DNA from: a virus
Virus genome (UHGV): UHGV-1342921
Reading direction: 5' to 3' (one strand)
DNA length: 64,000 bases
Part shown: in pieces, positions 1 through 64,000 of the stretch
Layout of the letters: each line of letters starts with the position of its first letter
How positions within the stretch are numbered: position 1 is the first letter of the stretch
Notes under the pieces: model-generated
The model's input: the letters and a program-made list of their open reading frames with translations, nothing else
Told to the model about the DNA's origin: nothing
Databases searched by the model: none
Position numbers and translations under genes: made by a program

Positions 1-212
1 ATCGGCATTCCACTGGAAAGAGCCTGAAAGACATTGTCATACTCGGACGTGCCGAACTCCTCCTCAAGCTTGTCCTTGGAAAGGCTGTCAATGTAATTGT
101 AGATGTACTCAACAAGGTTGTCGAGCTCTTCATACGTGGCGTCATTGCCCTTGCCGAGGATGTCATCAACGGGGGTGAAAGTGTTAACCTGGACGATGAT
201 GGGGTTGCTCAT
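1..212 (-). CDS. Hypothetical protein, partial; N-terminus lies in the window and the C-terminus runs off the 5' edge
   Basis: Reverse-strand ATG at 212-210 reads MSNPIIVQVNTFTPVDDILGKGNDATYEELDNLVEYIYNYIDSLSKDKLEEEF... in an open frame to position 1; coding-like composition. Not in the ORF track because it is truncated by the window edge. Confidence 0.45.
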   Translation of the reverse strand, partial: MSNPIIVQVNTFTPVDDILGKGNDATYEELDNLVEYIYNYIDSLSKDKLEEEFGTSEYDNVFQALSSGMP

Positions 213-497
213 GTGGAATCTCTTTTCTCTGGTCTTCTCTCTAACTTACAAGTATATTATAGCACGTTTTAGAAGCTGTTGTAAAGCAAAAATTTTTTAT
301 CTTAAAAAGCCTGGCTATGTCACAATCACTAGCGATTTTGTTCGTAAGTGTCTATTTTTCCTCTTTCACGGCATTCAGCCTCAACCTGATTTCCGTGGAC
401 TTCAACATTGATTTCGATGTGGTCGAAACAGGGGTGATATCAATGTTAAAGCGCAAGCGAGCTGTTACATAGCCAAAGACTTTTTAAAAGACAAGTC

Positions 498-578
498 GGA
501 GCGGTGGACGGGACTCGAACCCGCACAAAAAATAACCAGTTTGGAGGACTGGCGCTCTACCAATTGAGCTACCACCGC
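498..578 (-). tRNA. tRNA-like gene with anticodon loop CCUCCAA (anticodon UCC, Gly) and an atypical ~11-nt variable region; possibly a tRNA-like module rather than a canonical tRNA
   Basis: Reverse complement GCGGTGG-TA-GCTC-AATTGGTA-GAGC-G-CCAGT-CCTCCAA-ACTGG-TTATTTTTTGT-GCGGG-TTCGAGT-CCCGT-CCACCGC-T-CC. The acceptor stem is 7 bp, the D and T arms are canonical, but position 33 is C and the variable loop is unusually long. Confidence 0.45.
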
Positions 579-584
579 ATGCCG

Positions 585-890
585 GGGTGATTTTACCCTA
601 CAACCACCAAGGAGGCCTGCCGTTTTTATATCCGGCACCCGCCTGACAGGCCAAAGGCGGAATAGCGTTTTAACATCGGTGCGCTACCACCCTGGCCTTT
701 TGTGTCCAGGCTTGCTCTCCCCTGGAGTGAGTCTTTGGTGCCCACAACCGCATGATTGTTACGTCACCATGCAAGCGCCGTCCGCAGGCCGTATGTGGTG
801 ATCAACCACGGATGTATAAGACGGATTAAGCGTTAGGGCACAAGTACCCTTCAGGAATCATACCTGACCTGCGATTTCTCGCTTCGAACC
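585..890 (-). ncRNA. Candidate structured non-coding RNA (about 300 nt with no ORF, GC-rich with multiple hairpins) lying between a tRNA-like element and the tRNA cluster
   Basis: No ORF of 60 aa or more in any frame between 411 and 895. Several strong local stems, for example GGCCTG...CAGGCC, CTGGCC...CCAGG and GTGGT-TGATC-ACCAC. Same strand and immediate context as the tRNA genes. Confidence 0.25.
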
Positions 891-894
891 TCGC

Positions 895-1161
895 TTAAAG
901 CCCCATCGCCTTGCGCGCATCCTCCCGACTTACATACCCACTGCACTTGTTCTTCTTACCAGAGCCATACAAGGCTTCTGAATATGCCGGGTCAATATCA
1001 TTGTTGCCGTTACGGATGCGATAGACGTACAGTCCTTGCAATGCGTCGGCATGCTTACGAGCCTCGGAGGCCGTCTTGTAACGACCAAGCTCTTGCCACG
1101 TCCTTGAGCCATATAAGCTCGACGGCACATACTCGACGATATACAAAGTCCACACCTCCAT
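895..1161 (-). CDS. Hypothetical small protein (88 aa)
   Basis: ORF in the six-frame track (MEVWTLYIVEYVPSSLYGSRTWQELGRYKTASEARKHADAL...) with balanced composition; lies between the tRNA-associated regions. Confidence 0.35.
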   Translation of the reverse strand: MEVWTLYIVEYVPSSLYGSRTWQELGRYKTASEARKHADALQGLYVYRIRNGNNDIDPAYSEALYGSGKKNKCSGYVSREDARKAMGL

Positions 1162-1269
1162 TCAGGCGTCTTGGTTATGATAAAAGCATGAGGCAGAGCG
1201 GGTTACCTCAAGGTACTTCTTTTAGAGAGAAGCTTGAACTCTTCGCCTTGTCCCGGGCGTGTCTTTGAC

Positions 1270-1361
1270 TGGCCGAGTAGCCCAGATTCGAACTGGGACA
1301 GCACGGATCAACATGCTGGAGGGATTAGCAATCCCCTGCGATACCATTACGCCACTACTCG
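1270..1361 (-). tRNA. tRNA-Ser(GCU), type II with long variable arm, CCA encoded
   Basis: Reverse complement CGAGTAG-TG-GCGT-AATGGTA-TCGC-A-GGGGA-TTGCTAA-TCCCT-(long variable arm)-CCCAG-TTCGAAT-CTGGG-CTACTCG-G-CCA. Anticodon GCT. A 7-bp acceptor stem and the long extra arm fit serine. Confidence 0.85.
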
Positions 1362-1364
1362 ATA

Positions 1365-1456
1365 TGGCGGTGAGCCTGGGATTCGAACCCAGGAGACGCT
1401 CATCACGTCTAGATGCTTTCGAGGCACCCGCAATCGACCAACTCTGCCAACTCACC
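1365..1456 (-). tRNA. tRNA-Ser(CGA), type II with long variable arm, CCA encoded
   Basis: Reverse complement GGTGAGT...GGTGC-CTCGAAA-GCATC-(long variable arm)-CCTGGG-TTCGAAT-CCCAGG-CTCACC-G-CCA. Anticodon CGA. The long variable arm fits serine. Confidence 0.8.
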
Positions 1457-1457
1457 G

Positions 1458-1532
1458 TGGTAGGTGTGGAGAGAATCGAACTCTCATCTGACGATTATAA
1501 GTCGTCGGCCCTGACCTTTGTGCTACACACCT
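1458..1532 (-). tRNA. tRNA with anticodon UAU (would read AUA, Ile), CCA encoded
   Basis: Reverse complement AGGTGTG-TA-GCAC-AAAGGTCA-GGGC-C-GACGA-CTTATAA-TCGTC-AGATG-AGAG-TTCGATT-CTCT-C-CACACCT-A-CCA. Perfect 7-bp acceptor stem, canonical T-loop. The D-stem has one mismatch. Confidence 0.7.
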
Positions 1533-1533
1533 A

Positions 1534-1610
1534 TGGCCTCCAAAGAAGGACTCGAACCTTCAGCCTGTCGTGTAGGAGACGACCGCTCTATCCATTTGAG
1601 CTATTTGGAG
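1534..1610 (-). tRNA. tRNA-Arg(CCU), CCA encoded
   Basis: Reverse complement CTCCAAA-TA-GCTC-AAATGGATA-GAGC-G-GTCGT-CTCCTAC-ACGAC-AGGCTG-AAGG-TTCGAGT-CCTT-CTTTGGAG-G-CCA. All four stems are canonical. Anticodon CCT. Confidence 0.85.
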
Positions 1611-1668
1611 AAGAAGGGGACAGGTCTTGTCTATGGAACGTTGCCATAGACAAAGTGTGTCTCCCTTG

Positions 1669-1741
1669 TCCAGCCAGCAGGACTCGAACCTGCAATCGCA
1701 TGCTCCCAAAGCATGAGGGTTGCCAATTACCCTATGGCTGG
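1669..1741 (-). tRNA. tRNA-Pro(GGG), CCA not encoded
   Basis: Reverse complement CCAGCCA-TA-GGGT-AATTGGCA-ACCC-TC-ATGCT-TTGGGAG-AGCAT-GCGAT-TGCAGG-TTCGAGT-CCTGC-TGGCTGG-A. Anticodon GGG. Confidence 0.75.
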
Positions 1742-1840
1742 ACGAGGGGCACTGACTTAACAGTGCTGACACTTTCTATCTTTCCCTCAATTGACTTATA
1801 TATTATATAATTTTCAGGGACCTCTTGTCAAGTACTTTTT

Positions 1841-2371
1841 TTAAAGTTGCCTAAACTTTTTTTCCAAACCATGGATCGAAGGAATCAGGACGTCACAATA
1901 GAAGCGATCACCAGGCTTGGAGCTTACCATCATATGGATGTACTCCCTTGCCTTTGTGACTGGCATGGTACACTCAAAGATCATGTTGTCAGGAATACCC
2001 TTCGGCGTGACAGTGAACGTGTCGTCCTTAAAGGTGACGGCATAATGCCATCCGTCTACAGGAGACCTTTCCAGCCAGTATTTTACATTGTCTGAAAACT
2101 TCCCATACCTCTTCAAGTTGTCAAAATCAGTCCTTGTACGTATCCCGTCGATATATGCGTCTCGTTCCTTTGCCAGAGGTGCAAGCTCCAACTCGTCAAA
2201 GATCTTGCTTGCACGCGGAAGCAAGTCGGCAAGCATCCAATTGTCAAACTGGGCGAAGTCTTGAATCAGCAGTGGCCCATCGAAAGAGCCTTTTAGTTTA
2301 AGATGGGCCACTGTAACCTGTGCAAGTCTCATAGGGGTGATAAAGAGCATTGCGTCTCCTTTAAGAATCAA
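1841..2371 (-). CDS. Hypothetical protein (176 aa)
   Basis: Long ORF, coding-like, first gene of the minus-strand block after the tRNA cluster. Confidence 0.5.
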   Translation of the reverse strand: MILKGDAMLFITPMRLAQVTVAHLKLKGSFDGPLLIQDFAQFDNWMLADLLPRASKIFDELELAPLAKERDAYIDGIRTRTDFDNLKRYGKFSDNVKYWLERSPVDGWHYAVTFKDDTFTVTPKGIPDNMIFECTMPVTKAREYIHMMVSSKPGDRFYCDVLIPSIHGLEKKFRQL

Positions 2372-2900
2372 ACCAAATTACAGCACGAACGTTGCAAGGA
2401 TTCACGTACCCAATGGTAATCCATACAAAGTTCTCAATGTCATGGACAAACATGTTGAAGCGCTTGCGCATGTTCTTGTCTTCCCTCTTTGTGTCGATGG
2501 CAAGACCCTCGTCATATTCGGCAAGCTCTCTATAGTTGGCAGACTTGAAGTGCTTCTTCCTCTCTCCCCATCCCTCAAGCTCGTCAAGAGTGTACCAAGT
2601 GAGGCTGTGCACACCACCATAAGACTCCTCTTTGTTATAGCGCTCCTTTACTCCATCGGATACGTCTTCAGGCATTCCACGAAGGGAGTCAATCTGGTCG
2701 TAGACATCGCTCCTGACGCCTGCGAGGATTCCAAAGAGACCGTAATCTCGACCACTGTAAGGCTCAAGAATGTCAATGTACTCTGTGCCGTCAGGCTCCT
2801 TATAAGAGCGGAACTGGTTCTTAATCTCAATGTACTTCCACTCGCCGTCGGTTTTGTAGGTGTTTCGAACCTCAATTGCCATGTGAATGTCAGCGCCCAT
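2361..2900 (-). CDS. Hypothetical protein (179 aa)
   Basis: ORF MGADIHMAIEVRNTYKTDGEWKYIEIKNQ...; 11-nt overlap with the downstream gene suggests translational coupling. Confidence 0.5.
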   Translation of the reverse strand: MGADIHMAIEVRNTYKTDGEWKYIEIKNQFRSYKEPDGTEYIDILEPYSGRDYGLFGILAGVRSDVYDQIDSLRGMPEDVSDGVKERYNKEESYGGVHSLTWYTLDELEGWGERKKHFKSANYRELAEYDEGLAIDTKREDKNMRKRFNMFVHDIENFVWITIGYVNPCNVRAVIWFDS

Positions 2901-2989
2901 GTTTATACCCCGTTTCTATCTCTCTTGATTACAAGATTATTATAACATATTTGACAACCTGTTTGCAACAATGTTTTTTCAACCTGCAA

Positions 2990-3226
2990 TCACTTTCCTG
3001 TGTTTAAAGAGACAAGAGAAGTATATAGGTCGTCTATCACAAAAAACCTGGAACGGTAGTTCGTCACAGCCCCAACTACCTGGTTGTTGGTTCGATCAAA
3101 CCATATCTCGTCACGGCCAGTCGCATGCTTGGAGTAGCGCTCTGGGAAATGCGTGAAGTGTGACTTGACAGATTCATATTCCTTGTCTGTAACTTCCATA
3201 AGACCGTTGTCCATCATGGTGTGCAT
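2990..3226 (-). CDS. Hypothetical small protein (78 aa)
   Basis: ORF in the same orientation as its neighbours with coding-like composition. Confidence 0.4.
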   Translation of the reverse strand: MHTMMDNGLMEVTDKEYESVKSHFTHFPERYSKHATGRDEIWFDRTNNQVVGAVTNYRSRFFVIDDLYTSLVSLNTGK

Positions 3227-3230
3227 ATGA

Positions 3231-3608
3231 CTACAGGTCTCCTTCCTTGAGCCTTTCAGTGTCCCTCTCGTTCACTGCAATATGAATGTCGTCAAGATAG
3301 TCATACTCGCCGTACTTGCAGCCGACAAGGTTGCCGTCCTCGTCAAAATCGGCAAGATCGACGGGGCAAGACCTGATCAGAACCTTGCCGAACACCTCAA
3401 ATATTCCAGTTATGAAGACATAATCACATATGTCGTCGATGAACTCGGACTGGTCCGGCCACTTCTTCTCCTGCTCAAGAGGCGTAAACATCCTCTTGTA
3501 CTTCCACATCCTCACAACCTTGCCGGAAACGACTTCCATAAAAGCGCGTGCTCCATCAATCTTATCCATTGTTATCTCCTTGTCATCGACGGACACAGCG
3601 GACTGCAT
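3231..3608 (-). CDS. Hypothetical protein (125 aa)
   Basis: ORF MQSAVSVDDKEITMDKIDGARAF..., tightly packed with its neighbours. Confidence 0.45.
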   Translation of the reverse strand: MQSAVSVDDKEITMDKIDGARAFMEVVSGKVVRMWKYKRMFTPLEQEKKWPDQSEFIDDICDYVFITGIFEVFGKVLIRSCPVDLADFDEDGNLVGCKYGEYDYLDDIHIAVNERDTERLKEGDL

Positions 3609-3909
3609 ACAACAACGCTTCCGCTAAATCGTCTTTTGTGTATCCTTTACCCTTCTTGCCGGACTTCAGCCTGTCTGCGATAGCCTCGACCTCGTCAATG
3701 AGCATACCCAAGTCTTGTGAGTATCCATCTGCGATAAGCTCTTGCTCGTGATATGCGTCTTCAAGAGCGTCGTAGTCCCTTCCGGGCGTACCGCCGAACT
3801 CTTCCATAGCATACCACATCTCATCAGGTGTGATGCCAACCTCATCAAGCCATTTAAGCAAATCATATTGATCATGCAACCAAGTGCCGTCATTAAGACA
3901 AATCCTCAT
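3583..3909 (-). CDS. Hypothetical protein (about 108 aa; start trimmed to the internal Met MRICLNDGTW...)
   Basis: GAGAGGAGC Shine-Dalgarno 7 nt upstream of the internal ATG. The longer ORF-track start has no RBS. Confidence 0.45.
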   Translation of the reverse strand: MRICLNDGTWLHDQYDLLKWLDEVGITPDEMWYAMEEFGGTPGRDYDALEDAYHEQELIADGYSQDLGMLIDEVEAIADRLKSGKKGKGYTKDDLAEALLYAVRCVRR

Positions 3910-4026
3910 AGAAGCGCTCCTCTCAACTTTCTTGTCTATATTATACAACAAACGGATACCTGGGCGCAAGTATGAATTTTTGCACAAAAAAAGAGGACCC
4001 AGCTATAAGCCAGATCCTCTTCTAAA

Positions 4027-4578
4027 TTACTCCACGAACCTCTTGAAGACATCCTTATAGAGCTTGTCCATATAGGGCTCAAGATCGTCGAGCATGACAG
4101 TCTTCGAGTTGGTGCGGAAATTGACGGGAATGTACTGCCCATTACCAGGGCGAACGTTCACTGTAGTCTTGTTGCAGTTGCACACCTTGTCATGCTTCAC
4201 GTTATCATTGTTGCACTTGCAAGCATCAGGTGTATGATCCATCCCCGGCGTCTTCTTGGCGAGAACGTCGTAAGCCTTCTGTAGCTTGTCAAGCCTTGCC
4301 TGAAGCACCTTATTATCAATTGCCATAGAGTCAAGCTTGGCTTGAAGCTCCTCCTCCTTGGAGGCGGGCTTGGTAGCCTTGCTTGCGACGATACTGCCAA
4401 TAACGTCGTCGAACATCTCGGCAAGCGCAGAGTCGATGTCCTCGCCGTCGATCTTCTTGTGGGTTGACACATTCAGCCCGTCTGAATCGCGTACGGAGCA
4501 GGTGACGCCTGCATTCTCCTTGTCCTCGCCATAAGATGCAGAGAAGTCGATGTTGATGGTGTAGTTGTCTTTAGCCAT
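4027..4578 (-). CDS. Hypothetical protein (183 aa)
   Basis: ORF MAKDNYTINIDFSASYGEDKENAGV... with a Cys-rich C-terminal segment (CKCNNDNVKHDKVCNCN). Confidence 0.5.
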   Translation of the reverse strand: MAKDNYTINIDFSASYGEDKENAGVTCSVRDSDGLNVSTHKKIDGEDIDSALAEMFDDVIGSIVASKATKPASKEEELQAKLDSMAIDNKVLQARLDKLQKAYDVLAKKTPGMDHTPDACKCNNDNVKHDKVCNCNKTTVNVRPGNGQYIPVNFRTNSKTVMLDDLEPYMDKLYKDVFKRFVE

Positions 4579-4622
4579 GTTGAGGCCCCTTTCACGTAAT
4601 GTCTTTTGTTAAGAATATTATA

Positions 4623-5480
4623 CTACTGTTTAGAATCTGTTGTCAACCGTTTTGGTGCCGAGATTCTCCAGTTTTTTTCCTTCAAGGAATAAGCCACATC
4701 AAAAGTGTCTGTACATCTCTTGCATGACCCGCCCTTAAAGCATCTCATGCCACAGCGGATTCTCTCTTTCGTGAGACTGTCGATCATTGTGGTGTTTGGA
4801 AACGGGATCTTTATGTCGTAGTTTATCTCCCCAAGGTCACCATACCAGTTCTTTGTGACGAACCAAGTCTTGTATAACGCTGACAGCATCCCGAAATTGT
4901 ATCCGCCTTTAAAGTCATAGCAATCAAACTCGATTGTGTCAATCAACCCGTCTATTAGGTCAAAGTCATTCGGGCGCACGATCATCGCCCTCTTGTCGAA
5001 CCCTCTTGTCGAGCACATGCTTGGGATTCTGTTCGCAACGAATCTGACGTTGACGTTGTTGTTGTGGCATAGCTCACAAACGTCTTTAAGGGAATACCAC
5101 AGGTCATCGGACAAATATATGTCAGACACACCAAGTGAGATAAAGTAGTCAAGAGACACCATGTTGTACGCTGGTGCGTCGTAACTGAAGAAATACTTAC
5201 AGTTCATTTGCTTCAGCGTCTCGATATCCTTTATATGGTTCTCGCGGAGCCTGAAATATATGTTCTCTTTATCAAGTCTGATAATTGACTTGATAAGCTT
5301 CTTGTCATCCATATCGCCGACAATCTCGACGTTCACCCTCTTGCCGGGAAAGGCTTCGATAAAGTCGCCAAGCTTGTCTATTGTGCTTGTTTCTGGGTTG
5401 TATTGGATATTGAACTCATCAGCTGTGTCGTTGAGCTCATAAAACAGTTTAAATGGGATAGCGAGCTTCATTAAGCTCAT
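4623..5480 (-). CDS. Hypothetical protein (285 aa) with a C-terminal Cys cluster
   Basis: Long ORF; C-terminal CGMRCFKGGSCKRC motif; no family recognised by eye. Confidence 0.5.
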   Translation of the reverse strand: MSLMKLAIPFKLFYELNDTADEFNIQYNPETSTIDKLGDFIEAFPGKRVNVEIVGDMDDKKLIKSIIRLDKENIYFRLRENHIKDIETLKQMNCKYFFSYDAPAYNMVSLDYFISLGVSDIYLSDDLWYSLKDVCELCHNNNVNVRFVANRIPSMCSTRGFDKRAMIVRPNDFDLIDGLIDTIEFDCYDFKGGYNFGMLSALYKTWFVTKNWYGDLGEINYDIKIPFPNTTMIDSLTKERIRCGMRCFKGGSCKRCTDTFDVAYSLKEKNWRISAPKRLTTDSKQ

Positions 5481-6714
5481 TCACCTCCTTTGAACACTTT
5501 TCACATACGACCCTTCTTGTACCCCATCGCTCGGAATCTAACGGTTGACCGCAATGAAGGCAAGTTGGCTTACCAGACATCTGAAGGCGCAACGGTTTGG
5601 TGACCTTATATGGCTCCCTGTTTACCTCGAAGAATTTGTCGTCATCATGGAACATGAAGAAGTCGTTGCATGCACCGTAAGACCAAGGCGACACATGCCA
5701 CCCGCCGGATAAACCAGCTTCAAGCATTTTCGCTTCGAAATCCTTAAACTTCTGCGTCTCATTACGCACGTCGAAGTTCTCACATTGTTCAAGCAATAGC
5801 CTGTCCTCTTGAATCCATGGATAGTTTGTGACCTCATAACTCTCACAAGAGGTGAGTGCAGACAGCGCACCTCGTGCAAGCTCGGCAGAGAAGAACGGGT
5901 ACTGCCTTGAGCCAAGTGCCACACCGGAATCAAGGTCATAAAACAGCATCATTCGCCAGCTCTTGTTCGGCACACCAGGCAGGAACGGCACCTTTGACTC
6001 CATGTATGCCACAACAGCAGTTGGGCTGTTCATATATTCTGTCACACCTGAACGATTGTTTCCTTTGCCGACCAGGGACATACAACTTGTCCATCCGCTG
6101 TTGTTGTCGCTCATAGAGAGGAAGTCGATCGGGTGTATCGACAAGACGACATTTGCATTAAGTCTCTGTGTCGTGCGAATAAGGCTCACTCTGTCACGGA
6201 ACTGTGTGAACAAATCCATGAACGGATATCCGACAAACTCCAATGCCTTGCGAATTGCTCGCATTCGCTTGCCACGTATGAGAAGCTTTGTCTCTAAAGC
6301 TCCGTCTGACTTTGGTGAAAATAGCACGATTTCAGTGTCGCTCACTTGCTTGTCTGCCAAAATGTCATCTGCTCTGAACAAACCAATGACATTGTTTACA
6401 GTGCTATGGTCACACAAGCCGGAATATTCAAGGTTGTACATATAGTCTGCCACAGATGGAATGATGTTTAAACTTGCGTTCACGACTGACTTGCGTGCAA
6501 ATTCTGGGTCGTCTTTGAGATCTGCCGTTACATGCGTTGTCATGCGAAGTTTCTTGCCAAAAACTTCGTTGAATAAACGTGTCTTCGCATCATTCCAGGA
6601 TTTGAGTATAGACTTTGTGTCAACAGACGGATAGTCTCCAATTGCACGGTGTATATAGTTGTCGATCACATCTGCGTCATACGCCTTTAGCGCATCATAT
6701 GGCTGTATCGTCAT
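5449..6714 (-). CDS. Hypothetical protein (421 aa) with a C-terminal zinc-ribbon-like CxxC...CxxC
   Basis: Long ORF; C-terminal CLHCGQPLD...CEKCSKE motif. Confidence 0.5.
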   Translation of the reverse strand: MTIQPYDALKAYDADVIDNYIHRAIGDYPSVDTKSILKSWNDAKTRLFNEVFGKKLRMTTHVTADLKDDPEFARKSVVNASLNIIPSVADYMYNLEYSGLCDHSTVNNVIGLFRADDILADKQVSDTEIVLFSPKSDGALETKLLIRGKRMRAIRKALEFVGYPFMDLFTQFRDRVSLIRTTQRLNANVVLSIHPIDFLSMSDNNSGWTSCMSLVGKGNNRSGVTEYMNSPTAVVAYMESKVPFLPGVPNKSWRMMLFYDLDSGVALGSRQYPFFSAELARGALSALTSCESYEVTNYPWIQEDRLLLEQCENFDVRNETQKFKDFEAKMLEAGLSGGWHVSPWSYGACNDFFMFHDDDKFFEVNREPYKVTKPLRLQMSGKPTCLHCGQPLDSERWGTRRVVCEKCSKEVNELNEARYPI

Positions 6715-6717
6715 TCT

Positions 6718-6966
6718 TTACCAATCCTCTTCGACTGCAATATCAATCTCGTCATCAATCTTATTCTTCAAGTATCCAGGAAGGAGCACGTAGTTTATAT
6801 CAAACCTGTCAAGAAGATCTTCAAACTCATCCTTCGGAATACTATATCCGTAATGGAATCCGACATACCCGACAAGGTCGTCAACCTTCTCTTCAAGCTC
6901 CTCCTCGGCACATCCAAGAATCATAGGGTTGCCGACCTCGGTGACATCAATGTTAAGCATTAGCAT
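6718..6966 (-). CDS. Hypothetical small acidic protein (82 aa)
   Basis: ORF abutting the upstream gene. Confidence 0.4.
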   Translation of the reverse strand: MLMLNIDVTEVGNPMILGCAEEELEEKVDDLVGYVGFHYGYSIPKDEFEDLLDRFDINYVLLPGYLKNKIDDEIDIAVEEDW

Positions 6967-7181
6967 ACACCAGCCTTGTATCCGCGCTTTACCTTAAAAA
7001 TCCTGATATAGGAATATTCGTCGATGTACCCAGGATAGTTGTTGCACACATACCTGACCATCACCGCCTGTCCCTCATGCAGTTCAAGCTTGAAGAAAAA
7101 ATCCTTGATGAGATTGTTAGTCTTGGTCTCATACACACTGACGCAATAGTTGGCGTCGCATTCGTTATTGACATACCTCAT
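6960..7181 (-). CDS. Hypothetical small protein (73 aa)
   Basis: ORF overlapping the start of the downstream gene by 7 nt. Confidence 0.4.
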   Translation of the reverse strand: MRYVNNECDANYCVSVYETKTNNLIKDFFFKLELHEGQAVMVRYVCNNYPGYIDEYSYIRIFKVKRGYKAGVC

Positions 7182-7243
7182 GGGACTCTCCTATCGTCTT
7201 GATTACATTATTATTATAACACAATCAAAAACCTTCTGTCAAT

Positions 7244-7275
7244 ACAAAAAAAGCCCCTTAAAGGGGCTTTTTTAT
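7244..7275. terminator. Bidirectional rho-independent terminator (AAAAAAAGCCCCTTTAAGGGGCTTTTTTA) downstream of the Ro60-like gene
   Basis: Perfect GC-rich 9-bp stem flanked by an A-run and a T-run. Confidence 0.8.
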
Positions 7276-7278
7276 TTG

Positions 7279-8709
7279 TTAAGCGAGAAGGGGATTCCAG
7301 TTCCTCATATCGTTGATCTCATTGTACAGCGCGTCTTCGCCTTCCTCGAACTTCCTCACAAGAGCGAAGAGGTTTGTTGTAAGACAGGTCATCAGACACA
7401 CGTTGCTCGGCATATCCTTAAACACGGTCGTCGGATATGCACCGAGGTCAAACGAGTATGAATACTTGCTTATGCTGTTCACAAACTGCACCGGGCTCGA
7501 CATGTCAAAGTTGCGTATTTCCATGTTCTGTTGGTCACTGAATAAAAACATTCTGTCAAACTTCTTATTGCCAATAACTTTGCGGATCTCGCCGATGCAA
7601 GTCGAATAACCACATGTGTGCATCGCAATGTCTTCGATGGCATCAAACGGGTTATAGTTATCAAGAATATTTCTATCAACCAAGCTTGCTGTGGACCCAA
7701 ACTTGACAATAGTGGGATCAGTGCACTTCTGGGAGACGATGTAGGCATAGCATGCGCTTGCCTCTCCAATAGACACCGTCGAACGAAGGGATAATCCTGC
7801 GTCCATCGACCCAGACACGTCTACTGCTACAAGAGTCGATCCTTCAATCACGGGGACGTTCTCCATCGACGCCTTGAACGCCTCTGACAGTTCGTACCAG
7901 TACTTGGGACATGCCTTATATGCAGTGTAGATCTGGAACGGGAACACAAGAGACTCCTTGATCTTATTTGGGTCACATAGAATCGAGAAGATGTACTTTT
8001 CTGCAAACTCCTGGGTGCAGAAATCATACTTGCTGATGTTCCTCAAGTTTCGAAGAAGGGCAAGATATCCAAGTTTGCCTTCTACAAGGAGCCTCTTCCA
8101 CTCTTCCTCTGCGTTGTCGGTGTTGCTGATTGCCGTCTCCCACACATCGGCTACAGGAATCTTGCCGGTCCTCTTGATGGTATCCACAACAGCACTGTTG
8201 GCGTGAGAGATGTTGATAATGTCAAACCAATTGTACCTCTTGCCGGTCAGCTTGTACTTGCCGAACATGTATTCGTTCATGTCGCTGACGTAGTCACAGG
8301 TTGCCTTCACAACGGCATGGCTCCTCTTCTCATAAAGGTAGTCGATTGCACCAAACAGCTCTGCGACGTCGTCAGGCCTATGGAACAGCTTCCTGTACAG
8401 GTCGCGCTTGTCCTGAAAATTATATGCGTTTAGGACTGCTCCGGCAAGGTGAGATGCAGACCTCATACCCATGACGTTCCTTGCATACACAACAGCCTTC
8501 ATGGCAAACTCTGCACCATACTTGTCCGCGATTTGGCGGGTCTTCTCAATGAGTCGTTCAGCCTGCGTCCTGTCGGACTCATAAGCGCCACCGGCAAGGA
8601 ACGAACCAAACAGGATGTTCAGCCACTCGTGCAACAAAGGCTTTTCATATGCCTCTCCACCCTCATATGTCACTGTGGTGATACCTTGCTTGTTGTTAAA
8701 CTTTGACAT
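7279..8709 (-). CDS. rsr: Ro60/Rsr-like ribonucleoprotein (TROVE domain plus a C-terminal vWA domain with a DxSGS MIDAS motif)
   Basis: N-terminal TTVTYEGGEAYEKPLL...LFGSFLAGGAYESD...MKAVVYARNVMGMRSASHLAGAVL matches the TROVE pattern. C-terminal LVAVDVSGSMDAGLS is the vWA MIDAS motif characteristic of Ro60 orthologues. The length of 476 aa is typical of bacterial Rsr. Confidence 0.65.
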   Translation of the reverse strand: MSKFNNKQGITTVTYEGGEAYEKPLLHEWLNILFGSFLAGGAYESDRTQAERLIEKTRQIADKYGAEFAMKAVVYARNVMGMRSASHLAGAVLNAYNFQDKRDLYRKLFHRPDDVAELFGAIDYLYEKRSHAVVKATCDYVSDMNEYMFGKYKLTGKRYNWFDIINISHANSAVVDTIKRTGKIPVADVWETAISNTDNAEEEWKRLLVEGKLGYLALLRNLRNISKYDFCTQEFAEKYIFSILCDPNKIKESLVFPFQIYTAYKACPKYWYELSEAFKASMENVPVIEGSTLVAVDVSGSMDAGLSLRSTVSIGEASACYAYIVSQKCTDPTIVKFGSTASLVDRNILDNYNPFDAIEDIAMHTCGYSTCIGEIRKVIGNKKFDRMFLFSDQQNMEIRNFDMSSPVQFVNSISKYSYSFDLGAYPTTVFKDMPSNVCLMTCLTTNLFALVRKFEEGEDALYNEINDMRNWNPLLA

Positions 8710-8983
8710 TCCATCATCCTTTCATGTAGGAGAAACAAAAACCCCGACAACCAGAGAAATATTTTTGTCCGGAGATGTTATTATAGTCATATTAAAATAT
8801 GGAAGTATCCGAACAAACCATCATCTAGCCATCGGGGCAGTCATAAAGTATAGAGAGGAAATACCCGTGTCAGGAGCGTTATAATTTTTTCATGAAATTG
8901 AAGTATCCCAACACACAATCACTCTCTAATTACTTTGTATGAGTATACTATACCCAATTTATATTCTGTTGTCAAGTATTATT

Positions 8984-9709
8984 TTAAAAATCTTCGTAAT
9001 AATTTGAGTAATCTATGATCTTTAGTTTGCCGTCCTTGTCATATCCCCAATTACCCGAGTGAAGGTCATAGATGTCGTTGTCATCTAGAAACTCTCTTAA
9101 TGCGAACAAGCGCCCTATTTGATATTGCTTTTTGAGCTCCTGGGTGATTGTGTTCGGCACTCCGAATTTAAAAAACATGTTCTCACCATCTGGAATCTCG
9201 CCGTTATACTCAACATCACTGAACGGCACACATCGCTCTGACGCGTACACTGGAATCGTGTCGTACAGCGTGCCTATATATTCGGTTGGCGCAAAGAACG
9301 AGCTTACCCCATCCTCTTCTGCCTTCTTGTAGTTGTCGACCTCCAACTCACAATAGTCGCCACCGTTGCGTCTCATCTCATCCATCTCTTCGAAGCTCAT
9401 CCTGCAGACAAACTCTTTGTTTTCACCACTCTCGTCGTACTCATAGAGATCCACTCCGAAGAATGGCACTTTCACCACTTTATCCTTCACGTCCTTTAGG
9501 AAAAACACAACTTTTGTGATTCCAGCGCGCACATATTGAACGACAGAGTTGTCCCCTCCATCCTTATACTCTTGCATCCAAAGGGAATCAAACGAGTCTC
9601 CCTCTTCCGCTATCTTTTGTGCGTATAGGCCTTCGTCGATGAACAGCTCGTGGTCTGATGTGTCTAGAAAATCTTTCAACTCTTGTAGGATTCGCTGGTT
9701 TGTATCCAT
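8984..9709 (-). CDS. Hypothetical protein (241 aa)
   Basis: ORF between the rsr-like gene and the RNA ligase gene on the same strand. Confidence 0.5.
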   Translation of the reverse strand: MDTNQRILQELKDFLDTSDHELFIDEGLYAQKIAEEGDSFDSLWMQEYKDGGDNSVVQYVRAGITKVVFFLKDVKDKVVKVPFFGVDLYEYDESGENKEFVCRMSFEEMDEMRRNGGDYCELEVDNYKKAEEDGVSSFFAPTEYIGTLYDTIPVYASERCVPFSDVEYNGEIPDGENMFFKFGVPNTITQELKKQYQIGRLFALREFLDDNDIYDLHSGNWGYDKDGKLKIIDYSNYYEDF

Positions 9710-9898
9710 ATCTCTGTTGTCTCAACCCCTTCTTCTCGCAGGTTGGTATCGAACGAACGACTTCGTGAGGATATTATAGCATATTTTTTTCAAAAAGTCA
9801 AGCAAATCTCGGTGTAAAAAGTTCGACCGGCAAGAAAAAACCCGCCCACAACAGCGTGATATACTGCTATGGACGGGTTCCCCTTGGGAGGTCGTTTT

Positions 9899-10843
9899 TT
9901 ACAAGCCGATGGTGGATCGCACCTTGTCGCACGTGAACTTCTTGACAGCCTTTAGGACGATCGGGTACTTGCCGTACTTCTTGGCAATGACGTTGAACTC
10001 CTCCGAGAGAAGGTCGGAGAAAGCCATTTCCATCACCATGCCGACCATCTTGCCGTTGTTCTTGGAAAACTCTTGTCCAAGAACGTCAGACACCTTGTTG
10101 ATGCACTTTTGGATATCAGAAGAAGACACCAGGTCGTCAACAATAGCTTGCTCTATATTAGAACCTTCTGGGATGTCTTTTGTCGACTTTTGACCCTTAT
10201 TCTCCTTAAATTCGTCCCGTACAATCTTGCCTTCCTCATAGTTGCCGAAACGGGAAATGTAGTTGTAGTTCTTCACAACTACACCTTCGCCCACGACGTC
10301 AAGCGGGAGGTTGAAGTGGTTGGACTCTGCAAGCTTTGCAATGTCGTCAATAGTTACGTTCTCGTCGCTATCGTACACGTGCAACGGCGGGATAATATAC
10401 TGATAGCCATACTCCACAAGAGCCTTCGCATAAATGTCATAAGGTAGATAGCCGAAGTGCTTCTCGGTCTCACTGTTGCCGATCGTCGCGAGCTTCATGT
10501 CAAACACATAAAACTCCTTGTTGAGATAAGACTTAATGTGTCCAGCCTTGCCGCCGAGCCACTCACCACAAACCACCATGAACGGATGGCTCACACAGAA
10601 CCGACGAATCGGGTCCATATTCTCGGATTCCGTTACATGCTTGTAAAATCCAGCGTTATCCTTTTCGAGAGACAGCTCGCGGTTGCGGGATCCAGCATGG
10701 ATTACGCCTTTGTCGTCAGCCCAAACGGTTGCGTTTGTGCCGTCCAACTTCGGGAAGACGTACTTACGTCCCCTGGTTGTAAGAATATCAGGGACTTCGT
10801 TGAGTCGAACGACATGGAGGAACTTGATGTTTCCATAATTCAT
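9899..10843 (-). CDS. ATP-dependent RNA ligase, Rnl2 family (T4 Rnl2-like nucleotidyltransferase)
   Basis: Motif I KLDGTN (compare T4 Rnl2 KIHGTN). Motif III VCGEWLG (FGEFAG). Motif IV EFYVFDM (DFYVFDI). Motif V EGVVVKNY (EGYVLK). All are in the correct order and spacing. Confidence 0.8.
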   Translation of the reverse strand: MNYGNIKFLHVVRLNEVPDILTTRGRKYVFPKLDGTNATVWADDKGVIHAGSRNRELSLEKDNAGFYKHVTESENMDPIRRFCVSHPFMVVCGEWLGGKAGHIKSYLNKEFYVFDMKLATIGNSETEKHFGYLPYDIYAKALVEYGYQYIIPPLHVYDSDENVTIDDIAKLAESNHFNLPLDVVGEGVVVKNYNYISRFGNYEEGKIVRDEFKENKGQKSTKDIPEGSNIEQAIVDDLVSSSDIQKCINKVSDVLGQEFSKNNGKMVGMVMEMAFSDLLSEEFNVIAKKYGKYPIVLKAVKKFTCDKVRSTIGL

Positions 10844-10868
10844 TGAGATATCCTTTACTACTGTGCCT

Positions 10869-11213
10869 TTACTTGTCGAGAACTTCCGCTTCTGCTTTCA
10901 TCTTTGCAATCTGGTCGTATGCCATATCCTTGGTGACGGCGAACCAACCTGGCTTGTCGTCCCATCCGTAGTCAAGAGCCACACCGAAGAACTGATAGGC
11001 GAACTTCACGATGCCGGTGATCTCCTTGCGAGTGTACATGTTCATCTCTTGGCCGAGATACTCGCAAAGGGTGTTTGCGATGGACAGCTGGTCGTCTGTA
11101 TACGATTCAGGATAGGCAATCTCAATGTCGATGCCTTCAGTTGGCTGTGGGGCCTCGTCAACGACAGGCTCGTTATCTACCACGACGTCATTGTTATTCT
11201 CAACATCGCTCAT
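10869..11213 (-). CDS. Hypothetical acidic protein (about 114 aa; start trimmed to MSDVENNN...)
   Basis: GGAGA Shine-Dalgarno 4 nt upstream of the internal ATG. Confidence 0.45.
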   Translation of the reverse strand: MSDVENNNDVVVDNEPVVDEAPQPTEGIDIEIAYPESYTDDQLSIANTLCEYLGQEMNMYTRKEITGIVKFAYQFFGVALDYGWDDKPGWFAVTKDMAYDQIAKMKAEAEVLDK

Positions 11214-11311
11214 TATGTCTCCAATCAATCTGTTTTGTTTTGTTACTTATATTATCCCACAATTTAAATCTATTTGCAACAAAAAATTTTTAACCGACAC
11301 CAAAAAGGATG

Positions 11312-11554
11312 TCATTCGTCTTCTTGCTGTATGATAATTCCTTTCTTCAGAAACTTATTGTGCTCATGTATTTTAATGACCGCCTCGTAATACTCACTAA
11401 AAGCAACATACATATTTTTCAACAGGTTGTGCATATTACTTACTTTACCAGCATCAAGATTATCATAGCCGTTTAATGCATTATAAAGTTCAGACAATGC
11501 AAACTCGGTATCGGCATACTTATCACAAATGAACTCGTAAGTTTGCTTGTCCAT
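11312..11554 (-). CDS. Hypothetical small protein (80 aa)
   Basis: ORF MDKQTYEFICDKYADTEF... Confidence 0.4.
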   Translation of the reverse strand: MDKQTYEFICDKYADTEFALSELYNALNGYDNLDAGKVSNMHNLLKNMYVAFSEYYEAVIKIHEHNKFLKKGIIIQQEDE

Positions 11555-11580
11555 GATAATTCCTTTCGTTAAAACTTTAT

Positions 11581-11805
11581 TTAATCCGTGAACGATTCAA
11601 GCGTAGGACAACGCCTCAAATCGCAAGAGTCTGATATGCAACAGTAGGTAATCTCGCCAGAGTCCATGACATAATCATCAGCCGTCAAAATAATAGCTTC
11701 ATTGGCAACAGCCTCAAGGACCTTCTCTTTTGCTTCTTTTTCACTGTTGGCATCGACAATGATGGTTTTACAAAGCAGCTCGGTATAATCAACAGTGTAC
11801 TTCAT
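11581..11805 (-). CDS. Hypothetical small protein (about 74 aa; start at MKYTVDYTELL...)
   Basis: GGAAGGAAG Shine-Dalgarno 5 nt upstream of the internal ATG. Confidence 0.4.
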   Translation of the reverse strand: MKYTVDYTELLCKTIIVDANSEKEAKEKVLEAVANEAIILTADDYVMDSGEITYCCISDSCDLRRCPTLESFTD

Positions 11806-11984
11806 TGTTGCTTCCTTCCGTTTAAGAAGCGTGATTGTGTCAACATGACATTTAATATTATGCAACAATTCATACCAACTTGCAATAATGAATTTTTAAT
11901 CAATAGGATTTGCGAGTTTTACACAAACTGGTGGGTATATAAAGTAAAAGAAAATATATTATAAATATATATATAGTAGTAGTA

Positions 11985-12145
11985 GGTCATGTTGAAAAGT
12001 TGAAAACCAGGTAAAACGCCAGGTGAGAATTAAAAAAATTTTCAACATCAGTTTGTTGAGAAATCAACATTGGTTTTGATACGTTAACATAAACTGGTGG
12101 GTCAAAAGTTTTCAACAGAGTTTTCAACAAAGCTTTGTTGAAAAG
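11985..12145. promoter_or_regulatory. Array of at least seven copies of the 9-mer TTTTCAACA/TGTTGAAAA in direct and inverted arrangement; candidate operator or iteron cluster in the divergent intergenic region
   Basis: Copies at 11989-11997, 11998-12006 (partial), 12038-12046, 12053-12068 (TGTTGAgaaaTCAACA palindrome), 12108-12116, 12120-12128 and 12135-12143. The last two form the perfect 24-bp palindrome TTTTCAACAAAGCTTTGTTGAAAA. Flanked by the 12-bp direct repeat AAACTGGTGGGT at 11924 and 12100. Confidence 0.6.
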
Positions 12146-12151
12146 TTAATA

Positions 12152-12180
12152 CTTGACAATAGGTCGATATATGGGTATAG
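12152..12180 (+). promoter_or_regulatory. Sigma-70-like promoter TTGACA-17 bp-TATAGT that starts the rightward gene block
   Basis: TTGACA at 12152-12157 and TATAGT at 12175-12180 with 17-bp spacing. Sits immediately downstream of the repeat array. Confidence 0.6.
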
Positions 12181-12224
12181 TGTATTCACGCAAAACAAAT
12201 AAAAATGACGGTGATTGGAGAGCG

Positions 12225-12431
12225 ATGGTTTGTCCAAGCAAGACTTTCAAGATCGACGAGTTCGTAATCACCAGGTACTACAATAACAACAAGGACGTCT
12301 TCGGCGGCAAAGACTACGTAGATGTGATCGAAGAACCGTTCTATATGACAGATTTGAGCAAGCTCGACAAGAAAGACCGCAGGGTTGTCGAAGACTTTAT
12401 GGAAAAGCAACCCAAGAAGTACATCGGATAG
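12225..12431 (+). CDS. Hypothetical small protein (start moved to the ATG of MVCPSKTF...; the ORF-track TTG start overlaps the promoter)
   Basis: GGAGAG lies just upstream of the ATG at 12225. The track start at 12153 is the -35 hexamer itself. Confidence 0.4.
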   Translation: MVCPSKTFKIDEFVITRYYNNNKDVFGGKDYVDVIEEPFYMTDLSKLDKKDRRVVEDFMEKQPKKYIG

Positions 12432-12444
12432 GAGACAGTTTAAA

Positions 12445-12762
12445 GTGGAAACATACGAGAACAGCTTCTTTAGGCCCAAGCCGAACGACAAGAAGAAGTG
12501 TTGCCATGAACTCGACGAGCCATGTAAGCTGAATGCGTTTATCTGCACCAAGACTTGGTGGGAGACGAACATAAAGAAGTACATTCAAATGGCAGAAACC
12601 GAGTACAAGAACAAGATCGAGATAGATATCGACGAGTTTGACGACAAGCATACGGTTGACGTCAGGGTGGACGGAAAGTACGTAGCGACAGCCAAGTCGA
12701 AGGAAGAGCTTGCTGTAATACTGAAGTCTATCTACTCAATGCTCACAACTATGGCAGACTAA
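12445..12762 (+). CDS. Hypothetical protein (GTG start, VETYENSFFRPK...)
   Basis: AGGAGA Shine-Dalgarno 8 nt upstream of the GTG at 12445. Confidence 0.45.
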   Translation: METYENSFFRPKPNDKKKCCHELDEPCKLNAFICTKTWWETNIKKYIQMAETEYKNKIEIDIDEFDDKHTVDVRVDGKYVATAKSKEELAVILKSIYSMLTTMAD

Positions 12763-12846
12763 AAAATCATTGTTGACTCAAGCTGTTGTGCCGTGTTATA
12801 ATAGGTTTTGTCAAATTGGCAGAAGCGAAAAAACGAGGTACATCAA

Positions 12847-13296
12847 ATGGGAGACGTTCTGAAGAAGTCTGACATGAAATTCTTCAACGAAGCCAAGAAG
12901 ATGGCTGAAGCATCGACGTTCCCCGCATTCAAAGTCGGCTGTGTTATCGTCTACAAGGGCAAGATAGTCGGCAGTGGCTCCAATTCGAGCAAGACTTGCC
13001 CCGAACAGAAGTTCTACAATAGGCGCTATAGGGACTTCAAGGTTGGAACCAAGCCTCCTGTGGACTCGATCCACGCAGAGGTGTCGGCAATCAGGAGCGT
13101 GCCGTACACGGTCGCCAACGACATGGACTGGTCGCGTGCGAAAGTGTTTGTGTACAGGATATCCCCAGGAAAGGAGTCCGGACACGGCATGGCGAGGTGT
13201 TGCCCTGGATGCATGCACGCGATAAAGGACAAGGGGGTAAAGAAGCTCTACTACACGACTGACGACGGAATGTGTTTTGAGGATCTTGGCCGATAA
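12847..13296 (+). CDS. dCMP/CMP deaminase (zinc-dependent cytidine deaminase fold)
   Basis: HAEVSAI (H-A-E zinc and catalytic motif) and CCPGCMHAI (PCxxC zinc motif) at typical spacing. GAGGT RBS upstream of the ATG at 12847. Confidence 0.8.
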   Translation: MGDVLKKSDMKFFNEAKKMAEASTFPAFKVGCVIVYKGKIVGSGSNSSKTCPEQKFYNRRYRDFKVGTKPPVDSIHAEVSAIRSVPYTVANDMDWSRAKVFVYRISPGKESGHGMARCCPGCMHAIKDKGVKKLYYTTDDGMCFEDLGR

Positions 13297-13324
13297 AAAA
13301 TTCAACAGAAACAGGTTACAGCAA

Positions 13325-13495
13325 ATGGTAAACTTTGGCATTGTCAACAACGGTTTCTTTGAGACCATTTACAACGTCGATGACGGTCATATCGTGCGCA
13401 TGTTGCTCTTGTCTGACGAAAGCGAGGACGCGATATCGTATCTCCAGAAGAACTTTGAGTCATACAAAATCGTTTCGTATGGGTGCTATTGGTAA
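13325..13495 (+). CDS. Hypothetical small protein
   Basis: Short ORF overlapping the end of the deaminase gene; weak RBS. Confidence 0.25.
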   Translation: MVNFGIVNNGFFETIYNVDDGHIVRMLLLSDESEDAISYLQKNFESYKIVSYGCYW

Positions 13496-13527
13496 GCGTT
13501 TTTAATAGAAAAAGCGAAGGGATAGAC

Positions 13528-13728
13528 ATGATTAACGAAGACATGTATGAGCAGTATGAGGACGAGTACTCTTGTGAGTTCCAGAAGTTCACAAAGCGTA
13601 TTCCAAAGACTCAAAAAGCCGACAAGTCTACAAAGCATGACGAGATCAACGCAAAGCGTCGCGAGCGTCAGAACGAGAAGGATGCCATGGTGGCAAACAA
13701 GGACAACGAGTTTATTTTTCTTGGCTAA
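13528..13728 (+). CDS. Hypothetical small basic protein (MINEDMYEQYEDEY...)
   Basis: GAAGGGA RBS upstream of the ATG at 13528. Confidence 0.4.
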   Translation: MINEDMYEQYEDEYSCEFQKFTKRIPKTQKADKSTKHDEINAKRRERQNEKDAMVANKDNEFIFLG

Positions 13729-13745
13729 ATAAAAAGGAGCAAAAG

Positions 13746-14183
13746 GTGAAGGAATATATCGTTTACGCAAACTACGATCCCACTACCGGCATTTCCAAGA
13801 TGATTAAGTCAAACAAGTACGGCACGTTCACAGCAACGGCAGAAGTACACAAGGAGGACGCAGACGTCGCCAACAAGTGGGATGGACTCCGTTTCTGTGA
13901 GTTCAAGATTGACATGCAGGTTGAGCGTGTGCGTGCAAACATTCTCCGTGAGAGGATGAACGGCATCAAGAACGCGCTTGACTCGATCGACCCTCCCGAC
14001 CCCGACGAGGACGACTACACCTGGGACAAGATGATGATTCAGTATAGGGACGTGAAGCGTCGATATGAGACTTCAATCCAGCGATACAAGAAGATGAAGC
14101 GTGAGTATCACAACTATGCCTCTGAATGCCTTGTGATTCGACGGAAGCTCCGTCAGTACGAGAAGAACCGCAGTGGCCTTTAA
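13746..14183 (+). CDS. Hypothetical protein (145 aa, GTG start)
   Basis: AAAGGAG RBS 7 nt upstream of the GTG. Followed by a terminator. Confidence 0.5.
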   Translation: MKEYIVYANYDPTTGISKMIKSNKYGTFTATAEVHKEDADVANKWDGLRFCEFKIDMQVERVRANILRERMNGIKNALDSIDPPDPDEDDYTWDKMMIQYRDVKRRYETSIQRYKKMKREYHNYASECLVIRRKLRQYEKNRSGL

Positions 14184-14195
14184 TTAAACTGTGAA

Positions 14196-14238
14196 GCCTA
14201 TCTGCCACAAAAAGTGGTAGGTAGGCTTTTTTGTTTTG
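14196..14238 (+). terminator. Rho-independent terminator
   Basis: GCCTATCTGCCAC-aaaaa-GTGGTAGGTAGGC stem followed by TTTTTTGTTTTG. Confidence 0.65.
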
Positions 14239-14240
14239 TC

Positions 14241-14269
14241 TTGACAATAGCCAGACTGAACGCTATAAT
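14241..14269 (+). promoter_or_regulatory. Consensus sigma-70 promoter TTGACA-17 bp-TATAAT
   Basis: TTGACA at 14241-14246 and TATAAT at 14264-14269. Confidence 0.7.
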
Positions 14270-14308
14270 TATAGATAAAAGCCATAATACCAAAGGAGGA
14301 TTTAAAAT

Positions 14309-15025
14309 ATGGTGTACGTCATCGCAGACATCCACGGAAGCGCGCTGTCGCTTCAACAGGACATGAAGTATATGCCGGAGCTGACAGAAGACGACTATAT
14401 AATCATAGCTGGAGACGCTGGACTGGAATATGGGCAGTATTCTATGGGGTCGCTAAAGAAGTATATGAAGAAGCTCCCATGTACTTTTGTGGTCATGCGC
14501 GGAAACCATGACAACAGGTATCATTATATGGCACGCAACAATCCTGACAGATGGTCTTTCACAGATGACGAAATGTATGCGTATGAAAACAAATATCCAA
14601 ATATCCTGTACGTCAAAGACAGCGGTGGAGTCTACACAATAGACGGCAAGGACATACTGTTTATCCCTGGAGCGTATTCTGTAGATAAATATTATAGACT
14701 CGCAAACGGGCTTGCATACGAGCCTCATGAGGAATTGAGTTGGTTTGAAGCTGACGGATTGTTTATTGAAATCGACAATAAGCACTTTGATTATGTCATT
14801 TCTCATACTGCACCACTGTCTCTTGTGCCGAGACTAGAGCATTTATTTTTGGCCCAGGTAGACCAGGGATGCGTGTCTCATTGGACAGAGAAGATTTGTG
14901 ACGAAGTTTATACGAACTACAGCTTTAAACATTGGTACTTTGGACACTTTCACAGCGACATGGAATTAAGCGACAACGTAACGATGGTATATGCCAAATT
15001 TGGGGTGATAGGAAGCGATGAGTAA
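14309..15025 (+). CDS. Calcineurin-like metallophosphoesterase (Ser/Thr phosphatase or phosphodiesterase family)
   Basis: Motifs DIHG (ADIHGS), GDxxD (AGDAGLEYG), GNHD (MRGNHDN) and GHFH (FGHFHS) in canonical order. Confidence 0.8.
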   Translation: MVYVIADIHGSALSLQQDMKYMPELTEDDYIIIAGDAGLEYGQYSMGSLKKYMKKLPCTFVVMRGNHDNRYHYMARNNPDRWSFTDDEMYAYENKYPNILYVKDSGGVYTIDGKDILFIPGAYSVDKYYRLANGLAYEPHEELSWFEADGLFIEIDNKHFDYVISHTAPLSLVPRLEHLFLAQVDQGCVSHWTEKICDEVYTNYSFKHWYFGHFHSDMELSDNVTMVYAKFGVIGSDE

Positions 15026-15074
15026 CTCTTATTCAGAAGACTCAATCAAAGCGATGGATGGTCGTGAAGCATAA

Positions 15075-16172
15075 ATGCCAAAAAGAAAAGTATCAAAGCT
15101 TGTAGTAAAAGATAAGATGGATCAGCCAGATTATAAGTTTCCACCACCGCACGAGCCGGTATGGTATAAAGTAAATGGTCATCGCAGGCGATATTTTGAG
15201 CCTGGATGGGTTGTTGGAAATTATGGCTGTAAGTTTTTAAGGGACGCTGAATACGCGCAGAACGACGTCGAAAAAAGTCATCGTCGTGCTGACTTTATCT
15301 GTCCGCTATGCGGCGAAATTTTTAATGCTAGAGTTGACCAAGTTACAGGCGGGGAAATAAAATCTTGTGGCTGTAGAAAAAAAGTTTCAAGTGCTATCAA
15401 TGCCTACAATCTGACAACTAACGGCGGTCATCGTCATGCCGATATCACTGGTAAAAAATTTGGAAATCTAACAGCGTTATATCCAACCGAGGACAGAGGT
15501 CCAAACGGAAATATATACTGGATGTGTAAATGTGATTGTGGTAATATGTTTAAAGCTACAGTGATGGGGCTTAAAAGCGGACATAATAAAAGATGCCCTG
15601 ATTGTAGGTGGAAAGCAGAAGCAGAAAAAGACATCGGAAAACGTTTTGGAAAACTTGTGGTAACAAGACTTATCCCTGATGAAAGAACCAGTAATGGTTG
15701 CGTTATATGCGAAGCGATATGCGATTGTGGAAGAACAATTAAAATTGGACTCGGTTTTTTACACAGAGGGCAAGAATCTTGCGGAAAGTGTAGAGTTTCA
15801 AAAGGAGAAAACAAGGTTCAAGAACTTCTTTCTGCTAATGGAGTATATTTTACGCAACAAGAAAGCTTTAATGGAGACATGAAAATTGAAGGTAGCACGA
15901 TTCCATGTCGAGCAGACTTTTATCTCCCTAATCAAAAAATTGTCATAGAGTATAATGGGCAACAACATTATGAGCCTTGTGATTTCTTTGGTGGAGAAGA
16001 GAGCTTTGAAAAAACGATAAAAAGAGATGGGTGGAAGAGCAAGTATTATAAAGAACATAATCTGAAGCTTATTGAAATTCCATATAGCGATTACGAAATT
16101 CTTGATTGGGAATATCTCCAAAAGAAAGGTGTTACAAGTGAAGAACGGTTCATACAACAGCGAATCAATTAA
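15075..16172 (+). CDS. Putative free-standing homing endonuclease with three tandem zinc-ribbon modules and a C-terminal Vsr/DUF559-like (PD-(D/E)xK-type) nuclease domain
   Basis: Three repeats of C-x-C-x(2)-CG...C-x(2)-C (CPLCGEIF...CGC; CKCDCGNMF...CPDC; CEAICDCGRTIK...CGKC). C-terminal RADFYLPNQKIVIEYNGQQHY pattern. Markedly AT-rich relative to flanking genes. Overlaps the start of the topoisomerase gene. Confidence 0.45.
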   Translation: MPKRKVSKLVVKDKMDQPDYKFPPPHEPVWYKVNGHRRRYFEPGWVVGNYGCKFLRDAEYAQNDVEKSHRRADFICPLCGEIFNARVDQVTGGEIKSCGCRKKVSSAINAYNLTTNGGHRHADITGKKFGNLTALYPTEDRGPNGNIYWMCKCDCGNMFKATVMGLKSGHNKRCPDCRWKAEAEKDIGKRFGKLVVTRLIPDERTSNGCVICEAICDCGRTIKIGLGFLHRGQESCGKCRVSKGENKVQELLSANGVYFTQQESFNGDMKIEGSTIPCRADFYLPNQKIVIEYNGQQHYEPCDFFGGEESFEKTIKRDGWKSKYYKEHNLKLIEIPYSDYEILDWEYLQKKGVTSEERFIQQRIN

Positions 16173-18063
16173 GAGATTGGATCCCCTATCCGCGATCAGA
16201 AATCGAAACGACCTATACACAGGAGGCAATGACGACTCTTCTCAACTTGCAATTGAGATTATCACCAATGCAGTGGACGAACATCTTGCAGGTAACTGTA
16301 CACATATTGATATCACATATATAAAAGACACAAATATGATCACAGTCGAGGACGATGGGCAAGGTATAATCCCAAGTCTTTATCAGGATGATGGTCGCAC
16401 AATTTTAGAGATGGTATATGCCGACTTGAACGTGTCCGGCAAGTTCGACAAGAGCAAGGATGCCGTCTATAGCGTGTCCACCGGTGCGTTTGGAATCGGC
16501 GCGTCTCTTGCCAACTACTTGTCCCACCGGCTTGAGGCTGTGACGTTCAGGGGTGGTAAGTACGAGCTTGTGAGGTTTGAGGAAGGGCTGTTCGTCAGCA
16601 GAGAAGAGGGAACGTCTCATGCGCCGAGCCACGGCGTAACAGTGTCGTTTCAGCCAAGCGAGGAGTTTTTCACAGACGCTAGGCCAAACATGAGCCTTCT
16701 AAAAAAGAAGATTGAAGGAGTGTGTAGTCTCTGCCCCGGGCTGACAGTTACAATCAACATAGTCGACCACGGTAAGACCACGACTTATGACATTTGCAAA
16801 AACGGCATAGTCGATTTGATTTCTGACAACGTTGACAAAATTGACAACGTGTTCACTTTCAAACACGTTGACAAGGAAGACAGCTCAAGGATGCTGAACC
16901 TTGCATACGGTTTGAAGGAAGACGGCAAAGAGTCTGTCGTTGTCGGGTATGCCAACTATGGCCCTATAGAGTCCGGAACTGCGTTCCAGGTAATCAAGAC
17001 ACAGCTCGCAAAAGACCTCACCGAGTGGGGGCATGCCCAGGCTGTGCTGAAGCCGAAAGAGACGCTTAACGTGTCGTCTATCCAGGACGACATGTGTCTT
17101 GCATTCAACCTTACAAGTAACAACATCAGATACGACTCGCAGACAAAAGTGAGGATGTCTAGTACTGCCGACAATCAGTTCATGAGAGACACTGTATCCA
17201 TGTATTTCAAGCAGTGGTTAGACGACAACCCAAACATAGCCAAGAATATTATAGAGAAGGCCATGCTTTCAAAGAGGGCTTCAGAGATGGCAAAGAAGGC
17301 AAGGGATGCCGTCAAGAACAAAAGCGCAAAGAAAGATGCCGTGTTCAAAATGCCGACCACCCTTGTCGATGCGTCGTCGAAGAAGCGTGCCGACTGCGAG
17401 CTTTGGGTTGTAGAGGGAAAGTCGGCACAAGGTGGCATGGTGTCTGCCAGGGACTCCAAGACGCAGGCTATCTACGGTGTGCGTGGCATGATGCTTAACG
17501 TGTTGAAGACCGCCCCTGAAAACATCATGAAGAACCAAGAGATCAACAACCTTGTCGTTGCGCTTGGGCTTGACGTTGACATGAAAACCGGCAAGATGGT
17601 TTATAATCCCAAGAAGCTTCGGTATGGGAAGATCATCGCTTGCGGTGATGGAGACGCCCCAGGAAAAGCCATATGCAATTTAATGTTTAACATCCTATGG
17701 TATATGTGTCCTGAATTGTTTTTTAACGGGCATGTGTACATGGCAATTCCACCCTTGTTTAGAGTGACGACAACAAAGAACGAGTATGTGTATTGCGATG
17801 GGCAAAAAGAACTAGAGCAAGCAAAGAAGAAATATAAAGTGAAGGCCATAAATCGCGCGAAAGGCCTCTCGGAACAGTCAAGCGAAGAGCTTGAATTGAC
17901 TCTTCTAAATCCTGCCACAAGGAAAATTGTAGAAATTAACGTCGATGTTACAAATCGAGCAACATTCGGCAACCTGATGACAGACTTATATGGTAAAACG
18001 GTTGAGCCAAGAGTGGAATATATCATGAAACACTCGGAGGAAACGGAATATGACTGTGAATAA
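16138..18063 (+). CDS. DNA topoisomerase II large subunit, GyrB-like ATPase plus Toprim (equivalent to T4 gp39+gp60 fused), GTG start
   Basis: SIKRLDPLSAIRNRNDLYTGG (GyrB N-terminus); EGKSAQGG; KIIACGDGDAPGKAICNLMFNILWY...GHVYMAIPPLF (Toprim/DxD region). RBS AAAGGTG upstream of the GTG at 16138. The ORF-track start at 16072 lies inside the upstream endonuclease gene. Confidence 0.8.
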   Translation: MKNGSYNSESIKRLDPLSAIRNRNDLYTGGNDDSSQLAIEIITNAVDEHLAGNCTHIDITYIKDTNMITVEDDGQGIIPSLYQDDGRTILEMVYADLNVSGKFDKSKDAVYSVSTGAFGIGASLANYLSHRLEAVTFRGGKYELVRFEEGLFVSREEGTSHAPSHGVTVSFQPSEEFFTDARPNMSLLKKKIEGVCSLCPGLTVTINIVDHGKTTTYDICKNGIVDLISDNVDKIDNVFTFKHVDKEDSSRMLNLAYGLKEDGKESVVVGYANYGPIESGTAFQVIKTQLAKDLTEWGHAQAVLKPKETLNVSSIQDDMCLAFNLTSNNIRYDSQTKVRMSSTADNQFMRDTVSMYFKQWLDDNPNIAKNIIEKAMLSKRASEMAKKARDAVKNKSAKKDAVFKMPTTLVDASSKKRADCELWVVEGKSAQGGMVSARDSKTQAIYGVRGMMLNVLKTAPENIMKNQEINNLVVALGLDVDMKTGKMVYNPKKLRYGKIIACGDGDAPGKAICNLMFNILWYMCPELFFNGHVYMAIPPLFRVTTTKNEYVYCDGQKELEQAKKKYKVKAINRAKGLSEQSSEELELTLLNPATRKIVEINVDVTNRATFGNLMTDLYGKTVEPRVEYIMKHSEETEYDCE

Positions 18064-20071
18064 CATTGACGCTTGTCAAAAGATAGGCGAGAACTTCATG
18101 GAATACGCTCTTGACACGAATAACAATAAGACATTTCCAGATGTACGCGATGGCTTAAAGCCAGGTGCACGCGCGTGCCTCTGGGAGATGTACACAAAAG
18201 GCTACACGCACAATAAGCCACATGTGAAGTCAGCCAAGGTAGACGGAGGAATCATCGGTCTCTGGTGGCCTCACGGGCAATCTGCTGTGTATGAGACCTT
18301 CGTCCGTATGTCGCAGGACTTTACAGAGAACAGCCCAGAAGTTGAATTCCACGGTAACAACGGGAACCAGATCTTGGGCGGTGACTCTTTCGGTTCAGAC
18401 CGTTATACTGAATGCCGTTTAACTCCAATGACTGAAGAGTTTATGTTTGACGGTGTCGATTCAAACGCCGTTGATATGATTTGGAACTTCACAGAAGACG
18501 AGCAATGGCCTTCTGTCTTGCCGTCCGTTTTTCCCCGTCTTCTGGTAAACGGCACACAAGGCATCGGAGTCTCAATCTCAAGCTTCATGTGCGGTCACAA
18601 CCTGTCTGAAACTGTAGACCTTATAGTCGACTACATAAAGACAGACAAATATGATGACTCCAATTACATGCCTGACTTCCCCACTGGTGGCACTCTTGTG
18701 AACCCACAAGACGTTCCAAAGATAAACTCAACTGGAAAGGGGAGAATAATCGTTGAGGCAAAGTATGCCATAGACAAAAAGACCATCAGTTTTACGGAAC
18801 TGCCGTTCCAGGTCTACCTTGAGCCCGTCATTGAAGAGATAAAGAAAGCGTTGGACAACGGCAACCTCCAAGGCATCAAGAGCGTAATCAACGCAAGCGA
18901 CAAGAACGGCATGCGTCTTGAGGTGGAGTGCCGACCAGATGCAGACCCAGAAGAGATGGTATTAAGATTGATGACATCCACCTCGCTTCGGAAGCAATAC
19001 AACGTCATCCAAAGGGCTATTGTCTCGAAGACGCCTGAACTGCTTACCACAAAAAAGGTGGTGGACGTCTATATTGAGCACAACCTTGAATGTATCAGAA
19101 GGGTTGCCGAGTATACCAAGAGCCAATTAACCGAGCGTATAGAGGTGCTGCAAGGCTTCATAAAGGCAGTCGCGTCTATCGACGATGTAGTCTCAACCAT
19201 AAAGAACAGCAAAGATCAAAAGGATGCGAAGATATGGCTTGTCAGCCAGTTTGATTTTACAGACAAGCAGGCAAAAGCCATTCTTGACATGCGGTTGGCA
19301 AAGCTTTCGAGCCTTGAGACAATAGCAGTCGAGGATGAGCTTTCGGAAAAAACGGAAAAACTGGAAAAGATTGAAAAACTTCTGTCATCAGAGAAAGAAC
19401 AGAAGAGAGAGCTTGTGTCAAAGCTGAAGACGCTTAAAAAGAAGTATGGTACAGACAGGAAGACTGTGATACAACAGAAGAACGCCAAGGAGGTTTCTGC
19501 CGTGTCATCGAAAAAATACAATATAGAGTTCGACAAAGGTCTCATGAAAAAGACTGTTCATTTCGATGGAGAGTTCACAGACAAAGACACCCTTGTTCTT
19601 GTCGGTGCGTTCGGCGACGTATACAGGGTTGCCGTCGAGGACGTCCCCGTCACAAAGCCAGGTGTCAGCTATCAAACGAGCCTGCTTATGCTTGACCAGA
19701 AGATAATCGCTATGAACCCTTCAAACATCCTCATCGTCACCCGAGACGGCAAGGTGAAGAAGATCAACGTCATGGAAGAGTTCGCAGGCAACACAAGGAA
19801 CAAGACAGGTCTCAAGTCAATCAAGCTTATAGGCGATGACGAGGTGCTGTTTGTGTTCCCAAATGTGTCTGACACAGACTACCTCAAGCTTGTCACTAAC
19901 CTGGGCATGTCGATCAAGTTCTGCACGTCTGAAGTCAATCCACAAAAGAAGACAGGCAGTGGAGTCAAGGGCATCACACTTGGATACGACGACGTCGTAG
20001 CATTCGCGTCTATTGTGGACAATAACCTAGACAGCCAGGCACGCGGAGGCAAGGGCAGGAAAAACTCATAA
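18050..20071 (+). CDS. DNA topoisomerase II subunit, GyrA-like breakage-reunion domain (T4 gp52-like, extended)
   Basis: FPDVRDGLKPGARACLWEMY (GyrA N-terminal signature), WPHGQSAVYETFVRMSQDF. 13-nt overlap with the upstream subunit gene. Confidence 0.8.
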   Translation: MTVNNIDACQKIGENFMEYALDTNNNKTFPDVRDGLKPGARACLWEMYTKGYTHNKPHVKSAKVDGGIIGLWWPHGQSAVYETFVRMSQDFTENSPEVEFHGNNGNQILGGDSFGSDRYTECRLTPMTEEFMFDGVDSNAVDMIWNFTEDEQWPSVLPSVFPRLLVNGTQGIGVSISSFMCGHNLSETVDLIVDYIKTDKYDDSNYMPDFPTGGTLVNPQDVPKINSTGKGRIIVEAKYAIDKKTISFTELPFQVYLEPVIEEIKKALDNGNLQGIKSVINASDKNGMRLEVECRPDADPEEMVLRLMTSTSLRKQYNVIQRAIVSKTPELLTTKKVVDVYIEHNLECIRRVAEYTKSQLTERIEVLQGFIKAVASIDDVVSTIKNSKDQKDAKIWLVSQFDFTDKQAKAILDMRLAKLSSLETIAVEDELSEKTEKLEKIEKLLSSEKEQKRELVSKLKTLKKKYGTDRKTVIQQKNAKEVSAVSSKKYNIEFDKGLMKKTVHFDGEFTDKDTLVLVGAFGDVYRVAVEDVPVTKPGVSYQTSLLMLDQKIIAMNPSNILIVTRDGKVKKINVMEEFAGNTRNKTGLKSIKLIGDDEVLFVFPNVSDTDYLKLVTNLGMSIKFCTSEVNPQKKTGSGVKGITLGYDDVVAFASIVDNNLDSQARGGKGRKNS

Positions 20072-20072
20072 C

Positions 20073-20128
20073 CGCAAAACTCTGCGGTTTAGTGGAGCTG
20101 CAAAACTTTGCGGTTTTGTCAGAAAAGA
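20073..20128 (+). terminator. Tandem hairpins ending in a T-run after the topoisomerase operon
   Basis: ACCGCAaaactcTGCGGT followed by CTGCAAAactTTTGCGG and then TTTTGTC. Confidence 0.55.
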
Positions 20129-20136
20129 GGGTATAG

Positions 20137-20328
20137 ATGAGTAAAGAACAATGCCGTCAAGAAATTGCATGCAGGTTTAGAAACGCCAGGAACGCTAACT
20201 GGTATCTGCCAATAGACGCAACGCAGAAGGATATATGGGCGAACGAGGCGTATTACATAAGGATGGCGTTACGACTTAACGACGAAGACAATGTGTTCCT
20301 GGCTCTTGCAGACCTGTTGACTGATTAA
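20137..20328 (+). CDS. Hypothetical small protein (63 aa)
   Basis: AAAGAGGG RBS 6 nt upstream of the ATG. Confidence 0.4.
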   Translation: MSKEQCRQEIACRFRNARNANWYLPIDATQKDIWANEAYYIRMALRLNDEDNVFLALADLLTD

Positions 20329-20379
20329 CCCAGTCAGATAATATATGCAGATTAGTTTCTGCCGATTGAAATTTTAGTA

Positions 20380-20408
20380 TTGACTTCCAGTTTATGATGG
20401 TGTAATAT
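20380..20408 (+). promoter_or_regulatory. Sigma-70-like promoter TTGACT-17 bp-TAATAT
   Basis: TTGACT at 20380-20385 and TAATAT at 20403-20408. Confidence 0.55.
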
Positions 20409-20455
20409 ATGTTTTGTCAATTGGGACAGGCACAAAAAAGACAAGGAGCTCAAAA

Positions 20456-20710
20456 ATGGCAAAGAACAAGTTCTCTGACAACGCTCGTGAAGTCCTCCAT
20501 TATCTCCAGAACACCCCGCAGGAAGATATGACTTTCCGCGACATTGCAGACGCAATCGAGAAGCCTTATCGTTCTGTAAGCGCCATCATCACCGCACTCG
20601 CAAAGAAGGGCCTCGTCGAGCGAGTCCTTCAGGAGAACGGTGACAAGTACATCATCCTTACCGAGGACGGTCATATGGTCGACCCTGATGAGACTGTCGA
20701 GGAAAAGTAG
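20456..20710 (+). CDS. Small winged-helix (MarR/Rrf2-like) putative DNA-binding protein
   Basis: Start at MAKNKFSDNAREVLHYLQN with a CAAGGAG RBS. Pattern REVLHYL...MTFRDIADAI...VSAIITALAKKGLVER is typical of a wHTH domain. Confidence 0.45.
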   Translation: MAKNKFSDNAREVLHYLQNTPQEDMTFRDIADAIEKPYRSVSAIITALAKKGLVERVLQENGDKYIILTEDGHMVDPDETVEEK

Positions 20711-20722
20711 AAAGAGGTACAC

Positions 20723-21370
20723 TTGAAGATTACAACAGTGAAGGTAGTTGGTTTTGACTCAACCATTGACGGCATGAGGGCTCCCTATAAGTCCTATGCG
20801 AAGAGTGACACAGACACGTCTCAAGAGCCATGTGAATACGGGGAGTCTGACTATAACCTTGCCGAGAGACTCTGCAAGGCGGGCAGGAACCATCGCAAGT
20901 TCATGCGCATGTGGTATGTTTATGCGGACATTGAAGCACCAAGATTCTGGTTTTCCGAGTTCGATACCCACAGGATTGGCGTGGAAAAGAACTCTGAATC
21001 CACAGTTCACACCCTCTATAAGGAAGACCTTGCTGACGACATGTTCGAGTTCGATTTTGAGAACTCGCCGAAGTGTGCCGTTGATGCGATGAGGGCTACC
21101 CAGAAGGCGCTTGCCGAGCTACAAAAGCAGTTTGTGGCCGAGACTGACCCGAAGAAGAAGAACTACTATCGAAGGCTCATGAAGCAGATTCTTCCCGAGT
21201 CGTTCATTCAGCGCAGGTTCGTGTGCATGAACTACGAGGCTCTTCGCCACATGTACGCAGAACGCAAGGACCACAGGCTTCCAGAATGGAATAAAATTTT
21301 TGTTGACTGGGTAAAGACTTTGCCGTATAATGAGTTCATTACCAATGATTTCGATGATAAGGAGAACTAA
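20723..21370 (+). CDS. Divergent ThyX-family (flavin-dependent thymidylate synthase-like) protein; the canonical RHR-x7-S motif is replaced by THR-x8-S
   Basis: N-terminal MKITTVKVVGFDSTID resembles ThyX [15 protein letters not shown]. Central EAPRFWFSEFDTHRIGVEKNSES aligns with ThyX [22 protein letters not shown]. C-terminal RFVCMNYEALRHMYAERKDHRLPEW aligns with ThyX [25 protein letters not shown]. Length 215 aa, similar to ThyX. Confidence 0.45.
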   Translation: MKITTVKVVGFDSTIDGMRAPYKSYAKSDTDTSQEPCEYGESDYNLAERLCKAGRNHRKFMRMWYVYADIEAPRFWFSEFDTHRIGVEKNSESTVHTLYKEDLADDMFEFDFENSPKCAVDAMRATQKALAELQKQFVAETDPKKKNYYRRLMKQILPESFIQRRFVCMNYEALRHMYAERKDHRLPEWNKIFVDWVKTLPYNEFITNDFDDKEN

Positions 21371-21372
21371 AA

Positions 21373-22377
21373 TTGGCAACCAAGAAGAACACTGAATATC
21401 AGAACGACGTAAACCTCACCGGCTTTGTCTTCTCGGCTAACTTCAGAACCGGCACTTCCAAGGCAACCAGCAAGTGGCATCCCAACGAGGGTTACATCAG
21501 CGGAAACCTCAATGTCGCAACCGATGAGGACGCTATGAACGTGGTTCCCGTCAACTTCTTTGTCTATGAGAACCGTCGCAATAAGGACGACGACATCGTC
21601 CCGAATGAGACGTATCAGACGCTCCTGCAAATCATGAACGGTTCCACCTATGAGACCGCAGGTGACAAGGCCCCCAAGGTGCGCATCTCTGCCACTGTCG
21701 ACACCAACGACTTCTATAGCTCCCGTACCGACGACATCGTCTCTGCCCAGCGAGTTAACGGTCGATTCATCCATCTGATGTCTCCCGGCGTCAGCGTCAC
21801 TCCTGCCAACTTCGACGTAAACGCCGTGGTCACTTCTGCCGTCGAGCGTGAGGCTGAGGGTCGTGACCCCTATCTTGACGTTCGTGGCTATGTGTTCAAC
21901 TACAACGGCACGCGACTGTTCCCTGTTCGCTTCGAGTGCCAGGACAAGTCAGGCCAGAGTTTTTTGCTGGGCCTGGAGCCTTCGAGCACGAATCCTGTCG
22001 TGATGAACCTCTGGGGCAGCATTCAGACAACTGTGATCGAGAAGATTCCTGCGGAGCAGGAGGAGGTTGCAAACGGATTCGGCGTTCGCCCTGTCATCTC
22101 CGGAAACAATGTGTCTACTGTCCGTTCTTGGGTCATCACTGGTGCCGACACTGGATGCGTTCCCGAGTTCGGTGACGTCGCCCCCTTCACGAAGAACGAC
22201 ATGAAGCGACTCATCGACGAGCGAAACGTCCGCCTTGAAGAGGTCAAGCAGAGCGGTATGGCCCGTGCAGGCAAGTCTGCTTTTACTGGGACCACGGTAA
22301 AGAAGGCCCCCGCCCAGATGTTTTCCAGCCACTCAAGCGCAGCTGACATTTACGATTCAGACGATTTGCCATTCTAG
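21373..22377 (+). CDS. Putative single-stranded DNA-binding protein with an acidic C-terminal tip (...DIYDSDDLPF)
   Basis: The C-terminal DSDDLPF resembles the SSB DDDIPF protein-interaction tail. N-terminal NDVNLTGFVFSANFRTG resembles the start of an SSB OB fold. Strong codon bias and position among replication genes. Confidence 0.45.
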   Translation: MATKKNTEYQNDVNLTGFVFSANFRTGTSKATSKWHPNEGYISGNLNVATDEDAMNVVPVNFFVYENRRNKDDDIVPNETYQTLLQIMNGSTYETAGDKAPKVRISATVDTNDFYSSRTDDIVSAQRVNGRFIHLMSPGVSVTPANFDVNAVVTSAVEREAEGRDPYLDVRGYVFNYNGTRLFPVRFECQDKSGQSFLLGLEPSSTNPVVMNLWGSIQTTVIEKIPAEQEEVANGFGVRPVISGNNVSTVRSWVITGADTGCVPEFGDVAPFTKNDMKRLIDERNVRLEEVKQSGMARAGKSAFTGTTVKKAPAQMFSSHSSAADIYDSDDLPF

Positions 22378-22433
22378 AAAATAGTGATATAGACAAAATA
22401 AAAGTAACACACAAGAGAATAGGATTATAACAC

Positions 22434-23429
22434 ATGGCTATTGACCTTCTTTCCATTAAGCCCAACAAGGTTTCCCGCGACTTGAGCGGTTACACCATCT
22501 ACATCTACGGAGCCGGCGGCACTGGTAAGACTACTCTTGCAAGCCAGCTTGACCGTGCGCTTCTGGTCGCTTTTGAGATCGGCTATAAGGCAATCCCCGG
22601 TATCCATGCGCAAGACGTCAAGACGTGGGCCGAGTTCAAGCAGGTCGTGCGAGAGCTAAAGAAGCCCGAGGTGCAGGAGACTTTCAAGAGTATCTGTATC
22701 GACACCATTGACATCGCCACCGACCTGTGCGAGAAGTACATCTGCTCTCGTGAGGGCGTGGAGAAGCTTGCCGACATTCCTTGGGGTGGCGGTTGGAAGA
22801 TGATGAAGAAGGAGTTCGAGGAGACGTTCCGTAGCATCTCCCAGATGAACTACGCACTTTTCTTCATCTCTCACTCAAAAGACAAGGTCTTCAAGCGCGA
22901 GGATGGTAGCGAGTACAACCAGGTCATTCCGTCTCTCTCTAACTCTTACAACGAGATCATTCGAAACATGTCCGACATTCAGGGATATGCGCATCAGACT
23001 CGAATCGAGAACGGCACGCCCGTTGTGATGCTCACTCTTCGTTCCCAGGACGGTTCAATCGAATGCAAGAGCCGATTCAAGATGATCGAGCCGGAGGTCC
23101 TGTTCACCTATAACGACCTTTCCAAGGCGCTGTCCAACGCCATCGAGAAGGAAGCTTCCATGACTGACAATAAATTCGTCACAGACGCTCCTGTAGAAAA
23201 GACAACCGATGTCGTTTACGATTTTAAGGCTATGATGGACGAGTTCAACTCCATCGTCAAGGCTATCCAGCTGAACCATGCCGACGACTTCAAGGCTGTA
23301 TGGGCACCGAAGATTTTCTCCATCACAGAGAAGGTGCTCGGTAAGGGCAAGAAGGTGTCCGAGATGACCGAGTCTCAAGCAGAGCAGTTGGACGTCATTC
23401 TTGGTGAGTTAAGGGACATTGAGAAGTAA
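22434..23429 (+). CDS. AAA_24/Sak4-like RecA-family ATPase (phage recombination or annealing-associated)
   Basis: Walker A YIYGAGGTGKTTLA near the N-terminus, preceded by the SRDLSGYTI pattern typical of AAA_24. Walker B-like ICIDTID. Confidence 0.55.
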   Translation: MAIDLLSIKPNKVSRDLSGYTIYIYGAGGTGKTTLASQLDRALLVAFEIGYKAIPGIHAQDVKTWAEFKQVVRELKKPEVQETFKSICIDTIDIATDLCEKYICSREGVEKLADIPWGGGWKMMKKEFEETFRSISQMNYALFFISHSKDKVFKREDGSEYNQVIPSLSNSYNEIIRNMSDIQGYAHQTRIENGTPVVMLTLRSQDGSIECKSRFKMIEPEVLFTYNDLSKALSNAIEKEASMTDNKFVTDAPVEKTTDVVYDFKAMMDEFNSIVKAIQLNHADDFKAVWAPKIFSITEKVLGKGKKVSEMTESQAEQLDVILGELRDIEK

Positions 23430-23450
23430 TGGAGATCGTTTAGTTCACTA

Positions 23451-23480
23451 TTGACAACAGGGGGTTATAAAGGCTATAAT
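23451..23480 (+). promoter_or_regulatory. Sigma-70-like promoter TTGACA-18 bp-TATAAT
   Basis: TTGACA at 23451-23456 and TATAAT at 23475-23480. Confidence 0.6.
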
Positions 23481-23511
23481 GTCTTTATAATCCCCTTTTT
23501 GCGTATAGGGA

Positions 23512-23922
23512 GTGATACGGTTGAACGCAATGAAAAATCCTGACCAAGAATGGCTAGACAAGATTCATGAGAAAGGCGTGTTGTTGTTTGGGTCCTCCTA
23601 CAACAGGCTTGAGACAGAGAAACGAATACGGATGTGGAAGAAGGACAACCCGGAGATAACAGTCAGAGGGGTGTACTCGACCATCAGATGGTGGTACGAC
23701 ATATGCGGTCACACGACAGAAGGCTCAAACAACGGGTTCGGCATCGTCCCACATGTGTACGAGGATGCCAAGAACTACTTCAAGGAGCAAAGGGACCTGC
23801 ATGTCAAATATTACCAGCCTGACGCTATAAACAAGGTGCTCGCCCCCGAGGTTGACGTAATACAGATAAAGGCACCCGAGACAAAAGTGAAAAACTACTT
23901 AAAAGGATTTGAGCTATCATAG
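23512..23922 (+). CDS. Hypothetical protein (136 aa; start uncertain among GTG 23512, TTG 23521 and ATG 23530)
   Basis: ORF with GGGAG just upstream. Confidence 0.4.
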   Translation: MIRLNAMKNPDQEWLDKIHEKGVLLFGSSYNRLETEKRIRMWKKDNPEITVRGVYSTIRWWYDICGHTTEGSNNGFGIVPHVYEDAKNYFKEQRDLHVKYYQPDAINKVLAPEVDVIQIKAPETKVKNYLKGFELS

Positions 23923-23933
23923 GAGGTTGTGTT

Positions 23934-25154
23934 TTGGCGAGCAAATACGAAGACTCGACATCCGCGATTCAGGTGATAGGTGGAATCATAAACCAGCCCG
24001 AGTTGCTGGAAGACACTGGAAAGTATTTTTTTAGGGCCGAGGACTTCACATCAGAGCTGCATAGGGTTGTGTTCTCGGCAATCGGCACAATCTATGCGAA
24101 CGGCGGAACCAAAGTGACGGCCAAGGCAGTCGACGACGTTCTATCGACGTACCCCGAGGCATATGCGACCTACAAGGCGTCAAGGGGCAACGAGTGGTTT
24201 GCCAAGGTACAGGCTGAATGCGACCTCGACAACTTCGACTTGTATTACAATAGGCTCAAGAAGATGACGTTGCTTCGAGAGTACGACAACGCTGGTATAG
24301 ACGTGTCGTTCATTCTTGATATGGACGAGCTTGATGCAAAGAAACGGCAAAAACAATGGCAAGAGTTCGACAATATGAGCGCGAACGACATTGCGGACGA
24401 TATTGAAAACAAAATGTCAAAGATCAAGTCTACTTTTGTGGACAACCTAGACAAGAACACAAAACTTGTAAGTGATGGTTTGAGCACCTTGTTCAGTAAG
24501 TTGAGGAACGAGCCAGAGTTCGGCGTTCCGTTGTACGGACCTTTCATAAACACGGTGACGATGGGTGCAAGATTGACGAAGTTTTATTTGAGAAGCGCAC
24601 CTACTGGTGTTGGTAAAACTCGCATGATGATAGCCGACGTTTGCAACATCGCGTGCGACGAGATTTACGATTCCAGGATCGGTGCATGGAAAAAGAACGG
24701 TGAAAGCTTGCCGTGTCTGTACATCTCTACAGAGCTTGAAATGTCAGAGATTCAGACAATGTGCCTTGCGTTCTTGAGCAATGTCGAGGAGAACAAGATT
24801 CTCGGTGCGGAGAAGATGACTTTCGATGAGATCGACAGGGTAGAGCATGCGCTTGAGGTTCTTGAGAGAGCACCTTTGTTCATCGACATTATCTGTGACT
24901 TCTCACTCAAGGATATTGAGAACAGCATCAGGAAGAACCATAGGGAAAACAAGGTGATGTATGTCTTCTATGACTATATCATGACAACCATGAAGATTCT
25001 TGAAGAGATCACTGCGAAGTCGAAGGGTGTAAACCTCCGCGAGGACAGCATTCTGTTCATGATTAGCGTGAAGCTCAAGGATTTGGCTAATGAGCTGGGG
25101 ATATTCGTTCTTACCTCAACACAACTCAATGGTAGACTTTCTACTGCCAATTAA
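23934..25154 (+). CDS. dnaB: DnaB-like replicative helicase, exon 1 (N-terminal domain plus Walker A/B RecA-like core up to the helicase QLN motif)
   Basis: RSAPTGVGKTRMMIADV (Walker A), YVFYDYIMTTM (Walker B region), LKDLANELGIFVLTSTQLNGRLSTAN (H3/H4 region). The frame terminates at a TAA immediately after the predicted 5' splice site. Confidence 0.75.
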   Translation: MASKYEDSTSAIQVIGGIINQPELLEDTGKYFFRAEDFTSELHRVVFSAIGTIYANGGTKVTAKAVDDVLSTYPEAYATYKASRGNEWFAKVQAECDLDNFDLYYNRLKKMTLLREYDNAGIDVSFILDMDELDAKKRQKQWQEFDNMSANDIADDIENKMSKIKSTFVDNLDKNTKLVSDGLSTLFSKLRNEPEFGVPLYGPFINTVTMGARLTKFYLRSAPTGVGKTRMMIADVCNIACDEIYDSRIGAWKKNGESLPCLYISTELEMSEIQTMCLAFLSNVEENKILGAEKMTFDEIDRVEHALEVLERAPLFIDIICDFSLKDIENSIRKNHRENKVMYVFYDYIMTTMKILEEITAKSKGVNLREDSILFMISVKLKDLANELGIFVLTSTQLNGRLSTAN

Positions 25155-26228
25155 ATTCCTTATCCTTTTACCAGAGGGGTAAACGCTTCGTATAAAGTGT
25201 TTGCTAACGGGGAAGACTAAACGATAGTTATAAAAACTTCTTTTGAGAAGAACTATCGCATGTTAATCCCGTGTGATACCGCTTCTTCTCTCTTCAAGAG
25301 AGGAGATTGATTATTTTGCCTGGCAACTCTAAAATTTGTGGAATCTACAGAATCAAGAATGAATTAAACGGAAAGGTTTATATTGGGCAAAGTAAGAGAA
25401 TCTTTGGCCGATGGAACGAACATCTCCGTTCTTCTTTTCCTGAAAAATGGGCTGTAGAGACAAAGCGTGACCAAGATTTACCGCTTCATCGTTCAATAAG
25501 GAAATATGGAATAGAGAATTTTTCTTTTACTATCCTGGAAATATGTTCTCCAGAAGAGCTTAATGACAAGGAAAAAGAGTATATCAAGAAATATGAGTCA
25601 GACTTGCGTGACAAAGGATACAACCTTGCTAGTGGCGGACAAGACTCTTTTGCGTTAGCTGGTGAGCGCCATAGCCAAGCAAAACTCACACAACATCAAG
25701 TTGATGAAATAATTGATATGCTGTCTCAAGGTATTCCATTGGAAGAAATTAGCCAGAAATTTAAAGTCTCAAAGCCAGCAGTTTGCAATATAAACACAGG
25801 AAAGAATTGGCATTCTGATGATCGTCAGTATCCAATTCATAAATATGAGCCTCTTAAAGGAGAGCGAGCAGGTCAAGCTAGGCTGACAGACGAACAAGTA
25901 ATGGCTATTCGGAACGATTTTGCAGACGGAGATTTAACTCTTCAGCAAATAGCAGATAAACATGGAATCCAGTACGGAAATACAGTTTCTATCTGCTACG
26001 GATATTCTTGGACTCACCTGCCGGTGTTTAAAAAAGGGCAAAATAAAAAGCGGGGCCATGTATCGACTATCTCCGAGGCTGAAATGCGGGAGAGTAGGGC
26101 TACTAGTGGTAAGTAGCGAGGTTTTAGGAAACGAATCCTCTGAAAACCGAAATAGGATTCTATAGTATTTTACTATAGTAAGATATAGTCAGTGCTCTAG
26201 GGAAACCTAGAGACCCACGAGCTGGAAG
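25155..26228 (+). mobile_element. Group I intron (about 1.07 kb) interrupting the dnaB-like helicase gene; encodes a GIY-YIG homing endonuclease
   Basis: Exon 1 ends in U with an in-frame stop at the intron start. Conserved group I S element AAGATATAGTCAGTGC at 26180-26195, followed by a P9-type GAAA hairpin (CTCTAGGgaaaCCTAGAG). Omega-G at 26228. The joined exons restore the DnaB H4 motif (QLNGRLSTAN-TDPIPDQNLLRGSKSI versus DnaB QLNRSLEQRADKRPVNSDLRESGSI). Confidence 0.7.
25307..26116 (+). CDS. GIY-YIG homing endonuclease (I-TevI-like) encoded within the dnaB intron, with C-terminal NUMOD/HTH-like DNA-binding repeats
   Basis: ICGIYRIKNELNGKVYIGQS (GIY...YIG), R-x(3)-H, KYGIENF, N at the catalytic position. 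Repeated AKLTQHQVDEI and ARLTDEQVMAI helix-turn-helix-like modules. The start is ambiguous (TTG at 25307 or 25316). Confidence 0.75.
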   Translation: MIILPGNSKICGIYRIKNELNGKVYIGQSKRIFGRWNEHLRSSFPEKWAVETKRDQDLPLHRSIRKYGIENFSFTILEICSPEELNDKEKEYIKKYESDLRDKGYNLASGGQDSFALAGERHSQAKLTQHQVDEIIDMLSQGIPLEEISQKFKVSKPAVCNINTGKNWHSDDRQYPIHKYEPLKGERAGQARLTDEQVMAIRNDFADGDLTLQQIADKHGIQYGNTVSICYGYSWTHLPVFKKGQNKKRGHVSTISEAEMRESRATSGK

Positions 26229-26597
26229 ACAGACCCAATACCTGACCAAAACTTACTTCGAGGGAGTAAGAGTATTTGTGACAAGGTCGACTACGCCAGT
26301 ATTGCCCTCGACGTCACAGAAGACGACTTGGAGAGGATCCGCCCTATCTTGAGTAGCATTCCCGTTGTGCCGAACGTAAAGATGAGCGTATACAAGAACA
26401 GGCGCGGTGCATACAACAGGATCTTCCTTTGGATGTATGCGAACAAGGGAACCTGCCGCTACGAGACGATGTTCGCCACTGATTTCAACTACCACCCCAT
26501 AGACCTTAAAGAGACCGAACTGATTGTAAAGAGGGACGACACAGAGGAAGAGAAAGAGCCTGTTATCCTAGACGGTGGTGATGACCTTGAGTTTTGA
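26229..26597 (+). CDS. dnaB: DnaB-like helicase, exon 2 (C-terminal H4 motif through the end)
   Basis: TDPIPDQNLLRGSKSICDKVDYASIALDV aligns with DnaB ...DLRESGSIEQDADVV. KNRRGAYNRIFLWMYANKGTCRYETMF aligns with the DnaB C-terminus KQRNGPTGTVKLAF...TRF. Confidence 0.65.
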   Translation, partial: TDPIPDQNLLRGSKSICDKVDYASIALDVTEDDLERIRPILSSIPVVPNVKMSVYKNRRGAYNRIFLWMYANKGTCRYETMFATDFNYHPIDLKETELIVKRDDTEEEKEPVILDGGDDLEF

Positions 26598-27630
26598 TAT
26601 TCAGAAGGTCAAGGAGCAGATAACCCCATATGAGATATGCGAGATTCTTGAGTACCTCGGAGCCGAGCCCGAGATGCGCGGTGACTCTATCGTGTCAAAG
26701 ACAGTGTCACATGGCGGAGACTCAAAGAAGCTGTTCTACTATTCCAACACCCAGCTGTTCATCGACTACACGAACGGAGGCGACAGGTTCGACGTGTTCG
26801 AGCTTGTCTCCCGAGTTCTTGGCATGAAGCTGGTCGACGCAATCTGGTTTGTCGTAAGCTTCCTCAACCTCCAAGGCGACTTCTCTGACTCGATAACAAG
26901 TGACTGGGGGACGTTCGACAGGTACGACTCGATCGGCACACAGAACTCCGTGGACAACATGGTGCTACCGACGTTGTTGCCGGAGATACTTGACAACTAC
27001 CCCAAAGTAGTGGTAAAATCATGGCAAGAGAGTTTCATAACGCCAGAGGTTCAAGACATGTTCGACATAAGGTTCAACCCACTCGACTCATCTATCCTGA
27101 TTCCGCACAAGAACATCTATGGTGACATTATAGGCGTCAGGAAGAGGGCTCTTGTGGACGACGACATAGCGCTTGGCAAATACCGCCCAGCCGTCATAGG
27201 CGGGGAGCTTCGGAACCATCCGCTCGCATTCAACCTGTACGGCATAGACATGGCGAAAGATGCCATACAAGAGTCGGGATTGGCGATAGTGGCGGAATCA
27301 GAGAAGTCCGTGTTGCAATCCCACAGCTACGGCATACCGCAGACTGTGGCCTGTTGCGGGAGCTCTATCTCAATCTACCAGGTGAACATGCTTGTAAAGG
27401 CAGGGGCGAAGGAGCTTGTGATAGCTTTCGACCACGACTTCACAGACTTGGAGAGCGAGGAGGCACAGCAAGTCGCAACAAGGCTCAACAAGCTTAACGA
27501 CAAGATATCGCCTTATCTCAAAGTGTCGTTCTTATGGGACAAGGAGAACCTGCTAGGCTACAAAGACTCTCCGTTCGACAGAGGTAAAGACGTCCTAATG
27601 AAACTATGGAAGAACAGGGTGGTGCTATAA
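26575..27630 (+). CDS. DNA primase (DnaG-type TOPRIM primase)
   Basis: TOPRIM motifs LAIVAESEKSVLQ (conserved Glu) and VIAFDHDFTD (DxD). Overlaps the helicase stop by 23 nt, suggesting coupled expression. Confidence 0.7.
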   Translation: MVMTLSFDIQKVKEQITPYEICEILEYLGAEPEMRGDSIVSKTVSHGGDSKKLFYYSNTQLFIDYTNGGDRFDVFELVSRVLGMKLVDAIWFVVSFLNLQGDFSDSITSDWGTFDRYDSIGTQNSVDNMVLPTLLPEILDNYPKVVVKSWQESFITPEVQDMFDIRFNPLDSSILIPHKNIYGDIIGVRKRALVDDDIALGKYRPAVIGGELRNHPLAFNLYGIDMAKDAIQESGLAIVAESEKSVLQSHSYGIPQTVACCGSSISIYQVNMLVKAGAKELVIAFDHDFTDLESEEAQQVATRLNKLNDKISPYLKVSFLWDKENLLGYKDSPFDRGKDVLMKLWKNRVVL

Positions 27631-29346
27631 GTGAAGTACAACGTCAGAGAGAAAGTAAGTGACGACATAGAGACGCAGATTCTAGCTTCAAGAGGTGTGA
27701 AGGACCCATCTGCTTGGAGATATAGCGACCGTATGAACGACTGGCGTTTGCTCGGGGACATCTACAACGCTGTTGACCAGTTGGCGTTGGCGGTCAAGTA
27801 CAAGCGGAAAATCTGCCTGGCTGTTGATTGTGATTGTGACGGCTTCTCGTCTTCAGCGATAATGTTCAACTTCCTTTGTACCGACCTGCACGTGCCGATC
27901 AGCCACCTTACGTACAGGGTTCACGATGGTAAGCAACACGGCCTTGCCGACCTCATGGACGTCATCCCGTCTGACACCCAGTTTCTCATTGTGCCGGACG
28001 CAGGCACGTCCGACTATGAATTCCATGACCAACTGACGGCACGTGGATGTGAGGTCCTCATCCTTGACCATCACCAGGCAGAGTTTAAAAACCCAAATCC
28101 CCATGTCGTCACAGTCAACCCACAACTTGACAACTACCCGAACAAGTCGCTCACAGGAGCAGGTGTCGTGTGGCAGTTCGTCCGCGCGTATTCAGAGTTG
28201 CTTCTCGACTGCGGTGACTTTGACAAGTACATGGACCTGTGCGCGTTCGGCAACATCTCGGACATGGCGGACAGCCGTGAGATGGAGATCCGCGCAATCG
28301 TCCGCAACGGGCTGTCTAACATCAAGAACCCGTTCCTGTCTCAACTTGCCAAGCAGAACGAGTACACCATCAACAAGTACGGCGGTCTCTGCTATAAGGG
28401 ATGCGCTTTCGGTTTGACTCCTTTCGTGAACGCGATCTGCCGATCCGGCACAATAGACGAGAAGCGTCTTGTTTTCGATGCGATGCTTGACACCTATGGA
28501 TATGCTCTTGTGCCGTCCGGGAAGAGGGGCGCTCATGGCGAAAAGGTGTCGGTCGCGGAAGAAGCCGTGCGTGTGGCGCTCAACGTCAAGGCTCGGCAGA
28601 CCAAAGAGCAGAAGGCTATGGTCGACTACATCCTTGCAACTGACGACATGAACCACGACGTTAACGTTGTAGTGTGTGACAGCCCCAACGCTCGCCCCGA
28701 GATTGTTGGACTTTGTGCGAACGCCATGCAAGACAAGTTCAAGCGCCCGGCAATCGTGCTCATCGACTACCCGCTTGAGAAAGTGTACCGTGGTTCAGCC
28801 CGCAACTGCGAGAAGAGTCCCATTAAGGACTTCCGCAAGTTTTGCCAGGACAGCGGATATGTCAACTACGCTATGGGCCACCCAAGCGCGTTCGGCGTGG
28901 AGGTCTCATATGCCGAGCTTGGTGACTTTATGAGCTACTGCGTCAACAACGACTATAACTTCCACGACGAGGCAGAGGTCGACGTAGATTTTGAATACGA
29001 CGGTCTCCGCATCCCACGCGCCCTCTTTGATACGGTTCACGACATGAAGGACTGTTTCGGCCAGCAGATGCCGGAGGTAAAGATAGCAGTGAAGGACATC
29101 CCGCTTTCGAGCCTTGAAGTCGACCTGCTTTCCCCCGACAAGTACCCGACACTCAAGTTTACCGGCAAGGGATATCAGTTTGTCAAGTTTCATTCAAGCC
29201 AGGAGGAGTACGACAAAATGAAGGCTCTTGGGCCTGACTACACCATGACTCTTGTGGGAGTCCCTGGTCTGAACATATGGAACGACGTGAGTTATCCACA
29301 GGTTGTCATAGACGAGTATTCCATCGAAGAGAAGTGGGTGTTTTAA
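27631..29346 (+). CDS. RecJ-like DHH-family single-strand DNA exonuclease
   Basis: DHH-family motifs LAVDCDCDG, IVPDAG and EVLILDHHQ. About 570 aa with a DHHA1-like C-terminal half. Confidence 0.65.
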   Translation: MKYNVREKVSDDIETQILASRGVKDPSAWRYSDRMNDWRLLGDIYNAVDQLALAVKYKRKICLAVDCDCDGFSSSAIMFNFLCTDLHVPISHLTYRVHDGKQHGLADLMDVIPSDTQFLIVPDAGTSDYEFHDQLTARGCEVLILDHHQAEFKNPNPHVVTVNPQLDNYPNKSLTGAGVVWQFVRAYSELLLDCGDFDKYMDLCAFGNISDMADSREMEIRAIVRNGLSNIKNPFLSQLAKQNEYTINKYGGLCYKGCAFGLTPFVNAICRSGTIDEKRLVFDAMLDTYGYALVPSGKRGAHGEKVSVAEEAVRVALNVKARQTKEQKAMVDYILATDDMNHDVNVVVCDSPNARPEIVGLCANAMQDKFKRPAIVLIDYPLEKVYRGSARNCEKSPIKDFRKFCQDSGYVNYAMGHPSAFGVEVSYAELGDFMSYCVNNDYNFHDEAEVDVDFEYDGLRIPRALFDTVHDMKDCFGQQMPEVKIAVKDIPLSSLEVDLLSPDKYPTLKFTGKGYQFVKFHSSQEEYDKMKALGPDYTMTLVGVPGLNIWNDVSYPQVVIDEYSIEEKWVF

Positions 29347-30059
29347 TGGTCTACATGGGAAGCAAGAGGCGCATCAAGAAGAGGCTCGTGCCGATTCTGC
29401 AAGACTACATCGACAGCAACAATGTCACGACATACATTGAGCCGATGGTGGGGGGGGGCAACATCATAGACTCCATCAAGTGCGAGAGTCGTTTTGGGTA
29501 TGATGTGCACCCCTATCTCATCGAGCTGCTAAAGCATGTAAATGAAAACGACGGTGTAGACATTCCGCTTGACATTTCAAGAGAAGAGTATTACAATGTG
29601 AAAGACCACATTGACGACTACCCGATGTGGTACGCAGGCCTTGTGGGCTTCTGCGCGTCATACTCCGGCAAGTGGATGGCAGGCTATGCAAGCTGTTATA
29701 GGAAGACCGGCAAGAGCAGGGCAAGCGAGATGCTCAACAACATTCGCAAGCAAGCTCCTTTACTCAAGGGGATACAGTTCGATTGCAAGCACTATAAAGA
29801 CGTCCCCCTTGTACCTGGAAGCCTTGTCTACGTCGATCCGCCATATCGCAATACAACCTCTTACAAGGGCGCTCAAAGTCTTGACTATGACGAGCTTTAC
29901 GATTGGTTGAGAGAGGCGTCAAAGACTTGCAAGGTATTCGTGTCCGAGTATCAGATGCCTGACGACTTCAAGCTTGTTGCGGAGTTTCCCCAGCTCACGC
30001 AGTTGTGTGACGACAAGAGCAAGCAGTTTGTCTCGATTGAAAAGGTGTTTACTTTATGA
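29346..30059 (+). CDS. dam: DNA N6-adenine methyltransferase (Dam-like)
   Basis: YIEPMVGGGNIIDSI (FxGxG SAM-binding motif) and VYVDPPYRNT (DPPY catalytic motif). ATG overlaps the RecJ stop (TAATG). Confidence 0.8.
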   Translation: MVYMGSKRRIKKRLVPILQDYIDSNNVTTYIEPMVGGGNIIDSIKCESRFGYDVHPYLIELLKHVNENDGVDIPLDISREEYYNVKDHIDDYPMWYAGLVGFCASYSGKWMAGYASCYRKTGKSRASEMLNNIRKQAPLLKGIQFDCKHYKDVPLVPGSLVYVDPPYRNTTSYKGAQSLDYDELYDWLREASKTCKVFVSEYQMPDDFKLVAEFPQLTQLCDDKSKQFVSIEKVFTL

Positions 30060-30265
30060 GTGATGACGATGTATGGATTGTTACCGTGCCGGACTACAAA
30101 GTCAAAATTATGGAGCGAGACTATTCCAAGAGAAGCTCCTCTCTACCAGAAAGCACGACTGTTTCTGTAGAGAAAAAGTTTTATTTCGACACGCGCAAGC
30201 AGGCTAAAAAGTTTTGTCTTGAAAACAACTACCCGCTTGACTACATTTCAGTAAACGAAGATTAG
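30056..30265 (+). CDS. Small protein, paralogue A (ends ...NNYPLDYISVNED)
   Basis: 69 aa. Shares MS-DDVW-VT-P...KK-FYFDTR-QAKKFCL-NNYPLDYISVNED with the next gene. Confidence 0.5.
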   Translation: MSDDDVWIVTVPDYKVKIMERDYSKRSSSLPESTTVSVEKKFYFDTRKQAKKFCLENNYPLDYISVNED

Positions 30266-30278
30266 GTTGGAACATTTT

Positions 30279-30500
30279 ATGAGCACAGAAGACGTATGGG
30301 TTGTAACAATTCCTGCAAGAGTCAAAACAGAAGAATGCGTTAAAGAATTTGCAAAAACTGACAAAGATGCGGAAAGAATAAAAAATCATTCTTGGCTTCA
30401 ACAAGACGATATCATTTGTTTTGATTCAAGGCGAGAAGCAAAGAAATATTGTTTAACTCACCATTACCCACTTGATTACATTTCAGTAAACGAAGATTAA
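30279..30500 (+). CDS. Small protein, paralogue B (tandem duplicate of the preceding gene)
   Basis: MSTEDVWVVTIP...ICFDSRREAKKYCLTHHYPLDYISVNED. Same architecture and identical C-terminal 11 residues apart from one position. Confidence 0.5.
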   Translation: MSTEDVWVVTIPARVKTEECVKEFAKTDKDAERIKNHSWLQQDDIICFDSRREAKKYCLTHHYPLDYISVNED

Positions 30501-30516
30501 CAGGAGGCATGACGGC

Positions 30517-30774
30517 ATGAAGAGGTGTCCATTCTGTGGCGGTTCACCGACTATTATGGAAGGAACAAAATTTTCTAAAATTGAATGTAGCAAGTGCGGT
30601 AGTAGGACAACGTATTGTACAAGCGTTCAAGAAGCAGTTGAAATCTGGGATCATAGATTCAAGGTTGAGGAACCTGAAGACGATTGGTATATGTATTACC
30701 ATGTCAAAGCAGACGGCCCATATCCTGATGTCGAGATAAACAAGAAAGATATAAGCATCATTAAAGAAGATTAA
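30517..30774 (+). CDS. Lar-family (restriction alleviation-like) zinc-ribbon protein, copy 1
   Basis: MKRCPFCGG...KIECSKCGSRTTYCTS...AVEIWDHR matches the Lar-family CPFCGG...C-x(2)-CG...W pattern. Confidence 0.5.
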   Translation: MKRCPFCGGSPTIMEGTKFSKIECSKCGSRTTYCTSVQEAVEIWDHRFKVEEPEDDWYMYYHVKADGPYPDVEINKKDISIIKED

Positions 30775-30789
30775 AAAACACATACCGCA

Positions 30790-30839
30790 AGAAGAGGTAA
30801 AAGTCTTTGTTGACTTTTGCCTCTTTTTTGGTATATAAT
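30790..30839 (+). promoter_or_regulatory. Terminator hairpin overlapping a sigma-70-like promoter (TTGACT-18 bp-TATAAT)
   Basis: GAAGAGGtAAAAGTC-tttgtt-GACTTTTgCCTCTT followed by TTTTTTGG. TTGACT at 30810-30815 lies inside the 3' arm and TATAAT at 30834-30839. Confidence 0.6.
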
Positions 30840-30876
30840 AGTATCATTAAAAGCGAGAGCGAACGGGAGGAAGAGT

Positions 30877-31200
30877 ATGAACAAGTGCCCCTTTTGCGGA
30901 GGAAACGGTGTGGTAAAGAGCGGGACGCTCTTCTTCAAGGTCGAGTGCGACAATTGCGGTGCCTCCACGAAATATTGTTCAAGTAGGGAGGACGCAATCA
31001 GTATGTGGGAGATGCGCGACGATGATGGTGATGAAACGGAAGACAGCTGGGACAAGCTTGAAGACGAGGCCACGATGAGCCCTGGCGCATACGTAACAAA
31101 AGTGCTTCGCGTTGACACATCATACTACGGCTGTGACACAGAGATGATGGCAAAAGACCTTGTGAGACGTGCGAAGAGATTGGCAAACGAAGAACAATAA
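30877..31200 (+). CDS. Lar-family zinc-ribbon protein, copy 2 (paralogue with an acidic C-terminal extension)
   Basis: MNKCPFCGGNGVVKSGTLFFKVECDNCGASTKYCSSREDAISMWEMR. GGGAGGAAG RBS upstream of the ATG at 30877. Confidence 0.5.
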   Translation: MNKCPFCGGNGVVKSGTLFFKVECDNCGASTKYCSSREDAISMWEMRDDDGDETEDSWDKLEDEATMSPGAYVTKVLRVDTSYYGCDTEMMAKDLVRRAKRLANEEQ

Positions 31201-31317
31201 AAACTAAAGCCGAGGTGGTGAATATTAAATCCATGCTAGGGTATATATAAAATCAAGGAATGTTTTTAGTAAAGATACTTTTGATTTTGTATATACAAGA
31301 AAGAGGCTTAATTTTTT

Positions 31318-32262
31318 ATGGCAACTTTTAAAGAATTAGAGAAAATTTATTTTGACATGTACGGTAAACAGCTTGCTCGCCCTGCTTTACATCGGTGGGT
31401 AAAAAAAGGAGAAGTAAAAGCTGTTAAAATAAAACCTGACGAAATAAATTACGATAAACAGAGTTTTATAAACAAAATTACTAGCCAGTCGTACAAAAAC
31501 AAGGCTTTTAGACAAAACCCAGAAGACTACATTGGGAAGACTTGCGGATATTTGTTAATCCAGGGAGTAGTACCGCCAGAAGAAAGAAGAGACAAGGATT
31601 ACCATGGAACGATTATGAGATGCAAGTGTCTTGCTTGCGGAAAAGAAGATGTTCAAACTCGTTTTAGTTACGTGACAGGGCAAGGAAACTATTGCCAGAA
31701 AAGTTGTGGATGCGAACAGAAAATCCAACATTTTCTTACAACAACCAAAAGGATACCAGAACCTAAAAAGCCAAAAAACAAAAAAACACCAAAGAAAAAC
31801 GATTTTGTTGATAGATACAGATTTGATTTTGACAGATTTTTGTTTGTTCATAAAATGCTTATCAATAATGATGTTAAGCGTTATTTTCAAAAATGCGACC
31901 AAGGAGAATACGAAAACGCTGTAGATCATTTTTTTTACGACGAACAATTTCTTGCAGTGTATGATTTTTGGAAAGAAAAAACAAACAACGGAGAAAAAAC
32001 AAATACTTTTTATGATTGGTCAAAGCCTAGTTTAGATCATATTCTCCCTAAATCGAGAGGCGGAAGTTGTGACATTTCAAATTTACAAGTCCTAACGGTC
32101 TTTGAAAATCTCGCTAAAAGAGATATGACATGGGAAGAATGGCAAGACTTTAAACAAACAACTCATACACAATCTGATTATTTTATAGAAAACATCTTAA
32201 AAAGATATAGAGAAAAACAAAACAATGGCGAGAAAGAGGGAGGGAAGGATGACGACAACTAA
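31318..32262 (+). CDS. Free-standing HNH homing endonuclease with N-terminal zinc-ribbon repeats, in an AT-rich insert directly upstream of dnaE
   Basis: SLDHILPKSRGGSCDISNLQVLTVFENLAKRD is a classic HNH motif (DH...GG...N...N). KTCGYLLIQG...CKCLACGKEDVQTRFSYVTGQGNYCQKSCGC resembles the zinc-ribbon modules of the 15075 ORF. Very low GC compared with flanking genes. Its 3' end overlaps the dnaE start. Confidence 0.7.
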   Translation: MATFKELEKIYFDMYGKQLARPALHRWVKKGEVKAVKIKPDEINYDKQSFINKITSQSYKNKAFRQNPEDYIGKTCGYLLIQGVVPPEERRDKDYHGTIMRCKCLACGKEDVQTRFSYVTGQGNYCQKSCGCEQKIQHFLTTTKRIPEPKKPKNKKTPKKNDFVDRYRFDFDRFLFVHKMLINNDVKRYFQKCDQGEYENAVDHFFYDEQFLAVYDFWKEKTNNGEKTNTFYDWSKPSLDHILPKSRGGSCDISNLQVLTVFENLAKRDMTWEEWQDFKQTTHTQSDYFIENILKRYREKQNNGEKEGGKDDDN

Positions 32263-34749
32263 CCTTCGATTAGACTATCATTGTCATAGTTCATTGTCGA
32301 ATATCCGCTTACTTTGACTCGATCAATACTCTCGAAGATCTAACCAAACGAGCTGTCGAATTAGGTCTCCCTGGCATTGCGATTACTGAACACGAATGCC
32401 TTGGTAACTCTATTGATATAGAAATCCTTCAAGAAAAAATTCGACAAGAGCATCCTAGTTTTAAGATTGTTCATGGCAACGAAATCTACCTTACAGACGA
32501 TCGGTCTATGGGGCAAAAATACTATCATTTTATTTTGTTAGCTCTTGACGAGGTTGGTTTCCACATGATGTCCGAGCTGTCGTCTACCGCCTGGCTGAAC
32601 GGGTATTTCGACCGAGGACTCATGCGCGTGCCGACTTTGAAGTCAGACGTCGAGGACGTAATCAAGCGTTACGGGCAAGGCCACATCTACGCAAGCCAGG
32701 CTTGTCTTGGGTCGGAGTTAAGCACTTATGTCCTGAAAATGCACGACTGCCAGGAGAAGGGTGACAAAGAAGGTCGCAAGCACTGGCACGACGAGATCGT
32801 CAAGTTTGTGAGCTGGTGCACGAACACGTTCGGCAAGGACAACTTCTGCTTTGAGATTCAGCCGTCAAGGTCGCACGACCAGTTGATTCTCAATAACATC
32901 ATGCCGTCCATCGCAAAGGCGTTCAAACTGCCGATGTGCATTACGTGCGACGCCCATTACTTGACAAAGGAAGACGCCCCGATTCATAAGGCGTTCCTGA
33001 ACTCCAAGCAAGGCGATCGAGAGGTTGACGAGTTCTATTCTGCGACGTGGTTGCAGTCGGAGGATGAGATTCTTGAGCACCTTGAAGGCACTCCCGTCGA
33101 TTATGAGCAATGTTGCAAAGACAGCATGGCAATCTTTGATAGGGTGCAGGACTTCACCTTGAGGAAGCCACAAGAGGTGCCTGAAGCTCCCGTGCCGTTC
33201 AAGCCCAAGCGACATGTGGAATGTTCTAAATATCCCATCTTGTCGAAGCTGTATGAGTCTGACAGCGAGCAGGAAAGGTTCTGGGTAAACGAGTGCATCG
33301 GCCAACTGAAGAAACGAGGGCTGTATAACGACCAATACGTTTCAAGACTTGAAGAAGAAGCCGACGTTATGGATTATATCGGGCAGAAGCTCAACACCTG
33401 CATCTTCGCCTACTCACTGTTCATGCGCCACTATATCGACCTGATTTGGAACTGTGGCTCAACGGTTGGTGTCGGTCGTGGATCAGCTGGTGGCGGTTTA
33501 TCTCACTGGTTGCTTGGCATCACCGGCACAGACCCTATTATTAGTGGTAGCCATTTTTGGAGGTTTCTTAATAAAGAACGTGTCGAACTGCCTGATATTG
33601 ATATTGACGTGTGCCCATCCAAGCGAGAAGCTGTCTTCGAAGAGACACGCAAGGAGACTGGAGAGCTTGGTTGCGTGCACGTGTGCACCTATGGAACATT
33701 AACAACAAAGGCAACTATCAAGCTGGCTGGGCGAGGATACCGTTCCAAAGAGTACCCAAACGGCATCCCTCTTGAAGAGACTGAATACATCTCCTCTCTT
33801 GTGCCCTCCGAACGAGGATTTTTATGGACACTTAAGGACGTCATAAACGGCAATCCTGACAAGGGACGAAAGGCATCTGTGCAATTCAATGCAGAGATTG
33901 AGAAGTACCCTGGTCTCAAAGAGATTCTGTTCAAGATTGAAGGTCTTGTAGTTCAAGCAGGCATCCACGCAAGCGGTGTGATCTACCCGCCCAAGGAGGA
34001 CTATTACCGTTATGGACCTTTCATGAAGGCCAAGAACGGCACCATCATCACGCAGTATTCCCTGCACATGGCAGAAGCGGCAGGTGCCACCAAGATTGAC
34101 TGGCTCGTCACAGAAGTCCAAGAGGTCATCACCCAGTGCATCGAGGAGCTTCAGCAGGCTGGGTACATCGAGAAAGGCTTAACCCTGCGCGAGGCTTATG
34201 ACAAGTACGTCAGCCCTGATGCGATTCCTCTTGACGACCCTGACACTTGGGACGCTGTAGACCGAGCAGATGTCCTCAAGCTATTCCAGCTCGACTCTAT
34301 GATCGGTCGTCAAGGTGCAAGGCTCATCAAGCCTCGTTCAATCGAGGAGCTGACGGCTGTCAACGCATTGATTCGACTGATGGCAGACGACGGTGAGGAG
34401 CGCCCAATGGACAGGTACGTCCGTCACAAGGCGCATCCGGAAGAGTGGGAGAAGGAACTTGACGAGTACGGCCTGTCAGACGAGGAGAAGACTGTCCTAC
34501 ACAAGCATTTCGACTCAAGCTACGGCGTCTGCTACGCACAAGAGCAGATGATGATGGCATTGATGGACCCAGGCATTTGTGGGTTTGACTTCAAAGCCAG
34601 TAACCAGGCAAGAAAAATCGTGGCGAAGAAAAAGTTCGATCAGATTGAAAGCTTGCATAAGCAGATTGTTGAGAGTGCCGTTTCACCTGCTATGGCAAAG
34701 TATGTGTGGGACGTTGTCGTTAAACCTTCGTTAGGATACAGCTTCAACT
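32249..34749 (+). CDS. dnaE: DNA polymerase III alpha subunit (DnaE-type), exon 1. Translation needs a +1 frameshift at CTT TGA C (32312-32318); the PHP domain and polymerase core follow
   Basis: ATG at 32249 with a GAGGGAGGGAAGG RBS gives MTTTNLRLDYHCHSSLSNIRLL then TGA. The +1 frame continues DSINTLEDLTKRAVELGLPGIAITEHE...KIVHGNEIYL (PHP motifs), then ...GIHASGVIY..., KIDWLVTEV, ...SLGYSF. The ORF-track start at 32508 is an internal Met. Confidence 0.7.
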
Positions 34750-35036
34750 AGAGGAGCCTTTTACCGGTGACGGTAATAGCAAAGCTACTTAACTGCGGGA
34801 ACTTCTTTAGAGCCTATAACTACCAACCGTGCGTGGCGACATACATGGGGCAGAGGGTAACGCCCGAGATATGGTAACAAGGTTATAGGATTAGAAAATC
34901 CGCAACGCCACCTCTGGCTGTTAGACAGAGGAACGCCCAGAGACTACCACGTAGCCTTCTCTACAAGAGAAGATGGTATAGTCCAGACCGCAACACATAA
35001 GTGGCTGGGGAGACCCAGTGCGGTATTGCTCAAACG
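34750..35036 (+). mobile_element. ORF-less group I intron (about 290 nt) in dnaE; the boundaries are approximate
   Basis: The Pol III alpha alignment breaks between ...GYSFN and (F)HGYSYSIIGYQCAWLATHYP (canonical [27 protein letters not shown]). In-frame stops lie on both sides. The intervening sequence has a P-like AACTGCGGGAAC, a Q-like AAATCCGCAACG and an S-like AGATGGTATAGTCC element. Omega-G at 35036. Confidence 0.55.
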
Positions 35037-36346
35037 TTCACGGATATAGCTACTCAATCATCGGCTACCAGTGCGCATGGCTTGCAACACACTACCCGAA
35101 GGTGTTTTGGAACACTGCATGCCTTCGAGTGGACTCGGGCGTTGAAGACGATGCAACGACAAGTTATGACAAGATTTCAAAGGCGGTCGGCAACATTCTC
35201 AACGCAGGCATCAAAGTGTTGCCGATTGACATCAACAAGTCGGGGTACATGTTTGAGCCAGACGAGAAGACACAGTCGATTCTTTGCGGTCTTAAAGCGT
35301 TGATCGGCATCAATGGCGACACTGTTCAGCAAATCATCGAAAACAGGCCTTACAGTTCGTTCGATGACTTCCGAGAGAAGGTGCCGCTGAACAAGACGGC
35401 GATGATTTCACTCATCAAGGCTCACGCATTTGACTGCTTTGACGTCAGATACAACGTCATGGTTCAGTACATCACCGAGCAGAGCGAGCCCAAGTCCAAG
35501 CTGACGATGGCTAACCTGCAAGGTCTTATTGACAGGAGCATGATTCCGGCAGACTATCAGTTGCAGATCAGGACGTTCGTTTTCAACAAGTCCTTGCGTG
35601 CCAACTGCAAATTCAAGGAATGGTACACCCTTGAGGGCAGATACTATCGTTTCTATGAGAAGTTCTTCGACATAGACGAGCTTGAGAGCGTCGGCGGCAA
35701 GTTCTGCATCTCACAAAAGAAGTGGCAGAAGATGTATACAAAGATGATGGAGCCTGTGAAGAAGTACATCACCGACAACCAAAAGGCCCTGCTTGAACAG
35801 TTCAACCTCACGTTGTTCAACGAGCAATGGAACAAGTACGCATCGGGCACTCGCGGTTCGTGGGACATGAGTTCCCTGGGCTTCTATTCCGCCAAGCACG
35901 AGCTGGACGGCATAGAGTACGACAAGTACGGCCTGTCGAAGTTCTCAAGCCTGCCCGAGGAGCCTGTAGAAGCCGAGTCGCGTGGCAAGTTCAAGATTTA
36001 CAATCTCACGAGGATCTGCGGCACGGTTGTGGCGAAAGACGACACTCGTTCGACCTTCACTCTCCTCACCCCGGATTCAGGCTCCGTCGACGTCAAGCTT
36101 CCCAGGGAGATTTACGCCCACTACAACAGGAAGATCGTGCTGGAGAACTCTGGCTCGAAGATTTCCGAGGACGGGTGGTTCACAAGGGGCACGCTTCTCA
36201 TGGCATGCGGTTATCGGCAGGGAAACATGTTCAGGCTAAAGAGGTACAAGAACACGTCAAGCTTGCTGTTGTATAACATGGCGATAACCAAGAGTGGTAG
36301 GATAATCTGCACCGGAAGCCGCCTCGGTGACGAAGACGAGGTATAA
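35037..36346 (+). CDS. dnaE: DNA polymerase III alpha subunit, exon 2 (C-terminal HhH/OB region)
   Basis: HGYSYSIIGYQCAWLATHYPKVFW...AGIKVLPIDINKSGYMFEP...LCGLKALIGINGDTVQQIIENRPYSSFDDFREKV...LIKAHAFDCF matches the DnaE C-terminal region. Confidence 0.7.
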
Positions 36347-36356
36347 GTTACATTGT

Positions 36357-36409
36357 TTGACTACAGCTCCGCTTTTGTGTTATAATAATATTTCACAAGA
36401 GCGGAGCTG
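36357..36409 (+). promoter_or_regulatory. Promoter TTGACT-18 bp-TATAAT whose -10 element sits in the loop of a 17-bp inverted repeat (terminator/attenuator-like) between dnaE and the guanylate kinase gene
   Basis: ACAGCTCCGCTTTTGTG ... CACAAGAGCGGAGCTGT (16 of 17 complementary) encloses TTATAATAATATTT. TTGACT at 36357-36362. Confidence 0.5.
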
Positions 36410-36428
36410 TTTGTATGTAAGGAGAAAA

Positions 36429-37022
36429 ATGAGACAGAAGATTCTGGCAATCGTCGGTCCTTCATGTGCCGGTAAAGACACAATCAAAGACAGGCTTGCG
36501 CTTATCGACAGCCATACGTTCCACGTTCCACAGCGCGTGACTAGCAGGCCTCGCAGGCCAGGGGAGAGGGACTCGGCGTATAGGTTCGTCACAAAGCGAA
36601 CGTTCAAGACCGAGATAAAGTATGGCTGCCTTGCCGAGTACGGGTGGTTCCGTGGATGGGGGTACGGCACCAGGATTGACGACCTCACCAACGATGACGA
36701 AAAGATCAACGTGCTCACGATGGACTTGAACTCCCTAAAGATGCTCAAGAGGAACCTCGGTGTGGCAGACATCCGCTGTGTCTATCTTGACGCGCCCTTG
36801 TCTGTCCGTCTTAAAAGGTACAAGGACAGGGACGGTGGAATGTCATCGTTTGAGATGTACAGGCGTGCCGTCTCCGACAGCCTTATGTACCGCAACGCCA
36901 TCGACGAGATTCTAAAGCTCGGCATTCCGCACGCCTACATCCCCAACGACAAAGGGTTGTACGGCAGGACAGACGAGGTGCTGTCTTTTTGCAAAGATTG
37001 GTTGAACGGTCAAAGGTTTTAA
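36429..37022 (+). CDS. Guanylate kinase-like (d)NMP kinase
   Basis: P-loop GPSCAGKDT. GMP-binding signature TSRPRRPGE (compare TTRxPRxGE). TAAGGAG RBS upstream of the ATG at 36429. Confidence 0.7.
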   Translation: MRQKILAIVGPSCAGKDTIKDRLALIDSHTFHVPQRVTSRPRRPGERDSAYRFVTKRTFKTEIKYGCLAEYGWFRGWGYGTRIDDLTNDDEKINVLTMDLNSLKMLKRNLGVADIRCVYLDAPLSVRLKRYKDRDGGMSSFEMYRRAVSDSLMYRNAIDEILKLGIPHAYIPNDKGLYGRTDEVLSFCKDWLNGQRF

Positions 37023-37087
37023 CTTGACATTATGACTCCATCTAGTATATAATACAAAAACCAGACACAAGATATTGGAGGTAGCCT

Positions 37088-38389
37088 ATGAAAGTTAAAA
37101 AAAGGAACGGCAATCTCGAAAAGTACGACTTAAAGAAGATCAGACACGCGATTGAGCGTGCGTTTGAGGACATCTACGGTCAAGAGACGTACACAAATGA
37201 CATGCAGGTCAACATCAGCGGATTAGCTTCAGCGACAGAAGTCCAAATTTGCAAGGTTGGGGTCGCAGATGTAGAGGATATCCAAGATGTGGAGGATATC
37301 CAAGACGCTGTTGAAGACGTGTTGATGCTCAATGGATATTATGAGGTGGCGAAGGAGTATATTCGATACAGGTATCTCCACGAGCTACGTCGAAATGAGC
37401 GAGAGCAAGAGAAGTTTTATGACAGCATCGGTGAAAAGCTCAAAGCTACCAACGTTCAGAACCAGAATGCGAATGTCGATGAGAAGTCCTTCGGTGGTAG
37501 AATGGGTGAGGCCTGTTCTGAACTAACCCGTGATTACGCTTTAAAAAACTGTTTATCCGAAATGGCAAGGAACAACCATCTTAATAACGAGATTTACGAA
37601 CACGACCTTGATCATTACCCCACAGGAGACCACAACTGCCTGTCTATTCCATTTGACAAGCTTTTGGCTAATGGCTTCAACACAAGACAAACCGATGTAA
37701 GACCTGCAAATTCCGTCAATACGGCGTTTCAATTGGTTGCCGTCATTTTTCAGCTACAGAGTCTTATGCAGTTTGGTGGGGTAAGTGCGACGCATCTAGA
37801 TTGGACAATGGTTCCATATGTACGAAAGTCCTTCTTAAAGCATTTTAAAGACGGAATGCTTTGGTGGTGTAAGAGCTGTGACAACAGCGATAAATATGCT
37901 AAATTCCTCCGTGAAGTAGAAGACGGCTTGTGGCCCGACACACTCTTTATTGAAGACGAGAGATACAAAGTCCATGATATGGCTTATCAATACGCGGTCG
38001 AAATGACCAAGAAAGAGACTTATCAAGCGGTAGAAGGCATGTACCACAACCTAAATACACTACAAAGTCGAAGCGGGAACCAGCTTCCCTTTACATCAAC
38101 CAATTTCGGCACATGCACGCTTCCTGAAGGTCGTCTTGTCATAAAAGCAATGCTAGAAACTTCGATTCGCGGTCTTGGCAAGCTTCATAAAACCAGTATT
38201 TTTCCCTGCACTATTTTCCAGTGTATGAAGGGTGTCAATCGAGCTCCTGGAGATCCAAATTACGACCTGTTCCAGCTTGCTTTAAAATCAACCTCTCAAA
38301 GGCTTTACCCCAACTATGCTAACGTAGATTGGTCTGGCAACGCTGGCTACGATAGAAACGATCCAAAGACCTACTTCAGCACCATGGGT
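37088..38389 (+). CDS. nrdD: Anaerobic ribonucleoside-triphosphate reductase NrdD, exon 1 (ATP-cone plus catalytic barrel up to the ...YFSTMG active-site loop)
   Basis: N-terminal ATP-cone VKKRNGNLEKYDLKKIRHAIERA. Exon 1 ends ...TMG and exon 2 begins CRTANG..., which reconstitutes the conserved NrdD MGCR motif (E. coli SPMGCRSFLG). Confidence 0.8.
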
Positions 38390-39483
38390 AAGCGTAAACT
38401 ATAGCTCATGTAAAACCTCCTTAACCTCGCCAGAGGGTGTGGGTTCTTAAACTCGCTAACGGTTAGGGCTCTTATGAGTTGAGACCGTGCTAAACACTCT
38501 AAAAATGTTGTTCTTTTCTGACTCTCTTGAACAAAAAAGGGGTACATACAAGAGAAAGCAGTTAGAAAGGACCAACATGTATATCTACAAAGTAACAAAC
38601 AGTTTGAACGGTAAATTTTATATTGGGCAAACGGTTCGAACTCCAGAATCCAGATGGGAACGTCATAAAAATGATGCCCTAGGAGATCGTCACCTTGATA
38701 CACATTTTGCGAGAGCTATTAGAAAATATGGCCCTGAAAATTTTACCATTGAAACAATTGACACTGCATCCTCTCAAGAAGAACTGACGAAGAAAGAACA
38801 TGATTGGATAGTTAAGACTCGGGCGGTAGAGAAAGGTTATAACGAAACTTCTGCTATCGAAAAATGTGGTGGTAACACCTACGAGTCAAAAACCAAAGAA
38901 GAACTTGCTTGTATTGGTGAGAAAATTAGAAAAACTAAACTTGGTGGCAACAATCCTCACTCAACAAAGGTAAAATGTAAAGACACTACCACGGGCGAAG
39001 AATTTCATTTTAATTCTCAAGTAGAAATGCAAAAGTTCTTTGGCGCTCCTAATCACCTGTTTATTTCACGACGTTGTCTTGGACAAGTAAAAAGTTTATA
39101 CAAAAAACGCTGGCTAATCTCTTACGAAGAAGGAGAGATTATTGCGAAGAACCATATTGGAAAAGGTTCAGAAAGAGCAACCGGCGTTTACGTAAAAGAT
39201 TTACAAACAGGGGAAAGTAAGTCTTTTCCCAGCTATTCCGATGCAGAGCGATATTTTGGACAGAAGGAAAGAGCTTTTAGTAGCAAAGCCTACAAAAGAG
39301 GCAATTCTTTTGTTTATAAAAGTAGATATGAAATTACAAAAATTTTAGAGTGAAAGTGTATCGACTATCCCTGATGAATGTAAGGGAGTAGGGCTAGAGA
39401 TAGGCACTAGCTCGAAACGGGAGGCTACCGTCTTATGAAGGTAGAAGATATAGTCAGTGCAGATGGTGACATCTGATAACACG
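38390..39483 (+). mobile_element. Group I intron (about 1.09 kb) in nrdD encoding a GIY-YIG homing endonuclease
   Basis: Exon 1 ends in U (ggU at 38389). S element AAGATATAGTCAGTGC at 39448-39463, about 20 nt before the omega-G at 39483. Exon frames are continuous across the junction. Core sequence shared with the dnaB intron. Confidence 0.8.
38577..39353 (+). CDS. GIY-YIG homing endonuclease (I-TevI/I-TevII-like) within the nrdD intron
   Basis: MYIYKVTNSLNGKFYIGQT (GIY...YIG), R-x(3)-H, IRKYGPENF, conserved E/N. GAAAGGA RBS upstream of the ATG at 38577. Confidence 0.8.
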   Translation: MYIYKVTNSLNGKFYIGQTVRTPESRWERHKNDALGDRHLDTHFARAIRKYGPENFTIETIDTASSQEELTKKEHDWIVKTRAVEKGYNETSAIEKCGGNTYESKTKEELACIGEKIRKTKLGGNNPHSTKVKCKDTTTGEEFHFNSQVEMQKFFGAPNHLFISRRCLGQVKSLYKKRWLISYEEGEIIAKNHIGKGSERATGVYVKDLQTGESKSFPSYSDAERYFGQKERAFSSKAYKRGNSFVYKSRYEITKILE

Positions 39484-40422
39484 TGTAGGACCGCCAATGG
39501 ATACGACATCAATGGCATGGCCCAGACAAAAGACGGACGAGGGAACATCTGTCCTGTCACTATAATTATGCCGACTCTTGCTATGGAAGCCGACCGAGAT
39601 GTAGAGAAGTTCATGGAACTTCTTGACAAAAAGATTCACGAAGCCAAAGACATGCTTTTGGAACGTTTTGAGTACATCTGCTCACAGTCTCCTGAATCGG
39701 GCAAGTTCATGTACGAGAACGGCACTATGGAGGGATATATTCCGGAAGAGGGTATCCGTAGCGCTCTCAAGCATGGTACGTTGGCGCTTGGCCAGTTAGG
39801 ACTAGCGGAAACGCTTCAACTGCTTATCGGAACAGACCAGACAACAGACAAAGGAATGGAATTGGCCAAGCGTATCGAGTCTTTGTTCCGCAAGCGCTGT
39901 GATGAGTTTAAGCACAAGTACAAGCTTAATTTTGGAGTTTATTACACACCAGCAGAGAATCTATGCTTTAAAGCTCTTAAAAAGTTTAGAGCTAAATATG
40001 GCGTTATTCCTAACGTGTCAGACAAAGATTTCTTTACTAACTCTATTCATTGTCCTGTATGGAGCGATTTAACAGTTATGGAAAAGATTGACATTGAGTC
40101 TCAACTCACAGGATATTCCAACGCGGGCTGCATCGTTTACGCCGAATTGCCATCAACCACTAAGAACAACCTTGAAGCACTTGAGACTATTGTAAATTAT
40201 GCAATGGATAAAGATATCCCTTATTTTGCCATCAACGTGCCGAACGACACTTGCCTTGACTGCGGATATTGCGACGAGTTCAACGACCATTGCCCAATGT
40301 GCGGAAGCACTCATATTCAACAGCTTCGTAGAGTGACAGGCTACTTAACTGGGAACTATACCACCGCGTTCAATCTCGGCAAGCAAGACGAGGTTCACCA
40401 TAGAGCCAAGAATGCAAGATAA
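39484..40422 (+). CDS. nrdD: NrdD exon 2 (C-terminal half with the zinc ribbon and glycyl-radical motif)
   Basis: ...YYTPAENLCFKA, SDKDFFTNSIHCPV, CLDCGYC...CPMCGS (zinc ribbon), and RRVTGYLTGN...FNLGKQDEVHHR (glycyl radical RVxGY plus C-terminal tail), colinear with E. coli NrdD. Confidence 0.8.
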   Translation, partial: CRTANGYDINGMAQTKDGRGNICPVTIIMPTLAMEADRDVEKFMELLDKKIHEAKDMLLERFEYICSQSPESGKFMYENGTMEGYIPEEGIRSALKHGTLALGQLGLAETLQLLIGTDQTTDKGMELAKRIESLFRKRCDEFKHKYKLNFGVYYTPAENLCFKALKKFRAKYGVIPNVSDKDFFTNSIHCPVWSDLTVMEKIDIESQLTGYSNAGCIVYAELPSTTKNNLEALETIVNYAMDKDIPYFAINVPNDTCLDCGYCDEFNDHCPMCGSTHIQQLRRVTGYLTGNYTTAFNLGKQDEVHHRAKNAR

Positions 40423-40459
40423 TAAACCTTGATTCTGCTTATAGAATTAAATTTTACCA

Positions 40460-40489
40460 TTGACGGCAGGTCCATATATGTGCTATAAT
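40460..40489 (+). promoter_or_regulatory. Sigma-70-like promoter TTGACG-18 bp-TATAAT
   Basis: TTGACG at 40460-40465 and TATAAT at 40484-40489. Confidence 0.55.
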
Positions 40490-40517
40490 ATACTTATCAG
40501 TTGAAAGGAGCACATAC

Positions 40518-40871
40518 ATGGACTCTGTCTTTCTTGTTTGGTATGACAACGGCGAAGATTACGAAGACAATTACACTTCCGTGGAGAAGGTGTTCCACAC
40601 CAGAAAGAACGCAGAGAGGTTCCTTGAGGAAGACCTAGACCTTGAGCGAGTTGACAGCAAGTTCGGTACAACTTGGATCCCCAAGAAAGCCCCCTGTCCC
40701 TTCGGTCTCACCGACGGAGAGAACTGCGCCCGTCAGTTCTGCCCGATGTTCTCCCCTTCCGAGAACGACGACGTTCTGACTGGCGTCCGAGAGTGCAAGC
40801 ACGAGGATATCTTCTGGGAGAACGAGTATCTTCGCCATTTCTACACAATAGAGCAGAGGGAAGTATATTAA
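40518..40871 (+). CDS. Hypothetical protein (117 aa)
   Basis: AAAGGAG RBS upstream. Sits between nrdD and nrdG. Confidence 0.45.
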   Translation: MDSVFLVWYDNGEDYEDNYTSVEKVFHTRKNAERFLEEDLDLERVDSKFGTTWIPKKAPCPFGLTDGENCARQFCPMFSPSENDDVLTGVRECKHEDIFWENEYLRHFYTIEQREVY

Positions 40872-40884
40872 GGAGGTAAGAAGC

Positions 40885-41409
40885 TTGAGGTATGCCGACA
40901 TCCACAAAATGAACATCAGCGACGGTCCTGGCATAGGCGTGTCGTTGTACGTTCAGGGGTGCGCGTTGCATTGCCCAGGTTGCTTTAACGAGGGAACCTG
41001 GGACTTCGACGGTGGGAAAGAGTACACGAACGACACGATGGACACAATCCTCGATCTGCTCAAGCCCGAGTGGATGACAAGGCTGTCCATCCTTGGCGGG
41101 GAACCACTATGTCCAGCGAACTACAGGGAGCTTATCAAGCTCACGTATCTGGCGCATGAGGAGAACAAAGACAAGCCAGACTTTAAGGTGTGGATGTGGA
41201 CCGGCAGGACTTACGAGAACCTTATGGCCGAGATAAACTCCGAGTCAGACTGCAAGCACCAGCACCCTTTGGAGCTCGTCCTGAAGGGCGTCGACTACCT
41301 GGTGGACGGCCCGTTCATCCAGGACAAGAAAGACCTGACGCTCAAGTGGCGCGGAAGCTCGAACCAAAGGATCATCGCCTTGAACGGCAACGAAGAGATT
41401 GGACAATAG
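40885..41409 (+). CDS. nrdG: Anaerobic RNR activating protein NrdG (radical SAM), TTG start
   Basis: CALHCPGC is the CxxxCxxC radical-SAM cluster motif near the N-terminus. Size is about 174 aa. AGGAGGT RBS 7 nt upstream of the TTG. Adjacent to nrdD. Confidence 0.8.
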   Translation: MRYADIHKMNISDGPGIGVSLYVQGCALHCPGCFNEGTWDFDGGKEYTNDTMDTILDLLKPEWMTRLSILGGEPLCPANYRELIKLTYLAHEENKDKPDFKVWMWTGRTYENLMAEINSESDCKHQHPLELVLKGVDYLVDGPFIQDKKDLTLKWRGSSNQRIIALNGNEEIGQ

Positions 41410-41815
41410 CAAGATGGAAATGAACACAGGCCTTACACAGTATGAATTTGCAAAGCGGCGATTTGAGAGCGGTGCCGTCGATGAGTTCACCGAGACCAAG
41501 ACGATTGCCGAGTTGACGAACATCAGCGCGTGGTTCTCTACGGAGAAGTACTTCCAATATTTCATGCTGTTGTGCCGAGAAGCCTACGACTTCACCGTCA
41601 TCAACATCAAGGGCACCAACTACCACAAGGCAATGACCGAGGTTCAGGAAGTGCTTGAGTCCCGTGGCAAGATCGTGTTCATTGAATATTGTCATGACAG
41701 CGGGGACTACGAGATTTGGATCAAGACCAACGAGCAGATGAAAATGGTTACCGGGTCCGACTATGTTATGTTTAAGTTGTTCCCATGCAACGACTTCGTG
41801 ATAGAGGTGGATTAA
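41399..41815 (+). CDS. Hypothetical protein (the start may be the internal Met at 41414)
   Basis: ORF overlapping the nrdG stop. Confidence 0.4.
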   Translation: MDNSKMEMNTGLTQYEFAKRRFESGAVDEFTETKTIAELTNISAWFSTEKYFQYFMLLCREAYDFTVINIKGTNYHKAMTEVQEVLESRGKIVFIEYCHDSGDYEIWIKTNEQMKMVTGSDYVMFKLFPCNDFVIEVD

Positions 41816-41816
41816 A

Positions 41817-42074
41817 GTGAAGTTATATGTCAACATCAACGGACTGACAAAGATCACGGCTTTTGACGACAACAACAACATCGTCTTTGAGAAGAACTGC
41901 ACCTACCCTGAAATTCTCAACATCCTAGACGCCGTGTCTCAAAAGTACCAGGCAGAGTCTTTCGACAAGATCTACATCACCGGGGCAAGTAAGCTCACCG
42001 AGCGACTCATGAACTCAATGACCCCAGTGTTTACCAAGGCAATGTACTGCATTGAAGGAGGAAGGAAGCGCTAA
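41817..42074 (+). CDS. Hypothetical small protein (GTG start)
   Basis: GGTGGA RBS. Tightly packed gene string. Confidence 0.4.
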   Translation: MKLYVNINGLTKITAFDDNNNIVFEKNCTYPEILNILDAVSQKYQAESFDKIYITGASKLTERLMNSMTPVFTKAMYCIEGGRKR

Positions 42075-42355
42075 TGATTCAGTATCTTCTTAAAACCACC
42101 GAGGAAATCATGGTCGACACCGAGGTCGACGTCGATTCCCTTCAGGACTTTCTGAAGCGCGACGCAGAGGAGCAGAACTACGTCATCAAGACGTTCTCTT
42201 ATGAGAAGAAGGTTCGCAAGATGAAGGGCGAGGAAGACGAGGAGTATTACAAGTGCAAGGTGGTCAAGCTGTTCAACAGTGAGAAGTACCCCGACCTACC
42301 TCTTCGCAAGGTTGTTTACACGGGCTTCAACGACGGCAGGAGCGATGAGATTTGA
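42074..42355 (+). CDS. Hypothetical small acidic protein
   Basis: Start overlaps the preceding stop (ATGA). Confidence 0.4.
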   Translation: MIQYLLKTTEEIMVDTEVDVDSLQDFLKRDAEEQNYVIKTFSYEKKVRKMKGEEDEEYYKCKVVKLFNSEKYPDLPLRKVVYTGFNDGRSDEI

Positions 42356-42621
42356 TAGACATCACCAAAGAGAAGATGACTCAAGAGGAAATAAGCTCCA
42401 ACCTTCGACTTGACGGATTCTCTTGGTGCTACTTTTCAACGGCGAAGGGTCGGTTCGGCTTGTATCTTGTGCCGACCCTTCGCCAGGACGGCTTTCCCGT
42501 CAATGTGACAGTCATGGACAATGACGGTAGGGTCGTCATTTACGAGCATCATTTTGACGTGCCGAAAAAGGAATGGAGCAATTTCTTCAACAATATCATT
42601 GACCAGTTGAACGACATTTAG
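42352..42621 (+). CDS. Hypothetical small protein
   Basis: Start overlaps the preceding stop. Confidence 0.4.
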   Translation: MIDITKEKMTQEEISSNLRLDGFSWCYFSTAKGRFGLYLVPTLRQDGFPVNVTVMDNDGRVVIYEHHFDVPKKEWSNFFNNIIDQLNDI

Positions 42622-42628
42622 GAGGAAC

Positions 42629-43084
42629 ATGGAAAAGGACATGCTATCGCACAGTGAGTTTGAGACCATTCAGATCAAGTACTTCCCCGGTGCGCCCCAT
42701 CTAGAGAAGATTGACAAGGGCGATTGGATCGACCTATACACCAACGAGGATGCAGTGCTGTTTGAGGGCGAGTCAAAGATTGTCCCTCTAGGTGTAGCCA
42801 TGAAGCTTCCCGATGGCTATGAAGCCATTGTAGCCCCTCGTAGCAGTACTTTCAAGAGGTGGGGCGTTATTATGACGAACAGCCTTGGGATTATCGACAA
42901 CAAGTATTGCGGAAACGATGACCAGTGGGGCATGCCGGTCTACGCGACTCGCAACGTAACCATCCCCAAGGGAACCCGGCTTTGCCAGTTCCGCATCCAG
43001 AAGAACCAGCCTGACATTCTGTTCAAGGAAGTTGACAGCCTTAATGATTCAAACCGTGGTGGATGGGGCAGTTCGGGCGAGTAG
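42629..43084 (+). CDS. dut: dUTP pyrophosphatase (dUTPase)
   Basis: Motifs AIVAPRSS (motif 3), GIIDNKYCG (motif 4 GxIDxDYxG) and C-terminal RGGWGSSG (motif 5 RGxxGFGSTG). Confidence 0.85.
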   Translation: MEKDMLSHSEFETIQIKYFPGAPHLEKIDKGDWIDLYTNEDAVLFEGESKIVPLGVAMKLPDGYEAIVAPRSSTFKRWGVIMTNSLGIIDNKYCGNDDQWGMPVYATRNVTIPKGTRLCQFRIQKNQPDILFKEVDSLNDSNRGGWGSSGE

Positions 43085-43096
43085 GAGAGGTTCCCA

Positions 43097-43375
43097 ATGT
43101 CAGTATTCGTTCTTGAATTTAAATTCCGCGAGTGGAACGAGGATGAAGGAAAATGGTTGGTCAGGAATCCGGACGAGTACCTGTTCTATGCTGATGCGGA
43201 AGCAGCTTTAAAAACGGCCTCTGAAGTTGCGAGCTCCAAATATTCATACCAAAAGCGTGGTTGTCCGTCAAGCATCTCCTTGTACTCTTTCCAAGATTGC
43301 GACGTCGTTACTGCCAACGACATTCGCTTGCCCGTTGCACAATGGACGGACCTTGATCATTCACGAAAATATTAG
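43097..43375 (+). CDS. Hypothetical small protein
   Basis: GGAGAGG RBS upstream. Confidence 0.4.
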   Translation: MSVFVLEFKFREWNEDEGKWLVRNPDEYLFYADAEAALKTASEVASSKYSYQKRGCPSSISLYSFQDCDVVTANDIRLPVAQWTDLDHSRKY

Positions 43376-43399
43376 TGGAAGGAGCGGTGAAAACAGCCA

Positions 43400-44275
43400 A
43401 TGCCAAGAACCATAGATCCTCAACCAGCCATCGAAGCTCTTGAGGAAATCGTAATCAAACCAGCTTCGAAAGTTGTCACACCGACTCTTGGATGTATCAT
43501 CGAAGACAAGAGCGAGTCAAACAAGTCTGACTGGATCTATCTAAAACAGCTTATCAAATGTGCCAACAAGTACGGAGCAGAGATTGAGACGCTTTCTTGT
43601 TTTGGTTTACAAGACGCCTATAAGAATATTTCGACACTGAAAAACGACTCTAGGATTGACGGCATAATCATCTTGTCTTCCTTTAAGAAGGGTGACGACC
43701 AGTTCCTCAAGAACTACATCCCGATGCCTCTTGACATTGACTGCGCGTCTGCCGTCTCCCTTGGACACATGCTTTACGACCGAAGCGAGACGTTCTATAG
43801 GGGTGCACCTTGTACAGCTGGAGCTATATACAAGCTCTTGACCTACAATGACGTTGACGTAGCGGGCAAGCGAGTCGGTGTCGTAGGCAGGTCCCCAAGG
43901 GTCGGTAGGCCTGTCGCACAGCTTATGTCAATAGCAAACGCGACAGTTACGCTCTATCACTCAAAGTCAGACCTGTCTTCTCTTGCACAAGAGGACGTTG
44001 TGATTTCTGCAATCGGCAAGCCAAAGTTTTTAAAGGCAAACCTGTTCAGAGAAGGGCAGGTTGTCGTGGATGCGGGGATCAACGTCGATGAGAACGGCAA
44101 GCTCTGCGGTGACGTCGACTACGACGAGGTCTGCAAGGTTCTCGGTGACTCCGGTGCAATCACACCTGTGCCGAACGGGGTTGGTCCTTTGACGAACGTC
44201 GTCTTGTTCTCCAAGCTGTTCGCAAACAAGTACACGCTCCGAGGCTACACGTTCTCTCGCGGGGTCAACTCGTGA
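43400..44275 (+). CDS. folD: Bifunctional methylenetetrahydrofolate dehydrogenase/cyclohydrolase (FolD)
   Basis: GKRVGVVGRSPRVGRPVAQLM...NATVTLYHSKS (FolD Rossmann signature GRSxIVGxPxaxLL...atVTxcHsxT) and C-terminal PVPNGVGPLTNVVL (GGVGPMT). Confidence 0.8.
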   Translation: MPRTIDPQPAIEALEEIVIKPASKVVTPTLGCIIEDKSESNKSDWIYLKQLIKCANKYGAEIETLSCFGLQDAYKNISTLKNDSRIDGIIILSSFKKGDDQFLKNYIPMPLDIDCASAVSLGHMLYDRSETFYRGAPCTAGAIYKLLTYNDVDVAGKRVGVVGRSPRVGRPVAQLMSIANATVTLYHSKSDLSSLAQEDVVISAIGKPKFLKANLFREGQVVVDAGINVDENGKLCGDVDYDEVCKVLGDSGAITPVPNGVGPLTNVVLFSKLFANKYTLRGYTFSRGVNS

Positions 44276-44766
44276 TGGATGGCGTAGAAATAGTCTTGTC
44301 GCTAGACCAGGCTTTAAGAACCACCGGATATGCCGTCTTCCAAGGAGACGACCTTGTGGCGAACGGCACATTCTCTATCCCCTCTGACAAGCCTATGGAC
44401 GAAAGACTTCACCTGTTCATGAAAGAGGTACAAAAGCTCAAACGGCAATATGAGCCGGATGTGATTTGTTTTGAGGATATACAAGACCAGAACAACACGA
44501 AGACGTTTAAAATTCTGGCGTATGTTCAAGCGTCGATGCTTATATTCTGCGCTTTGACAGACTCCAAATACTGCATTTTAGCGCCATCACATTGGAGGAA
44601 AGTCCTAGGAGGCGGGTTCGGCAGAACAAGAGCTGAACAAAAAGAACATTCCATTGCTATCGTAAAAGAACGTTTCGGTATCGACGTTGATTCAGACACG
44701 GCGGACGCGATTTGTATTGGATTGGCTTATCTTGAAGAGAGTAAATTATGCTCGCGGTCACAATAG
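44272..44766 (+). CDS. RuvC-like Holliday junction resolvase
   Basis: IVLSLDQALRTTGYAVF (RuvC motif I with catalytic Asp). ...CFEDIQ...; SDTADAICIG (C-terminal DxxDA motif). Confidence 0.7.
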   Translation: MMDGVEIVLSLDQALRTTGYAVFQGDDLVANGTFSIPSDKPMDERLHLFMKEVQKLKRQYEPDVICFEDIQDQNNTKTFKILAYVQASMLIFCALTDSKYCILAPSHWRKVLGGGFGRTRAEQKEHSIAIVKERFGIDVDSDTADAICIGLAYLEESKLCSRSQ

Positions 44767-44836
44767 GCGGAATAATTACCTTTGTTGCCGTCGCTGCCAT
44801 AGGAATAACATTCATTTTACTTAAAGGATGACGTAT

Positions 44837-45013
44837 CTTGAAGAAATCAGACTATGATGTAATAGATATTATTTGCGCTGCTGTACTAACACTATTTGGC
44901 ATTTACCTCGTTTTTGTTCTTGTCGTTGCCGTAGTTAGTGAAATACAAGCAGCCAATGGAGAGACTCCAATAACCACCAAGACCTGTTGCTGTTGTGAAG
45001 TGAAGAATAAGTA
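44837..45013 (+). CDS. Small single-pass membrane protein (58 aa, TTG start) ending in a Cys-rich tail; below the ORF-track size cut-off
   Basis: Translates as MKKSDYDVIDIICAAVLTLFGIYLVFVLVVAVVSEIQAANGETPITTKTCCCCEVKNK with a hydrophobic 22-residue core. AAAGGA upstream. A terminator follows immediately. Confidence 0.35.
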
Positions 45014-45015
45014 AA

Positions 45016-45060
45016 TAAAAAAAGCCCCCCTATACCAAGTTGTATAGGGGGGCTTTTTTA
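45016..45060. terminator. Bidirectional rho-independent terminator (AAAAAAAGCCCCCCTATAC...GTATAGGGGGGCTTTTTTA) between the convergent RuvC-side and endolysin-side transcripts
   Basis: Long GC-rich stem flanked by an A-run and a T-run. Confidence 0.8.
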
Positions 45061-45100
45061 GTGTGTGTGTTTGTCTTGCTTTATAGGAAAAAATTAAAAA

Positions 45101-46723
45101 TTAAATAGTGCCTGCGTTGAGACGACGCTGAAGCTCTTGCACGCAAGTGGAACCTTCGTCAAGAGTGCCGTCAACGTATGTGCCCATCCTTGTCTGAAGG
45201 GCCATGATAGTGTCTGTGCCGATTATGCCGTCAGCCGTGACGCCGAGGACGTTCTGGAGAGCCCTGATGACAGGCGAGCCCTTGGCTGTGCCGTCGCACA
45301 TCCAACCAGAGGTGAGAGCACCATTGCGGTTGATGTTCGGTGCCCACTGGTGCCAGACCTCACCGTCGGCATATGTGCCGAAGTAGTTCTGGAGCGCCAT
45401 TGTGGTGTTGCGTCCCCAATAGCCATCGACGTCAATTTGAGTCATGGTATCAGGCGTGGAGGGGGTCACAGTAGGCGTCTTGTCAGAAGAGCCGTCGCGC
45501 TTGGGTCCGATGTAAACCAACTTTCCGTCCCAACCTCCGTTTCCATAATTCGCGTAAGCCTTGATATTTGACTCCCAGCCTGTCTGGTCTCCCTGCTGTC
45601 CAGAGATTCCATAGGTCTCGGAGATGCTGAACTGCATCATGATGTCCGGCTCGGCAGACCAGCACATGGCTGTATGATGAACCTCGTTGAGGTAGATGTC
45701 ACCAGTCTGGGCGATATAGCCGTCACCCATTGGGTGCCACTCGAAGAGGCCTGTGGAGAGGAAGCACTCCCTCATATTGCCAGTGTAGGTAGCGTTGCCA
45801 GTGCAACCAGGAAGGGCAAGCTCCCAAGCCTCGATGACGGCGGACGAGCAGTCGAAGTCGCCGTTGGGGATAGAGACCTGTGTGCCGTCGGACAGGGTGA
45901 CAACCTCGCGGGTGCCGTCCCCCCAGCGCTGGTACTGGCTGTAGCCATGACCGCCGTTGCCGTCGTGGGTGACCATGTGGTGCATGATCTCGGCAGCGAC
46001 CTGCTGATAGGTCAGCTTGCCAGTCTCCTCGGGGACGTCCTGTTTTGGAAGGTCTTCAGAAGGCACGTCAGGCGTGTCGTCCTTCGGAGGATTGGCAGGG
46101 ATGGGCTGTCCGCAGTAAGGACACTTCTTGGGCTCCGAGGGGTCTGTCTTTGTTTGTGGGAGCATACTCTCGTTGAGGACCTCATTGACATCGGCAGGAC
46201 CAGCACCAGGCACATAGGCCTCGGAGTCATACTGCCAGAGGTCGCACTCAACGTTAGGCTTGTAACTGCTCCACTTGGCGACCCAGCGGTTCACGCCCGA
46301 GACGTCGGTGAGGTAGTTCTGCCACCAAGACTCGCTGGAATAGATGCCAGGCTTGTAGCCTGCATTACGGATGACGTCACAGAAGACAAGAGCGTTGTTC
46401 TGTGCGACACCCTCTGTGCCAGGCTCCTCTGCGTCAAAGTACACAGGGTAGCTTGGGTGATAACCCTTGATGGCTTCCACGCACTGTGTGCCCTCAATCT
46501 CGGCTGATGCCGTGCTGGTAGCGTATGAGTACCAGTAGAAGCCATAGGGGATGCCGAGCCGCTCGCATTCAGAAACGTTCGTGCCAAGGTTGTAGTCTAG
46601 ACGTCCGCCCGAGTCAAAACGACCAAAGCCGACGCGAATGATTGCATGATAACCAGCGTCCTTGATCTTTTGCCAATCAAGGGTGCCGTCATGCTCGGAT
46701 ACGTCTATTATTCTTTGAGACAT
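45101..46723 (-). CDS. Endolysin: N-terminal GH25 muramidase, central CHAP-like Cys/His peptidase region, and two C-terminal PG_binding_1 repeats
   Basis: IIDVSEHDGTLDWQKIKDAGYHAIIRVGFG...GFYWYSY (GH25). DFDCSSAVIEAWE...H (CHAP-like). DVDGYWGRNTTMALQNYFGT and TADGIIGTDTIMALQTRMGT (peptidoglycan-binding domain repeats). Confidence 0.75.
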   Translation of the reverse strand: MSQRIIDVSEHDGTLDWQKIKDAGYHAIIRVGFGRFDSGGRLDYNLGTNVSECERLGIPYGFYWYSYATSTASAEIEGTQCVEAIKGYHPSYPVYFDAEEPGTEGVAQNNALVFCDVIRNAGYKPGIYSSESWWQNYLTDVSGVNRWVAKWSSYKPNVECDLWQYDSEAYVPGAGPADVNEVLNESMLPQTKTDPSEPKKCPYCGQPIPANPPKDDTPDVPSEDLPKQDVPEETGKLTYQQVAAEIMHHMVTHDGNGGHGYSQYQRWGDGTREVVTLSDGTQVSIPNGDFDCSSAVIEAWELALPGCTGNATYTGNMRECFLSTGLFEWHPMGDGYIAQTGDIYLNEVHHTAMCWSAEPDIMMQFSISETYGISGQQGDQTGWESNIKAYANYGNGGWDGKLVYIGPKRDGSSDKTPTVTPSTPDTMTQIDVDGYWGRNTTMALQNYFGTYADGEVWHQWAPNINRNGALTSGWMCDGTAKGSPVIRALQNVLGVTADGIIGTDTIMALQTRMGTYVDGTLDEGSTCVQELQRRLNAGTI

Positions 46724-46758
46724 TTATTCTTACCCACTTTCTATTGTCGTGGTTTTTA

Positions 46759-47739
46759 TTAGTAAATTTTAACAGGTACACCGGAGCTGTTATAGCGATA
46801 TACAGCTTTGGCTTTTTGCGGTACGCCCGAACTGTTATAAACATATATGTTTTGAGCAGGAAGTGGCGTCCCTGCTGAATTATATACCCAGATTTTAGAA
46901 CTTACCTTATAAGGGGCAGAAGAGAAAGAAGGCCAAGAGGTGCAATCTGCTTTTGTTCCACCACAGAAGAAGAATCCTGCGCCTAGATAAGAGTTGTAGT
47001 TAGCACCTCTGTTTTTCCATCCACCGATAAAAGTGGTTGAAGCATCTCCGTGCCAGTTTGAAAATACTACTGGGCACAATACCTTCGCTCCCCAACCGCT
47101 GTTGTAAGACATTGGGAATAGGTTGGATGCGATATCATCTCTACCGCTAATAGCAGAGATGTTCCTACTGGGACAGGTTGCCCTATAAGTGCTTTTTGCG
47201 GTAGAGTTTGGATTCCAGCTAGTGAAATAGCTTACAGAAGTGCTTTGGTTTGTGCCGTTGAATCTCTTGGTAAATTCCATGCCACCGACAGCGATAAACG
47301 GGATTATTCCCGTTGGGACAGTAGGCCAAGTAAAGGACGTTTCAAAAGTAGCATTCCAATAAGTCTCTGTTCCCGACCCTTCAGGAGTCGCTGTATAGAC
47401 CTGCTTTTGGCCTATTACTGACAAGGTTCCTGACTGGTTGATACTGGCAAAACCAAAGTCGATTGGAAAACCTGCAATGTAGCCAGGTGCCCTAAACGCG
47501 AACGACGCATGTGCATATCCCTTTCCGTTACTAGCCTTATAGCAGTCGTGGAATCGGATTGCAGGCCGGCCACAGATAAAACTGCCAGAAGAAGGCATGT
47601 AACACACGAAGTTGTTTCCTACATCGTTCCAGTTGTCCCAATAGACAATAGTCGAAGTAGCATTCCCAAGCTGATATTTGTTATGATTTTTAAGCTCTGT
47701 TAAATTCTCATTGCATAAGCCGAGCCAATTTTGTGCCAT
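46759..47739 (-). CDS. Tail-fibre/receptor-binding-like protein with C-terminal V/Y-rich YxYNSxGxP repeats
   Basis: Start at MAQNWLGL with an AAAGGAG RBS. C-terminal IWVYNSAGTPLP, IYVYNSSGVPQKA, VYRYNSSGVPVKIY repeats, similar to the C-terminal repeats of the 49102 gene. Confidence 0.45.
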   Translation of the reverse strand: MAQNWLGLCNENLTELKNHNKYQLGNATSTIVYWDNWNDVGNNFVCYMPSSGSFICGRPAIRFHDCYKASNGKGYAHASFAFRAPGYIAGFPIDFGFASINQSGTLSVIGQKQVYTATPEGSGTETYWNATFETSFTWPTVPTGIIPFIAVGGMEFTKRFNGTNQSTSVSYFTSWNPNSTAKSTYRATCPSRNISAISGRDDIASNLFPMSYNSGWGAKVLCPVVFSNWHGDASTTFIGGWKNRGANYNSYLGAGFFFCGGTKADCTSWPSFSSAPYKVSSKIWVYNSAGTPLPAQNIYVYNSSGVPQKAKAVYRYNSSGVPVKIY

Positions 47740-47865
47740 AGGTTTTACTCCTTTTTTCTCTAAAAAAAATACGAGAATACCGTAATCCCGCATAGCTGAC
47801 GAGACTATGGGTTCGATGCGGTATCCTCGTATTTGATTTTATTATATCCATCAAAAAGAAGTTTA

Positions 47866-48024
47866 TTCCTCTGTGGCAAACTTTTTTCGAAGTTGCTCGG
47901 CTTGTTCAGCAGAGAGCTTTGAATAAGAGGCGATTATATCCTCAAGAGCCTCTCCTTTGTTAAGTCGGATAGCAACGGCACGCTCTATAACGCGATACCC
48001 AACTGCACTGACAGCCATCTTATT
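47866..48024 (-). CDS. Small protein (52 aa), below the ORF-track cut-off; ATG overlaps the upstream stop
   Basis: GGAGAATAAGATG junction. Translates as MAVSAVGYRVIERAVAIRLNKGEALEDIIASYSKLSAEQAEQLRKKFATEE. Confidence 0.35.
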
Positions 48025-48586
48025 CTCCAATCAGGTCGGCAAGGACCAAGTTGATATCGTTGATTTGATTTTCGAGGTCTGATGTGGCACCCTCTTTTTC
48101 AGCAAGCGCAAGAATGATGTCATCTACAGAAGACAGAAGATTCTGGTATTCTGTGTTTTTCTGTTCTCTCTCTTGAGCGTCGGCACGTTGCTGGTCTTCC
48201 CTAGCCTTGATTAAAGCAAGCTCGTCTTCTGCGTAGAGCTTGTAGCGAAGAATTTGCTCATACTCAAACCACTCGTGCTCGCCTTCTGTCGGAGGCTGGT
48301 CTTCCACCTTACGAGAATCCACAAAAGTGGCCTTCATGCCGTTGAGGGATTTGTTGGTGAACATATAGGCACCCGTCTTTAGATCGACGGAGTATTCGTC
48401 GTTCGGCACCCATATACCGTCTTCATCATCATCAAACTTGAATAACGTTTCGAGATGGGTCACAGCGGGAGCAACGTTTACCTCTGGATGATGAGCGATA
48501 AGAAAATAGTCTTCTACAAGGTGGCCTTTTGTGTCGTCAACATCGGATCGCTGAATCTCTTTGTCTTGCTCGTTAAGAATTCGCAC
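48020..48586 (-). CDS. Hypothetical tail-associated protein with a C-terminal coiled coil
   Basis: ORF with an acidic, coiled-coil-like C-terminus (...REDQQRADAQEREQKNTEYQNLLSS...). Confidence 0.45.
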   Translation of the reverse strand: MRILNEQDKEIQRSDVDDTKGHLVEDYFLIAHHPEVNVAPAVTHLETLFKFDDDEDGIWVPNDEYSVDLKTGAYMFTNKSLNGMKATFVDSRKVEDQPPTEGEHEWFEYEQILRYKLYAEDELALIKAREDQQRADAQEREQKNTEYQNLLSSVDDIILALAEKEGATSDLENQINDINLVLADLIGE

Positions 48587-48601
48587 AAAAGCTCCTTTCG
48601 C

Positions 48602-49090
48602 TTAATATTGGATATAGATGTCGCCATTGCCTCTAGCGGTATTTGTTCCAGGAGTGGCAGTACCACTGAAGATACCAATTGCGGTACGGACATTCGGCTT
48701 TGAAGAGAACCAATATGTTGTTCCGTCTGTGTCAGATTGTATGTTGTACTGCCGATATACAGCAAACCCTCCGTTTAATGCGGTCCCGTTTGACATTTTG
48801 TTTGAAGCATAAAAAGCCATAGAAGAAGGAGCGTTGTTTCCTGTTCTAAAACTATGGGTAATTTCTCCGCACTGCGTTCCGTTTTTATCATACATAAGAA
48901 TTGAAGGACCGTATATATTCTTGGTTTGGGTTGTCCCTACAGAAGCGGAGCTGTTTGTTGTTTGTACTCCTAGTTGAGTCTGATTAGTGCTCTTAATTGT
49001 TTGTGTTGACGAGCCTCCATTTAATCTTACATAATGGCTGTCACACTGGCTTTTAAAAGTGCTTAATCCAGTTTCGTCTAGAAAAGCCAC
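48602..49090 (-). CDS. Tail-fibre/receptor-binding protein (short); shares the N-terminal MAFLDxxGL attachment motif; GTG start
   Basis: MAFLDETGLSTFKSQCDSHY...; S/T/N/G-rich composition typical of fibre proteins. AAAGGAGG RBS. Confidence 0.55.
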   Translation of the reverse strand: MAFLDETGLSTFKSQCDSHYVRLNGGSSTQTIKSTNQTQLGVQTTNSSASVGTTQTKNIYGPSILMYDKNGTQCGEITHSFRTGNNAPSSMAFYASNKMSNGTALNGGFAVYRQYNIQSDTDGTTYWFSSKPNVRTAIGIFSGTATPGTNTARGNGDIYIQY

Positions 49091-49101
49091 TTTTACCTCC
49101 T

Positions 49102-50190
49102 TTATTTATAAAAATAAGAATTCGGGTATCCGTAAACAAGAGTCGGCTCAATCTTTGTACCGTTCTTCTTATAACAATATACCTGAACATTCTGTGTCGG
49201 CTCAACTTTTGTGCCGTTTTTCTTGTAATAAGAAATGCTTCCCGGTTGTATAAGGACGGGGGTCGTTGCATTCTTATAATAATAGATAGAGCTTCTTGGG
49301 GTCGGCATTATGATTCTAGTCCAAGCGACGCCAGAGTCATAATAACAGCTTTCTCCATATTGATTAGAGAACGTCTCGCTCCCTTTTTCTGATTTTTTGG
49401 TGAGGTTATCAGGACTTTGAGGGGGAGACTCTACAGAAGAACTACTGTTCGCTTCTGCGTCCCAGTCCCAGTCTTTAATCACAGAAGCGAGAGTAAGAGG
49501 CCTTGCATAACCTGTATTATCAACCCAACTACCAAACTTTAATTTAAAATATAGCTCTCTTGAAGGGATGGTTGTTAAATCAAGCGTTATCGTCGAGGTG
49601 ACAAAACTGTTATCTTGTTTAGCGAGGGTATCTGTATCTATTGCGCTATGCTTATCATATGTATCCGCATTCACGGTATTGGAGACATTATATTGCGTTG
49701 GAAGTGAGTCTGCGCAGTAAGAAAGTGCAAGTCCATAATAATTAAGTATTCTTTCGTTTTTTCCATTAACTTTTTTAGGAATCCATACAAGATTTGATCC
49801 GTTTGAGAGAAGTCTGTCAACGTTTGTGATTGCATTAGTAATTTTCATACCATATAAATCACCAGCAAAAGATATATAATAATATTTTATATTTTTCCAC
49901 AAGGGTTCTGCATAGAATTTTAAGGTTGCTTTGTTTTTTTCTATCTTTGTACAACGGACGTTCCACACAAAAGCCATCCTGGGATTAGATCCAACTATAG
50001 AAGGATAGTCTTGATAAATATCGCTATGAGGAGCAAAGATTGCTTTATAGAATTTTTTGTCGGTGTATGGTTCTGGCTCCAAACAGAACTTTGTAGGAAT
50101 TTTATTAACTATATATTCTGGCGACTTTGCATTTGGATCTGTGGCATTGGGTAGTGCCGAAAGATTAAATCGCCATAAAGTCCCTGCCAT
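49102..50190 (-). CDS. Receptor-binding/tail-fibre protein with C-terminal YYKKNGTK-type repeats
   Basis: AAAGGAGGTG RBS. C-terminal ISYYKKNGTKVEPTQNVQVYCYKKNGTKIEPTLVYGYP repeats. Confidence 0.5.
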   Translation of the reverse strand: MAGTLWRFNLSALPNATDPNAKSPEYIVNKIPTKFCLEPEPYTDKKFYKAIFAPHSDIYQDYPSIVGSNPRMAFVWNVRCTKIEKNKATLKFYAEPLWKNIKYYYISFAGDLYGMKITNAITNVDRLLSNGSNLVWIPKKVNGKNERILNYYGLALSYCADSLPTQYNVSNTVNADTYDKHSAIDTDTLAKQDNSFVTSTITLDLTTIPSRELYFKLKFGSWVDNTGYARPLTLASVIKDWDWDAEANSSSSVESPPQSPDNLTKKSEKGSETFSNQYGESCYYDSGVAWTRIIMPTPRSSIYYYKNATTPVLIQPGSISYYKKNGTKVEPTQNVQVYCYKKNGTKIEPTLVYGYPNSYFYK

Positions 50191-50210
50191 TCAACAGCAC
50201 CTCCTTTATA

Positions 50211-50846
50211 TTATTCATATTTGATATAGATATCCCCAACAGTCATTCCAGTAATTTTACCAACAGCTTCAGTTCCAGCCTTTATTGTCTTCCCTTTAAC
50301 AGGGATTCCATCTTTGTTAAAGTAGACCCATGACTCTGAACTTCCTACTGTCCTTGGTGTAAAAGTTGAAGTGCTGGCGTTGTAAGAAGCAAGAGACGTG
50401 CTAGAGGCTTCGATTCCTTTTTGTTTTATGTTCATACGAATCTGCCTTACATTGGAGGCAGTGACATTGTCTTTAGGATTATAGACAAAGCTCATAACAC
50501 AACCGGCTTCGCTGTCTTTATCTCCGGCAACAGCTCCAACGCTTAATGTGCCTCCATTAACACTTTCCATTCCTATAACCGGGAAATAGTGTTGTGAATC
50601 TGGAGATGGATTGGCTCTATATAGACAACATCTCTCTTTTGAGTTATAGTAGCTATAAGAGTCTGTCTTGACGTAGGCCTTTTGGTTAATCTGCCCCGTC
50701 ATTGTTCCGCCAGATAGAGGAAGATATGGAAGATGCTCGGCATCTCCCTTTGATAAATAAATATTGCTTGCGTCTGCCTTTGATAAATATAAGGCATCAC
50801 AGCACTCTCTCAAAGCATGGAGTCCATTCTCGTTTAAAAAGGCCAT
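50211..50846 (-). CDS. Tail-fibre-associated protein sharing the N-terminal MAFLNENGL motif
   Basis: Start at MAFLNENGLHALRECCDALY with a GGAGGA RBS. Preceded on its strand by a terminator hairpin. Confidence 0.5.
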   Translation of the reverse strand: MAFLNENGLHALRECCDALYLSKADASNIYLSKGDAEHLPYLPLSGGTMTGQINQKAYVKTDSYSYYNSKERCCLYRANPSPDSQHYFPVIGMESVNGGTLSVGAVAGDKDSEAGCVMSFVYNPKDNVTASNVRQIRMNIKQKGIEASSTSLASYNASTSTFTPRTVGSSESWVYFNKDGIPVKGKTIKAGTEAVGKITGMTVGDIYIKYE

Positions 50847-50861
50847 TTTATCCTCCGTTTT

Positions 50862-50905
50862 ACAAATAAAAAAGGAGTGGAGGAAACAACGTCGCTCCAC
50901 TCCTT
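50862..50905 (-). terminator. Rho-independent terminator (minus strand) after the 751-aa fibre gene
   Basis: Minus strand reads GGAGTGGAGCGACGTTGTTTCCTCCACTCC followed by TTTTTTATTTG. Confidence 0.65.
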
Positions 50906-50957
50906 CTTTAGATTTCATTTCTATATTATAACAACTTTACGGCACTTTTATTCAAAG

Positions 50958-53213
50958 TTAAGAGAATAAACCATTGATTGTTGCCTCGGGTATGGCGCTA
51001 TAAGTTGTGTTAGTATCTGTGTTTACAGAGGTGTATGTCCTATTTACAATAGAAGTGACCCTTCCGTATGAGTCAACCGTTATCTGTGGAACAGAAATAG
51101 TCGTGCCGTTCGTGCCGTTCACGTTCGCAGAAGGCCCGTAGGAGCCACTGGTGACGCCAGAAGAGCTTAAGCTGAAGGTTGTACCGCTTAAAGTCAGACC
51201 GGTTCCAGCATGATATTGGGTGTCTGTGTTCGTGTTCGGAGGCGTTGCCCATGTGCCGTCGCACCTTAAATAACGGTCGTTCGCACCTGCTGAAGGAGCA
51301 GGAGCATAACCAGCTATACCTGAATAAGAAGCGGTGCTACCAGTCAACTGCCTCCAAGTGTCTGTAAACACGGCATTTGCAGGGACCGTCTTGTTAAGAG
51401 AATATGAGCAGGCTGTGGGTTTGCCATCGCTAAAATAGACAGGAACAGTTCCACTACCAGCTGAAGTTGAAAGTTTAGTCGCTGTAGTCGCGCTACCAGC
51501 AGTGGTTGCGCTGCTTGCGCTACCGGCTGAAGTGGCATACCTTACGCTCTTCGTAGAGTCAGCGGTGTTGTCAACATTTCCAAGACCGACGTCTGTTTTT
51601 GTAGGCTTATCATCGCTTGTATATATCTTATACCAATCGCCCCAAGCAGCGGCACTTAAATCTGCGCTTCTTAAAGCAAGGCGAGGATGAGCGTCTGTGT
51701 TGTATCCGAAAGCAAGCTGATATCCGTTTCCTCCAGAGGTCTCGCTCCAAGGAGCTACAGACATAAGTCCACAGTATGTCCCGCCAAAACCAGTTGGAGA
51801 TCCAATTGTTGAAACGCCTTTAAATTCAGCTGTGATACTACTCTTTGTGAAAGACTCATCTTTAGGTTTTGAATTAACGTCTCGTGTATCTTTGAACTTT
51901 AATTCGCTTGATTCATTGGCAATAGAAGTATAACCAGCACTATTCGCGTAATTGACAGAAGCATTTGAATAAGGAGTACATGCGACAGGAACTCCGTTGC
52001 TGAAATATACCGGGGTTGTAATTCCACCAGCATTTGTATTTAATTTATTTGCAGAGGTCGCAGCGCCTCCCGGGGTTGAAGACCCAGCATAGTTATGCTC
52101 GTGACCTACCGCACTTGCACCAACGTCGCTTGCTGTCAACACAATATTAGAAATAAGGGCTTTGTTGTTGACAGTTCTCGAAGTCGGCACGTAGTTTGCA
52201 AACTTCTCGTTGAGGATCCTACCTTGGTTGGCAGAAAGAGATTGGTCTTTCGCTGTTGAGGTAAGATTATCAACACATGGCCTCCAGGTGTCTGTCGTCT
52301 TGGAGTCGGTTGAAGTGATTGTGATGACACCGTTGGCGTCCGCCGAGACTGTTGTGGCTCCAGCGCCTTTGATCTGATGAGAGTTCCTGACTCCACCGTT
52401 CTCAACCAGGTTCAAGAAGGTTGTGCCGTTTGCGGTTGCAGAATTGGCAACGGCAGAGCTAGAGGTTCCCACAATAAGATTTGAAGTGTAGTGGGTATCC
52501 GCGCCAGGAATACCAAGAGCAGTGATATCTGACTTCGTAACGGCAGTGGCTCCTGTAACGTGGCCTGCGTCGTTTGTGGTTATCTTGTATAGACCACTGG
52601 CATATGCTGAACCGTGCTTGTCAGCGTGGGCCTTTGCCGCCGATGCCCAAGAGTGAGCCTCGGCACCTAGATTACCCTGATATGCAGTGGAAGAAGTTGT
52701 GCCGAGAGCGAGGGAGTCCGAGATGACAACATATTTTGAGCCACCCCAGCGATAGATTTTATTAGTAGAGGTGTCAGTGTAAATCTTCCCTGTCTCGCCT
52801 GCCGTTGGGAAGTTGTCAACACTGTCATACTCAAGAACGTCGTCAACATAGCTAGGAAGAAGGCCGGAAGGAATCTCTCCTGTCAGTTGAGTACCAGCAT
52901 TGACTTGTCCGCCAATCTCACTGAAATTGTAGCTTGGCTTGCTAGAAGCCTTGGCCCAAGAGTAGACGTCCGAAGCGGGCATGCTTGAAGGGAAGTCACT
53001 TATCTTACTCTTGGTAATAGATGGGATATCGTTCGCAACAAGCTTGCGGAAAGTGGCAGGTCCAGCAGCGCCGTTAGGGCCAGCAAGGACTGTGTTGGCA
53101 GTCCTGCTTTCGTTCATATTTAAATATTGAGTGTGAGAGTGAGATTTAGGAGCATACCTATTGTCACACCCAGATAGAAAAGTCTTTAGTCCATCCAAGT
53201 CAAGGAAAGCCAT
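50958..53213 (-). CDS. Long tail-fibre protein with T4 gp37-like HxH repeats; N-terminal MAFLDLDGL motif
   Basis: HxH motifs KSHSHTQ and GHEHNYAGSS. S/T/A/G-rich repeats. A segment [53 protein letters not shown] is shared with the 53370 gene. LRCDGTWATP motif. Confidence 0.65.
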   Translation of the reverse strand: MAFLDLDGLKTFLSGCDNRYAPKSHSHTQYLNMNESRTANTVLAGPNGAAGPATFRKLVANDIPSITKSKISDFPSSMPASDVYSWAKASSKPSYNFSEIGGQVNAGTQLTGEIPSGLLPSYVDDVLEYDSVDNFPTAGETGKIYTDTSTNKIYRWGGSKYVVISDSLALGTTSSTAYQGNLGAEAHSWASAAKAHADKHGSAYASGLYKITTNDAGHVTGATAVTKSDITALGIPGADTHYTSNLIVGTSSSAVANSATANGTTFLNLVENGGVRNSHQIKGAGATTVSADANGVITITSTDSKTTDTWRPCVDNLTSTAKDQSLSANQGRILNEKFANYVPTSRTVNNKALISNIVLTASDVGASAVGHEHNYAGSSTPGGAATSANKLNTNAGGITTPVYFSNGVPVACTPYSNASVNYANSAGYTSIANESSELKFKDTRDVNSKPKDESFTKSSITAEFKGVSTIGSPTGFGGTYCGLMSVAPWSETSGGNGYQLAFGYNTDAHPRLALRSADLSAAAWGDWYKIYTSDDKPTKTDVGLGNVDNTADSTKSVRYATSAGSASSATTAGSATTATKLSTSAGSGTVPVYFSDGKPTACSYSLNKTVPANAVFTDTWRQLTGSTASYSGIAGYAPAPSAGANDRYLRCDGTWATPPNTNTDTQYHAGTGLTLSGTTFSLSSSGVTSGSYGPSANVNGTNGTTISVPQITVDSYGRVTSIVNRTYTSVNTDTNTTYSAIPEATINGLFS

Positions 53214-53369
53214 AGATTCTTATCCTCCTTTATTCCCCACCTCTTTTAGAGGTAGAGTAAATCTAAAAATCAAATTTATCGCATCCTCCGATAGAGCGGG
53301 GATAACGGAGCCATATAACTTATGGTTATAGAGAGAAGAGGCTTAATTCGCCCCTTCTCTCTATTTTTT

Positions 53370-56300
53370 TTATTTGAACAATGCGTTGATATCTGTATCA
53401 GAAATTTTACTATACGTAGTGTTTGTGTCTGTGTCTGTCAACGCAATAGTCGCATTGCCGGACTGGTTTAAAGTGAACGAGCCTTTTGAGACACCGTTCT
53501 GGGTTATCGTGATAGTGCCGTTCCCCACGTTTGGGATCGTAGGCTTGTTGCTTAAGTCGTTATAGCTACCAGACGTGGCGACAGTCGAGAACGAAGGCTT
53601 GCCGGACACGTTGCCCCAAGCAACCGAATTTGCCGTCGACGCAGTGCCCGCACTGGTGGCACAAGAGGCCAAGCTACTTGTATAAACAGGCGTCACAGAA
53701 GCTACGAATGTTCCAAGACCAAACTGGAAGTACTTTGTTCCAGCAACATCAATCAGTGTTACAGAAGGAGACTCGTAATCTCTAACCGGCTTATAGTAAA
53801 GTTCATAAGCATTGGAAGAGTTCTTGACAGCAACGACATTGCTTGCATAATCTAAACTGTTGAGCGACACCCAAGTAAGGATTCCGGAACCAAGAGTCCC
53901 TGCGGTGCCACCATTTCTAAACTCAAACTTTAATAAACCTAAAACAGAAGCACCTTCTGTCATACCGAATGACAGAGTGCCCGAGCAATAATCCCAAGCA
54001 GGGGCAGACGACAAATCAATAGTAGCAAACTTCAAGTACTTACCCTTGTCTGTATTACTGTTTGAGCGTAGGATTATCTGCTTGTTTATATAAGTTGTTT
54101 TAGAAGTTCCGTCACCTTTAACAAGAGAAAGCGATTGTCCGTCCGAACCTATATCTTTAAGGTACGTCTTATGAATCGGGTTTCCGCCTGCGTCGTTCGT
54201 CGCTTTTGTGGCGTAGTTGACGGAGGCACTTGAGTAAGGCGTGCAAGCAACTGGGATGCCATTGCTAAAGTACACAGGGGTTGTTGTACCGCCTGCGTCA
54301 GTATTCAGCTTGTTTGCCGAAGTTGCAGGTCCACCAGCCGAAGATGAGCCTGCGTAGCTATGGCTGTGACTTGCAGGAGCGTAAACAGACTTGTCGGTAT
54401 AAGCAGCGCTTCCAAGTCCCTTGACTGCAATATCTGTAGTCGTTCCACCTGCATTGACGCTTATTGTGCCGTTTGTGGTTCCCGAGTCAATAGCCCTAAC
54501 ACCTGCGTTGCTGATCTGTGTACCTGAAATTGAAATTCCAGTACCAGCTGTATAGGTTGTATTGGTAGGCGTAGCCCATGTGCCGTCTCCGCGAAGGAAC
54601 GACACTCTCTCTCCAGATGTTGGAGCGGGAACCAATCCATGTACGCCATTAGCACTTGAGGTGGCACCCTTCATGTCGGAGTAGGTCGTGTTATCGTCTG
54701 TTCTCCAAGCAGGCACTCCGTTGGCGTCTGTCTTCCAAACCTTGTTGGCTTGTCCGGCACCGGAGGCGACATAACCTTCACTACTTGCAGAGTTGGCTTT
54801 CCAGGTGTTAGTGTCTGTCAGTTTTGATCCAGCAGGCACGTCCATTCCAAGAGAGTAGGAGCAAGCTGTAGGCGTTCCACCATTGAGATATATACCCTTT
54901 GTTGAGCTTCCTACAGTAGCAGAACCAAGTTTTGTCGCGGTTGTTGCCGAAGTTGCAGTCTTGGCAGAGTTGACATTTGCATTTGCGATATCGGTTATCT
55001 CTGCTATTGTGTGAGTGTGAGCAGACGGAGTGAATGTCCCAGGCTTGCCTGTAACACCACTCCACGGCACACTAGAAGCAGAGCCAGCCGTGTACTCCAT
55101 GTAACCCTTCGAGTTGGAGAGGTTGGCCGTGTCAACGACGATATACATTGTGCCGGTGTCAAGACGCTTGACTGTGTCGCCAAGCTGGACAGTAGCGGTC
55201 GTCAAAGCATACATGGCAGTCTGGTCTTTGACTGTCACAAGCCTCTCAAGAGCTCCAGCTGGAAGCCTGTCGATTGAGATTGTGCCGCTTGTGATCTTGC
55301 TTGCATCAAGGCCAGGTATACGCTCTGTGGAAAGCACACCGGAGCTTACCTTGCTGGCATCGACAGAGGTAATCGTCGAGTTGCCGTGGGTGTGAGAGTC
55401 GTTGTTGACGCTGACGTTACCGCTTGAGTCAACAGTGATATCCGTGCCACTCTTGACAAGACCGGCGGTAGAGGAAGTTGCGATTCCATATGTATGGTCG
55501 TTCTCGGCTCCCCATGTCGCTGTGCCGTCTGCACTCCAACGTAGAATCTGCCCTGAACTGCCCCCCGAGGGGATATGCTTGTTCCCGCTTGATGTCGGGT
55601 GAACGTAGTTGTTTGCATTGGTTGCTATGCCGTCTAGCTTACTCTTGTCAGAGGACGACATAAAGCCATTGGCTGATGTGGTCGCAGCAGAGTGAGTGTG
55701 GTTGCCAGAAGCAACTGTATTAGCAGAAGTTCCGACAGGAAGACGTCCGTAGGCGACGGTGCCTTGAGAGATGTTGTTGGCGTTAAGGTTCGTCAAGGAA
55801 CCTGCTTCGCCAGAGAAACTAGAAGCCGTCACCTTCTTGGGGAAGATTGCATTCTGGTCTGCGTCCCAAGAGTAAAGATGGCCGTTGGAGAACATGTAGT
55901 TTGGATCACTCCAGTTGGTGTTGCCATAAATACGGATGTCACCTATTGTAGCGTTAGACGACGCCCATTCAGAGTTTACTTTTGTATAGTAGAAAGTAAT
56001 TCTATAGGCGTAGGTGTTGGACGTTTGACTAGATCCACCACCAAAAGTATATCCAGGCAAACCTATGCAGTTTGGTCCACTCCAACCAGCTACAGGAACG
56101 TTTGTCCTATAAGTCTTAAATGTGGTTTTCGCACCAATAGTAGAATATTCTATGTCAACAGCGACACTATGTCCACTTGTAGACACCCAAAGATATAACA
56201 TTAAAGCATTGGAATAGCGGTCTATTGGGTTTACCGTAATGCGAATCTTATTGGAAAGAGATGGCGTGCCTGGACTCACGGCAGAAGAGTTCCTGCCTAG

Positions 56301-56924
56301 GAACAATCCTCTTTTTGTTTGATTGTCTGTTCCTGCATCTACCCAAGTCTTACCGCCGTCTGTTGTCTTCTCAATAACAATCGCGTCCGCTGGCATGAAA
56401 ATAGTCTTGTTTTCAAGAGAGCCTGAAATTGCACCAGAGTAGATAGGAGGGACGCTTCCTTGAGTGTTCCTACCAGAACCATAACTGTTAACTGCAAATG
56501 CGTCATGATCATGGTTTACCTTCGCATACACATAGTCCGCTTGAGACCTCATGTATGACCATAAAGCAGAGATAGGACGACGAACGAACTCTGCTGTTCC
56601 ATTTACGTCTTGAGCGATATAGTAGTTAGACCCAGATGGAGTCACAGTCGCCGTATCAAGCAGGTTTAACGCTGTGTAAACTCCTATCCTTGTATTATCA
56701 ACTTTATTACCAAGGGCCGTGTTAATTACCTTGTTTTGTACTGGATTTGTAGAGGAGCTCGATAGAGCCGAGTCAACCGTGGTAGCCTTCGTCAAGTCAA
56801 GCCTTTTCCCGTTGGCATCGACATAAAGAGTCGAAGTGTCGGTAGCCACCAGGACGGCACCATCAGTAATTGCCTTCTTATCAACATCGGCCTTCGTGCC
56901 TCTAAAGACTTTTAGTTTTGCCAT
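53370..56924 (-). CDS. Very large tail-fibre/tail-spike protein (1184 aa) with multiple HxH motifs and mosaic segments shared with the neighbouring fibre gene
   Basis: HxH motifs [88 protein letters not shown] is nearly identical to a segment of the 50958 gene. [10 protein letters not shown] motif. Confidence 0.65.
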
Positions 56925-57076
56925 TTGAGAGGTGTCCTTTCACTTTTGTATAACCCCTAGCAACAGGGATATTCAGACAAAAGATTCTTGTTCCCAGGAG
57001 TTATAAAAAAAGCGGAGGGCGGTTTCCCGCCCTCCGCCATTAAGAGAGAAAAAATGAAAAGCGGAAGGCTCTTTCT

Positions 57077-58348
57077 CTACTCGCCTAGATCCTCCCACGA
57101 AATAAGATCATCGGCATATTTCTTGGCATTGGCCTCGGCTGTGTCAGCCTTGGACTTTGCGTCAGAAGCAGCAGCGGTGATGGCAGCTTGCTTGGCCGCA
57201 TCTGCCTTTGTGGTAGCGTCAGTCGCAGCGGCAGCTTGAGCCTTGGCAGCTTCGCCAGCAGCATCGAAAGCAGTTGTGTTGACATAAGCGGCGCTACCTA
57301 GACCATGAACCTTGACGTCCTTGCCGTTGACTGCGATTGTGCCGTTAGCGGTGCCCTCGGCGACAGACTTAACGGGAAGCTCAACCCTTGTGACAGTGAT
57401 GACACCGTCTGTCTGGGAAACGGCGGACACATAGTTGTCAGCAACGGCAGCGTCAGCCTTGTCGAGAGCCTGAATCTTGGCAAGAGAGTCGGCCTTGGCA
57501 GCGGTTAGAGCGTCGTTGGCCTTGCCCTCGGCGAAAGCCTTTGTGGCGTAGTCGGTGAGGTCAACCTTGGAGTCGCCGACAAGCTCGAACTTGCCGTTGA
57601 CAAGCATGTACTCCTTGTAGTTAGAAGCCTCGGAGCCTTCACCGGTGCCGACCATGTAGATGGTGTCCTCGTTGGCCTCGCTGACATCAGGAAGCGCGGT
57701 GACAATCTGACGCTTCAGGTGGTGGGCACCAGCAACGGCAGTCTGGATGGCGGTATCAGTCTGTGTCTTTGTGTAGGCGTCAGCGATGCCATAACCGGCA
57801 AGAGTGGTGGCCTTTGTGGCCTTCTTGGCAATCTCACCCTCAAGAGTGGTCTTGGCTGTGTCGGTGTAAGCCTTGGCATCAGAGAGAGCCTTGCTGATAG
57901 AGCCAACGCCAGTGCCGTTGATGACACCGATGGCGGCTTCGTTGGCACTAGCCTTGGCCTCGACGGCGGCTAGACGGTCATTGAGCTTGCCAGCGTCGAG
58001 CTTGCTGATTTCAGTGGCGACATAGTCGACGACAGCCTTTGTGGTGGCCTGCTCGTCAGCGGAGCCCTTGCCTGTAATGGAAGCGGGGGCAGGCTTGACG
58101 ATGGTGACAAATGCTGTGCCGTTCCAGTACTTGGCAGAACCATCCTTGGTGTTGACATAGATGGTGTTGACCTCACCTGTGACAGGATAAGTCGTGCAAG
58201 TCTCATATAGACCGCCAGTGAAGGGAACGTCGCCCTTGTAGATCCTACGAGAGTCTGTAATGAAATAGAGGGTTGAAGCGGAATGCTCTGCTAAACCGTT
58301 GTACTTGGATAGAGAGCAAGAAACAAATTTAACTGCACTGGTAGCCAA
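57077..58348 (-). CDS. Fibrous Ala-rich coiled-coil structural protein (TTG start at 58348)
   Basis: AAGGAG RBS 6 nt upstream of the TTG. Extended Ala/Lys/Thr-rich heptad-like segments (AKAYTDTAKTTLEGEIAKKATKATTLAGYG...AAKAQAAAATDATTKADAAKQAAITAAASDAKSKADTAEANAKKYA). Confidence 0.5.
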   Translation of the reverse strand: MATSAVKFVSCSLSKYNGLAEHSASTLYFITDSRRIYKGDVPFTGGLYETCTTYPVTGEVNTIYVNTKDGSAKYWNGTAFVTIVKPAPASITGKGSADEQATTKAVVDYVATEISKLDAGKLNDRLAAVEAKASANEAAIGVINGTGVGSISKALSDAKAYTDTAKTTLEGEIAKKATKATTLAGYGIADAYTKTQTDTAIQTAVAGAHHLKRQIVTALPDVSEANEDTIYMVGTGEGSEASNYKEYMLVNGKFELVGDSKVDLTDYATKAFAEGKANDALTAAKADSLAKIQALDKADAAVADNYVSAVSQTDGVITVTRVELPVKSVAEGTANGTIAVNGKDVKVHGLGSAAYVNTTAFDAAGEAAKAQAAAATDATTKADAAKQAAITAAASDAKSKADTAEANAKKYADDLISWEDLGE

Positions 58349-58365
58349 TTTAATCTCCTTTAACT

Positions 58366-58803
58366 TTACGCAGGGATGTCTTCCCATTGAGTCATGTTTG
58401 CGACTGCTAGGTATTTGGATAAAACGCTATCCCATTTATATATAACGTCTTCGTCGACGTATAGAGTGTTATCTGACCCGACTTTAGGAAAATCTTCCAA
58501 AGAACCACAAAAGATAGGGTTAAGGTTCTCTGGGGTCAGTTGCCACCATCCATCCTTACCGTAAGACCAAAGGATGTGTGTCTCTTGCACATAGTAAGTC
58601 CCTTGAACAGGAGCAAGCATTGCCGTCCTATCAGCTTCGGTGTCAAGGATGGTGAGGTTTGAATATGAAACCCTCAAGCCATGAGAGTCCATATATATGG
58701 TGTGGGAATCTCTTACAAAAATCATCTGTCCTGTGACGACGGGGATGGTAGAGAGCTTCCCCTCTGTTGTCTCGTACAGTTTTACAATAGAGTTGTTTGG
58801 CAT
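58366..58803 (-). CDS. Hypothetical structural protein (145 aa)
   Basis: ORF in the fibre/baseplate gene string. Confidence 0.45.
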   Translation of the reverse strand: MPNNSIVKLYETTEGKLSTIPVVTGQMIFVRDSHTIYMDSHGLRVSYSNLTILDTEADRTAMLAPVQGTYYVQETHILWSYGKDGWWQLTPENLNPIFCGSLEDFPKVGSDNTLYVDEDVIYKWDSVLSKYLAVANMTQWEDIPA

Positions 58804-58815
58804 CTCCCCTCCTCC

Positions 58816-59712
58816 TTATTCGACATAGGTTATTGTAAGAGCTTCTGTTATTTTATTTGTGACATAATCTGTCACTTTTATCTGCTTGCCGTTCTCGTCC
58901 TTACCGGTGTCGCCGATAATGGTATCTATAATGGAGCCAGCAGTAGAGCTGAAGAAGCCGTCAACATAAGCCTTGGCTTCACCCAATGCGTCGTCCGCCT
59001 TGATCTTGGCGTACTTCTTTGCCTCGACAAGAGAAGCGTCGACTTCATCTTTTGTGGCAAAGTTGGAAGTGTCGATCTCATTGTCGCCAAGCTTCTCGAA
59101 CTTGCCTTCGACAAGGACGTACTCGTCGTAAGACTGATGCCCGGCCTCGTCTGGGTTGGCTTTCGGCACCATGTAAATGACGGTCTCGCTTGCCTCTTCA
59201 ACTGGCGGTAGCTCTTCGACTATCTTCCTTGTGATATGGCCGACGCTCGCTACAAGAGCCTTGGCTTCATCATAGGAGATCTTTGTGGACAACTTGCCGT
59301 CTATGTCCTGTTTGAGTTCGTCAATCGCAGGCCCGATTTCAACGTCGTCAAAGATCATCTTGAAGTCTGTGCCGTTGAAGATATAACCCTTGCCGTCAGA
59401 GGTGTTCAGATAGACAACGCCTTGCTCGGCGTTCTCTTTCTCGGGAAGCACTTCGACGGGTTGAACGTAGTTCTTCACAAGAGCAGTGTTGACGTTCAGC
59501 TTGTCAAGTGTAAGATGGCCTTCTGTGCCGTTTATGACATATGAATCAAAACTGCCGTCCGCGTTGCGAACTTTTATTGTCTGACCTGGATACGCTTTCC
59601 CGCTTGAAAGGTAGGTATTCGCACCATCAATAGACTCATGGACTTCCGAAGCGTCTAAAGGTATTGGGTTCAAACGTTCGTAAGACCTAAACGTCGATAC
59701 TGTAGCGCTCAT
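58816..59712 (-). CDS. Hypothetical tail/baseplate-associated protein (298 aa)
   Basis: ORF with a coiled-coil-like C-terminus. Confidence 0.45.
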   Translation of the reverse strand: MSATVSTFRSYERLNPIPLDASEVHESIDGANTYLSSGKAYPGQTIKVRNADGSFDSYVINGTEGHLTLDKLNVNTALVKNYVQPVEVLPEKENAEQGVVYLNTSDGKGYIFNGTDFKMIFDDVEIGPAIDELKQDIDGKLSTKISYDEAKALVASVGHITRKIVEELPPVEEASETVIYMVPKANPDEAGHQSYDEYVLVEGKFEKLGDNEIDTSNFATKDEVDASLVEAKKYAKIKADDALGEAKAYVDGFFSSTAGSIIDTIIGDTGKDENGKQIKVTDYVTNKITEALTITYVE

Positions 59713-59715
59713 TAA

Positions 59716-60720
59716 CTACCTCCCCTCAAGAGTGAACTCGAATGTCATTCCGGTCGTTGGAGAACAAGCGACCTGAAGACAATAAACGTCATATTCTGAT
59801 GCAGTATACCCATCTACACCCTCAACCATTGCGGTTGTTTTGTCAAAACAGTCAAGAATTTCAGATTCTCCTGCTTCAAGATAAACGGCGTTTGTGACGA
59901 CAACGGAACTCGGCACACACAACATAACCCACTTTTGTCCAGGCTCCATCTTGACCTGCACGGCACTCTTGTCTTCAATGTCAGGGCCAGACGGCAAACC
60001 TCTCACAAAAGCAGATGTGATTTCTTCAGGGGGATCGTCGATTCCGCCTCCGTGGAACATCGCTTTTATAGGAATGTAAACGAGCGGTTTTGAAGCTATT
60101 TGACCAGCTTCTATCTTGTTTGTGCCGTCTTCCTCGCCGAGGTTGTTGAGCTTGAGGTCGCTTGCCTCATAGGATGCTTGCACATCGAACGACGTCTTCT
60201 CCTCAAGCCTGAACTCCGGGATGTGCTGTTCGATTGTGTCCTTGAACGCGCCGTATATCTTGTCGCCGTTTTCAAGGACGTCTATCGAGACAAGCCTGCC
60301 AGCCTCGTTGCGAGTGAACGCAGCTTCTATCGTCGGCGAAAGGACTGTGCCGATTTCGTATCTGCCTGGCTTGTCGTCAGACGTCACTTCTGCAACCAGT
60401 TCAGGCTTCTTATACTCGGGGTGGACGGCTCTTTTGACGAGCTTCTCAAGGAACTGCTCGAACGACAAGCCTGTCTTCAGCGTGTCGCCATCCTCTATCC
60501 CGCCGATAAAACCGTTGCTTCCCAAGTTGACTTCTATCTCGTTCTTTGTCCTATCGTCGTAGCCAAGGGGTATGGCGTTCTTGTCTGCGTCGATGTAATA
60601 AAGAACGTTCTCGTCAGAAGAGACTACGAAGTCGTTCTCGTTGACCTTGCCTTTCTCGATGTTGGCCTGAATCTTCTCGGTCGGCCCGTGGAAGAAGGAG
60701 ATTTTTTTATCTACAGCCAT
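59716..60720 (-). CDS. Hypothetical tail/baseplate-associated protein (334 aa)
   Basis: ORF abutting the upstream gene. Confidence 0.45.
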   Translation of the reverse strand: MAVDKKISFFHGPTEKIQANIEKGKVNENDFVVSSDENVLYYIDADKNAIPLGYDDRTKNEIEVNLGSNGFIGGIEDGDTLKTGLSFEQFLEKLVKRAVHPEYKKPELVAEVTSDDKPGRYEIGTVLSPTIEAAFTRNEAGRLVSIDVLENGDKIYGAFKDTIEQHIPEFRLEEKTSFDVQASYEASDLKLNNLGEEDGTNKIEAGQIASKPLVYIPIKAMFHGGGIDDPPEEITSAFVRGLPSGPDIEDKSAVQVKMEPGQKWVMLCVPSSVVVTNAVYLEAGESEILDCFDKTTAMVEGVDGYTASEYDVYCLQVACSPTTGMTFEFTLEGR

Positions 60721-60738
60721 TATGAAAACCTCCCCTCT

Positions 60739-61356
60739 TTAATCATCGAGTTCGTTCATATATAAAGCAAACTCTCCAGCGATAAGGTTGTTGACTTTGT
60801 CTAAAGCCTCTTGTGCCTTATCCTCTGCTCTGGAAACGGTGTCCTTGATGTCAGAGACATCTAGTTGGAAGTCTTCAAACAGCTTCTTCTGATAGTTGAA
60901 CTCATCAAGCATGTCGTCCTTGAGCGTGGTCAGGTCAAGGATCGCCTGTTGGAAATCAGAGTAGTCGTCCGTCACCACAAAAGACGAGCCGTCGTTTGGG
61001 TTCTGTAGCACGTGGACGGTGAAGTTGTTGCTTGGGGCGATGCTTACGTCGTCGACTATCTCTAGACGGCACAGCACGGTCCCCTCGAACAACATGTCTT
61101 TAGGCCAGTGAATCTCCCAAGTGGACGGCGTGTCGCTCACCTTTGTGAGAACGTTGTATCCCTTGACTTTCCTGTCTTGATGAATCCAGTTTAAATACAC
61201 TTTTGAGTTTGGACAGAGTTGGCATCCTGCCTTTTGTGTGAACACCACCCTTAAGGTACAGCCGTTCACATCACCAGCGCCAGCTATGACAGGAGAGCCT
61301 ATTTCTTGGTCCAAAGACTTCAACTCAATCGTGAAGGTCTTCAATTCTTGGCTCAT
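60739..61356 (-). CDS. Hypothetical structural protein (205 aa)
   Basis: ORF with coding-like composition. Confidence 0.45.
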   Translation of the reverse strand: MSQELKTFTIELKSLDQEIGSPVIAGAGDVNGCTLRVVFTQKAGCQLCPNSKVYLNWIHQDRKVKGYNVLTKVSDTPSTWEIHWPKDMLFEGTVLCRLEIVDDVSIAPSNNFTVHVLQNPNDGSSFVVTDDYSDFQQAILDLTTLKDDMLDEFNYQKKLFEDFQLDVSDIKDTVSRAEDKAQEALDKVNNLIAGEFALYMNELDD

Positions 61357-61957
61357 TTAATCTCTTCCTCTCCGTGTCATAGAGAACAGGCTCACCGCTT
61401 GTCTTCACGAGGGGGAGCGCCCTTAATCTGTCCATCAAGCCGTCGATGAAACTGTTCCCTCCATGACTTTTATATGTGGCGTATCTATTTTCAAGACTGT
61501 CCATCGTTATCTCGTCTATCTGATGTACGACATAACAGTGGTAATGATACTTGTCTATAATGAACACCCTTGCGCTGTATAGAAACTGCTCTTGAATGTC
61601 CACTTGCGAAGACTCCATGTCAAGTATTTTTTTTTGAAGAGAGTCTTGTTTTTCCGACAAAGAATGAATCTCGTCCTGAATTGACTGAACCGACTCGCAT
61701 AAAGCGTTCACGTTGTCGGAAAGTGTGTTTATCTTCTGCTCTATCGTCTCATGCTCGTCAATAATTTGCTCGGTCTCTGAATCTTTTCGGAACTTGCCTT
61801 TTATAGCCTTATATGCCCAAGACAGAGCTTCCCCGAGAGACTTTGCGCACATCAGCACGAGGATTATTATAATAACTACATCTCCGAAATTATATTGACC
61901 AAGCAGTTGGTTAAAAGGCTCCACTTTTACCCTCCTGAAACTTGTCAAATTCGGCAA
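61325..61957 (-). CDS. Membrane-anchored coiled-coil protein (N-terminal transmembrane segment)
   Basis: N-terminal FGDVVIIIILVLMCAKSLG hydrophobic segment followed by a long coiled-coil-like region. Sits upstream of the holin. Confidence 0.45.
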   Translation of the reverse strand: MPNLTSFRRVKVEPFNQLLGQYNFGDVVIIIILVLMCAKSLGEALSWAYKAIKGKFRKDSETEQIIDEHETIEQKINTLSDNVNALCESVQSIQDEIHSLSEKQDSLQKKILDMESSQVDIQEQFLYSARVFIIDKYHYHCYVVHQIDEITMDSLENRYATYKSHGGNSFIDGLMDRLRALPLVKTSGEPVLYDTERKRLNEPRIEDLHD

Positions 61958-62044
61958 ATCTACTTATTAGAAAAAAAGAGGGAAATAACAGTGTGTATTG
62001 CCCAGAACAATAAAAAACCTCCCCGACAAGCAGGGAGGTTTCTT

Positions 62045-62308
62045 TTAATCCTTCTTGGGGCAAGTGTACGTCAAAGCCTGTTCGGAGTCTTTGATACCGC
62101 TTGTTGTCGGGTCAACAACGACGCCCAACATAGAGAGCACCATAAACACGGTTGTGATGACTGTGGTGGCTGTAGACTCAACTCCTGCCAAGTCTAAATC
62201 CACACCGAACAAAGAGGCCATAGACACAGCGAAAGAGCCTATGACACCTACAAGGCCGATCCAGAACGACTTGTTCTTTAGACGGACTGTCCAGTTAATG
62301 TTAGCCAT
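62045..62308 (-). CDS. Holin, SPP1/Bhl (phage_holin_1) family
   Basis: MANINWTVRLKNKSFWIGLVGVIGSF...VFMVLSMLGVVVDPTTSGIKDSEQALTY matches the INWxVRLKNKxFW...DPTTxGxxDSxxAL signature of this family. Two hydrophobic segments. Confidence 0.8.
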   Translation of the reverse strand: MANINWTVRLKNKSFWIGLVGVIGSFAVSMASLFGVDLDLAGVESTATTVITTVFMVLSMLGVVVDPTTSGIKDSEQALTYTCPKKD

Positions 62309-62342
62309 GGCAAATCACCTCCTCTCCTTTTAATATTTTAAA

Positions 62343-63179
62343 TTAAGAGCGAGGGGTAAACAAGCTTGAAACTTGTCCTTCAGGTATTGCATTTATAGAA
62401 GCAGTTATTGTTGTCGTGGATCCCAAAGTGAGCGTCTTTACATCCGACGTCACATCCCCGTCTGAAAATTGAATATACATGTTTCTCGGAATAGCGTTAA
62501 CCTTTGCATCTATACTGCTGTCTATATTGCTCTTTGCCTCGGAACTTAACTTGTTGTATGATAAGGTTCCGTCTGCTACCTTATCTCCGGTGATACTGCC
62601 GTCTGTTATCTTGTTCCCACTTATATTACTAGGAAGCTTGTCTTCCGTCAAAGTCGGGATCATATCTAGAGGGAAGACTCTAATGGGAACGGTTACAGTG
62701 TCAACGTCCAGGTCTCCCGTTCCTATAATATAGCTATTGTCTGAAGAAGGAAGATTTGCATTCGCAATTCTGACGGAAAAAGCAGTAATGCCTGGCTTGT
62801 CAGAAGACCCGCCGTTTATTGGTTTTGCAAAAGTAACATTTCCTTTAAAGACTATGTCGTCTGAAGATGTTTTAACACCGCTTTCATTTTTCGTCGTCCA
62901 AAGGGTGTTGTCTTTGACACCTTGAGGTGTTATAGCTGTCATTCCTCTTTTAGCGCCAAGAACGCTGTTGGTTTTTTTATCAACTAAATCATCAGTGAGC
63001 CATACAACACCTTGGGTTTTATCTGTTGCATCAAACGGAATGTATAAAGGCCACACTTCATTTTTGCCATTTACTTTTACCTGTGTGTTGGCAAAAAAAG
63101 GAGGGAGTTTTTCATTCGGGACTCTTTCCTTTTTTGAAGACCAGTGCCTTGATGTATAATCATAATGAATCTCTGCCAT
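62343..63179 (-). CDS. Hypothetical tail-associated protein (start at MAEIHYDY)
   Basis: GGAGGA RBS 8 nt upstream of the internal ATG. Confidence 0.45.
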   Translation of the reverse strand: MAEIHYDYTSRHWSSKKERVPNEKLPPFFANTQVKVNGKNEVWPLYIPFDATDKTQGVVWLTDDLVDKKTNSVLGAKRGMTAITPQGVKDNTLWTTKNESGVKTSSDDIVFKGNVTFAKPINGGSSDKPGITAFSVRIANANLPSSDNSYIIGTGDLDVDTVTVPIRVFPLDMIPTLTEDKLPSNISGNKITDGSITGDKVADGTLSYNKLSSEAKSNIDSSIDAKVNAIPRNMYIQFSDGDVTSDVKTLTLGSTTTITASINAIPEGQVSSLFTPRS

Positions 63180-63180
63180 A

Positions 63181-63516
63181 TTACTCATCCTCCAAAGTCG
63201 TATAAACAATATCTATAACAGTCTCGGGAGGAAGGTCGCAAAGAGCTTCTATTGTAAACGTCTCTTCTTCCACTCCGTCAAACTCAAGAACATTATGCTC
63301 ATTCAAAAGGTATTTATGCTCATCGGTTCCAGGTTTAGAAGAAGAGCCAAGCACTTGTAACCAAGGAGAACTGTGTTCTTTTTTGAGGTCTTTCACCGGC
63401 CATTGTTTCGGGACATGAAGACCGATGTGAACAAAAGTACAGTTGTTATCACCGGGAGGAGAGATTGTTGTAACAGTCCCTTCTTTTATGGGACCTACGA
63501 TTTGTGTCATTTTCAT
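63181..63516 (-). CDS. Hypothetical protein (111 aa)
   Basis: ORF packed tightly with its neighbours. Confidence 0.4.
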   Translation of the reverse strand: MKMTQIVGPIKEGTVTTISPPGDNNCTFVHIGLHVPKQWPVKDLKKEHSSPWLQVLGSSSKPGTDEHKYLLNEHNVLEFDGVEEETFTIEALCDLPPETVIDIVYTTLEDE

Positions 63517-63522
63517 GACATC

Positions 63523-63969
63523 TCACTCCCACCAATTTGTCTTTTTTGGAATATAGGTTACATTTTTGGCTTTCTTGAAATACCACCCATTGGGGACGTT
63601 ATTCACACCGTCTGACACAGAGAACTTTGTTCCTCCACCATTAAAAGTGCCGACATAGTACCATCCATTAGCATCCTTGTTATAATCCCAAGCAAACACC
63701 CAGGTCTCTCCCTTTTGGTTCCGATAGGTGCATACTTTGCCATCTACCTTACCAGAAGCAATCGTGTAGTTGGTATTTAACGTGGTAACAATTTCGCTAG
63801 GATCAGAAGCATTTGAGCTGAACCCCTCATCTTTATTATTGAGGTCTCTTCCAACCAAAAGTCCGCTTTGATCTTTTATCGCTCCCAGGTCTTTCCAGTT
63901 TAATGTTTTCGTGTTAATATCAGGGAAAGCTTTTGATTGAAAGCCCTGTTTATATCCTTCAGCGCCCAA
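63523..63969 (-). CDS. Hypothetical Gly/Trp-rich protein (148 aa, TTG start)
   Basis: AAAGGAG RBS upstream of the TTG at 63969. NGWYY/NGWYF motifs. Confidence 0.45.
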   Translation of the reverse strand: MGAEGYKQGFQSKAFPDINTKTLNWKDLGAIKDQSGLLVGRDLNNKDEGFSSNASDPSEIVTTLNTNYTIASGKVDGKVCTYRNQKGETWVFAWDYNKDANGWYYVGTFNGGGTKFSVSDGVNNVPNGWYFKKAKNVTYIPKKTNWWE

Positions 63970-64000
63970 AGCGTCTCCTTTACGAGCTTTAGAGCTACTA

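Follow-up and report, generated by a model that had tools for sequence, protein, structure and literature searches.

The dnaE gene in the 64,000-nt stretch of DNA analyzed here (the window), from an uncultured gut phage, carries a genuine interruption of one nucleotide, which is likely to be repaired by a +1 ribosomal frameshift of the RF2 type and to lie in a cassette together with an HNH endonuclease gene. The same interruption recurs in dozens of distantly related phages and travels with the HNH gene, and it is therefore regarded as a genuine feature rather than a sequencing error.

Frame geometry at the start of dnaE

The features of the locus are as follows.

31129-32665, no strand assigned: low-divergence tract shared with the relative L008, holding the HNH gene, the dnaE start and the shift site
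31318-32262, plus strand: free-standing HNH (His-Me finger) endonuclease gene, 314 aa (Pfam, PHROG), whose 3' end overlaps the ribosome-binding site and start of dnaE
32236-32248, plus strand: ribosome-binding site, Shine-Dalgarno-like GAGGGAGGGAAGG, directly 5' of the dnaE ATG (read from the sequence)
32249-32317, plus strand: dnaE ORF1, 22 sense codons (MTTTNLRLDYHCHSSLSNIRLL) and TGA, with the PHP HxH metal-ligand motif (translation, alignments to intact homologues and Taq 2HPI)
32306-32318, plus strand: constrained core CGC TTA CTT TGA C (comparison across type I contexts, that is, dnaE loci with the shift)
32312-32318, plus strand: proposed shift site CTT TGA C, with E-site UUA, P-site CUU, A-site UGA and 3' C
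32316-34744, plus strand: dnaE exon 1 in the +1 frame, first codon Asp GAC (translation, Pfam, purifying selection)
34745-35028, plus strand: putative group I intron without an ORF, interrupting dnaE after ...LGYSF (Rfam RF00028, intron-less relatives)
35029-36346, plus strand: dnaE exon 2, HHH_6 and C-terminal region, stop at 36344-36346 (translation, Pfam, intron-less homologues)

The ATG at 32249-32251 opens ORF1, whose translation ends after 22 codons at TGA 32315-32317, and the +1 frame is open from 32271 to 34751 (825 codons, reading ...YF-DSINTLEDLTKRAVELGLPGIAITEHE...). Exon 1 in this frame spans the remainder of the PHP domain, the Pol III alpha catalytic core and the fingers. A +1 fusion would read ...SNIRLL-DSINTLEDL..., for which the trans-frame tryptic peptide is predicted to be LLDSINTLEDLTK. 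When the family profile was placed on Taq Pol III alpha (2HPI, HLHQHTQFS---LLDGAAK), the frame junction fell between LL and Asp. The initial annotation had described the ribosome-binding site, the ATG, an ORF1 with the HxH motif, its TGA and the open +1 frame, had named CTT TGA C as the RF2-type heptamer in the ORF1 frame without a Shine-Dalgarno (SD) stimulator upstream of CUU, and had proposed that the slip recreates the LLD tripeptide. The sequence agrees with each of these observations at the coordinates listed above, and the alignment of the family profile to the HxH...LLD stretch of Taq upholds the proposal.

In the mechanism envisaged, ribosomes would start at ATG 32249 and make 22 residues, including the PHP His-x-His. 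By then CUU (Leu22) would occupy the P site and the A site would present UGA-C, a stop context at which termination is slow and poor, so that the peptidyl-tRNA-Leu could slip by +1 from CUU to UUU. GAC (Asp) would then be decoded next, giving the complete PHP motif and a full polymerase predicted at about 1270 aa, and ribosomes that terminate instead would release a useless 22-mer. That ribosomes actually shift here, and with what efficiency, is inferred. No SD-like sequence lies just 5' of CTT in the window (the upstream codons are TCG AAT ATC CGC TTA), the type I consensus Ser-Asn-Ile/Leu-Arg-Leu upstream of the site contains no GGAGG-like motif, and no stable RNA structure was predicted around the site when 32240-32400 was folded (z = -0.61). 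Since the SD stimulator of RF2 is absent, the efficiency may be low. Without a stimulator, frameshifting in E. coli perhaps amounts to only a few percent, and the lack of both a stimulator and a stable structure means that the same could hold here.

The heptamer alone is not rare, with 27 copies of CTTTGAC in the window against 12.5 expected, and its significance therefore rests on the frame geometry and on comparative conservation. A short ORF stopping at the site followed by a long +1 ORF is absent at the other 26 copies and is found only at 32312. TGA is an ordinary stop in the window, where it ends 9 of 57 long ORFs. An alternative genetic code was rejected, as TAA, TAG and TGA all terminate long ORFs, and so was a suppressor tRNA, as the six tRNAs in the window are all ordinary.

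Recurrence of the shift site and its HNH neighbor

The shift site is identical in L008 (95% nt identity), and in L001, a relative from a different sample (89-93% nt identity), the frames are arranged alike around GTT TGA C. Degenerate scans, which admitted any NTT, any Arg or Leu codon, and TGA-C or TGA-T, yielded 35 unique shifted dnaE contexts (type I) in IMG/VR and 63 after metagenomes were added. The shift codon is CTT and the Arg codon CGN in all of them (63/63 each), the codon before CTT is mostly TTA (57, with TTG in 5 and TTT in 1), and the stop context is TGA-C in 56 and TGA-T in 7. The codons flanking this 13-nt core vary within type I, and three clearly non-dnaE matches from the metagenome scan use other codons at these positions. 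The corresponding frequencies in 68 unique unshifted relatives are 15/68 for CTT, 20/68 for GAC, 31/68 for TTR and 44/68 for CGN. Codon usage in type I against unshifted sequences gave Fisher P values of 2e-12 to 6e-5, which are optimistic, the sequences not being phylogenetically independent.

Intact homologues (P0001, P0003, P0005-8) read DYHxH(T/S)xxSN(I/L)R(L/I)(L/I/V)DSIN across the junction, and since they are colinear there, a +1 slip restores the PHP motif exactly. The programmed +1 shift that the initial annotation had suggested to fuse the HxH-bearing ORF1 to dnaE is thus strongly supported by comparison, through the 63 contexts, by L008 and L001, by the intact homologues and by the selection in the +1 frame described below. 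On the DnaE tree the type I state is polyphyletic, and at least 13 state changes are needed to explain it. Co-conversion of the whole of ORF1 was considered and rejected, as type I ORF1 peptides differ widely and have the 13-nt core alone in common; the synonymous conservation of this core could partly reflect repeated co-conversion, not selection on efficiency.

An HNH endonuclease gene that abuts the dnaE start and is linked to the shift is new relative to the earlier description of this DNA. The HNH protein of the window matches Pfam HNH_5 with 19.6 bits, which is under the cut-off, homologues at other shifted loci match PF01844 HNH with 25.8 bits against a gathering threshold of 21.4, and the PHROG matches of the gene are to endonuclease VII and HNH endonuclease. 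A homologue lies directly upstream of dnaE at 19 of 31 type I loci, at none of 57 intact loci and at none of 18 loci with the short gaps described below (type II). This association (19/31 against 0/75) has a Fisher P of 3e-13, again optimistic for want of phylogenetic independence, and in a larger set a homologue is upstream in 29 of 53 type I contexts. The HNH gene is present in nine DnaE clusters that share <70% identity, with a mean HNH identity of 53%, at or above that of the DnaE N-terminal region (48%); in several pairs of lineages HNH is the more similar of the two proteins, and in one pair the values are 82% and 59%. Only 4 mismatches in 1426 nt separate the window from L008 across the HNH gene and the 5' part of dnaE, against 6.1% in the flanks (Poisson P = 7e-32 for the low-divergence tract). 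In the comparison with L001, the tract region is about 4.9% different and the flanks about 10%. On this sequence evidence, the tract at 31129-32665 is the signature of a recent joint transfer of the HNH gene and the insert. As a separate observation, a family with a Zn-ribbon and a DUF2726-like nuclease domain occurs upstream of dnaE in interrupted and intact loci alike, without any association.

The HNH gene is proposed to be the homing endonuclease of a cassette, which would comprise this gene directly before dnaE and the shifted site about 50 nt downstream, and which appears to have moved widely across phages that are very divergent. If T4 mobA and gene 60 are taken as the analogy, the extra T would most likely destroy the endonuclease target in the highly conserved HxH...LLD stretch. 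Loss of the target would make carriers immune, and frameshifting would keep the essential dnaE working. Cleavage of the uninterrupted site by the HNH protein is itself an inference. Because 12 of the 31 type I loci, and 24 of the 53 in the larger set, have no HNH gene, the link can hold only with secondary loss, and the site may yet have a role that does not depend on the endonuclease.

The site might alternatively serve as a regulatory sensor, in which the shifty stop tunes the polymerase to RF2 activity or to the translational state of the host and the HNH gene is an incidental neighbor. The exact RF2 heptamer would suit this role, as would the conserved weak terminator (TGA-C in 56/63), the conserved A/U-rich E-site codon, the persistence of the site at the loci without HNH, and its position at codon 22, which is so early that abortive products are cheap. 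However, most relatives do without the site, including the close P0001 and P0003 (72-75% identity), the state is dispersed over the DnaE tree, and its linkage to a mobile endonuclease is tight. The SD stimulator and RNA structure are both absent, and there is no tie between dnaE and termination factors. A sensor is therefore considered unlikely. The initial annotation had suggested that the shift couples replicase output to termination efficiency, which remains unsupported, and the data favor the mobile HNH cassette instead or in addition.

The polymerase downstream of the site

The Pfam domains of dnaE are, in order, PHP (PF02811), DNA_pol3_alpha (PF07733), DNA_pol3_finger (PF17657) and HHH_6 (PF14579), the PDB profile matches of the polymerase are Taq and E. 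coli Pol III alpha, and the gene is a DnaE/YorL-type DNA polymerase III alpha. Megablast of the region against deposited phages gave no match, and tblastn against them recovered only relatives of about 37% identity or below. The nearest deposited phage relatives are the polymerases of SPbeta (YorL) and of the Enterococcus schiekviruses EF1 and VRE9, which have the same domain architecture and are only about 37% identical. At the protein level, they matched the query in one piece, without any sign of the interruption.

Exons 1 and 2 are separated by the putative group I intron, which is part of the same mosaic gene and separate from the frameshift. Its match to RF00028 covers the full length of the model (E = 4.9e-5 in a 501-nt search), although its 27.3 bits are below the gathering score of 50. 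The boundaries were placed with the help of intron-less relatives and the U/G splice rule: L002 and L009, which lack the intron, read LGYSF-SNVHGYS, the intron-less homologues define an exact insertion of 284 nt, and the 5' exon ends with U and the intron with G.

Immediately after the shift site, the +1 frame contains a start-less stretch of 64 conserved codons, the ITEHE motif among them. Of the codon differences from L009 in this stretch, 31 are synonymous and 12 non-synonymous in the +1 frame, whereas the other two frames give 3/39 and 2/40. By this pattern, the start-less codons are under purifying selection in the +1 frame.

This stretch weighs on the idea that the locus makes two products, namely a separate 22-residue peptide and a polymerase translated from non-canonical reinitiation or from ATG 32508. 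Gene callers do start the downstream ORF at internal ATGs (P0002, P0004, P0025), but the +1 frame has no ATG, GTG or TTG before 32508, and across type I the Ile codon that follows the site alternates between ATT, ATC and ATA and so is not a conserved start. A start at 32508 would moreover cost the protein conserved and selected PHP motifs, with the Asp and ITEHE both lost along with about 85 residues, and a PHP active site separated from its first two His ligands is implausible. Two separate products are accordingly very improbable.

The initial annotation had left open a pseudogene and a 1-nt assembly error. A pseudogene, that is, an inactivated dnaE in a phage replicated by another polymerase, might be suspected from the intron that also interrupts the gene and from a region crowded with selfish elements. 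Nevertheless, no further frame breaks occur over about 1270 codons, selection is purifying both before and after the site, each side in its appropriate frame, and the shift site is itself conserved and constrained, while the intron falls where intron-less relatives read through (splicing is inferred, and the Rfam score is under the gathering threshold). With intact frames, purifying selection and a conserved site, this alternative has very little left in its favor. An extra T in the TTT run of a gene that is really single-frame is effectively refuted, for although some platforms do make errors of this kind, adding one base to a short T run, the run is only 3 long, the same frame break occurs in L008, in L001 from another sample and in the 63 unique dnaE contexts, which stem from many independent projects, and the 3-13 nt insertions nearby in sister lineages cannot be homopolymer errors. 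A single uninterrupted frame in related phages had been named as an outcome that would speak against the shift; many relatives are indeed single-frame, but many others carry exactly the same interruption, which argues against an error.

The site also matters for annotation. In many metagenomic phage genomes this polymerase is cut short or divided by gene callers, with internal-Met starts or out-of-frame N-termini in P0002, P0004, P0016, P0017, P0049 and P0083-98. Recognizing the site corrects the annotation of an essential gene in widespread gut and rumen phages of 120-200 kb.

Comparison with known recoding systems

To our knowledge, CUU UGA C has so far been a textbook example known from one gene family only, prfB. 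The bacterial prfB site shares with the dnaE site the identical heptamer, in which a P-site CUU precedes an in-frame UGA with C at its 3' side, and its slip from CUU to UUU likewise gives Leu-Asp. In both genes a very short ORF0 (22 codons in dnaE, about 25 in E. coli prfB) precedes a +1 ORF that encodes nearly the whole protein. The two differ in that prfB has an SD-like stimulator 3 nt upstream and the phage dnaE does not, and in the E-site codon, which is UUA in dnaE and UAU in prfB. The prfB site is vertically conserved, whereas the dnaE site is patchy and linked to a mobile endonuclease. As the product is a Pol III alpha-type polymerase, the autoregulatory loop of RF2 cannot exist here. 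The same heptamer in a replicase, without an SD stimulator, tests the minimal site and the weight of the E-site UUA and the 3' C. No description of a frameshift in dnaE or Pol III alpha of phages was found in the limited literature covered, which does not prove novelty.

Sister dnaE lineages (type II) have gaps of 3-13 nt, with stop codons and matching Ser codons, near the spot of the shift. The gaps sit about 15-25 nt upstream of the +1 site, within the same stretch of about 40 nt, and are laid out as a Ser codon, TAG or TAA, 0-10 nt, a Ser codon and an Asn codon; in L009 a simple frameshift would not suffice to join the frames. No endonuclease tied to type II was found, and when all upstream ORFs were clustered, the sole candidate was a small Lar-like protein, the enrichment of which upstream of type II dnaE follows phylogeny. 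Short ribosomal hops over stops have been described by Weiss, Gesteland and Atkins as synthetic or low-level cases, as summarized in bioRxiv 10.1101/2022.08.31.505936. Their layout of take-off, stop and landing matches that of the sister dnaE lineages. Unlike those hops, however, the dnaE gaps are natural, apparently obligatory and located in an essential gene. The layout is not present in the window, whose dnaE uses the +1 site, and the neighboring short-hop variants would serve as natural bypassing substrates.

We know of essentially no case other than T4 gene 60/mobA in which a homing endonuclease is joined to ribosomal recoding. The dnaE locus resembles it in that a free-standing HNH-family endonuclease gene adjoins an essential gene of DNA metabolism, a nearby frame-disrupting insert needs recoding, and a stop follows the last decoded codon. 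In both systems the endonuclease moves along with the insert, lineages with the insert alone exist, and there is evidence of joint transfer. The mobA cassette and the gene 60 bypass were described by Bonocora et al. 2011, as cited in bioRxiv 10.1101/2022.08.31.505936, and the roles of a stop codon after take-off are treated in the same preprint and in PMC5009743. The recoded host gene is dnaE in the phage of the window and a topoisomerase in T4, and the dnaE insert is a single nucleotide passed by a +1 slip, in contrast to the 50-nt gap of gene 60 with its GGA take-off and landing codons, stem-loops and nascent-peptide signal. The dnaE cassette has no sequence homology to the gene 60 element. 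With a 1-nt interruption and no significant RNA structure, the dnaE cassette does not belong to the gene 60 element family and shares only an analogous logic.

A broader reading, for which the odds appear about even, is that homing endonucleases and recoding co-evolve at the dnaE 5' end in a large family of gut and rumen phages, with an HNH endonuclease that spreads jointly with a 1-nt immunity insert, the latter surviving as an optimal RF2-type site, and with independently fixed, stop-containing gaps of 3-13 nt that are decoded by Ser-to-Ser hops. An independent and diverse second system of this kind that is still mobile would open the origin of such arrangements to experiment. If true, the dnaE locus would be a second, independent and far more diverse counterpart of T4 mobA/gene 60, and would offer a graded natural series (+1, and gaps of 3, 4, 5, 6, 7, 11 and 13 nt) for the evolution of bypassing.

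The interrupted start of dnaE

The window, which belongs to a ~140-kb uncultured phage, holds a replication module with GyrB, GyrA, DnaB, a Toprim primase, a DHH/RecJ-like protein and a Dam methylase, and further with two Lar-like proteins, an HNH protein, DnaE, a guanylate kinase, NrdD, NrdG and FolD. The nearest deposited phages by DnaE (Enterococcus EF1 and VRE9, Phass-1, and SPbeta YorL) are only ~37% identical, and related contigs are mostly binned with Bacillota MAGs. The initial annotation had proposed that dnaE starts in one frame and continues in +1 across a site like that of the RF2 gene prfB, and its description of the start and the site agrees with the sequence and its translation:

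32236-32248, plus strand: RBS-like GAGGGAGGGAAGG, directly 5' of the ATG at 32249
From ATG 32249 to the TGA at 32315-32317, plus strand: dnaE frame 0, 22 codons translated as MTTTNLRLDYHCHSSLSNIRLL
32312-32318, plus strand: shift heptamer CTT TGA C
Open from 32271 and stop-free to 34751, plus strand: +1 frame, translated as ...DSINTLEDLTKRAVELGLPGIAITEHE...

PHP, DNA_pol3_alpha and DNA_pol3_finger were matched by Pfam in the +1 ORF; the ORF that follows it (35018-36346) matched HHH_6. Since no ATG, GTG or TTG start codon is present in the +1 frame before 32508, the 64 codons downstream of the site, with the conserved ITEHE motif among them, are out of reach of ordinary initiation. CTTTGAC occurs 27 times in the window, while 12.5 +/- 3.5 copies are expected from dinucleotide-preserving shuffles (27 reached by 0/100), and only the copy at 32312 shows the geometry of a short stopped ORF leading into a long +1 ORF. 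The copies in the window are mostly intragenic, as TTT GAC (Phe-Asp) or similar. TGA acts as an ordinary stop in the phage, terminating 9 of 57 long ORFs, and no suppressor tRNA was found among the six tRNA genes of the window, which form a cluster at 498-1741 on the minus strand (Gly-TCC, Ser-GCT, Ser-CGA, Ile-TAT, Arg-CCT and Pro-TGG).

The hypothetical DnaE fusion of both frames retrieved 2398 homologues, many of which have an uninterrupted N-terminus (e.g., proteins P0001, MIPRFDYHNHTDMSNIRIIDSINKLD, and P0006, MVPRFDYHCHSDMSNIRLVDSINTLKGL), and across 19 aligned sequences the fusion residues R7, H11, H13, S17, N18, R20 and D23 do not vary. The first PHP motif is restored if one T is skipped (CTT-T-GAC). 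The family profile aligns with Thermus aquaticus Pol III alpha (2HPI) as HLHQHTQFS---LLDGAAK, which places the junction exactly between LL and Asp of this motif. The earlier suggestion that the fusion recreates LL-D is thus borne out by the intact homologues and the 2HPI alignment, and the core interpretation of a +1 shift in dnaE is supported.

An assembly error or a pseudogene had been left as possibilities, and neither holds against the relatives, in which the break is kept and the frames are conserved. An assembly error is rejected because the break is common to two independent relatives, namely locus L008 (IMG/VR UViG_3300045988_157119, 95% nucleotide identity to the window), with an identical shift site, and locus L001 (Logan SRR29133853, 89-93%), with GTT TGA C and the same frame break. 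A dnaE pseudogene is rejected by synonymous-biased change on both sides of the interruptions in the appropriate frames. Codon differences after the site between the window and its relative L009 comprise 31 synonymous and 12 non-synonymous changes in the +1 frame, compared with 3/39 and 2/40 in the other two frames, and differences 5' of the interruption in clade L018-26 are synonymous in the frame of the first dnaE ORF (CAT/CAC, TAT/TAC and TCC/TCT).

Constraint on the site and the proposed +1 mechanism

IMG/VR and then JGI/ENA metagenomes were scanned with pattern CAYNNNCAYWSNNNNNNNWSNAAYHTNMGNNTNNTTTGAYWSN, in which the first base of the shift codon, both the Arg and the Leu codon, and the base following TGA were unconstrained, and a context was counted if the +1 frame goes on as D[SC]IN...T[DE]H[ED]. 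Among the 63 unique shifted dnaE contexts found, the shift codon is always CTT and the Arg codon always CGN, the codon before CTT is TTA (57), TTG (5) or TTT (1), and the stop is followed by C in 56 and by T in 7. Three matches of the metagenome scan that are clearly not dnaE use other codons at these positions, so the shared core is not forced by the pattern. The same positions are variable in 68 unique relatives without a +1 interruption (CTT 15/68, GAC 20/68, TTR 31/68 and CGN 44/68; Fisher P 2e-12 to 6e-5 for shifted versus unshifted codon use, with relatedness among sequences ignored). Moreover, codons on either side of the core are free to vary among the shifted contexts, and the proteins encoded downstream are very divergent (36-49% identical to the window across 360 residues); with a constant core, this identifies CGY TTA CTT TGA C as the conserved unit.

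The slip at CUU UGA C is well established for the prfB site. At the dnaE site, termination would be slow with CUU in the P site and UGA-C in the A site, peptidyl-tRNA-Leu would re-pair with UUU, and the next codon read would be GAC; the predicted trans-frame tryptic peptide of the shift product is LLDSINTLEDLTK. The weak, A/U-only E-site codon UUA would be in agreement with the E-site effects on the prfB site. Unlike prfB, the dnaE site has no SD-like element upstream, as was remarked initially for the window and is also true of the shifted-group consensus, and no stable RNA structure was predicted around it (z = -0.61), which is a second difference from prfB. Frameshift efficiency may therefore be modest, perhaps enough for a polymerase, and failed attempts cost little since the shift occurs already at codon 22. 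Ribosomal shifting at this site is inferred rather than demonstrated. The regulatory purpose first suggested, coupling of replicase synthesis to termination efficiency, is untested and probably secondary to a mobile-element explanation.

The HNH gene and other features around dnaE

The gene directly in front of dnaE encodes a putative endonuclease:

31318-32262, plus strand: HNH ORF overlapping the dnaE RBS and start, with weak HNH_5 and PHROG HNH/endonuclease VII matches

Its homologues at other loci exceed the Pfam HNH threshold. By tblastn, an HNH homologue occupies this position in 19 of the 31 unique shifted loci and in none of 57 intact loci or 18 loci with other, stop-containing interruptions (P = 3e-13), and in 29 of 53 loci of an enlarged shifted set. 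The HNH-positive shifted loci are spread over 9 DnaE clusters with mutual identity <70%, and the HNH proteins are at least as similar as the polymerase domains (means 53% vs 48%; between loci L097 and L101, 82% vs 59%). When 99 DnaE N-terminal regions are placed on a neighbour-joining tree, the shifted state requires at least 13 changes; the nearest relatives of the window, L009 (92%), L002 (86%) and P0001 (75%), lack this type of shift. The window and L008 differ at only 4 of 1426 nt over ~31129-32665, a tract spanning the HNH gene, the dnaE start and the shift site, compared with 6.1% in the flanks (Poisson P = 7e-32); against L001, divergence of this tract is about half that of the flanks. 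Judged from sequence comparison, the low-divergence tract and the HNH association are what homing with co-conversion would be expected to leave.

The HNH cassette is closely preceded, at 30517-31200, by two Lar-like restriction-alleviation genes in tandem (phrog_599), and the tract shared with L008 starts inside the second of them, at ~31129. Directly upstream of dnaE in L021, L033, L037, L067 and L084, the position of the HNH gene is taken by another endonuclease-like family, which has repeated CxC...CGC zinc-ribbon modules and a weak DUF2726-like nuclease domain. It is found at both intact and interrupted dnaE loci, and the zinc-ribbon module is common to both families.

In addition to the shift site, dnaE carries another interruption, and nrdD is split:

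34745-35028, plus strand: putative ORF-less group I intron of 284 nt, interrupting dnaE after ...LGYSF
37088-38404: 5' part of nrdD, NRDD profile positions 2-265 plus ATP-cone
38487-39353: GIY-YIG/NUMOD1 endonuclease ORF between the nrdD parts
39457-40422: 3' part of nrdD, NRDD 263-560 plus glycyl radical domain

The intron matches the full-length Rfam model RF00028 below the gathering score (27.3 bits, E = 4.9e-5), the intron-less relatives L002 and L009 read LGYSF-SNVHGYS, and the intron region is less divergent from L008 and L001 than its flanks. NrdD is unsplit in the relative L007 (694 aa). A LAGLIDADG intein at GRG|C...SAGGGL is present in the dnaE of L001 (at 6001-9653, a 98%-identical relative of the window dnaE) and absent from the window; many more distant DnaE homologues are split near the intein-site motif, with gene calls of ~430-460 aa.

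Stop-containing gaps and comparison with known systems

Sister lineages carry gaps that follow H-x-H-T-x-Y-S and lie ~15-25 nt upstream of where the window has its shift site:

dnaE codons ~14-18 of L002-L007, L009, L011-13, L016, L040, L067, L135, L147, L156 and L190-L218: stop gaps of 3-13 nt

Of these loci, L002-6 come from the public runs SRR134346xx. The layout is a Ser codon (TCT/TCC), TAG/TAA, 0-10 more nt, a Ser codon (TCN) and Asn (AAY), as in TCT TAGG TCT AAT or TCC TAGAGGGGTAG TCA AAC, and the gaps are TAG, TAGG, TAAC, TAGAC, TAAAG, TAGGG, TAGTG, TAGGTG, TAGGTA, TAGTGGG, TAGAGGGGTAG and TAGACGGGAGTGG. The second Ser codon was recovered in 16/16 true dnaE hits even by a scan that left it open. 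This arrangement is, as sequence, the layout of a translational hop; a peptidyl-tRNA-Ser hopping between the two Ser codons would yield a product of exactly the consensus length. No simple frameshift can join the frames in L009, since its downstream frame is closed by TAG right before the landing codon. GGGAG or GAGGGG stands a few nt before the landing codon in two gaps, similar to the SD element of the gene 60 gap (bioRxiv 10.1101/2022.08.31.505936). A variant at codon ~17 in L018-L026, TAT TCY TAACC AAC TTA, has a 5-nt gap and no Ser landing codon, where ACC would match one at 2/3 positions. No endonuclease specifically linked to the stop-gap alleles was found among the ORFs upstream of the dnaE loci, and that they might act as resistance alleles for the same target region is speculation.

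In the available literature, neither a frameshifted phage dnaE nor a +1 site linked to an endonuclease could be found. In T4 mobA/gene 60, a frame-breaking insert sits beside a free-standing endonuclease, gives the genome carrying it protection and is decoded through recoding (bioRxiv 10.1101/2022.08.31.505936; PMC5009743), and the dnaE cassette likewise pairs a frame-breaking insert with a free-standing endonuclease. Both the class of mechanism, a +1 shift at a shifty stop, and the evolutionary logic of pairing an endonuclease with a recoded insert are already known; what is new, as far as can be told, is their combination, the host gene, the missing SD stimulator and how widely the site is distributed.

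What the first reader, a model, noticed from the sequence alone, without database searches (positions are those of the whole stretch)
34750..35036. Short ORF-less group I intron splits the DNA polymerase III alpha gene
The Pol III alpha alignment is continuous except for about 290 nt between ...SLGYSFN (ends 34749, followed by TAG) and (F)HGYSYSIIGYQCAWLATHYP. Both flanks have in-frame stops. The insert contains P-, Q- and S-like group I elements (AACTGCGGGAAC, AAATCCGCAACG, AGATGGTATAGTCC) and ends in G. Together with the dnaB and nrdD introns this makes three self-splicing introns in one replication module, as in T4 td/nrdB/nrdD, but here in a DnaE-type replicase. The exact splice junctions (34749|35037, joined codon TTT) are inferred from the protein alignment only.
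Basis: partly seen in the sequence, partly recalled or inferred. Interest (0 to 1): 0.7.

Follow-up and report, generated by a model that had tools for sequence, protein, structure and literature searches.

The report
Group I intron in phage dnaE

Summary
The intron is real, but its borders needed correcting. The dnaE reading frame breaks at TAG 34749-34751 and resumes about 280 nt later.

- **Rfam:** the group I model matches 34735-35007 over its full length, but below threshold (27.3 bits against a gathering score of 50).
- **Homologues:** introns at the same dnaE site in other phages score 57-63 bits.
- **Structure:** in a 15-sequence alignment, my P3-P9 structure (including the P7 pseudoknot) is paired in 95% of cells. 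Compensatory changes occur in 45 of 65 pairs. No shuffle out of 500 did as well, and slid controls gave 35-43% pairing.
- **Splice junction:** it is 34744|35029, so the intron is 34745..35028 and not 34750..35036.
  - An intron-less relative with 94% protein identity reads AGCTT|CTCAAACG, giving GYSFSNVHGYSY.
  - All homologues, and E. coli Pol III alpha, have F-xxx-H at this position.
  - P1 (GCUU/GAGC with a U·G wobble), P10 (CUC/GAG) and the terminal G all fit this junction only.
- **Mobility:** the intron has no ORF. Related copies carry a LAGLIDADG gene in the P6a loop. Its presence varies among near-identical phages, and two other introns use sites 8 and 63 nt upstream.
- **Architecture:** it lacks P7.1/P7.2, so it is not T4-like, and it aligns with introns found in tRNA genes.

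Verdict: a new member of a known kind, of modest interest. Splicing itself has not been tested.

The parts
32508..34744 (+). dnaE 5' exon as listed from ATG 32508. The true coding region probably starts at ATG 32249 (see Noticed in passing). The exon ends ...GGA TAC AGC TT, with U34744 as its last base.
   Evidence: Pfam PHP, DNA_pol3_alpha and DNA_pol3_finger. Junction set by the intron-less relatives L002 and P0131.
34745..35028 (+). Group I intron, 284 nt, with no ORF.
   Evidence: Rfam RF00028 at 27.3 bits, full-length match. Covariation on alignment A3. Presence/absence polymorphism among relatives.
34741..34757 (+). P1. Exon GCUU (34741-34744) plus intron C34745 pairs with the internal guide GGAGC (34753-34757). 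The 5' splice site is marked by the U34744·G34754 wobble. G53-A52-G51 of the guide can pair with exon-2 CUC to form P10.
   Evidence: The guide sequence covaries with the exon sequence in most of the 13 homologous introns compared.
34749..34751 (+). In-frame TAG, 5 nt inside the intron. It truncates DnaE if the RNA is not spliced.
34761..34776 (+). P2 hairpin UUACCG-GUGA-CGGUAA, with a GNRA loop.
   Evidence: L112 has UUGCGG-GCGA-CCGCAA, with two compensatory pairs (sequences).
34784..34788 (+). P3 5' strand GCUAC. It pairs with 34951-34955 GUAGC.
   Evidence: All 5 pairs show compensatory changes (helix 1).
34794..34799 (+).
   Evidence: 100% paired. L086 has UGCCGG/UCGGCA and L099 has UGCUGG/UCAGCA.
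34804..34895 (+). P5 extension: P5 34804-06/34893-95, P5a 34813-20/34882-89, P5b 34821-24/34873-76, P5c hairpin 34827-48 with a GCGA loop, and a further element at 34849-70.
   Evidence: (helices 4-7). This large insertion relative to the Rfam model helps explain the low Rfam score.
34906..34936 (+). P6 (CG 34906-07 with CG 34934-35) and P6a hairpin 34911-34931.
   Evidence: P6 covaries as CG/CG, GG/CC and CA/UG (helix 8). P6a is helix 9. Relatives carry a LAGLIDADG ORF in this loop.
34940..34946 (+). P7 5' strand G-A(bulge)-GACUA (the classical 'R' element). G34942-C34983 is the presumed guanosine-binding pair.
   Evidence: 100% paired. L085 and L099 have GGCCA/UGGUC, with one compensatory pair (helix 10). 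The guanosine-binding assignment is by analogy with Tetrahymena P7, from my own knowledge.
34951..34955 (+). P3 3' strand GUAGC. It is directly followed by P8, so there is no P7.1 or P7.2.
34956..34972 (+). P8 hairpin CUUCUC-UACAA-GAGAAG.
   Evidence: (helices 11-12).
34979..34984 (+). P7 3' strand UAGUCC.
34988..35023 (+). P9 domain: P9 CCGCA 34988-92 with UGCGG 35019-23, P9a hairpin 34994-35003, and P9b hairpin 35005-18 with a GAGA loop.
   Evidence: (helices 13-14). L095 has CAGCA/UGCUG.
35028..35028 (+). Terminal guanosine (omega-G), the last intron base.
   Evidence: Every homologous intron ends in G.
35029..36346 (+). dnaE 3' exon. It begins C|TCA AAC GTT CAC (F-S-N-V-H...) and contains the HHH_6 domain. 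The stop codon is included.

Best explanation
Window 34745..35028 is a group I intron in the pre-mRNA of a phage DnaE-type replicative polymerase.

**Proposed mechanism (inferred from the standard group I pathway)**
1. The RNA folds into the canonical core. This comprises the P4-P6 domain with a large P5 extension, the P3-P8 domain with the P3/P7 pseudoknot, and a three-way P9 domain.
2. The internal guide sequence (34750-34757) pairs with the last four exon bases, GCUU. This presents the U34744·G34754 wobble.
3. A free guanosine bound in P7 attacks after U34744.
4. The guide then pairs with the first bases of exon 2 (CUC, forming P10).
5. The freed 3'-OH of U34744 attacks after the terminal G35028.

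**Consequences**
- Ligation gives ...GGA UAC AGC UU|C UCA AAC GUU CAC..., which restores the conserved fingers-domain motif GYSF-SNV-HGYSY and one continuous DnaE.
- Unspliced RNA terminates at UAG 5 nt into the intron. That would yield a polymerase without its C-terminal HhH and clamp-binding part.
- The intron has no homing endonuclease gene. It most likely descends from, or is related to, copies with a LAGLIDADG gene in the P6a loop. It would now spread only by recombination or by an endonuclease supplied in trans.

**Shown here:** the fold, its covariation, the exact junction and the polymorphism.
**Inferred:** catalysis and mobility.
For: **Rfam**
- RF00028 matches the window full length at 27.3 bits, E = 4.9e-5 locally and 0.006 for the whole window.
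- Introns at the same site that align with it pass the gathering score: L095 at 62.9 bits and L001 at 57.4 bits.

**Structure**
- On a plain MAFFT alignment of 15 intron cores (A3), 95.1% of cells in my structure form pairs.
- 45 of 65 pairs have changes on both sides.
- 0 of 500 shuffles reach any measure. Slid controls give 35-43% paired and a covariation score of 0.07-0.13, against 0.515 for the real structure.
- RNAalifold independently recovers P3, P4, P5, P5a, P6, P6a, P8, P9, P9a and P9b.
- The single-sequence centroid fold recovers P2, P4, P5, P5a-c, P8 and P9, with z = -2.7.

**Junction**
- The intron-less relative L002 (94% protein identity) reads GGCTATAGCTTCTCAAACGTTCATGGA.
- The uninterrupted 1273-aa P0131, from a 90%-identity cluster of close relatives, reads PSLGYSFSNVHGYSYS.
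- The junction-spanning homologues inspected have F-xxx-H here.
- E. coli Pol III alpha (2HNH) aligns without a gap, with the junction inside the codon aligned with about F756 of GYGFNKSH.
- The homologous introns inspected have U at the end of the exon and G at the end of the intron. In most of them the guide sequence covaries with the exon.

**Polymorphism**
- Most of the 80 related IMG/VR loci have no insert at this site.
- L109 and L247 are about 95% identical to the window. They carry the same intron with only four differences, all in the P5c and P6a stems.
Against: - The window's own Rfam score is well below the gathering score of 50 (one search found nothing at threshold).
- P1 is short, with 4 exon base pairs plus 1.
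- The window copy has a C·A mismatch in P5c and a G·A mismatch in P6a where L109 is paired.
- No transcript or splicing data exist.
- An SD-like GGGGAG followed by an in-frame GTG (35018) lies inside P9b and could in principle start a separate exon-2 protein.
- Self-splicing without protein help cannot be judged from sequence.
Confidence: 0.9

Rival explanations
1. The insert is a decayed intron, or a plain spacer, that no longer splices. DnaE would then be made as two polypeptides. One would be the exon-1 product ending ...GYSFN. The other would start at GTG 35018, behind the SD-like GGGGAG. The two would assemble non-covalently.
For: - GTG 35018 is in frame with exon 2 and is preceded by GGGGAG at a spacing of 5 nt.
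- Gene callers annotate a 442-aa protein from it, deposited as DAL50545.1.
- The window copy has two stem mismatches and a sub-threshold Rfam score.
Against: - The SD-like sequence and the GTG are the P9b stem and the P9 3' strand. In homologues the same GTG is out of frame or followed by a stop (L001: GTG CGG TAA; L085: out of frame; sequences). The start is therefore not conserved.
- The whole ribozyme core is kept by compensatory substitutions.
- The intron differs at only 1.4% of positions between genomes whose flanks differ by about 5%.
- The break lies inside a motif that aligns without a gap with solved Pol III alpha structures.
Confidence: 0.05
2. It is a group I intron, but with the first reader's junction 34749|35037, giving the joined codon TTT and the product GYSFN-F-HGYSY.
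For: - T34749 and G35036 also satisfy the rule of U before the intron and G at its end.
- The reading frame is restored.
Against: - The product would be one residue shorter than every homologue inside the F-xxx-H motif.
- The intron-less DNA of close relatives contains TCAAACG, which this junction would remove.
- No guide sequence pairs with CAACU except 3 bp inside the P2 stem (reading).
- Rfam's own alignment places P1 on GCUUC/GGAGC.
- Homologous introns sit at the position of junction 34744|35029.
Confidence: 0.02
3. It is a group I intron with the junction 34744|35029, but it is not autonomous. Efficient splicing in vivo would need a phage or host protein such as a maturase or RNA chaperone.
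For: - P1 is short and the window copy has peripheral mismatches.
- The related copies that still encode LAGLIDADG proteins belong to a family whose members sometimes act as maturases. That last point is from my own knowledge, not tested here.
Against: - Nothing in the sequence requires a cofactor.
- The core helices are intact.
- GNRA loops in P2, P5c and P9b offer the usual tertiary contacts.
- Many phage group I introns self-splice in vitro (review PMC3984707).
Confidence: 0.15

Closest known systems
Group I introns in phage DNA polymerase genes (SPO1/SP82 gene 31, Bastille; reviewed in PMC3984707)
   Same: - A self-splicing-type intron inserted in a highly conserved motif of the phage's replicative polymerase.
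- Its presence varies among relatives.
- It is associated with homing endonuclease genes in some copies.
[quoted passage not shown]
   Different: - The host gene here is a DnaE-type (family C) polymerase rather than a family A enzyme.
- Three literature searches found no description of a group I intron in a phage dnaE.
- This copy has no ORF. Its relatives carry LAGLIDADG, whereas the Bastille intron's endonuclease I-BasI is described as a nicking enzyme in a reference title of the review. That the SPO1 and Bastille endonucleases are HNH-type is my own knowledge.
T4 td / nrdB / nrdD(sunY) introns (subgroup IA2)
   Same: - Several group I introns lie in one phage's replication and nucleotide-metabolism genes. 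The window also has an nrdD intron and probably a dnaB intron.
- An in-frame stop follows shortly after the 5' splice site.
   Different: - IA-type introns have extra helices P7.1/P7.2 between P3 and P8 (review PMC3984707 lists these as class-defining features).
- Here the P3 3' strand (34951-55) abuts P8 (34956-72), so those helices are absent.
Compact bacterial tRNA-gene group I introns (Azoarcus and cyanobacterial type, called IC3 in the literature)
   Same: - Same order and spacing of core helices: P7, then P3', then P8, then P7' with no insertions, plus a P2 and GNRA-capped peripheral hairpins.
- The intron in a phage tRNA gene (L099) aligns with the dnaE introns through every helix.
- About 20 bacterial introns, nearly all in tRNA genes, share the same 17-nt P7/P9 string.
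   Different: - It sits in a protein-coding gene.
- It carries a much larger P5 extension (about 90 nt) and a three-way P9.
- Assignment to IC3 was not tested with a subgroup-specific model. It rests on architecture and my own recollection of the class definitions.
Group I intron in the terminase large-subunit gene of Bacillus Herelleviridae phages (such as vB_BspH_Mawwa)
   Same: The only GenBank phage DNA with detectable similarity to this intron: 74% identity over intron positions 46-147. It lies between two terminase fragments next to a 'putative group I intron protein'.
   Different: Different host gene and host clade. It contains an ORF, and the similarity is limited to the P3-P5 region.

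Membership tests
Group I intron (Rfam RF00028) | Score at or above the curated gathering threshold (50 bits) | tested here: not met
   The window scores 27.3 bits. Homologous same-site introns that align with it do pass: L095 at 62.9 and L001 at 57.4. The shortfall coincides with an insertion of roughly 80 nt in P5 and a shortened P8 in the Rfam alignment.
Group I intron | Conserved core helices P3, P4, P5, P6, P7, P8 and P9, including the P3/P7 pseudoknot, supported by covariation | tested here: met
   95.1% of cells paired, 45 of 65 pairs compensatory, 0 of 500 shuffles as good, slid controls at 43% or less. RNAalifold agrees.
Group I intron | 5' splice site after a U that forms a U·G wobble with the internal guide sequence in P1 | tested here: met
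   U34744·G34754, with GCUU/GAGC. The guide covaries with the exon sequence in most of the 13 homologues compared.
Group I intron | Intron ends in G (omega-G), and the guide sequence can pair with the 3' exon (P10) | tested here: met
   G35028. P10 is CUC/GAG, 3 bp. All homologues end in G.
Group I intron | Guanosine-binding P7 with a bulged nucleotide next to a G-C pair | tested here: met
   G-A(bulge)-GACUA / UAGUCC, invariant or compensated in 15 of 15 sequences. The binding function itself is inferred.
Group I intron | GTP-dependent self-splicing | not testable with these tools
   Needs an in-vitro transcript assay or RNA from infected cells.
Subgroup IA (T4-like IA2) | Extra helices P7.1/P7.2 between P3' and P8 | tested here: not met
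   P3' 34951-55 is immediately followed by P8 34956-72.
Subgroup IC3 (tRNA-type) | Compact core without P7.1/P7.2 or P2.1, and homology with anticodon-loop introns of tRNA genes | tested here: inconclusive
   It aligns helix for helix with a phage tRNA intron (L099). It shares the P7/P9 string with about 20 bacterial introns, nearly all in tRNA genes. No subgroup-specific model was available.
Mobile (homing) group I intron | Encodes a homing endonuclease | tested here: not met
   No ORF of 40 aa or more in 34745-35028. Related copies have a LAGLIDADG_3 ORF in the P6a loop.
Mobile (homing) group I intron | Presence/absence polymorphism at an otherwise identical site in close relatives | tested here: met
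   L002, L005 and P0131 (92-94% protein identity where measured) lack it. L109 and L247 have it.
Intein | In-frame insertion translated with the host protein | tested here: not met
   A stop codon lies 5 nt into the insert, and the insert has no open frame.

The most novel reading that the evidence does not exclude
This dnaE intron may belong to one RNA lineage that moves between tRNA anticodon loops (in bacteria and in phages) and phage protein-coding genes such as dnaE and terminase.

The 70-nt stretch of dnaE that encodes ...KIVA-KKKF...MGYSF-SxxH... would then be a homing hot spot. At least three independent introns use it, at 34744|, 8 nt upstream and 63 nt upstream, and they exclude or replace one another among near-identical phages.

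On this reading the ORF-less copy is a streamlined survivor that persists because precise loss is rare, not because it still homes.
Probability: 0.35. Interest if true: 0.45.

Novelty: new member of a known kind. Interest (0 to 1): 0.3.

Why it matters
**Annotation.** The deposited records split this polymerase into fragments. For example, DAL50545.1 is a 442-aa 'DNA polymerase III alpha' that starts inside the intron. With the junction 34744|35029 the gene can be annotated as one protein. The same correction applies to many gut-phage contigs whose dnaE is called in two or three pieces.

**Biology.** The finding extends the familiar rule that phage group I introns sit in conserved motifs of polymerases, reductases and terminases. 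It adds family C (DnaE) polymerases to that list. It also offers a natural population series for studying intron gain, loss and site competition:
- an intron-less allele;
- this intron;
- the same intron with a LAGLIDADG gene;
- two other introns a few bases away.

It does not reveal a new mechanism.

Tried and rejected
- **Rfam at gathering threshold on the whole window:** only six tRNAs, no intron. The intron appears only with E-value thresholds.
- **DNA similarity of 34000-35800 to GenBank phages:** no match. The intron alone gave four weak partial hits.
- **First alignment including P1 and P2 (A2):** these variable regions and L112 were misaligned. I replaced it with a core alignment starting 15 nt before P4 (A3) and analysed P1/P10 separately.
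- **First structure string:** it paired P9 with the wrong CCGCA and included a weak first P5 pair and a doubtful P5d. These were corrected or dropped before counting.
- **17-mer scan of bacterial genomes:** By a rough estimate most hits are chance matches. Only about 20 loci passed a flanking-motif filter. Nearly all of these are tRNA-gene introns and one (L217) is a dnaE copy with a LAGLIDADG ORF. It therefore did not identify the phage's host.
- **L086:** its borders could not be set convincingly (P1 only 2 bp). It contributes only to the core alignment.
- **Covariance model:** not built, because the 250-position model would probably exceed the calibration limit and was not needed for the verdict.
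- **Literature:** three searches found no paper describing a group I intron in a phage dnaE. The library lacks most subscription journals, so this is weak evidence of absence.
- **Rejected readings:** A group II intron was not considered further because the sequence matches the group I model.

Full report
**1. What is in the sequence**

The ORF 32508..34751 ends ...KPSLGYSFN followed by TAG at 34749-34751. The frame that continues the protein reads ...SNVHGYSYSIIGYQCAWLATHYP... from about 35030 to 36346. Pfam finds PHP, DNA_pol3_alpha and DNA_pol3_finger in the first ORF and HHH_6 in the second. One DnaE-type polymerase gene is therefore interrupted by about 280 nt. That stretch contains no ORF of 40 codons or more on either strand.

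**2. Is it a group I intron?**

At Rfam's curated threshold nothing but six tRNAs is reported in the window. With E-value thresholds, RF00028 (Intron_gpI) matches 34735-35007 over the whole model, positions 1-253. The score is 27.3 bits against a gathering score of 50. E is 4.9e-5 for the 501-nt stretch and 0.006 for the whole window. That is suggestive but not sufficient, so I collected relatives.

- A protein search with the junction-spanning region found many DnaE homologues. Some run through the junction uninterrupted. Many others stop or start exactly there.
- Fetching contigs and scanning IMG/VR for a 17-nt string of the P7/P9 region gave homologous inserts at the same dnaE position in a range of phages.
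- Two of these pass the Rfam threshold outright: L095 at 62.9 bits and L001 at 57.4 bits.

A plain MAFFT alignment of 15 intron cores (A3) was scored against a structure I wrote from the window sequence. The structure comprised P3, P4, P5, P5a, P5b, P5c, P6, P6a, P7 as a pseudoknot, P8, P9 and P9b. The results were as follows.

| Measure | Real structure | Controls |
|---|---|---|
| Cells paired | 95.1% | slid registers 35-43% |
| Pairs with changes on both sides | 45 of 65 | - |
| Covariation score | 0.515 | slid registers 0.07-0.13 |
| Shuffles reaching the observed value | 0 of 500, on every measure | - |

RNAalifold, run on the same alignment without my structure, predicted P3, P4, P5, P5a, P6, P6a, P8, P9, P9a and P9b. 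The centroid fold of the window intron alone shows P2, P4, P5, P5a-c, P8 and P9, with z = -2.7. The fold is real and conserved.

**3. The splice junction**

Five independent lines place the junction at 34744|35029 instead.

- **Intron-less DNA.** L002, from a pig-gut phage whose exon-2 protein is 94% identical, reads GGC TAT AGC TTC TCA AAC GTT CAT GGA, that is GYSFSNVHG. Joining 34744 to 35029 gives GGA TAC AGC TT|C TCA AAC GTT CAC GGA.
- **Uninterrupted proteins.** The 1273-aa P0131 (in the 90%-identity cluster of the close relative P0001) and the 823-aa P0150 and P0153 (in the window protein's own cluster) read PSLGYSFSNVHGYSYS.
- **Motif length.** The homologues inspected have three residues between F and H. 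E. coli Pol III alpha (2HNH) aligns across the junction without a gap. This puts the intron inside the codon aligned with about F756 of GYGFNKSH.
- **RNA rules.** U34744 pairs with G34754 in a P1 helix GCUU(C)/(G)GAGC. The preceding guide bases GAG can pair with exon-2 CUC to form P10. The intron ends with G35028.
- **Homologues.** The same analysis on 13 homologous introns gives a U·G wobble at the 5' splice site and a terminal G in every case. In most of them the guide sequence changes together with the exon sequence. Examples are GUACUCCUU/GGGGAGUAU, GGCUUU/GAAGCC, UUCGUU/GGCGAA and AUACUCGUU/GACGAGUAU. Rfam's own alignment also uses GCUUC/GGAGC as P1.

The 'N' and the TAG at the end of the upstream ORF are intron bases read in frame. 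'SNV' belongs to exon 2. The intron is 34745..35028, 284 nt.

**4. Anatomy** (window coordinates)

| Element | Coordinates | Note |
|---|---|---|
| P1 | 34741-45 / 34753-57 | includes the 5' splice site |
| P2 | 34761-76 | GUGA loop |
| P3 | 34784-88 / 34951-55 | |
| P4 | 34794-99 / 34899-904 | |
| P5 | 34804-06 / 34893-95 | conserved UUAGAG/AUU internal loop |
| P5a | 34813-20 / 34882-89 | |
| P5b | 34821-24 / 34873-76 | |
| P5c | 34827-48 | GCGA loop |
| P6 | 34906-07 / 34934-35 | |
| P6a | 34911-31 | |
| P7 | 34940-46 / 34979-84 | bulged A34941 |
| P8 | 34956-72 | |
| P9 | 34988-92 / 35019-23 | |
| P9a | 34994-35003 | |
| P9b | 35005-18 | GAGA loop |
| Tail | 35024-28 | UAUUG, ending in omega-G |

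P3' is immediately followed by P8, so the P7.1/P7.2 helices that mark IA-type (T4-like) introns are absent. The architecture is that of the compact introns found in tRNA genes.
- An intron in a phage tRNA gene (L099) aligns with the dnaE introns through every helix.
- About 20 bacterial introns, nearly all in tRNA genes, share the P7/P9 string.

I therefore call it IC3-like. That assignment rests on architecture and my recollection of the class definitions, not on a subgroup-specific test.

**5. Population picture**

- **Most relatives lack it.** Most of the 80 closest IMG/VR dnaE loci have no insert at the site.
- **Same intron elsewhere.**
  - It occurs in L109 and L247, two metagenome contigs about 95% identical to the window.
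  - They differ from the window at four intron positions only, all in the P5c and P6a stems.
  - The intron differs at 1.4% of positions, while the aligned flanking DNA differs by about 5%.
- **The protein clusters hold several allele types.** These include uninterrupted genes, genes cut at this site (442-aa calls on dozens of contigs) and genes cut 63 nt upstream (456-aa calls, as in L002-L004).
- **A third site.** A structurally different group I intron (58.8 bits) uses a site 8 nt upstream, after ATGGGGT, in L008 and L009. In L006 it carries an intron ORF with a GIY-YIG-like sequence, which I did not test with Pfam.
- **ORF-bearing versions.**
  - Versions of the present intron with an ORF of roughly 300 codons in the P6a loop occur in several dnaE clades.
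  - The one I tested (L040) matches Pfam LAGLIDADG_3.

This is the usual signature of homing-endonuclease-driven introns. The window copy has no endonuclease gene.

**6. Mechanism and rivals**

The best explanation is ordinary group I splicing at 34744|35029, restoring one DnaE (confidence 0.9).

The main rival is that the element no longer splices and DnaE is made in two pieces. An SD-like GGGGAG and an in-frame GTG at 35018 could serve that purpose. However, they are simply the P9b stem and the P9 3' strand, and in homologues the GTG is out of frame or followed by a stop. The ribozyme core is also maintained by compensatory change. I give this rival 0.05. Dependence on a protein cofactor cannot be judged from sequence.

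**7. Comparison with what is known**

[quoted passage not shown] The present case fits that rule.

What is not in the literature I could search is a group I intron in a phage dnaE. The deposited annotation treats the pieces as separate proteins. The only GenBank phage DNA resembling the intron is a terminase intron of Bacillus Herelleviridae phages and an unannotated stretch in an Alicyclobacillus phage.

I classify it as a new member of a known kind.

**8. Context in the window**

- The nrdD gene is split at NRDD profile positions 265|263 by 38389..39483, which contains a GIY-YIG ORF. L109 lacks exactly this segment. The 5' exon ends in T and the insert ends in G.
- dnaB is split around a GIY-YIG ORF at 25307-26116, with a 25-bit Rfam match just after it.

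The most interesting by-product concerns the start of dnaE, described under Noticed in passing. The N-terminal 22 codons are in a different frame from the rest. The two frames meet at CUU UGA C, and this is conserved in three assemblies.

Noticed in passing
window 32249-32320 (heptamer CTTTGAC at 32312-32318): dnaE appears to need a +1 frameshift.
- ATG 32249, behind a strong SD (GAGGGAGGGAAGG), opens 22 codons (MTTTNLRLDYHCHSSLSNIRLL) that end at TGA.
- The rest of the PHP domain (DSINTLEDLTKRAVELGLPG...) continues in the +1 frame from GAC 32316.
- The join aligns residue for residue with the single-frame homologue in L002 (NVRLV-DAISTL).
- The shift site CUU UGA C is, from my own recollection, the heptamer of the prfB (RF2) programmed +1 frameshift, but no SD-like element lies just upstream of it.
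- The +1 frame has no ATG, GTG or TTG before 32508.
- The same sequence is present in two further assemblies about 95% identical to the window (L109, L247), so it is not a random sequencing error.
   Followed up: partly
window 31318-32262: A free-standing ORF with a weak HNH match (Pfam HNH_5, below its cut-off) lies directly upstream of the dnaE start. It is absent from the relative L002, where the Lar-like gene is followed at once by dnaE. The first ~35 codons of dnaE next to it share no detectable DNA similarity with L002, as after endonuclease-driven gene conversion.
   Followed up: partly
window 38389-39483: An intron in nrdD carries a GIY-YIG ORF (38487-39353). It is precisely absent from L109: ATGGGT|...ACACG|TGTAGG in the window against ATGGGCTGTAGG in L109. 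Rfam group I match at 39267-39476, 23.3 bits.
   Followed up: partly
window 25155-26330: dnaB is split (23934-25154 and 26328-26597) around a GIY-YIG ORF at 25307-26116. There is a 25.3-bit Rfam group I match at 26113-26212 and a P7-like AAGATATAGTC. The borders were not determined.
   Followed up: no
L008/L009 2690-2985, L006 1915-2990; L002 5684-5934, L020, L110 3443-3675: Two other group I introns use dnaE sites 8 nt and 63 nt upstream of this one in related phages. L110 carries two introns about 140 nt apart in the same gene region.
   Followed up: partly
L099, L097/L101/L105/L121/L122, L117 (IMG/VR viral contigs): Group I introns with the same P7/P9 core sit in the anticodon loops of tRNA genes on viral contigs. 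A 2014 review stated that all phage introns known then were in protein-coding genes.
   Followed up: no
window 36355-36423; L002 7380-7448: A sub-threshold Rfam 'mir-10' match (29.9 bits in both) lies just after the dnaE stop and is conserved in the relative. It is probably a conserved hairpin or terminator and certainly not a microRNA.
   Followed up: no
window 500-1741 (- strand): A cluster of six tRNA genes, two of them with long variable arms. A weak RAGATH-36 match (34.9 bits against a gathering score of 70) lies at 748-870 between them.
   Followed up: no
window 35018-36346: The 442-aa ORF that starts at GTG 35018 inside the intron is deposited in NCBI nr as DAL50545.1, 'DNA polymerase III, alpha subunit [Caudoviricetes sp.]'. 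The public annotation of this phage therefore treats dnaE as fragments.
   Followed up: yes

Follow-up and report, generated by a model that had tools for sequence, protein, structure and literature searches.

A putative mobile group I intron with a GIY-YIG endonuclease gene, inserted between the codons for Gly434 and Cys435 in the nrdD gene of a phage

In the window analysed here, a stretch of 64,000 nucleotides of a virus genome, a 1094-nt insert (38390-39483) separates two nrdD reading frames and is, judged from its sequence, very probably a T4-type (subgroup IA) group I intron, self-splicing and mobile, located between the codons of Gly434 and Cys435. Its boundaries are defined to the base, its removal restores the reading frame, its fold is backed by covariation, it is present in one and absent from another of two near-identical genomes, and it carries an intact endonuclease gene. 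From these features we infer that the intron splices and that the endonuclease is active, as well as where it would cut. The intron as such is almost certainly functional.

The insert and the nrdD gene that hosts it

Exon 1 ends with ...TAC TTC AGC ACC ATG GGT, the last base being T (U in RNA), and exon 2 starts with TGT AGG ACC GCC AAT GGA, whereas the insert between them ends with ...GATAACACG, the last base of which is G39483. A preliminary description, made from the letters of the window alone, had placed the boundaries at exactly these bases, with exon 1 ending on U and exon 2 beginning with CRTANG. Both exons have whole numbers of codons, and joining them yields a 746-aa NrdD that reads ...YFSTMG/CRTANG... 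(the slash marks the insertion point), the insert lying within the MGCR motif. Without splicing, exon 1 would be followed by AAG CGT AAA CTA TAG, so that translation stops after four codons (KRKL, then stop).

Profile and structure comparisons support the continuity of the protein. Positions 2-262 of the Pfam NRDD profile fall in exon 1 and positions 264-560 in exon 2, and the joined NrdD aligns without a gap across the join to the solved structures 8p23, which has IATMGCRT at this place, and 1h78, which is T4 NrdD. The frames are thus continuous and the junction recreates MGCR, as had been described. When the protein is aligned pairwise to T4 NrdD, its residues M433-G434-C435-R436 correspond to M288-G289-C290-R291, and Gly720 corresponds to G580. 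We take C290 and G580 of the T4 enzyme to be the thiyl-radical cysteine and the glycyl-radical glycine, respectively, and assign these roles to Cys435 and Gly720. The gene belongs to the class III RNRs, as it possesses NRDD, ATP-cone and Gly_radical domains (Pfam) and has an nrdG-like neighbour. The DnaE-type polymerase mentioned in the preliminary description is encoded just upstream, with PHP, DNA_pol3_alpha and HHH_6 domains.

In public assemblies, gene callers split the locus into products of 438, 258 and 319 aa. A total of 10 public contigs carry the identical exon 1 product, and at the two of these places that are displayed, the order is again exon 1, GIY-YIG gene, exon 2, so the interruption is not an artefact of assembly. 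A megablast of positions 37000-40500 against GenBank phages returned nothing but a 32-nt block of T4, which indicates that the phage is absent from the GenBank phage collection searched.

Searching IMG/VR with the spliced NrdD protein gave 80 loci, all of which have an uninterrupted nrdD. The best of these, on the 140.5-kb IMG/VR contig 3300045988_157119 (L007), is collinear with positions 33088-44419 of the window at ~94% nucleotide identity and lacks exactly the bases 38390-39483: the alignment consists of two blocks, 33088-38388 and 39484-44419, which abut in L007. An intron-minus nrdD in related phages, for which the preliminary description had proposed to search, therefore exists. Across the join this allele reads ...AGC ACA ATG GGC/TGT AGG ACC..., and the differences nearest to the join concern positions -1 (GGT in the window, GGC in L007) and -7 (C in the window, A in L007). 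These two positions belong to P1, and each time it is the intron-bearing allele whose base pairs with the guide. Of the differences around the join, only these two changes within P1 are suggestive. The Gly codon at the site is GGA in 29, GGT in 18, GGC in 15 and GGG in 6 of 68 intron-less relatives. A co-conversion tract was sought through the density of mismatches against L007, which was at background next to the site (7 in the first 100 nt upstream and 4 downstream).

Fold of the intron and its endonuclease gene

At the gathering threshold, an Rfam search of the whole window reported tRNAs only and missed all three group I introns of the window. In E-value mode, RF00028 matched only the 3' half of the nrdD intron, with 23.3 bits (E 0.002) against a gathering score of 50 bits, so the curated model does not vouch for this intron. 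In control searches with the same model, the T4 nrdD intron scored 105 bits and a compact ORF-less intron at the same site (L128) scored 69.6 bits, above the threshold, compared to only 17.9 bits for a complete 330-nt ORF-less relative with the same sub-architecture as ours. The last score shows that the curated model is insensitive to this branch of introns. The low score of the nrdD intron is likely due to the 777-nt ORF in P6, which splits the core, and that of the ORF-less relative is likely due to two extra hairpins between P3 and P4.

As the Rfam match was below threshold and covered half of the intron only, we derived the structure directly from homologues (Table 1) and then tested it on 19 distinct same-site nrdD introns, aligned after trimming of their ORFs. 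In the intron itself, every helix (P1, P10, P3-P9, P7.1 and P7.2) consists of standard pairs throughout. Over the 19 introns, standard pairs occupy 90.1% of the cells, whereas controls with the 3' partner shifted by 1-3 columns reach 35-42%. Compensatory changes occur at 46 of the 75 pairs, and none of 500 shuffles reached the observed values. The U·G pair at the 5' splice site is invariant (19/19 homologues), and the terminal column is G in all 19.

The strands of P3 and P7 cross as expected for the pseudoknot of the conserved core. The junction J8/7 together with the 3' strand of P7 forms the 'S' element, AAGAUAUAGUC, whereas the segment 3' of P9, AUAACACG, ends in the omega-G at 39483. The insert possesses the guide sequence with P1 and P10, the omega-G and the conserved core that define group I introns. 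This full P1-P10 fold, the covariation and the precise absence of the insert from L007 support the original assignment as a group I intron in nrdD. The presence of P7.1 and P7.2 further assigns it to subgroup IA, to which the T4 introns belong. By eye, without scoring, the two hairpins between P3 and P4 were also recognised in the dnaB intron of the window and in Vibrio phage F100 (first nrdD intron).

Compared to the T4 nrdD intron, the intron is 74% identical over 111 nt, and the segment GACUAUCCCUGAUGAAUGUAAGGGAGUAGGG, which spans P7, P7.1 and the junction after them, matches it at 32/32 nt. A recent transfer from T4 was considered on the ground of this identity and rejected. The block is 94-100% identical in many introns at the same site in unrelated phages, which indicates that it is a constrained element of the core.

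Table 1. Features of the nrdD locus, in positions of the window
Feature	Position	Strand	Evidence or remark
Sigma-70-type promoter-like site upstream of nrdD	37024-37053	+	TTGACA, 18 nt, TATAAT; 12/12 consensus positions; consensus match only
nrdD exon 1, 434 codons; ATP-cone and N-terminal half of NRDD fold	37088-38389	+	Pfam ATP-cone E 5e-18
Group I intron, subgroup IA (T4-type; P7.1 and P7.2), 1094 nt, omega-G last	38390-39483	+	absence in L007; covariation; T4 block
P1	38383-38389 with 38404-38410	+	7 bp; U38389·G38404 wobble at 5' splice site
Internal guide sequence CUAUA/GCUCAUG	38399-38410	+	P1 97%, P10 82.5% paired in 19 homologues
P10	38399-38403 with 39484-39488 (first exon 2 bases)	+	5 bp; guide bases adjoining P1
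P3 (CCUCCU / GGGAGG)	38416-38421 with 39419-39424	+	4/6 pairs compensatory; 97.4% of cells paired
Extra hairpin 1, P3-P4 interval	38425-38428 with 38433-38436 (38425-38436)	+	compensatory changes at 3/4 pairs
Extra hairpin 2, P3-P4 interval	38439-38444 with 38451-38456 (38439-38456)	+	compensatory in 3/5 scored main-run pairs
P4	38459-38463 with 38484-38488	+	97.8% paired
P5	38468-38471 with 38476-38479	+	88.9% paired; 3 compensatory pairs
P6	38495-38504 with 39343-39352	+	10 bp, 10/10 standard; 9/10 compensatory in homologues
Hairpin pairing the Shine-Dalgarno (AGAAAGGA) and AUG of the endonuclease ORF	38505-38578	+	MFE -25.1 kcal/mol, z-score -3.19
Homing endonuclease gene, 258 aa; N-terminal GIY-YIG domain	38577-39353	+	Pfam GIY-YIG PF01541
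3' catalytic core, P7 through P7 3' strand	39363-39455	+	all pairs standard
P7	39363-39368 with 39450-39455	+	94.7% of cells paired
P7.1	39369-39372 with 39383-39386 (39369-39386)	+	90.8% paired; compensatory changes
P7.2	39391-39397 with 39407-39413 (39391-39413)	+	85.6% paired; compensatory changes
P8	39425-39429 with 39440-39444 (39425-39444)	+	88.4% paired; compensatory changes
P9, GUGA loop	39460-39465 with 39470-39475	+	100% of cells paired; 5/6 pairs compensatory
nrdD exon 2, 312 codons and stop, starting at the Cys435 codon; C-terminal Cys-rich motif, Gly720	39484-40422	+	Pfam NRDD, Gly_radical
nrdG-like activating enzyme (context)	40885-41409	+	Pfam Fer4_12 E 6e-40; Radical_SAM

The endonuclease ORF sits in the loop of P6, with its stop codon (39351-39353) within the 3' strand of this helix. 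Its product matches the Pfam GIY-YIG family PF01541 with 34.7 bits (E 2e-8; cut-off 22.6 bits), whereas the C-terminal part has a weak match to NUMOD1 (17.5 bits vs a cut-off of 22.8). It also matches the catalytic domain of I-TevI (PDB 1mk0) at an E-value of 1.6e-5; in this alignment the segments IY, YIG/YVG, RW.RH, the Glu before WI, and GYN all correspond, including the characteristic Tyr, Arg, Glu and Asn residues. In addition, the protein matches PHROG homing-endonuclease families (E 6e-23), and a full-length homologue with 45% identity is encoded in a same-site intron of another phage (L094). A BLASTP comparison of the intron ORF with I-TevII found no similarity. The Pfam match and the intact 258-aa ORF bear out the reading of the insert as an intron with a GIY-YIG endonuclease gene; its label as I-TevI/II-like holds for the I-TevI catalytic domain and fails for I-TevII.

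A hairpin sequesters both the ribosome-binding site and the start codon of the endonuclease ORF, by which translation of the endonuclease is probably restricted, in analogy to the T4 intron endonucleases, for which a hairpin over the RBS has likewise been described (PMC2988022). A T4-like internal promoter, sought between the arms of this hairpin, was represented only by a weak and unconvincing 9/12 match at 38479-38506.

Proposed splicing and homing, and alternative explanations

The fold suggests how the intron would be removed. We propose that nrdD is transcribed as a single pre-mRNA, in which P1 would arise by pairing of the guide at 38399-38410 with the last bases of exon 1, so that U38389·G38404 marks the 5' splice site. 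This site would be attacked by a free guanosine occupying the pocket of P7, and the adjoining guide bases would form P10 with the first five bases of exon 2. The terminal G39483 would then enter the G site and the exons would be ligated as AUG GGU/UGU. In this scheme, the complete 746-aa NrdD, with both the catalytic Cys loop and the glycyl-radical domain, would be encoded by the spliced mRNA only. During a mixed infection, the endonuclease would be expected to cut an intron-less nrdD near the MG/C site, and repair off the intron-bearing allele would copy in the intron along with some flanking exon sequence. I-TevI cleaves ~23-25 nt upstream of the insertion site of its intron, and by analogy the cut of the present endonuclease would also be offset from the point of insertion.

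An intron that splices, but whose endonuclease is inactive or no longer recognises its site, would be inherited vertically without mobility. Loss of the endonuclease is common in the family, as 40 of the 70 complete same-site introns among the matches listed are ORF-less, and the C-terminal domain of our protein has only a weak Pfam match. Nevertheless, the ORF is uninterrupted and its GIY-YIG catalytic positions match those of I-TevI, its 45% identical full-length homologue occupies the same place in another phage, and the intron is present or absent between genomes that have diverged by only ~6%, so we consider an immobile intron unlikely. A pseudogenised nrdD with a decayed, non-splicing intron appears far less probable still: the Rfam score below threshold would agree with decay, yet no helix is broken, the exons are both intact and encode a protein with 97% identity to that of the intron-less allele, and the same exon 1 product is found on 10 public contigs.

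Alternatively, an endonuclease gene might have split nrdD without any splicing, the two halves being translated separately and assembling into the enzyme. Such a case is known from Aeromonas phage Aeh1, where NrdA is reported to be split by mobE and its halves to form the enzyme (PMC3653736). An in-frame GTG (39457) and ATG (39463) are found just upstream of exon 2, and a 319-aa product is called there. However, both start codons lie inside the covariation-supported P9, and no convincing Shine-Dalgarno sequence was seen before them. The ribozyme fold is complete, its P1 and P10 coincide precisely with the codon boundary, and a break at this point would separate Gly434 from the catalytic Cys435. 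We thus regard a split gene as very improbable, and a self-splicing, mobile intron as the preferred explanation.

The same-site intron family and comparison with known systems

To define the relatives of this intron, IMG/VR was scanned with the pattern ATGGGT-N10-22-GCYCATGTAAAAC, which combines the end of exon 1 with the guide sequence that follows. At least 119 contigs matched, at least 89 of them with NrdD-coding exons beside the match; among the 89 matches listed, NrdD is 22% to 83% identical to ours. Seventy introns among the matches listed have both ends in the locus, the ORF-less ones measuring 228-344 nt and the rest 735-1318 nt. An ATG-initiated ORF of at least 80 aa is present in 25 among the matches listed, and 16 of these ORFs form one HNH_3 / I-HmuI-like cluster. 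The second cluster among the matches listed is GIY-YIG with eight ORFs, and it also includes both ORFs of the window.

Introns at exactly the same point are also found in the GenBank Vibrio phages 184E37.1, F100 and 1.084.O (SYMG/CRS, TPMG/CRS), whose records annotate them as split genes or gene fragments, not as introns. The nearest relatives of the nrdD intron are same-site nrdD introns of other phages, with cores 77-84% identical to ours. Other relatives have nrdD introns which, in our numbering, lie near codons 226-232, 322 and 331, and an apparent intein is present at about codon 186 in one Vibrio phage. Among phage RNR genes, nrdD is the one most often split (PMC3653736). It is fragmented in 95 of 104 'Jug' phage genomes, and metatranscriptome reads confirm splicing for Jug phage examples including nrdD (PMC12880540).

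A second intron of the window, in dnaB, allows a comparison within one genome. The 16-mer AAGATATAGTCAGTGC, pointed out earlier as common to both introns, indeed has exactly two copies in the window, at 26180 and 39445, with 0.05 expected by chance. The dnaB intron is real and was placed at 25134-26219; its splicing would give ...TQLNG/SWKTDP..., and intron-less homologues (QLNAGWKTDP, QLNGGYQD) have the same length here. Both introns share a sub-architecture with two hairpins between P3 and P4 and an ORF in the loop of P6, and the two ORFs are 37% identical in the catalytic domain only. The cores of the two introns are 51% (5' segment) and 60% (3' segment) identical, the lowest values in the comparison. 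That they are each other's closest relatives was rejected in view of the 77-84% identity to same-site introns.

The preliminary description had suggested that one intron lineage colonised both genes and that the two cores be aligned. As an event within this genome, such a colonisation is not supported by the alignment, in which the dnaB intron is the least similar rather than the nearest relative. The 16-mer is a conserved element of the family, present in 15 of the 89 same-site nrdD introns among the matches listed, and not evidence of one intron spreading within the genome. The contig of the intron-less nrdD allele, 3300045988_157119, is also collinear with positions 22500-26266 of the window at 95.5%, through the dnaB intron, yet lacks the nrdD intron. 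The two introns vary independently among near-identical genomes. A pattern search of the window for further introns of the family type found none beyond those of nrdD and dnaB.

Altogether, these observations can be combined into a broader reading that we hold only tentatively and rate as rather doubtful, namely an ancient family at the MG/C site with turnover of its ORFs, a branch with extra hairpins, and an offshoot in T4. The MG/C site may host one ancient site-specific intron family across very distant phages, which may range from gut Firmicutes-type to marine Vibrio phages, with NrdD proteins 22-83% identical among the matches listed. In the loop of P6, HNH and GIY-YIG genes may have been exchanged or lost many times by its members, and the branch that includes the present intron may be marked by the two extra hairpins between P3 and P4. 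With these hairpins, the Rfam score would stay far under the threshold even for complete introns without an ORF, so that introns of this branch would routinely be recorded as 'split' nrdD genes. The sunY intron of T4 could be an offshoot of the family that moved ~110 codons upstream, as it has the same guide and a look-alike 5' exon that differs by one base (AUGAGU vs AUGGGU).

The nrdD intron is a member of a well-known kind, in a populous and poorly annotated site-specific family, and leaves the knowledge of group I introns unchanged. It provides a further clear case of mobile introns in the most conserved and critical codons of phage genes for nucleotide metabolism and replication. In this phage and its relatives, annotation should treat the two nrdD ORFs as a single spliced gene. 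Moreover, together with the relatives described here, which at this one site lack the intron or have it without an ORF, with an HNH gene or with a GIY-YIG gene, the intron forms part of a comparative set for endonuclease turnover.

Compared to the nrdD (sunY) intron of T4, which has been described as self-splicing and mobile (PMC2988022), our intron interrupts the same host gene and, with its P7.1 and P7.2, is of the same subgroup. The two are near-identical in their guide and joining sequence (GCUCAUGUAAAA), and the 32-nt P7/P7.1 block, J8/7 and the 3' strand of P7 are identical. Both introns also carry an endonuclease gene of the GIY-YIG family with a hairpin over its RBS. However, the 5' splice site of the T4 intron follows ...UAUGAGU at T4 codon 180, which corresponds to our codon ~320 and is ~110 codons upstream of MG/C. 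The T4 ORF is located 3' of P9, whereas ours is in the loop of P6, and the T4 intron lacks the two hairpins between P3 and P4. In addition, J4/5 and J5/4 are UAGG and UGAG here, compared to AAAC and CAAU in T4. The parallel to the T4 nrdD intron drawn in the preliminary description is therefore sound for the homologous RNA cores (32/32 nt) and does not extend to the insertion site or the placement of the ORF.

The td intron of T4 also belongs to subgroup IA and also has its ORF in the P6 region. The catalytic domain of its endonuclease, I-TevI, is recognisably similar to that of ours (1mk0, E 1.6e-5), but the host gene is a different one (thymidylate synthase) and the C-terminal DNA-binding regions of the two endonucleases are not detectably related. 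The same-site introns of Vibrio phages and of at least 89 IMG/VR contigs share with ours the insertion point, ...AUG GGU/UGY..., the guide GCYCAUGUAAAAC and a homologous core, and some of them carry a GIY-YIG gene orthologous to ours. By contrast, those of Vibrio phages have a compact T4-like core and HNH_3 / I-HmuI-like ORFs, and in the hosts of same-site introns the identity of NrdD to ours can fall to 22-32%. Among cultured phages, the closest relative is Thomasclavelia phage TR-TP1 / TR-TP2, with a NrdD 68% identical to ours. Its nrdD intron is inserted 4 nt upstream (ACC AU/G GGU UGU) and carries an HNH_3/NUMOD4 endonuclease gene instead of a GIY-YIG one, but it occupies the same gene and conserved motif with a subgroup-IA-like core and an ORF inside.

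The dnaB and dnaE introns

Besides that in nrdD, the window holds introns in the dnaB-like helicase gene and in dnaE. The dnaB exon junction, TQLNG|SWKTDP, was confirmed by two intron-less homologues (L210 and L211). This intron carries an extra hairpin (GAGGUUUUAGGAAACGAAUCCUC) 5' of the P3 3' strand; it is also present in some introns occupying the nrdD site in other phages (L094, L102 and L192), whereas the nrdD intron of the window lacks it. Sequence comparison indicates that the dnaB intron is rearranged further in the close relatives L208 and L209. At L208 2677-3645, unrelated sequence stands in place of the intron interior, whereas the L209 locus (3600-4200) contains two matches to the 3' portion of the intron (window 26045-26266).

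Exon 1 of dnaE ends with ...GGA TAC AGC TT and exon 2 starts with C TCA AAC GTT CAC, such that joining the exons yields GYSF|SNVHGYSYS. The motif GY(S/A)F-S..H is unbroken in all 14 alignments inspected, out of 51 junction-spanning matches to related IMG/VR loci. Because it has no P7.1/P7.2-type motifs, the dnaE intron probably belongs to a subgroup other than that of the introns bearing them.

Introns and other interruptions in dnaB, dnaE and nrdD; codon numbers are those of the spliced 746-aa NrdD of the window
Feature	Coordinates	Site	Description
Intron in dnaB-like helicase gene	25134-26219		1086 nt
GIY-YIG and helix-turn-helix ORF	25307-26116	P6 loop of dnaB intron	
Group I-like intron in dnaE, third in the window	34745-35028		284 nt, ORF-less
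nrdD intron of L134	L134 13012-13961	inside codon L322 (CU|U)	
nrdD intron of L142		near codon 331	
nrdD introns of L088 and L125		near codons 226-232	
nrdD intron of Thomasclavelia phage TR-TP2		4 nt upstream of the MG|C site of the window	
nrdD insertion of Vibrio phage PVo5		near codon 186	in-frame, ~294 aa

Rfam detection and public annotation

A whole-window Rfam search at the curated threshold recovered six tRNAs (500-1741, minus strand) and nothing else, so that each of the three group I introns went undetected. The match of RF00028 to the dnaE intron is sub-threshold, at 27.3 bits (E 4e-5). The nrdD exon-1 product is recorded as identical on 10 public contigs, two of which were inspected: ERZ5848896, a 142-kb ENA scaffold (H14_Tanzania_scaffold_4), and ERZ28615530. 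On both, gene callers divided nrdD into products of 438, 258 (GIY-YIG) and 319 aa.

Interruption points in nrdD and the T4 intron

The phage clade of the window has several further interruption points in nrdD. The in-frame insertion of PVo5 is likely an intein, and the L134 intron lies 7 nt from the position aligned with the T4 site. The T4 nrdD intron shares its guide and joining sequence (GCUCAUGUAAAA) with the MG|C-site family, and the 5' exons differ by one base (AUGAGU in T4 versus AUGGGU in the family). However, it is located ~110 codons upstream of the MG|C site, which in T4 itself (CCG ATG GGT TGC) is unoccupied. This may hint that the T4 nrdD intron once moved to a look-alike site.
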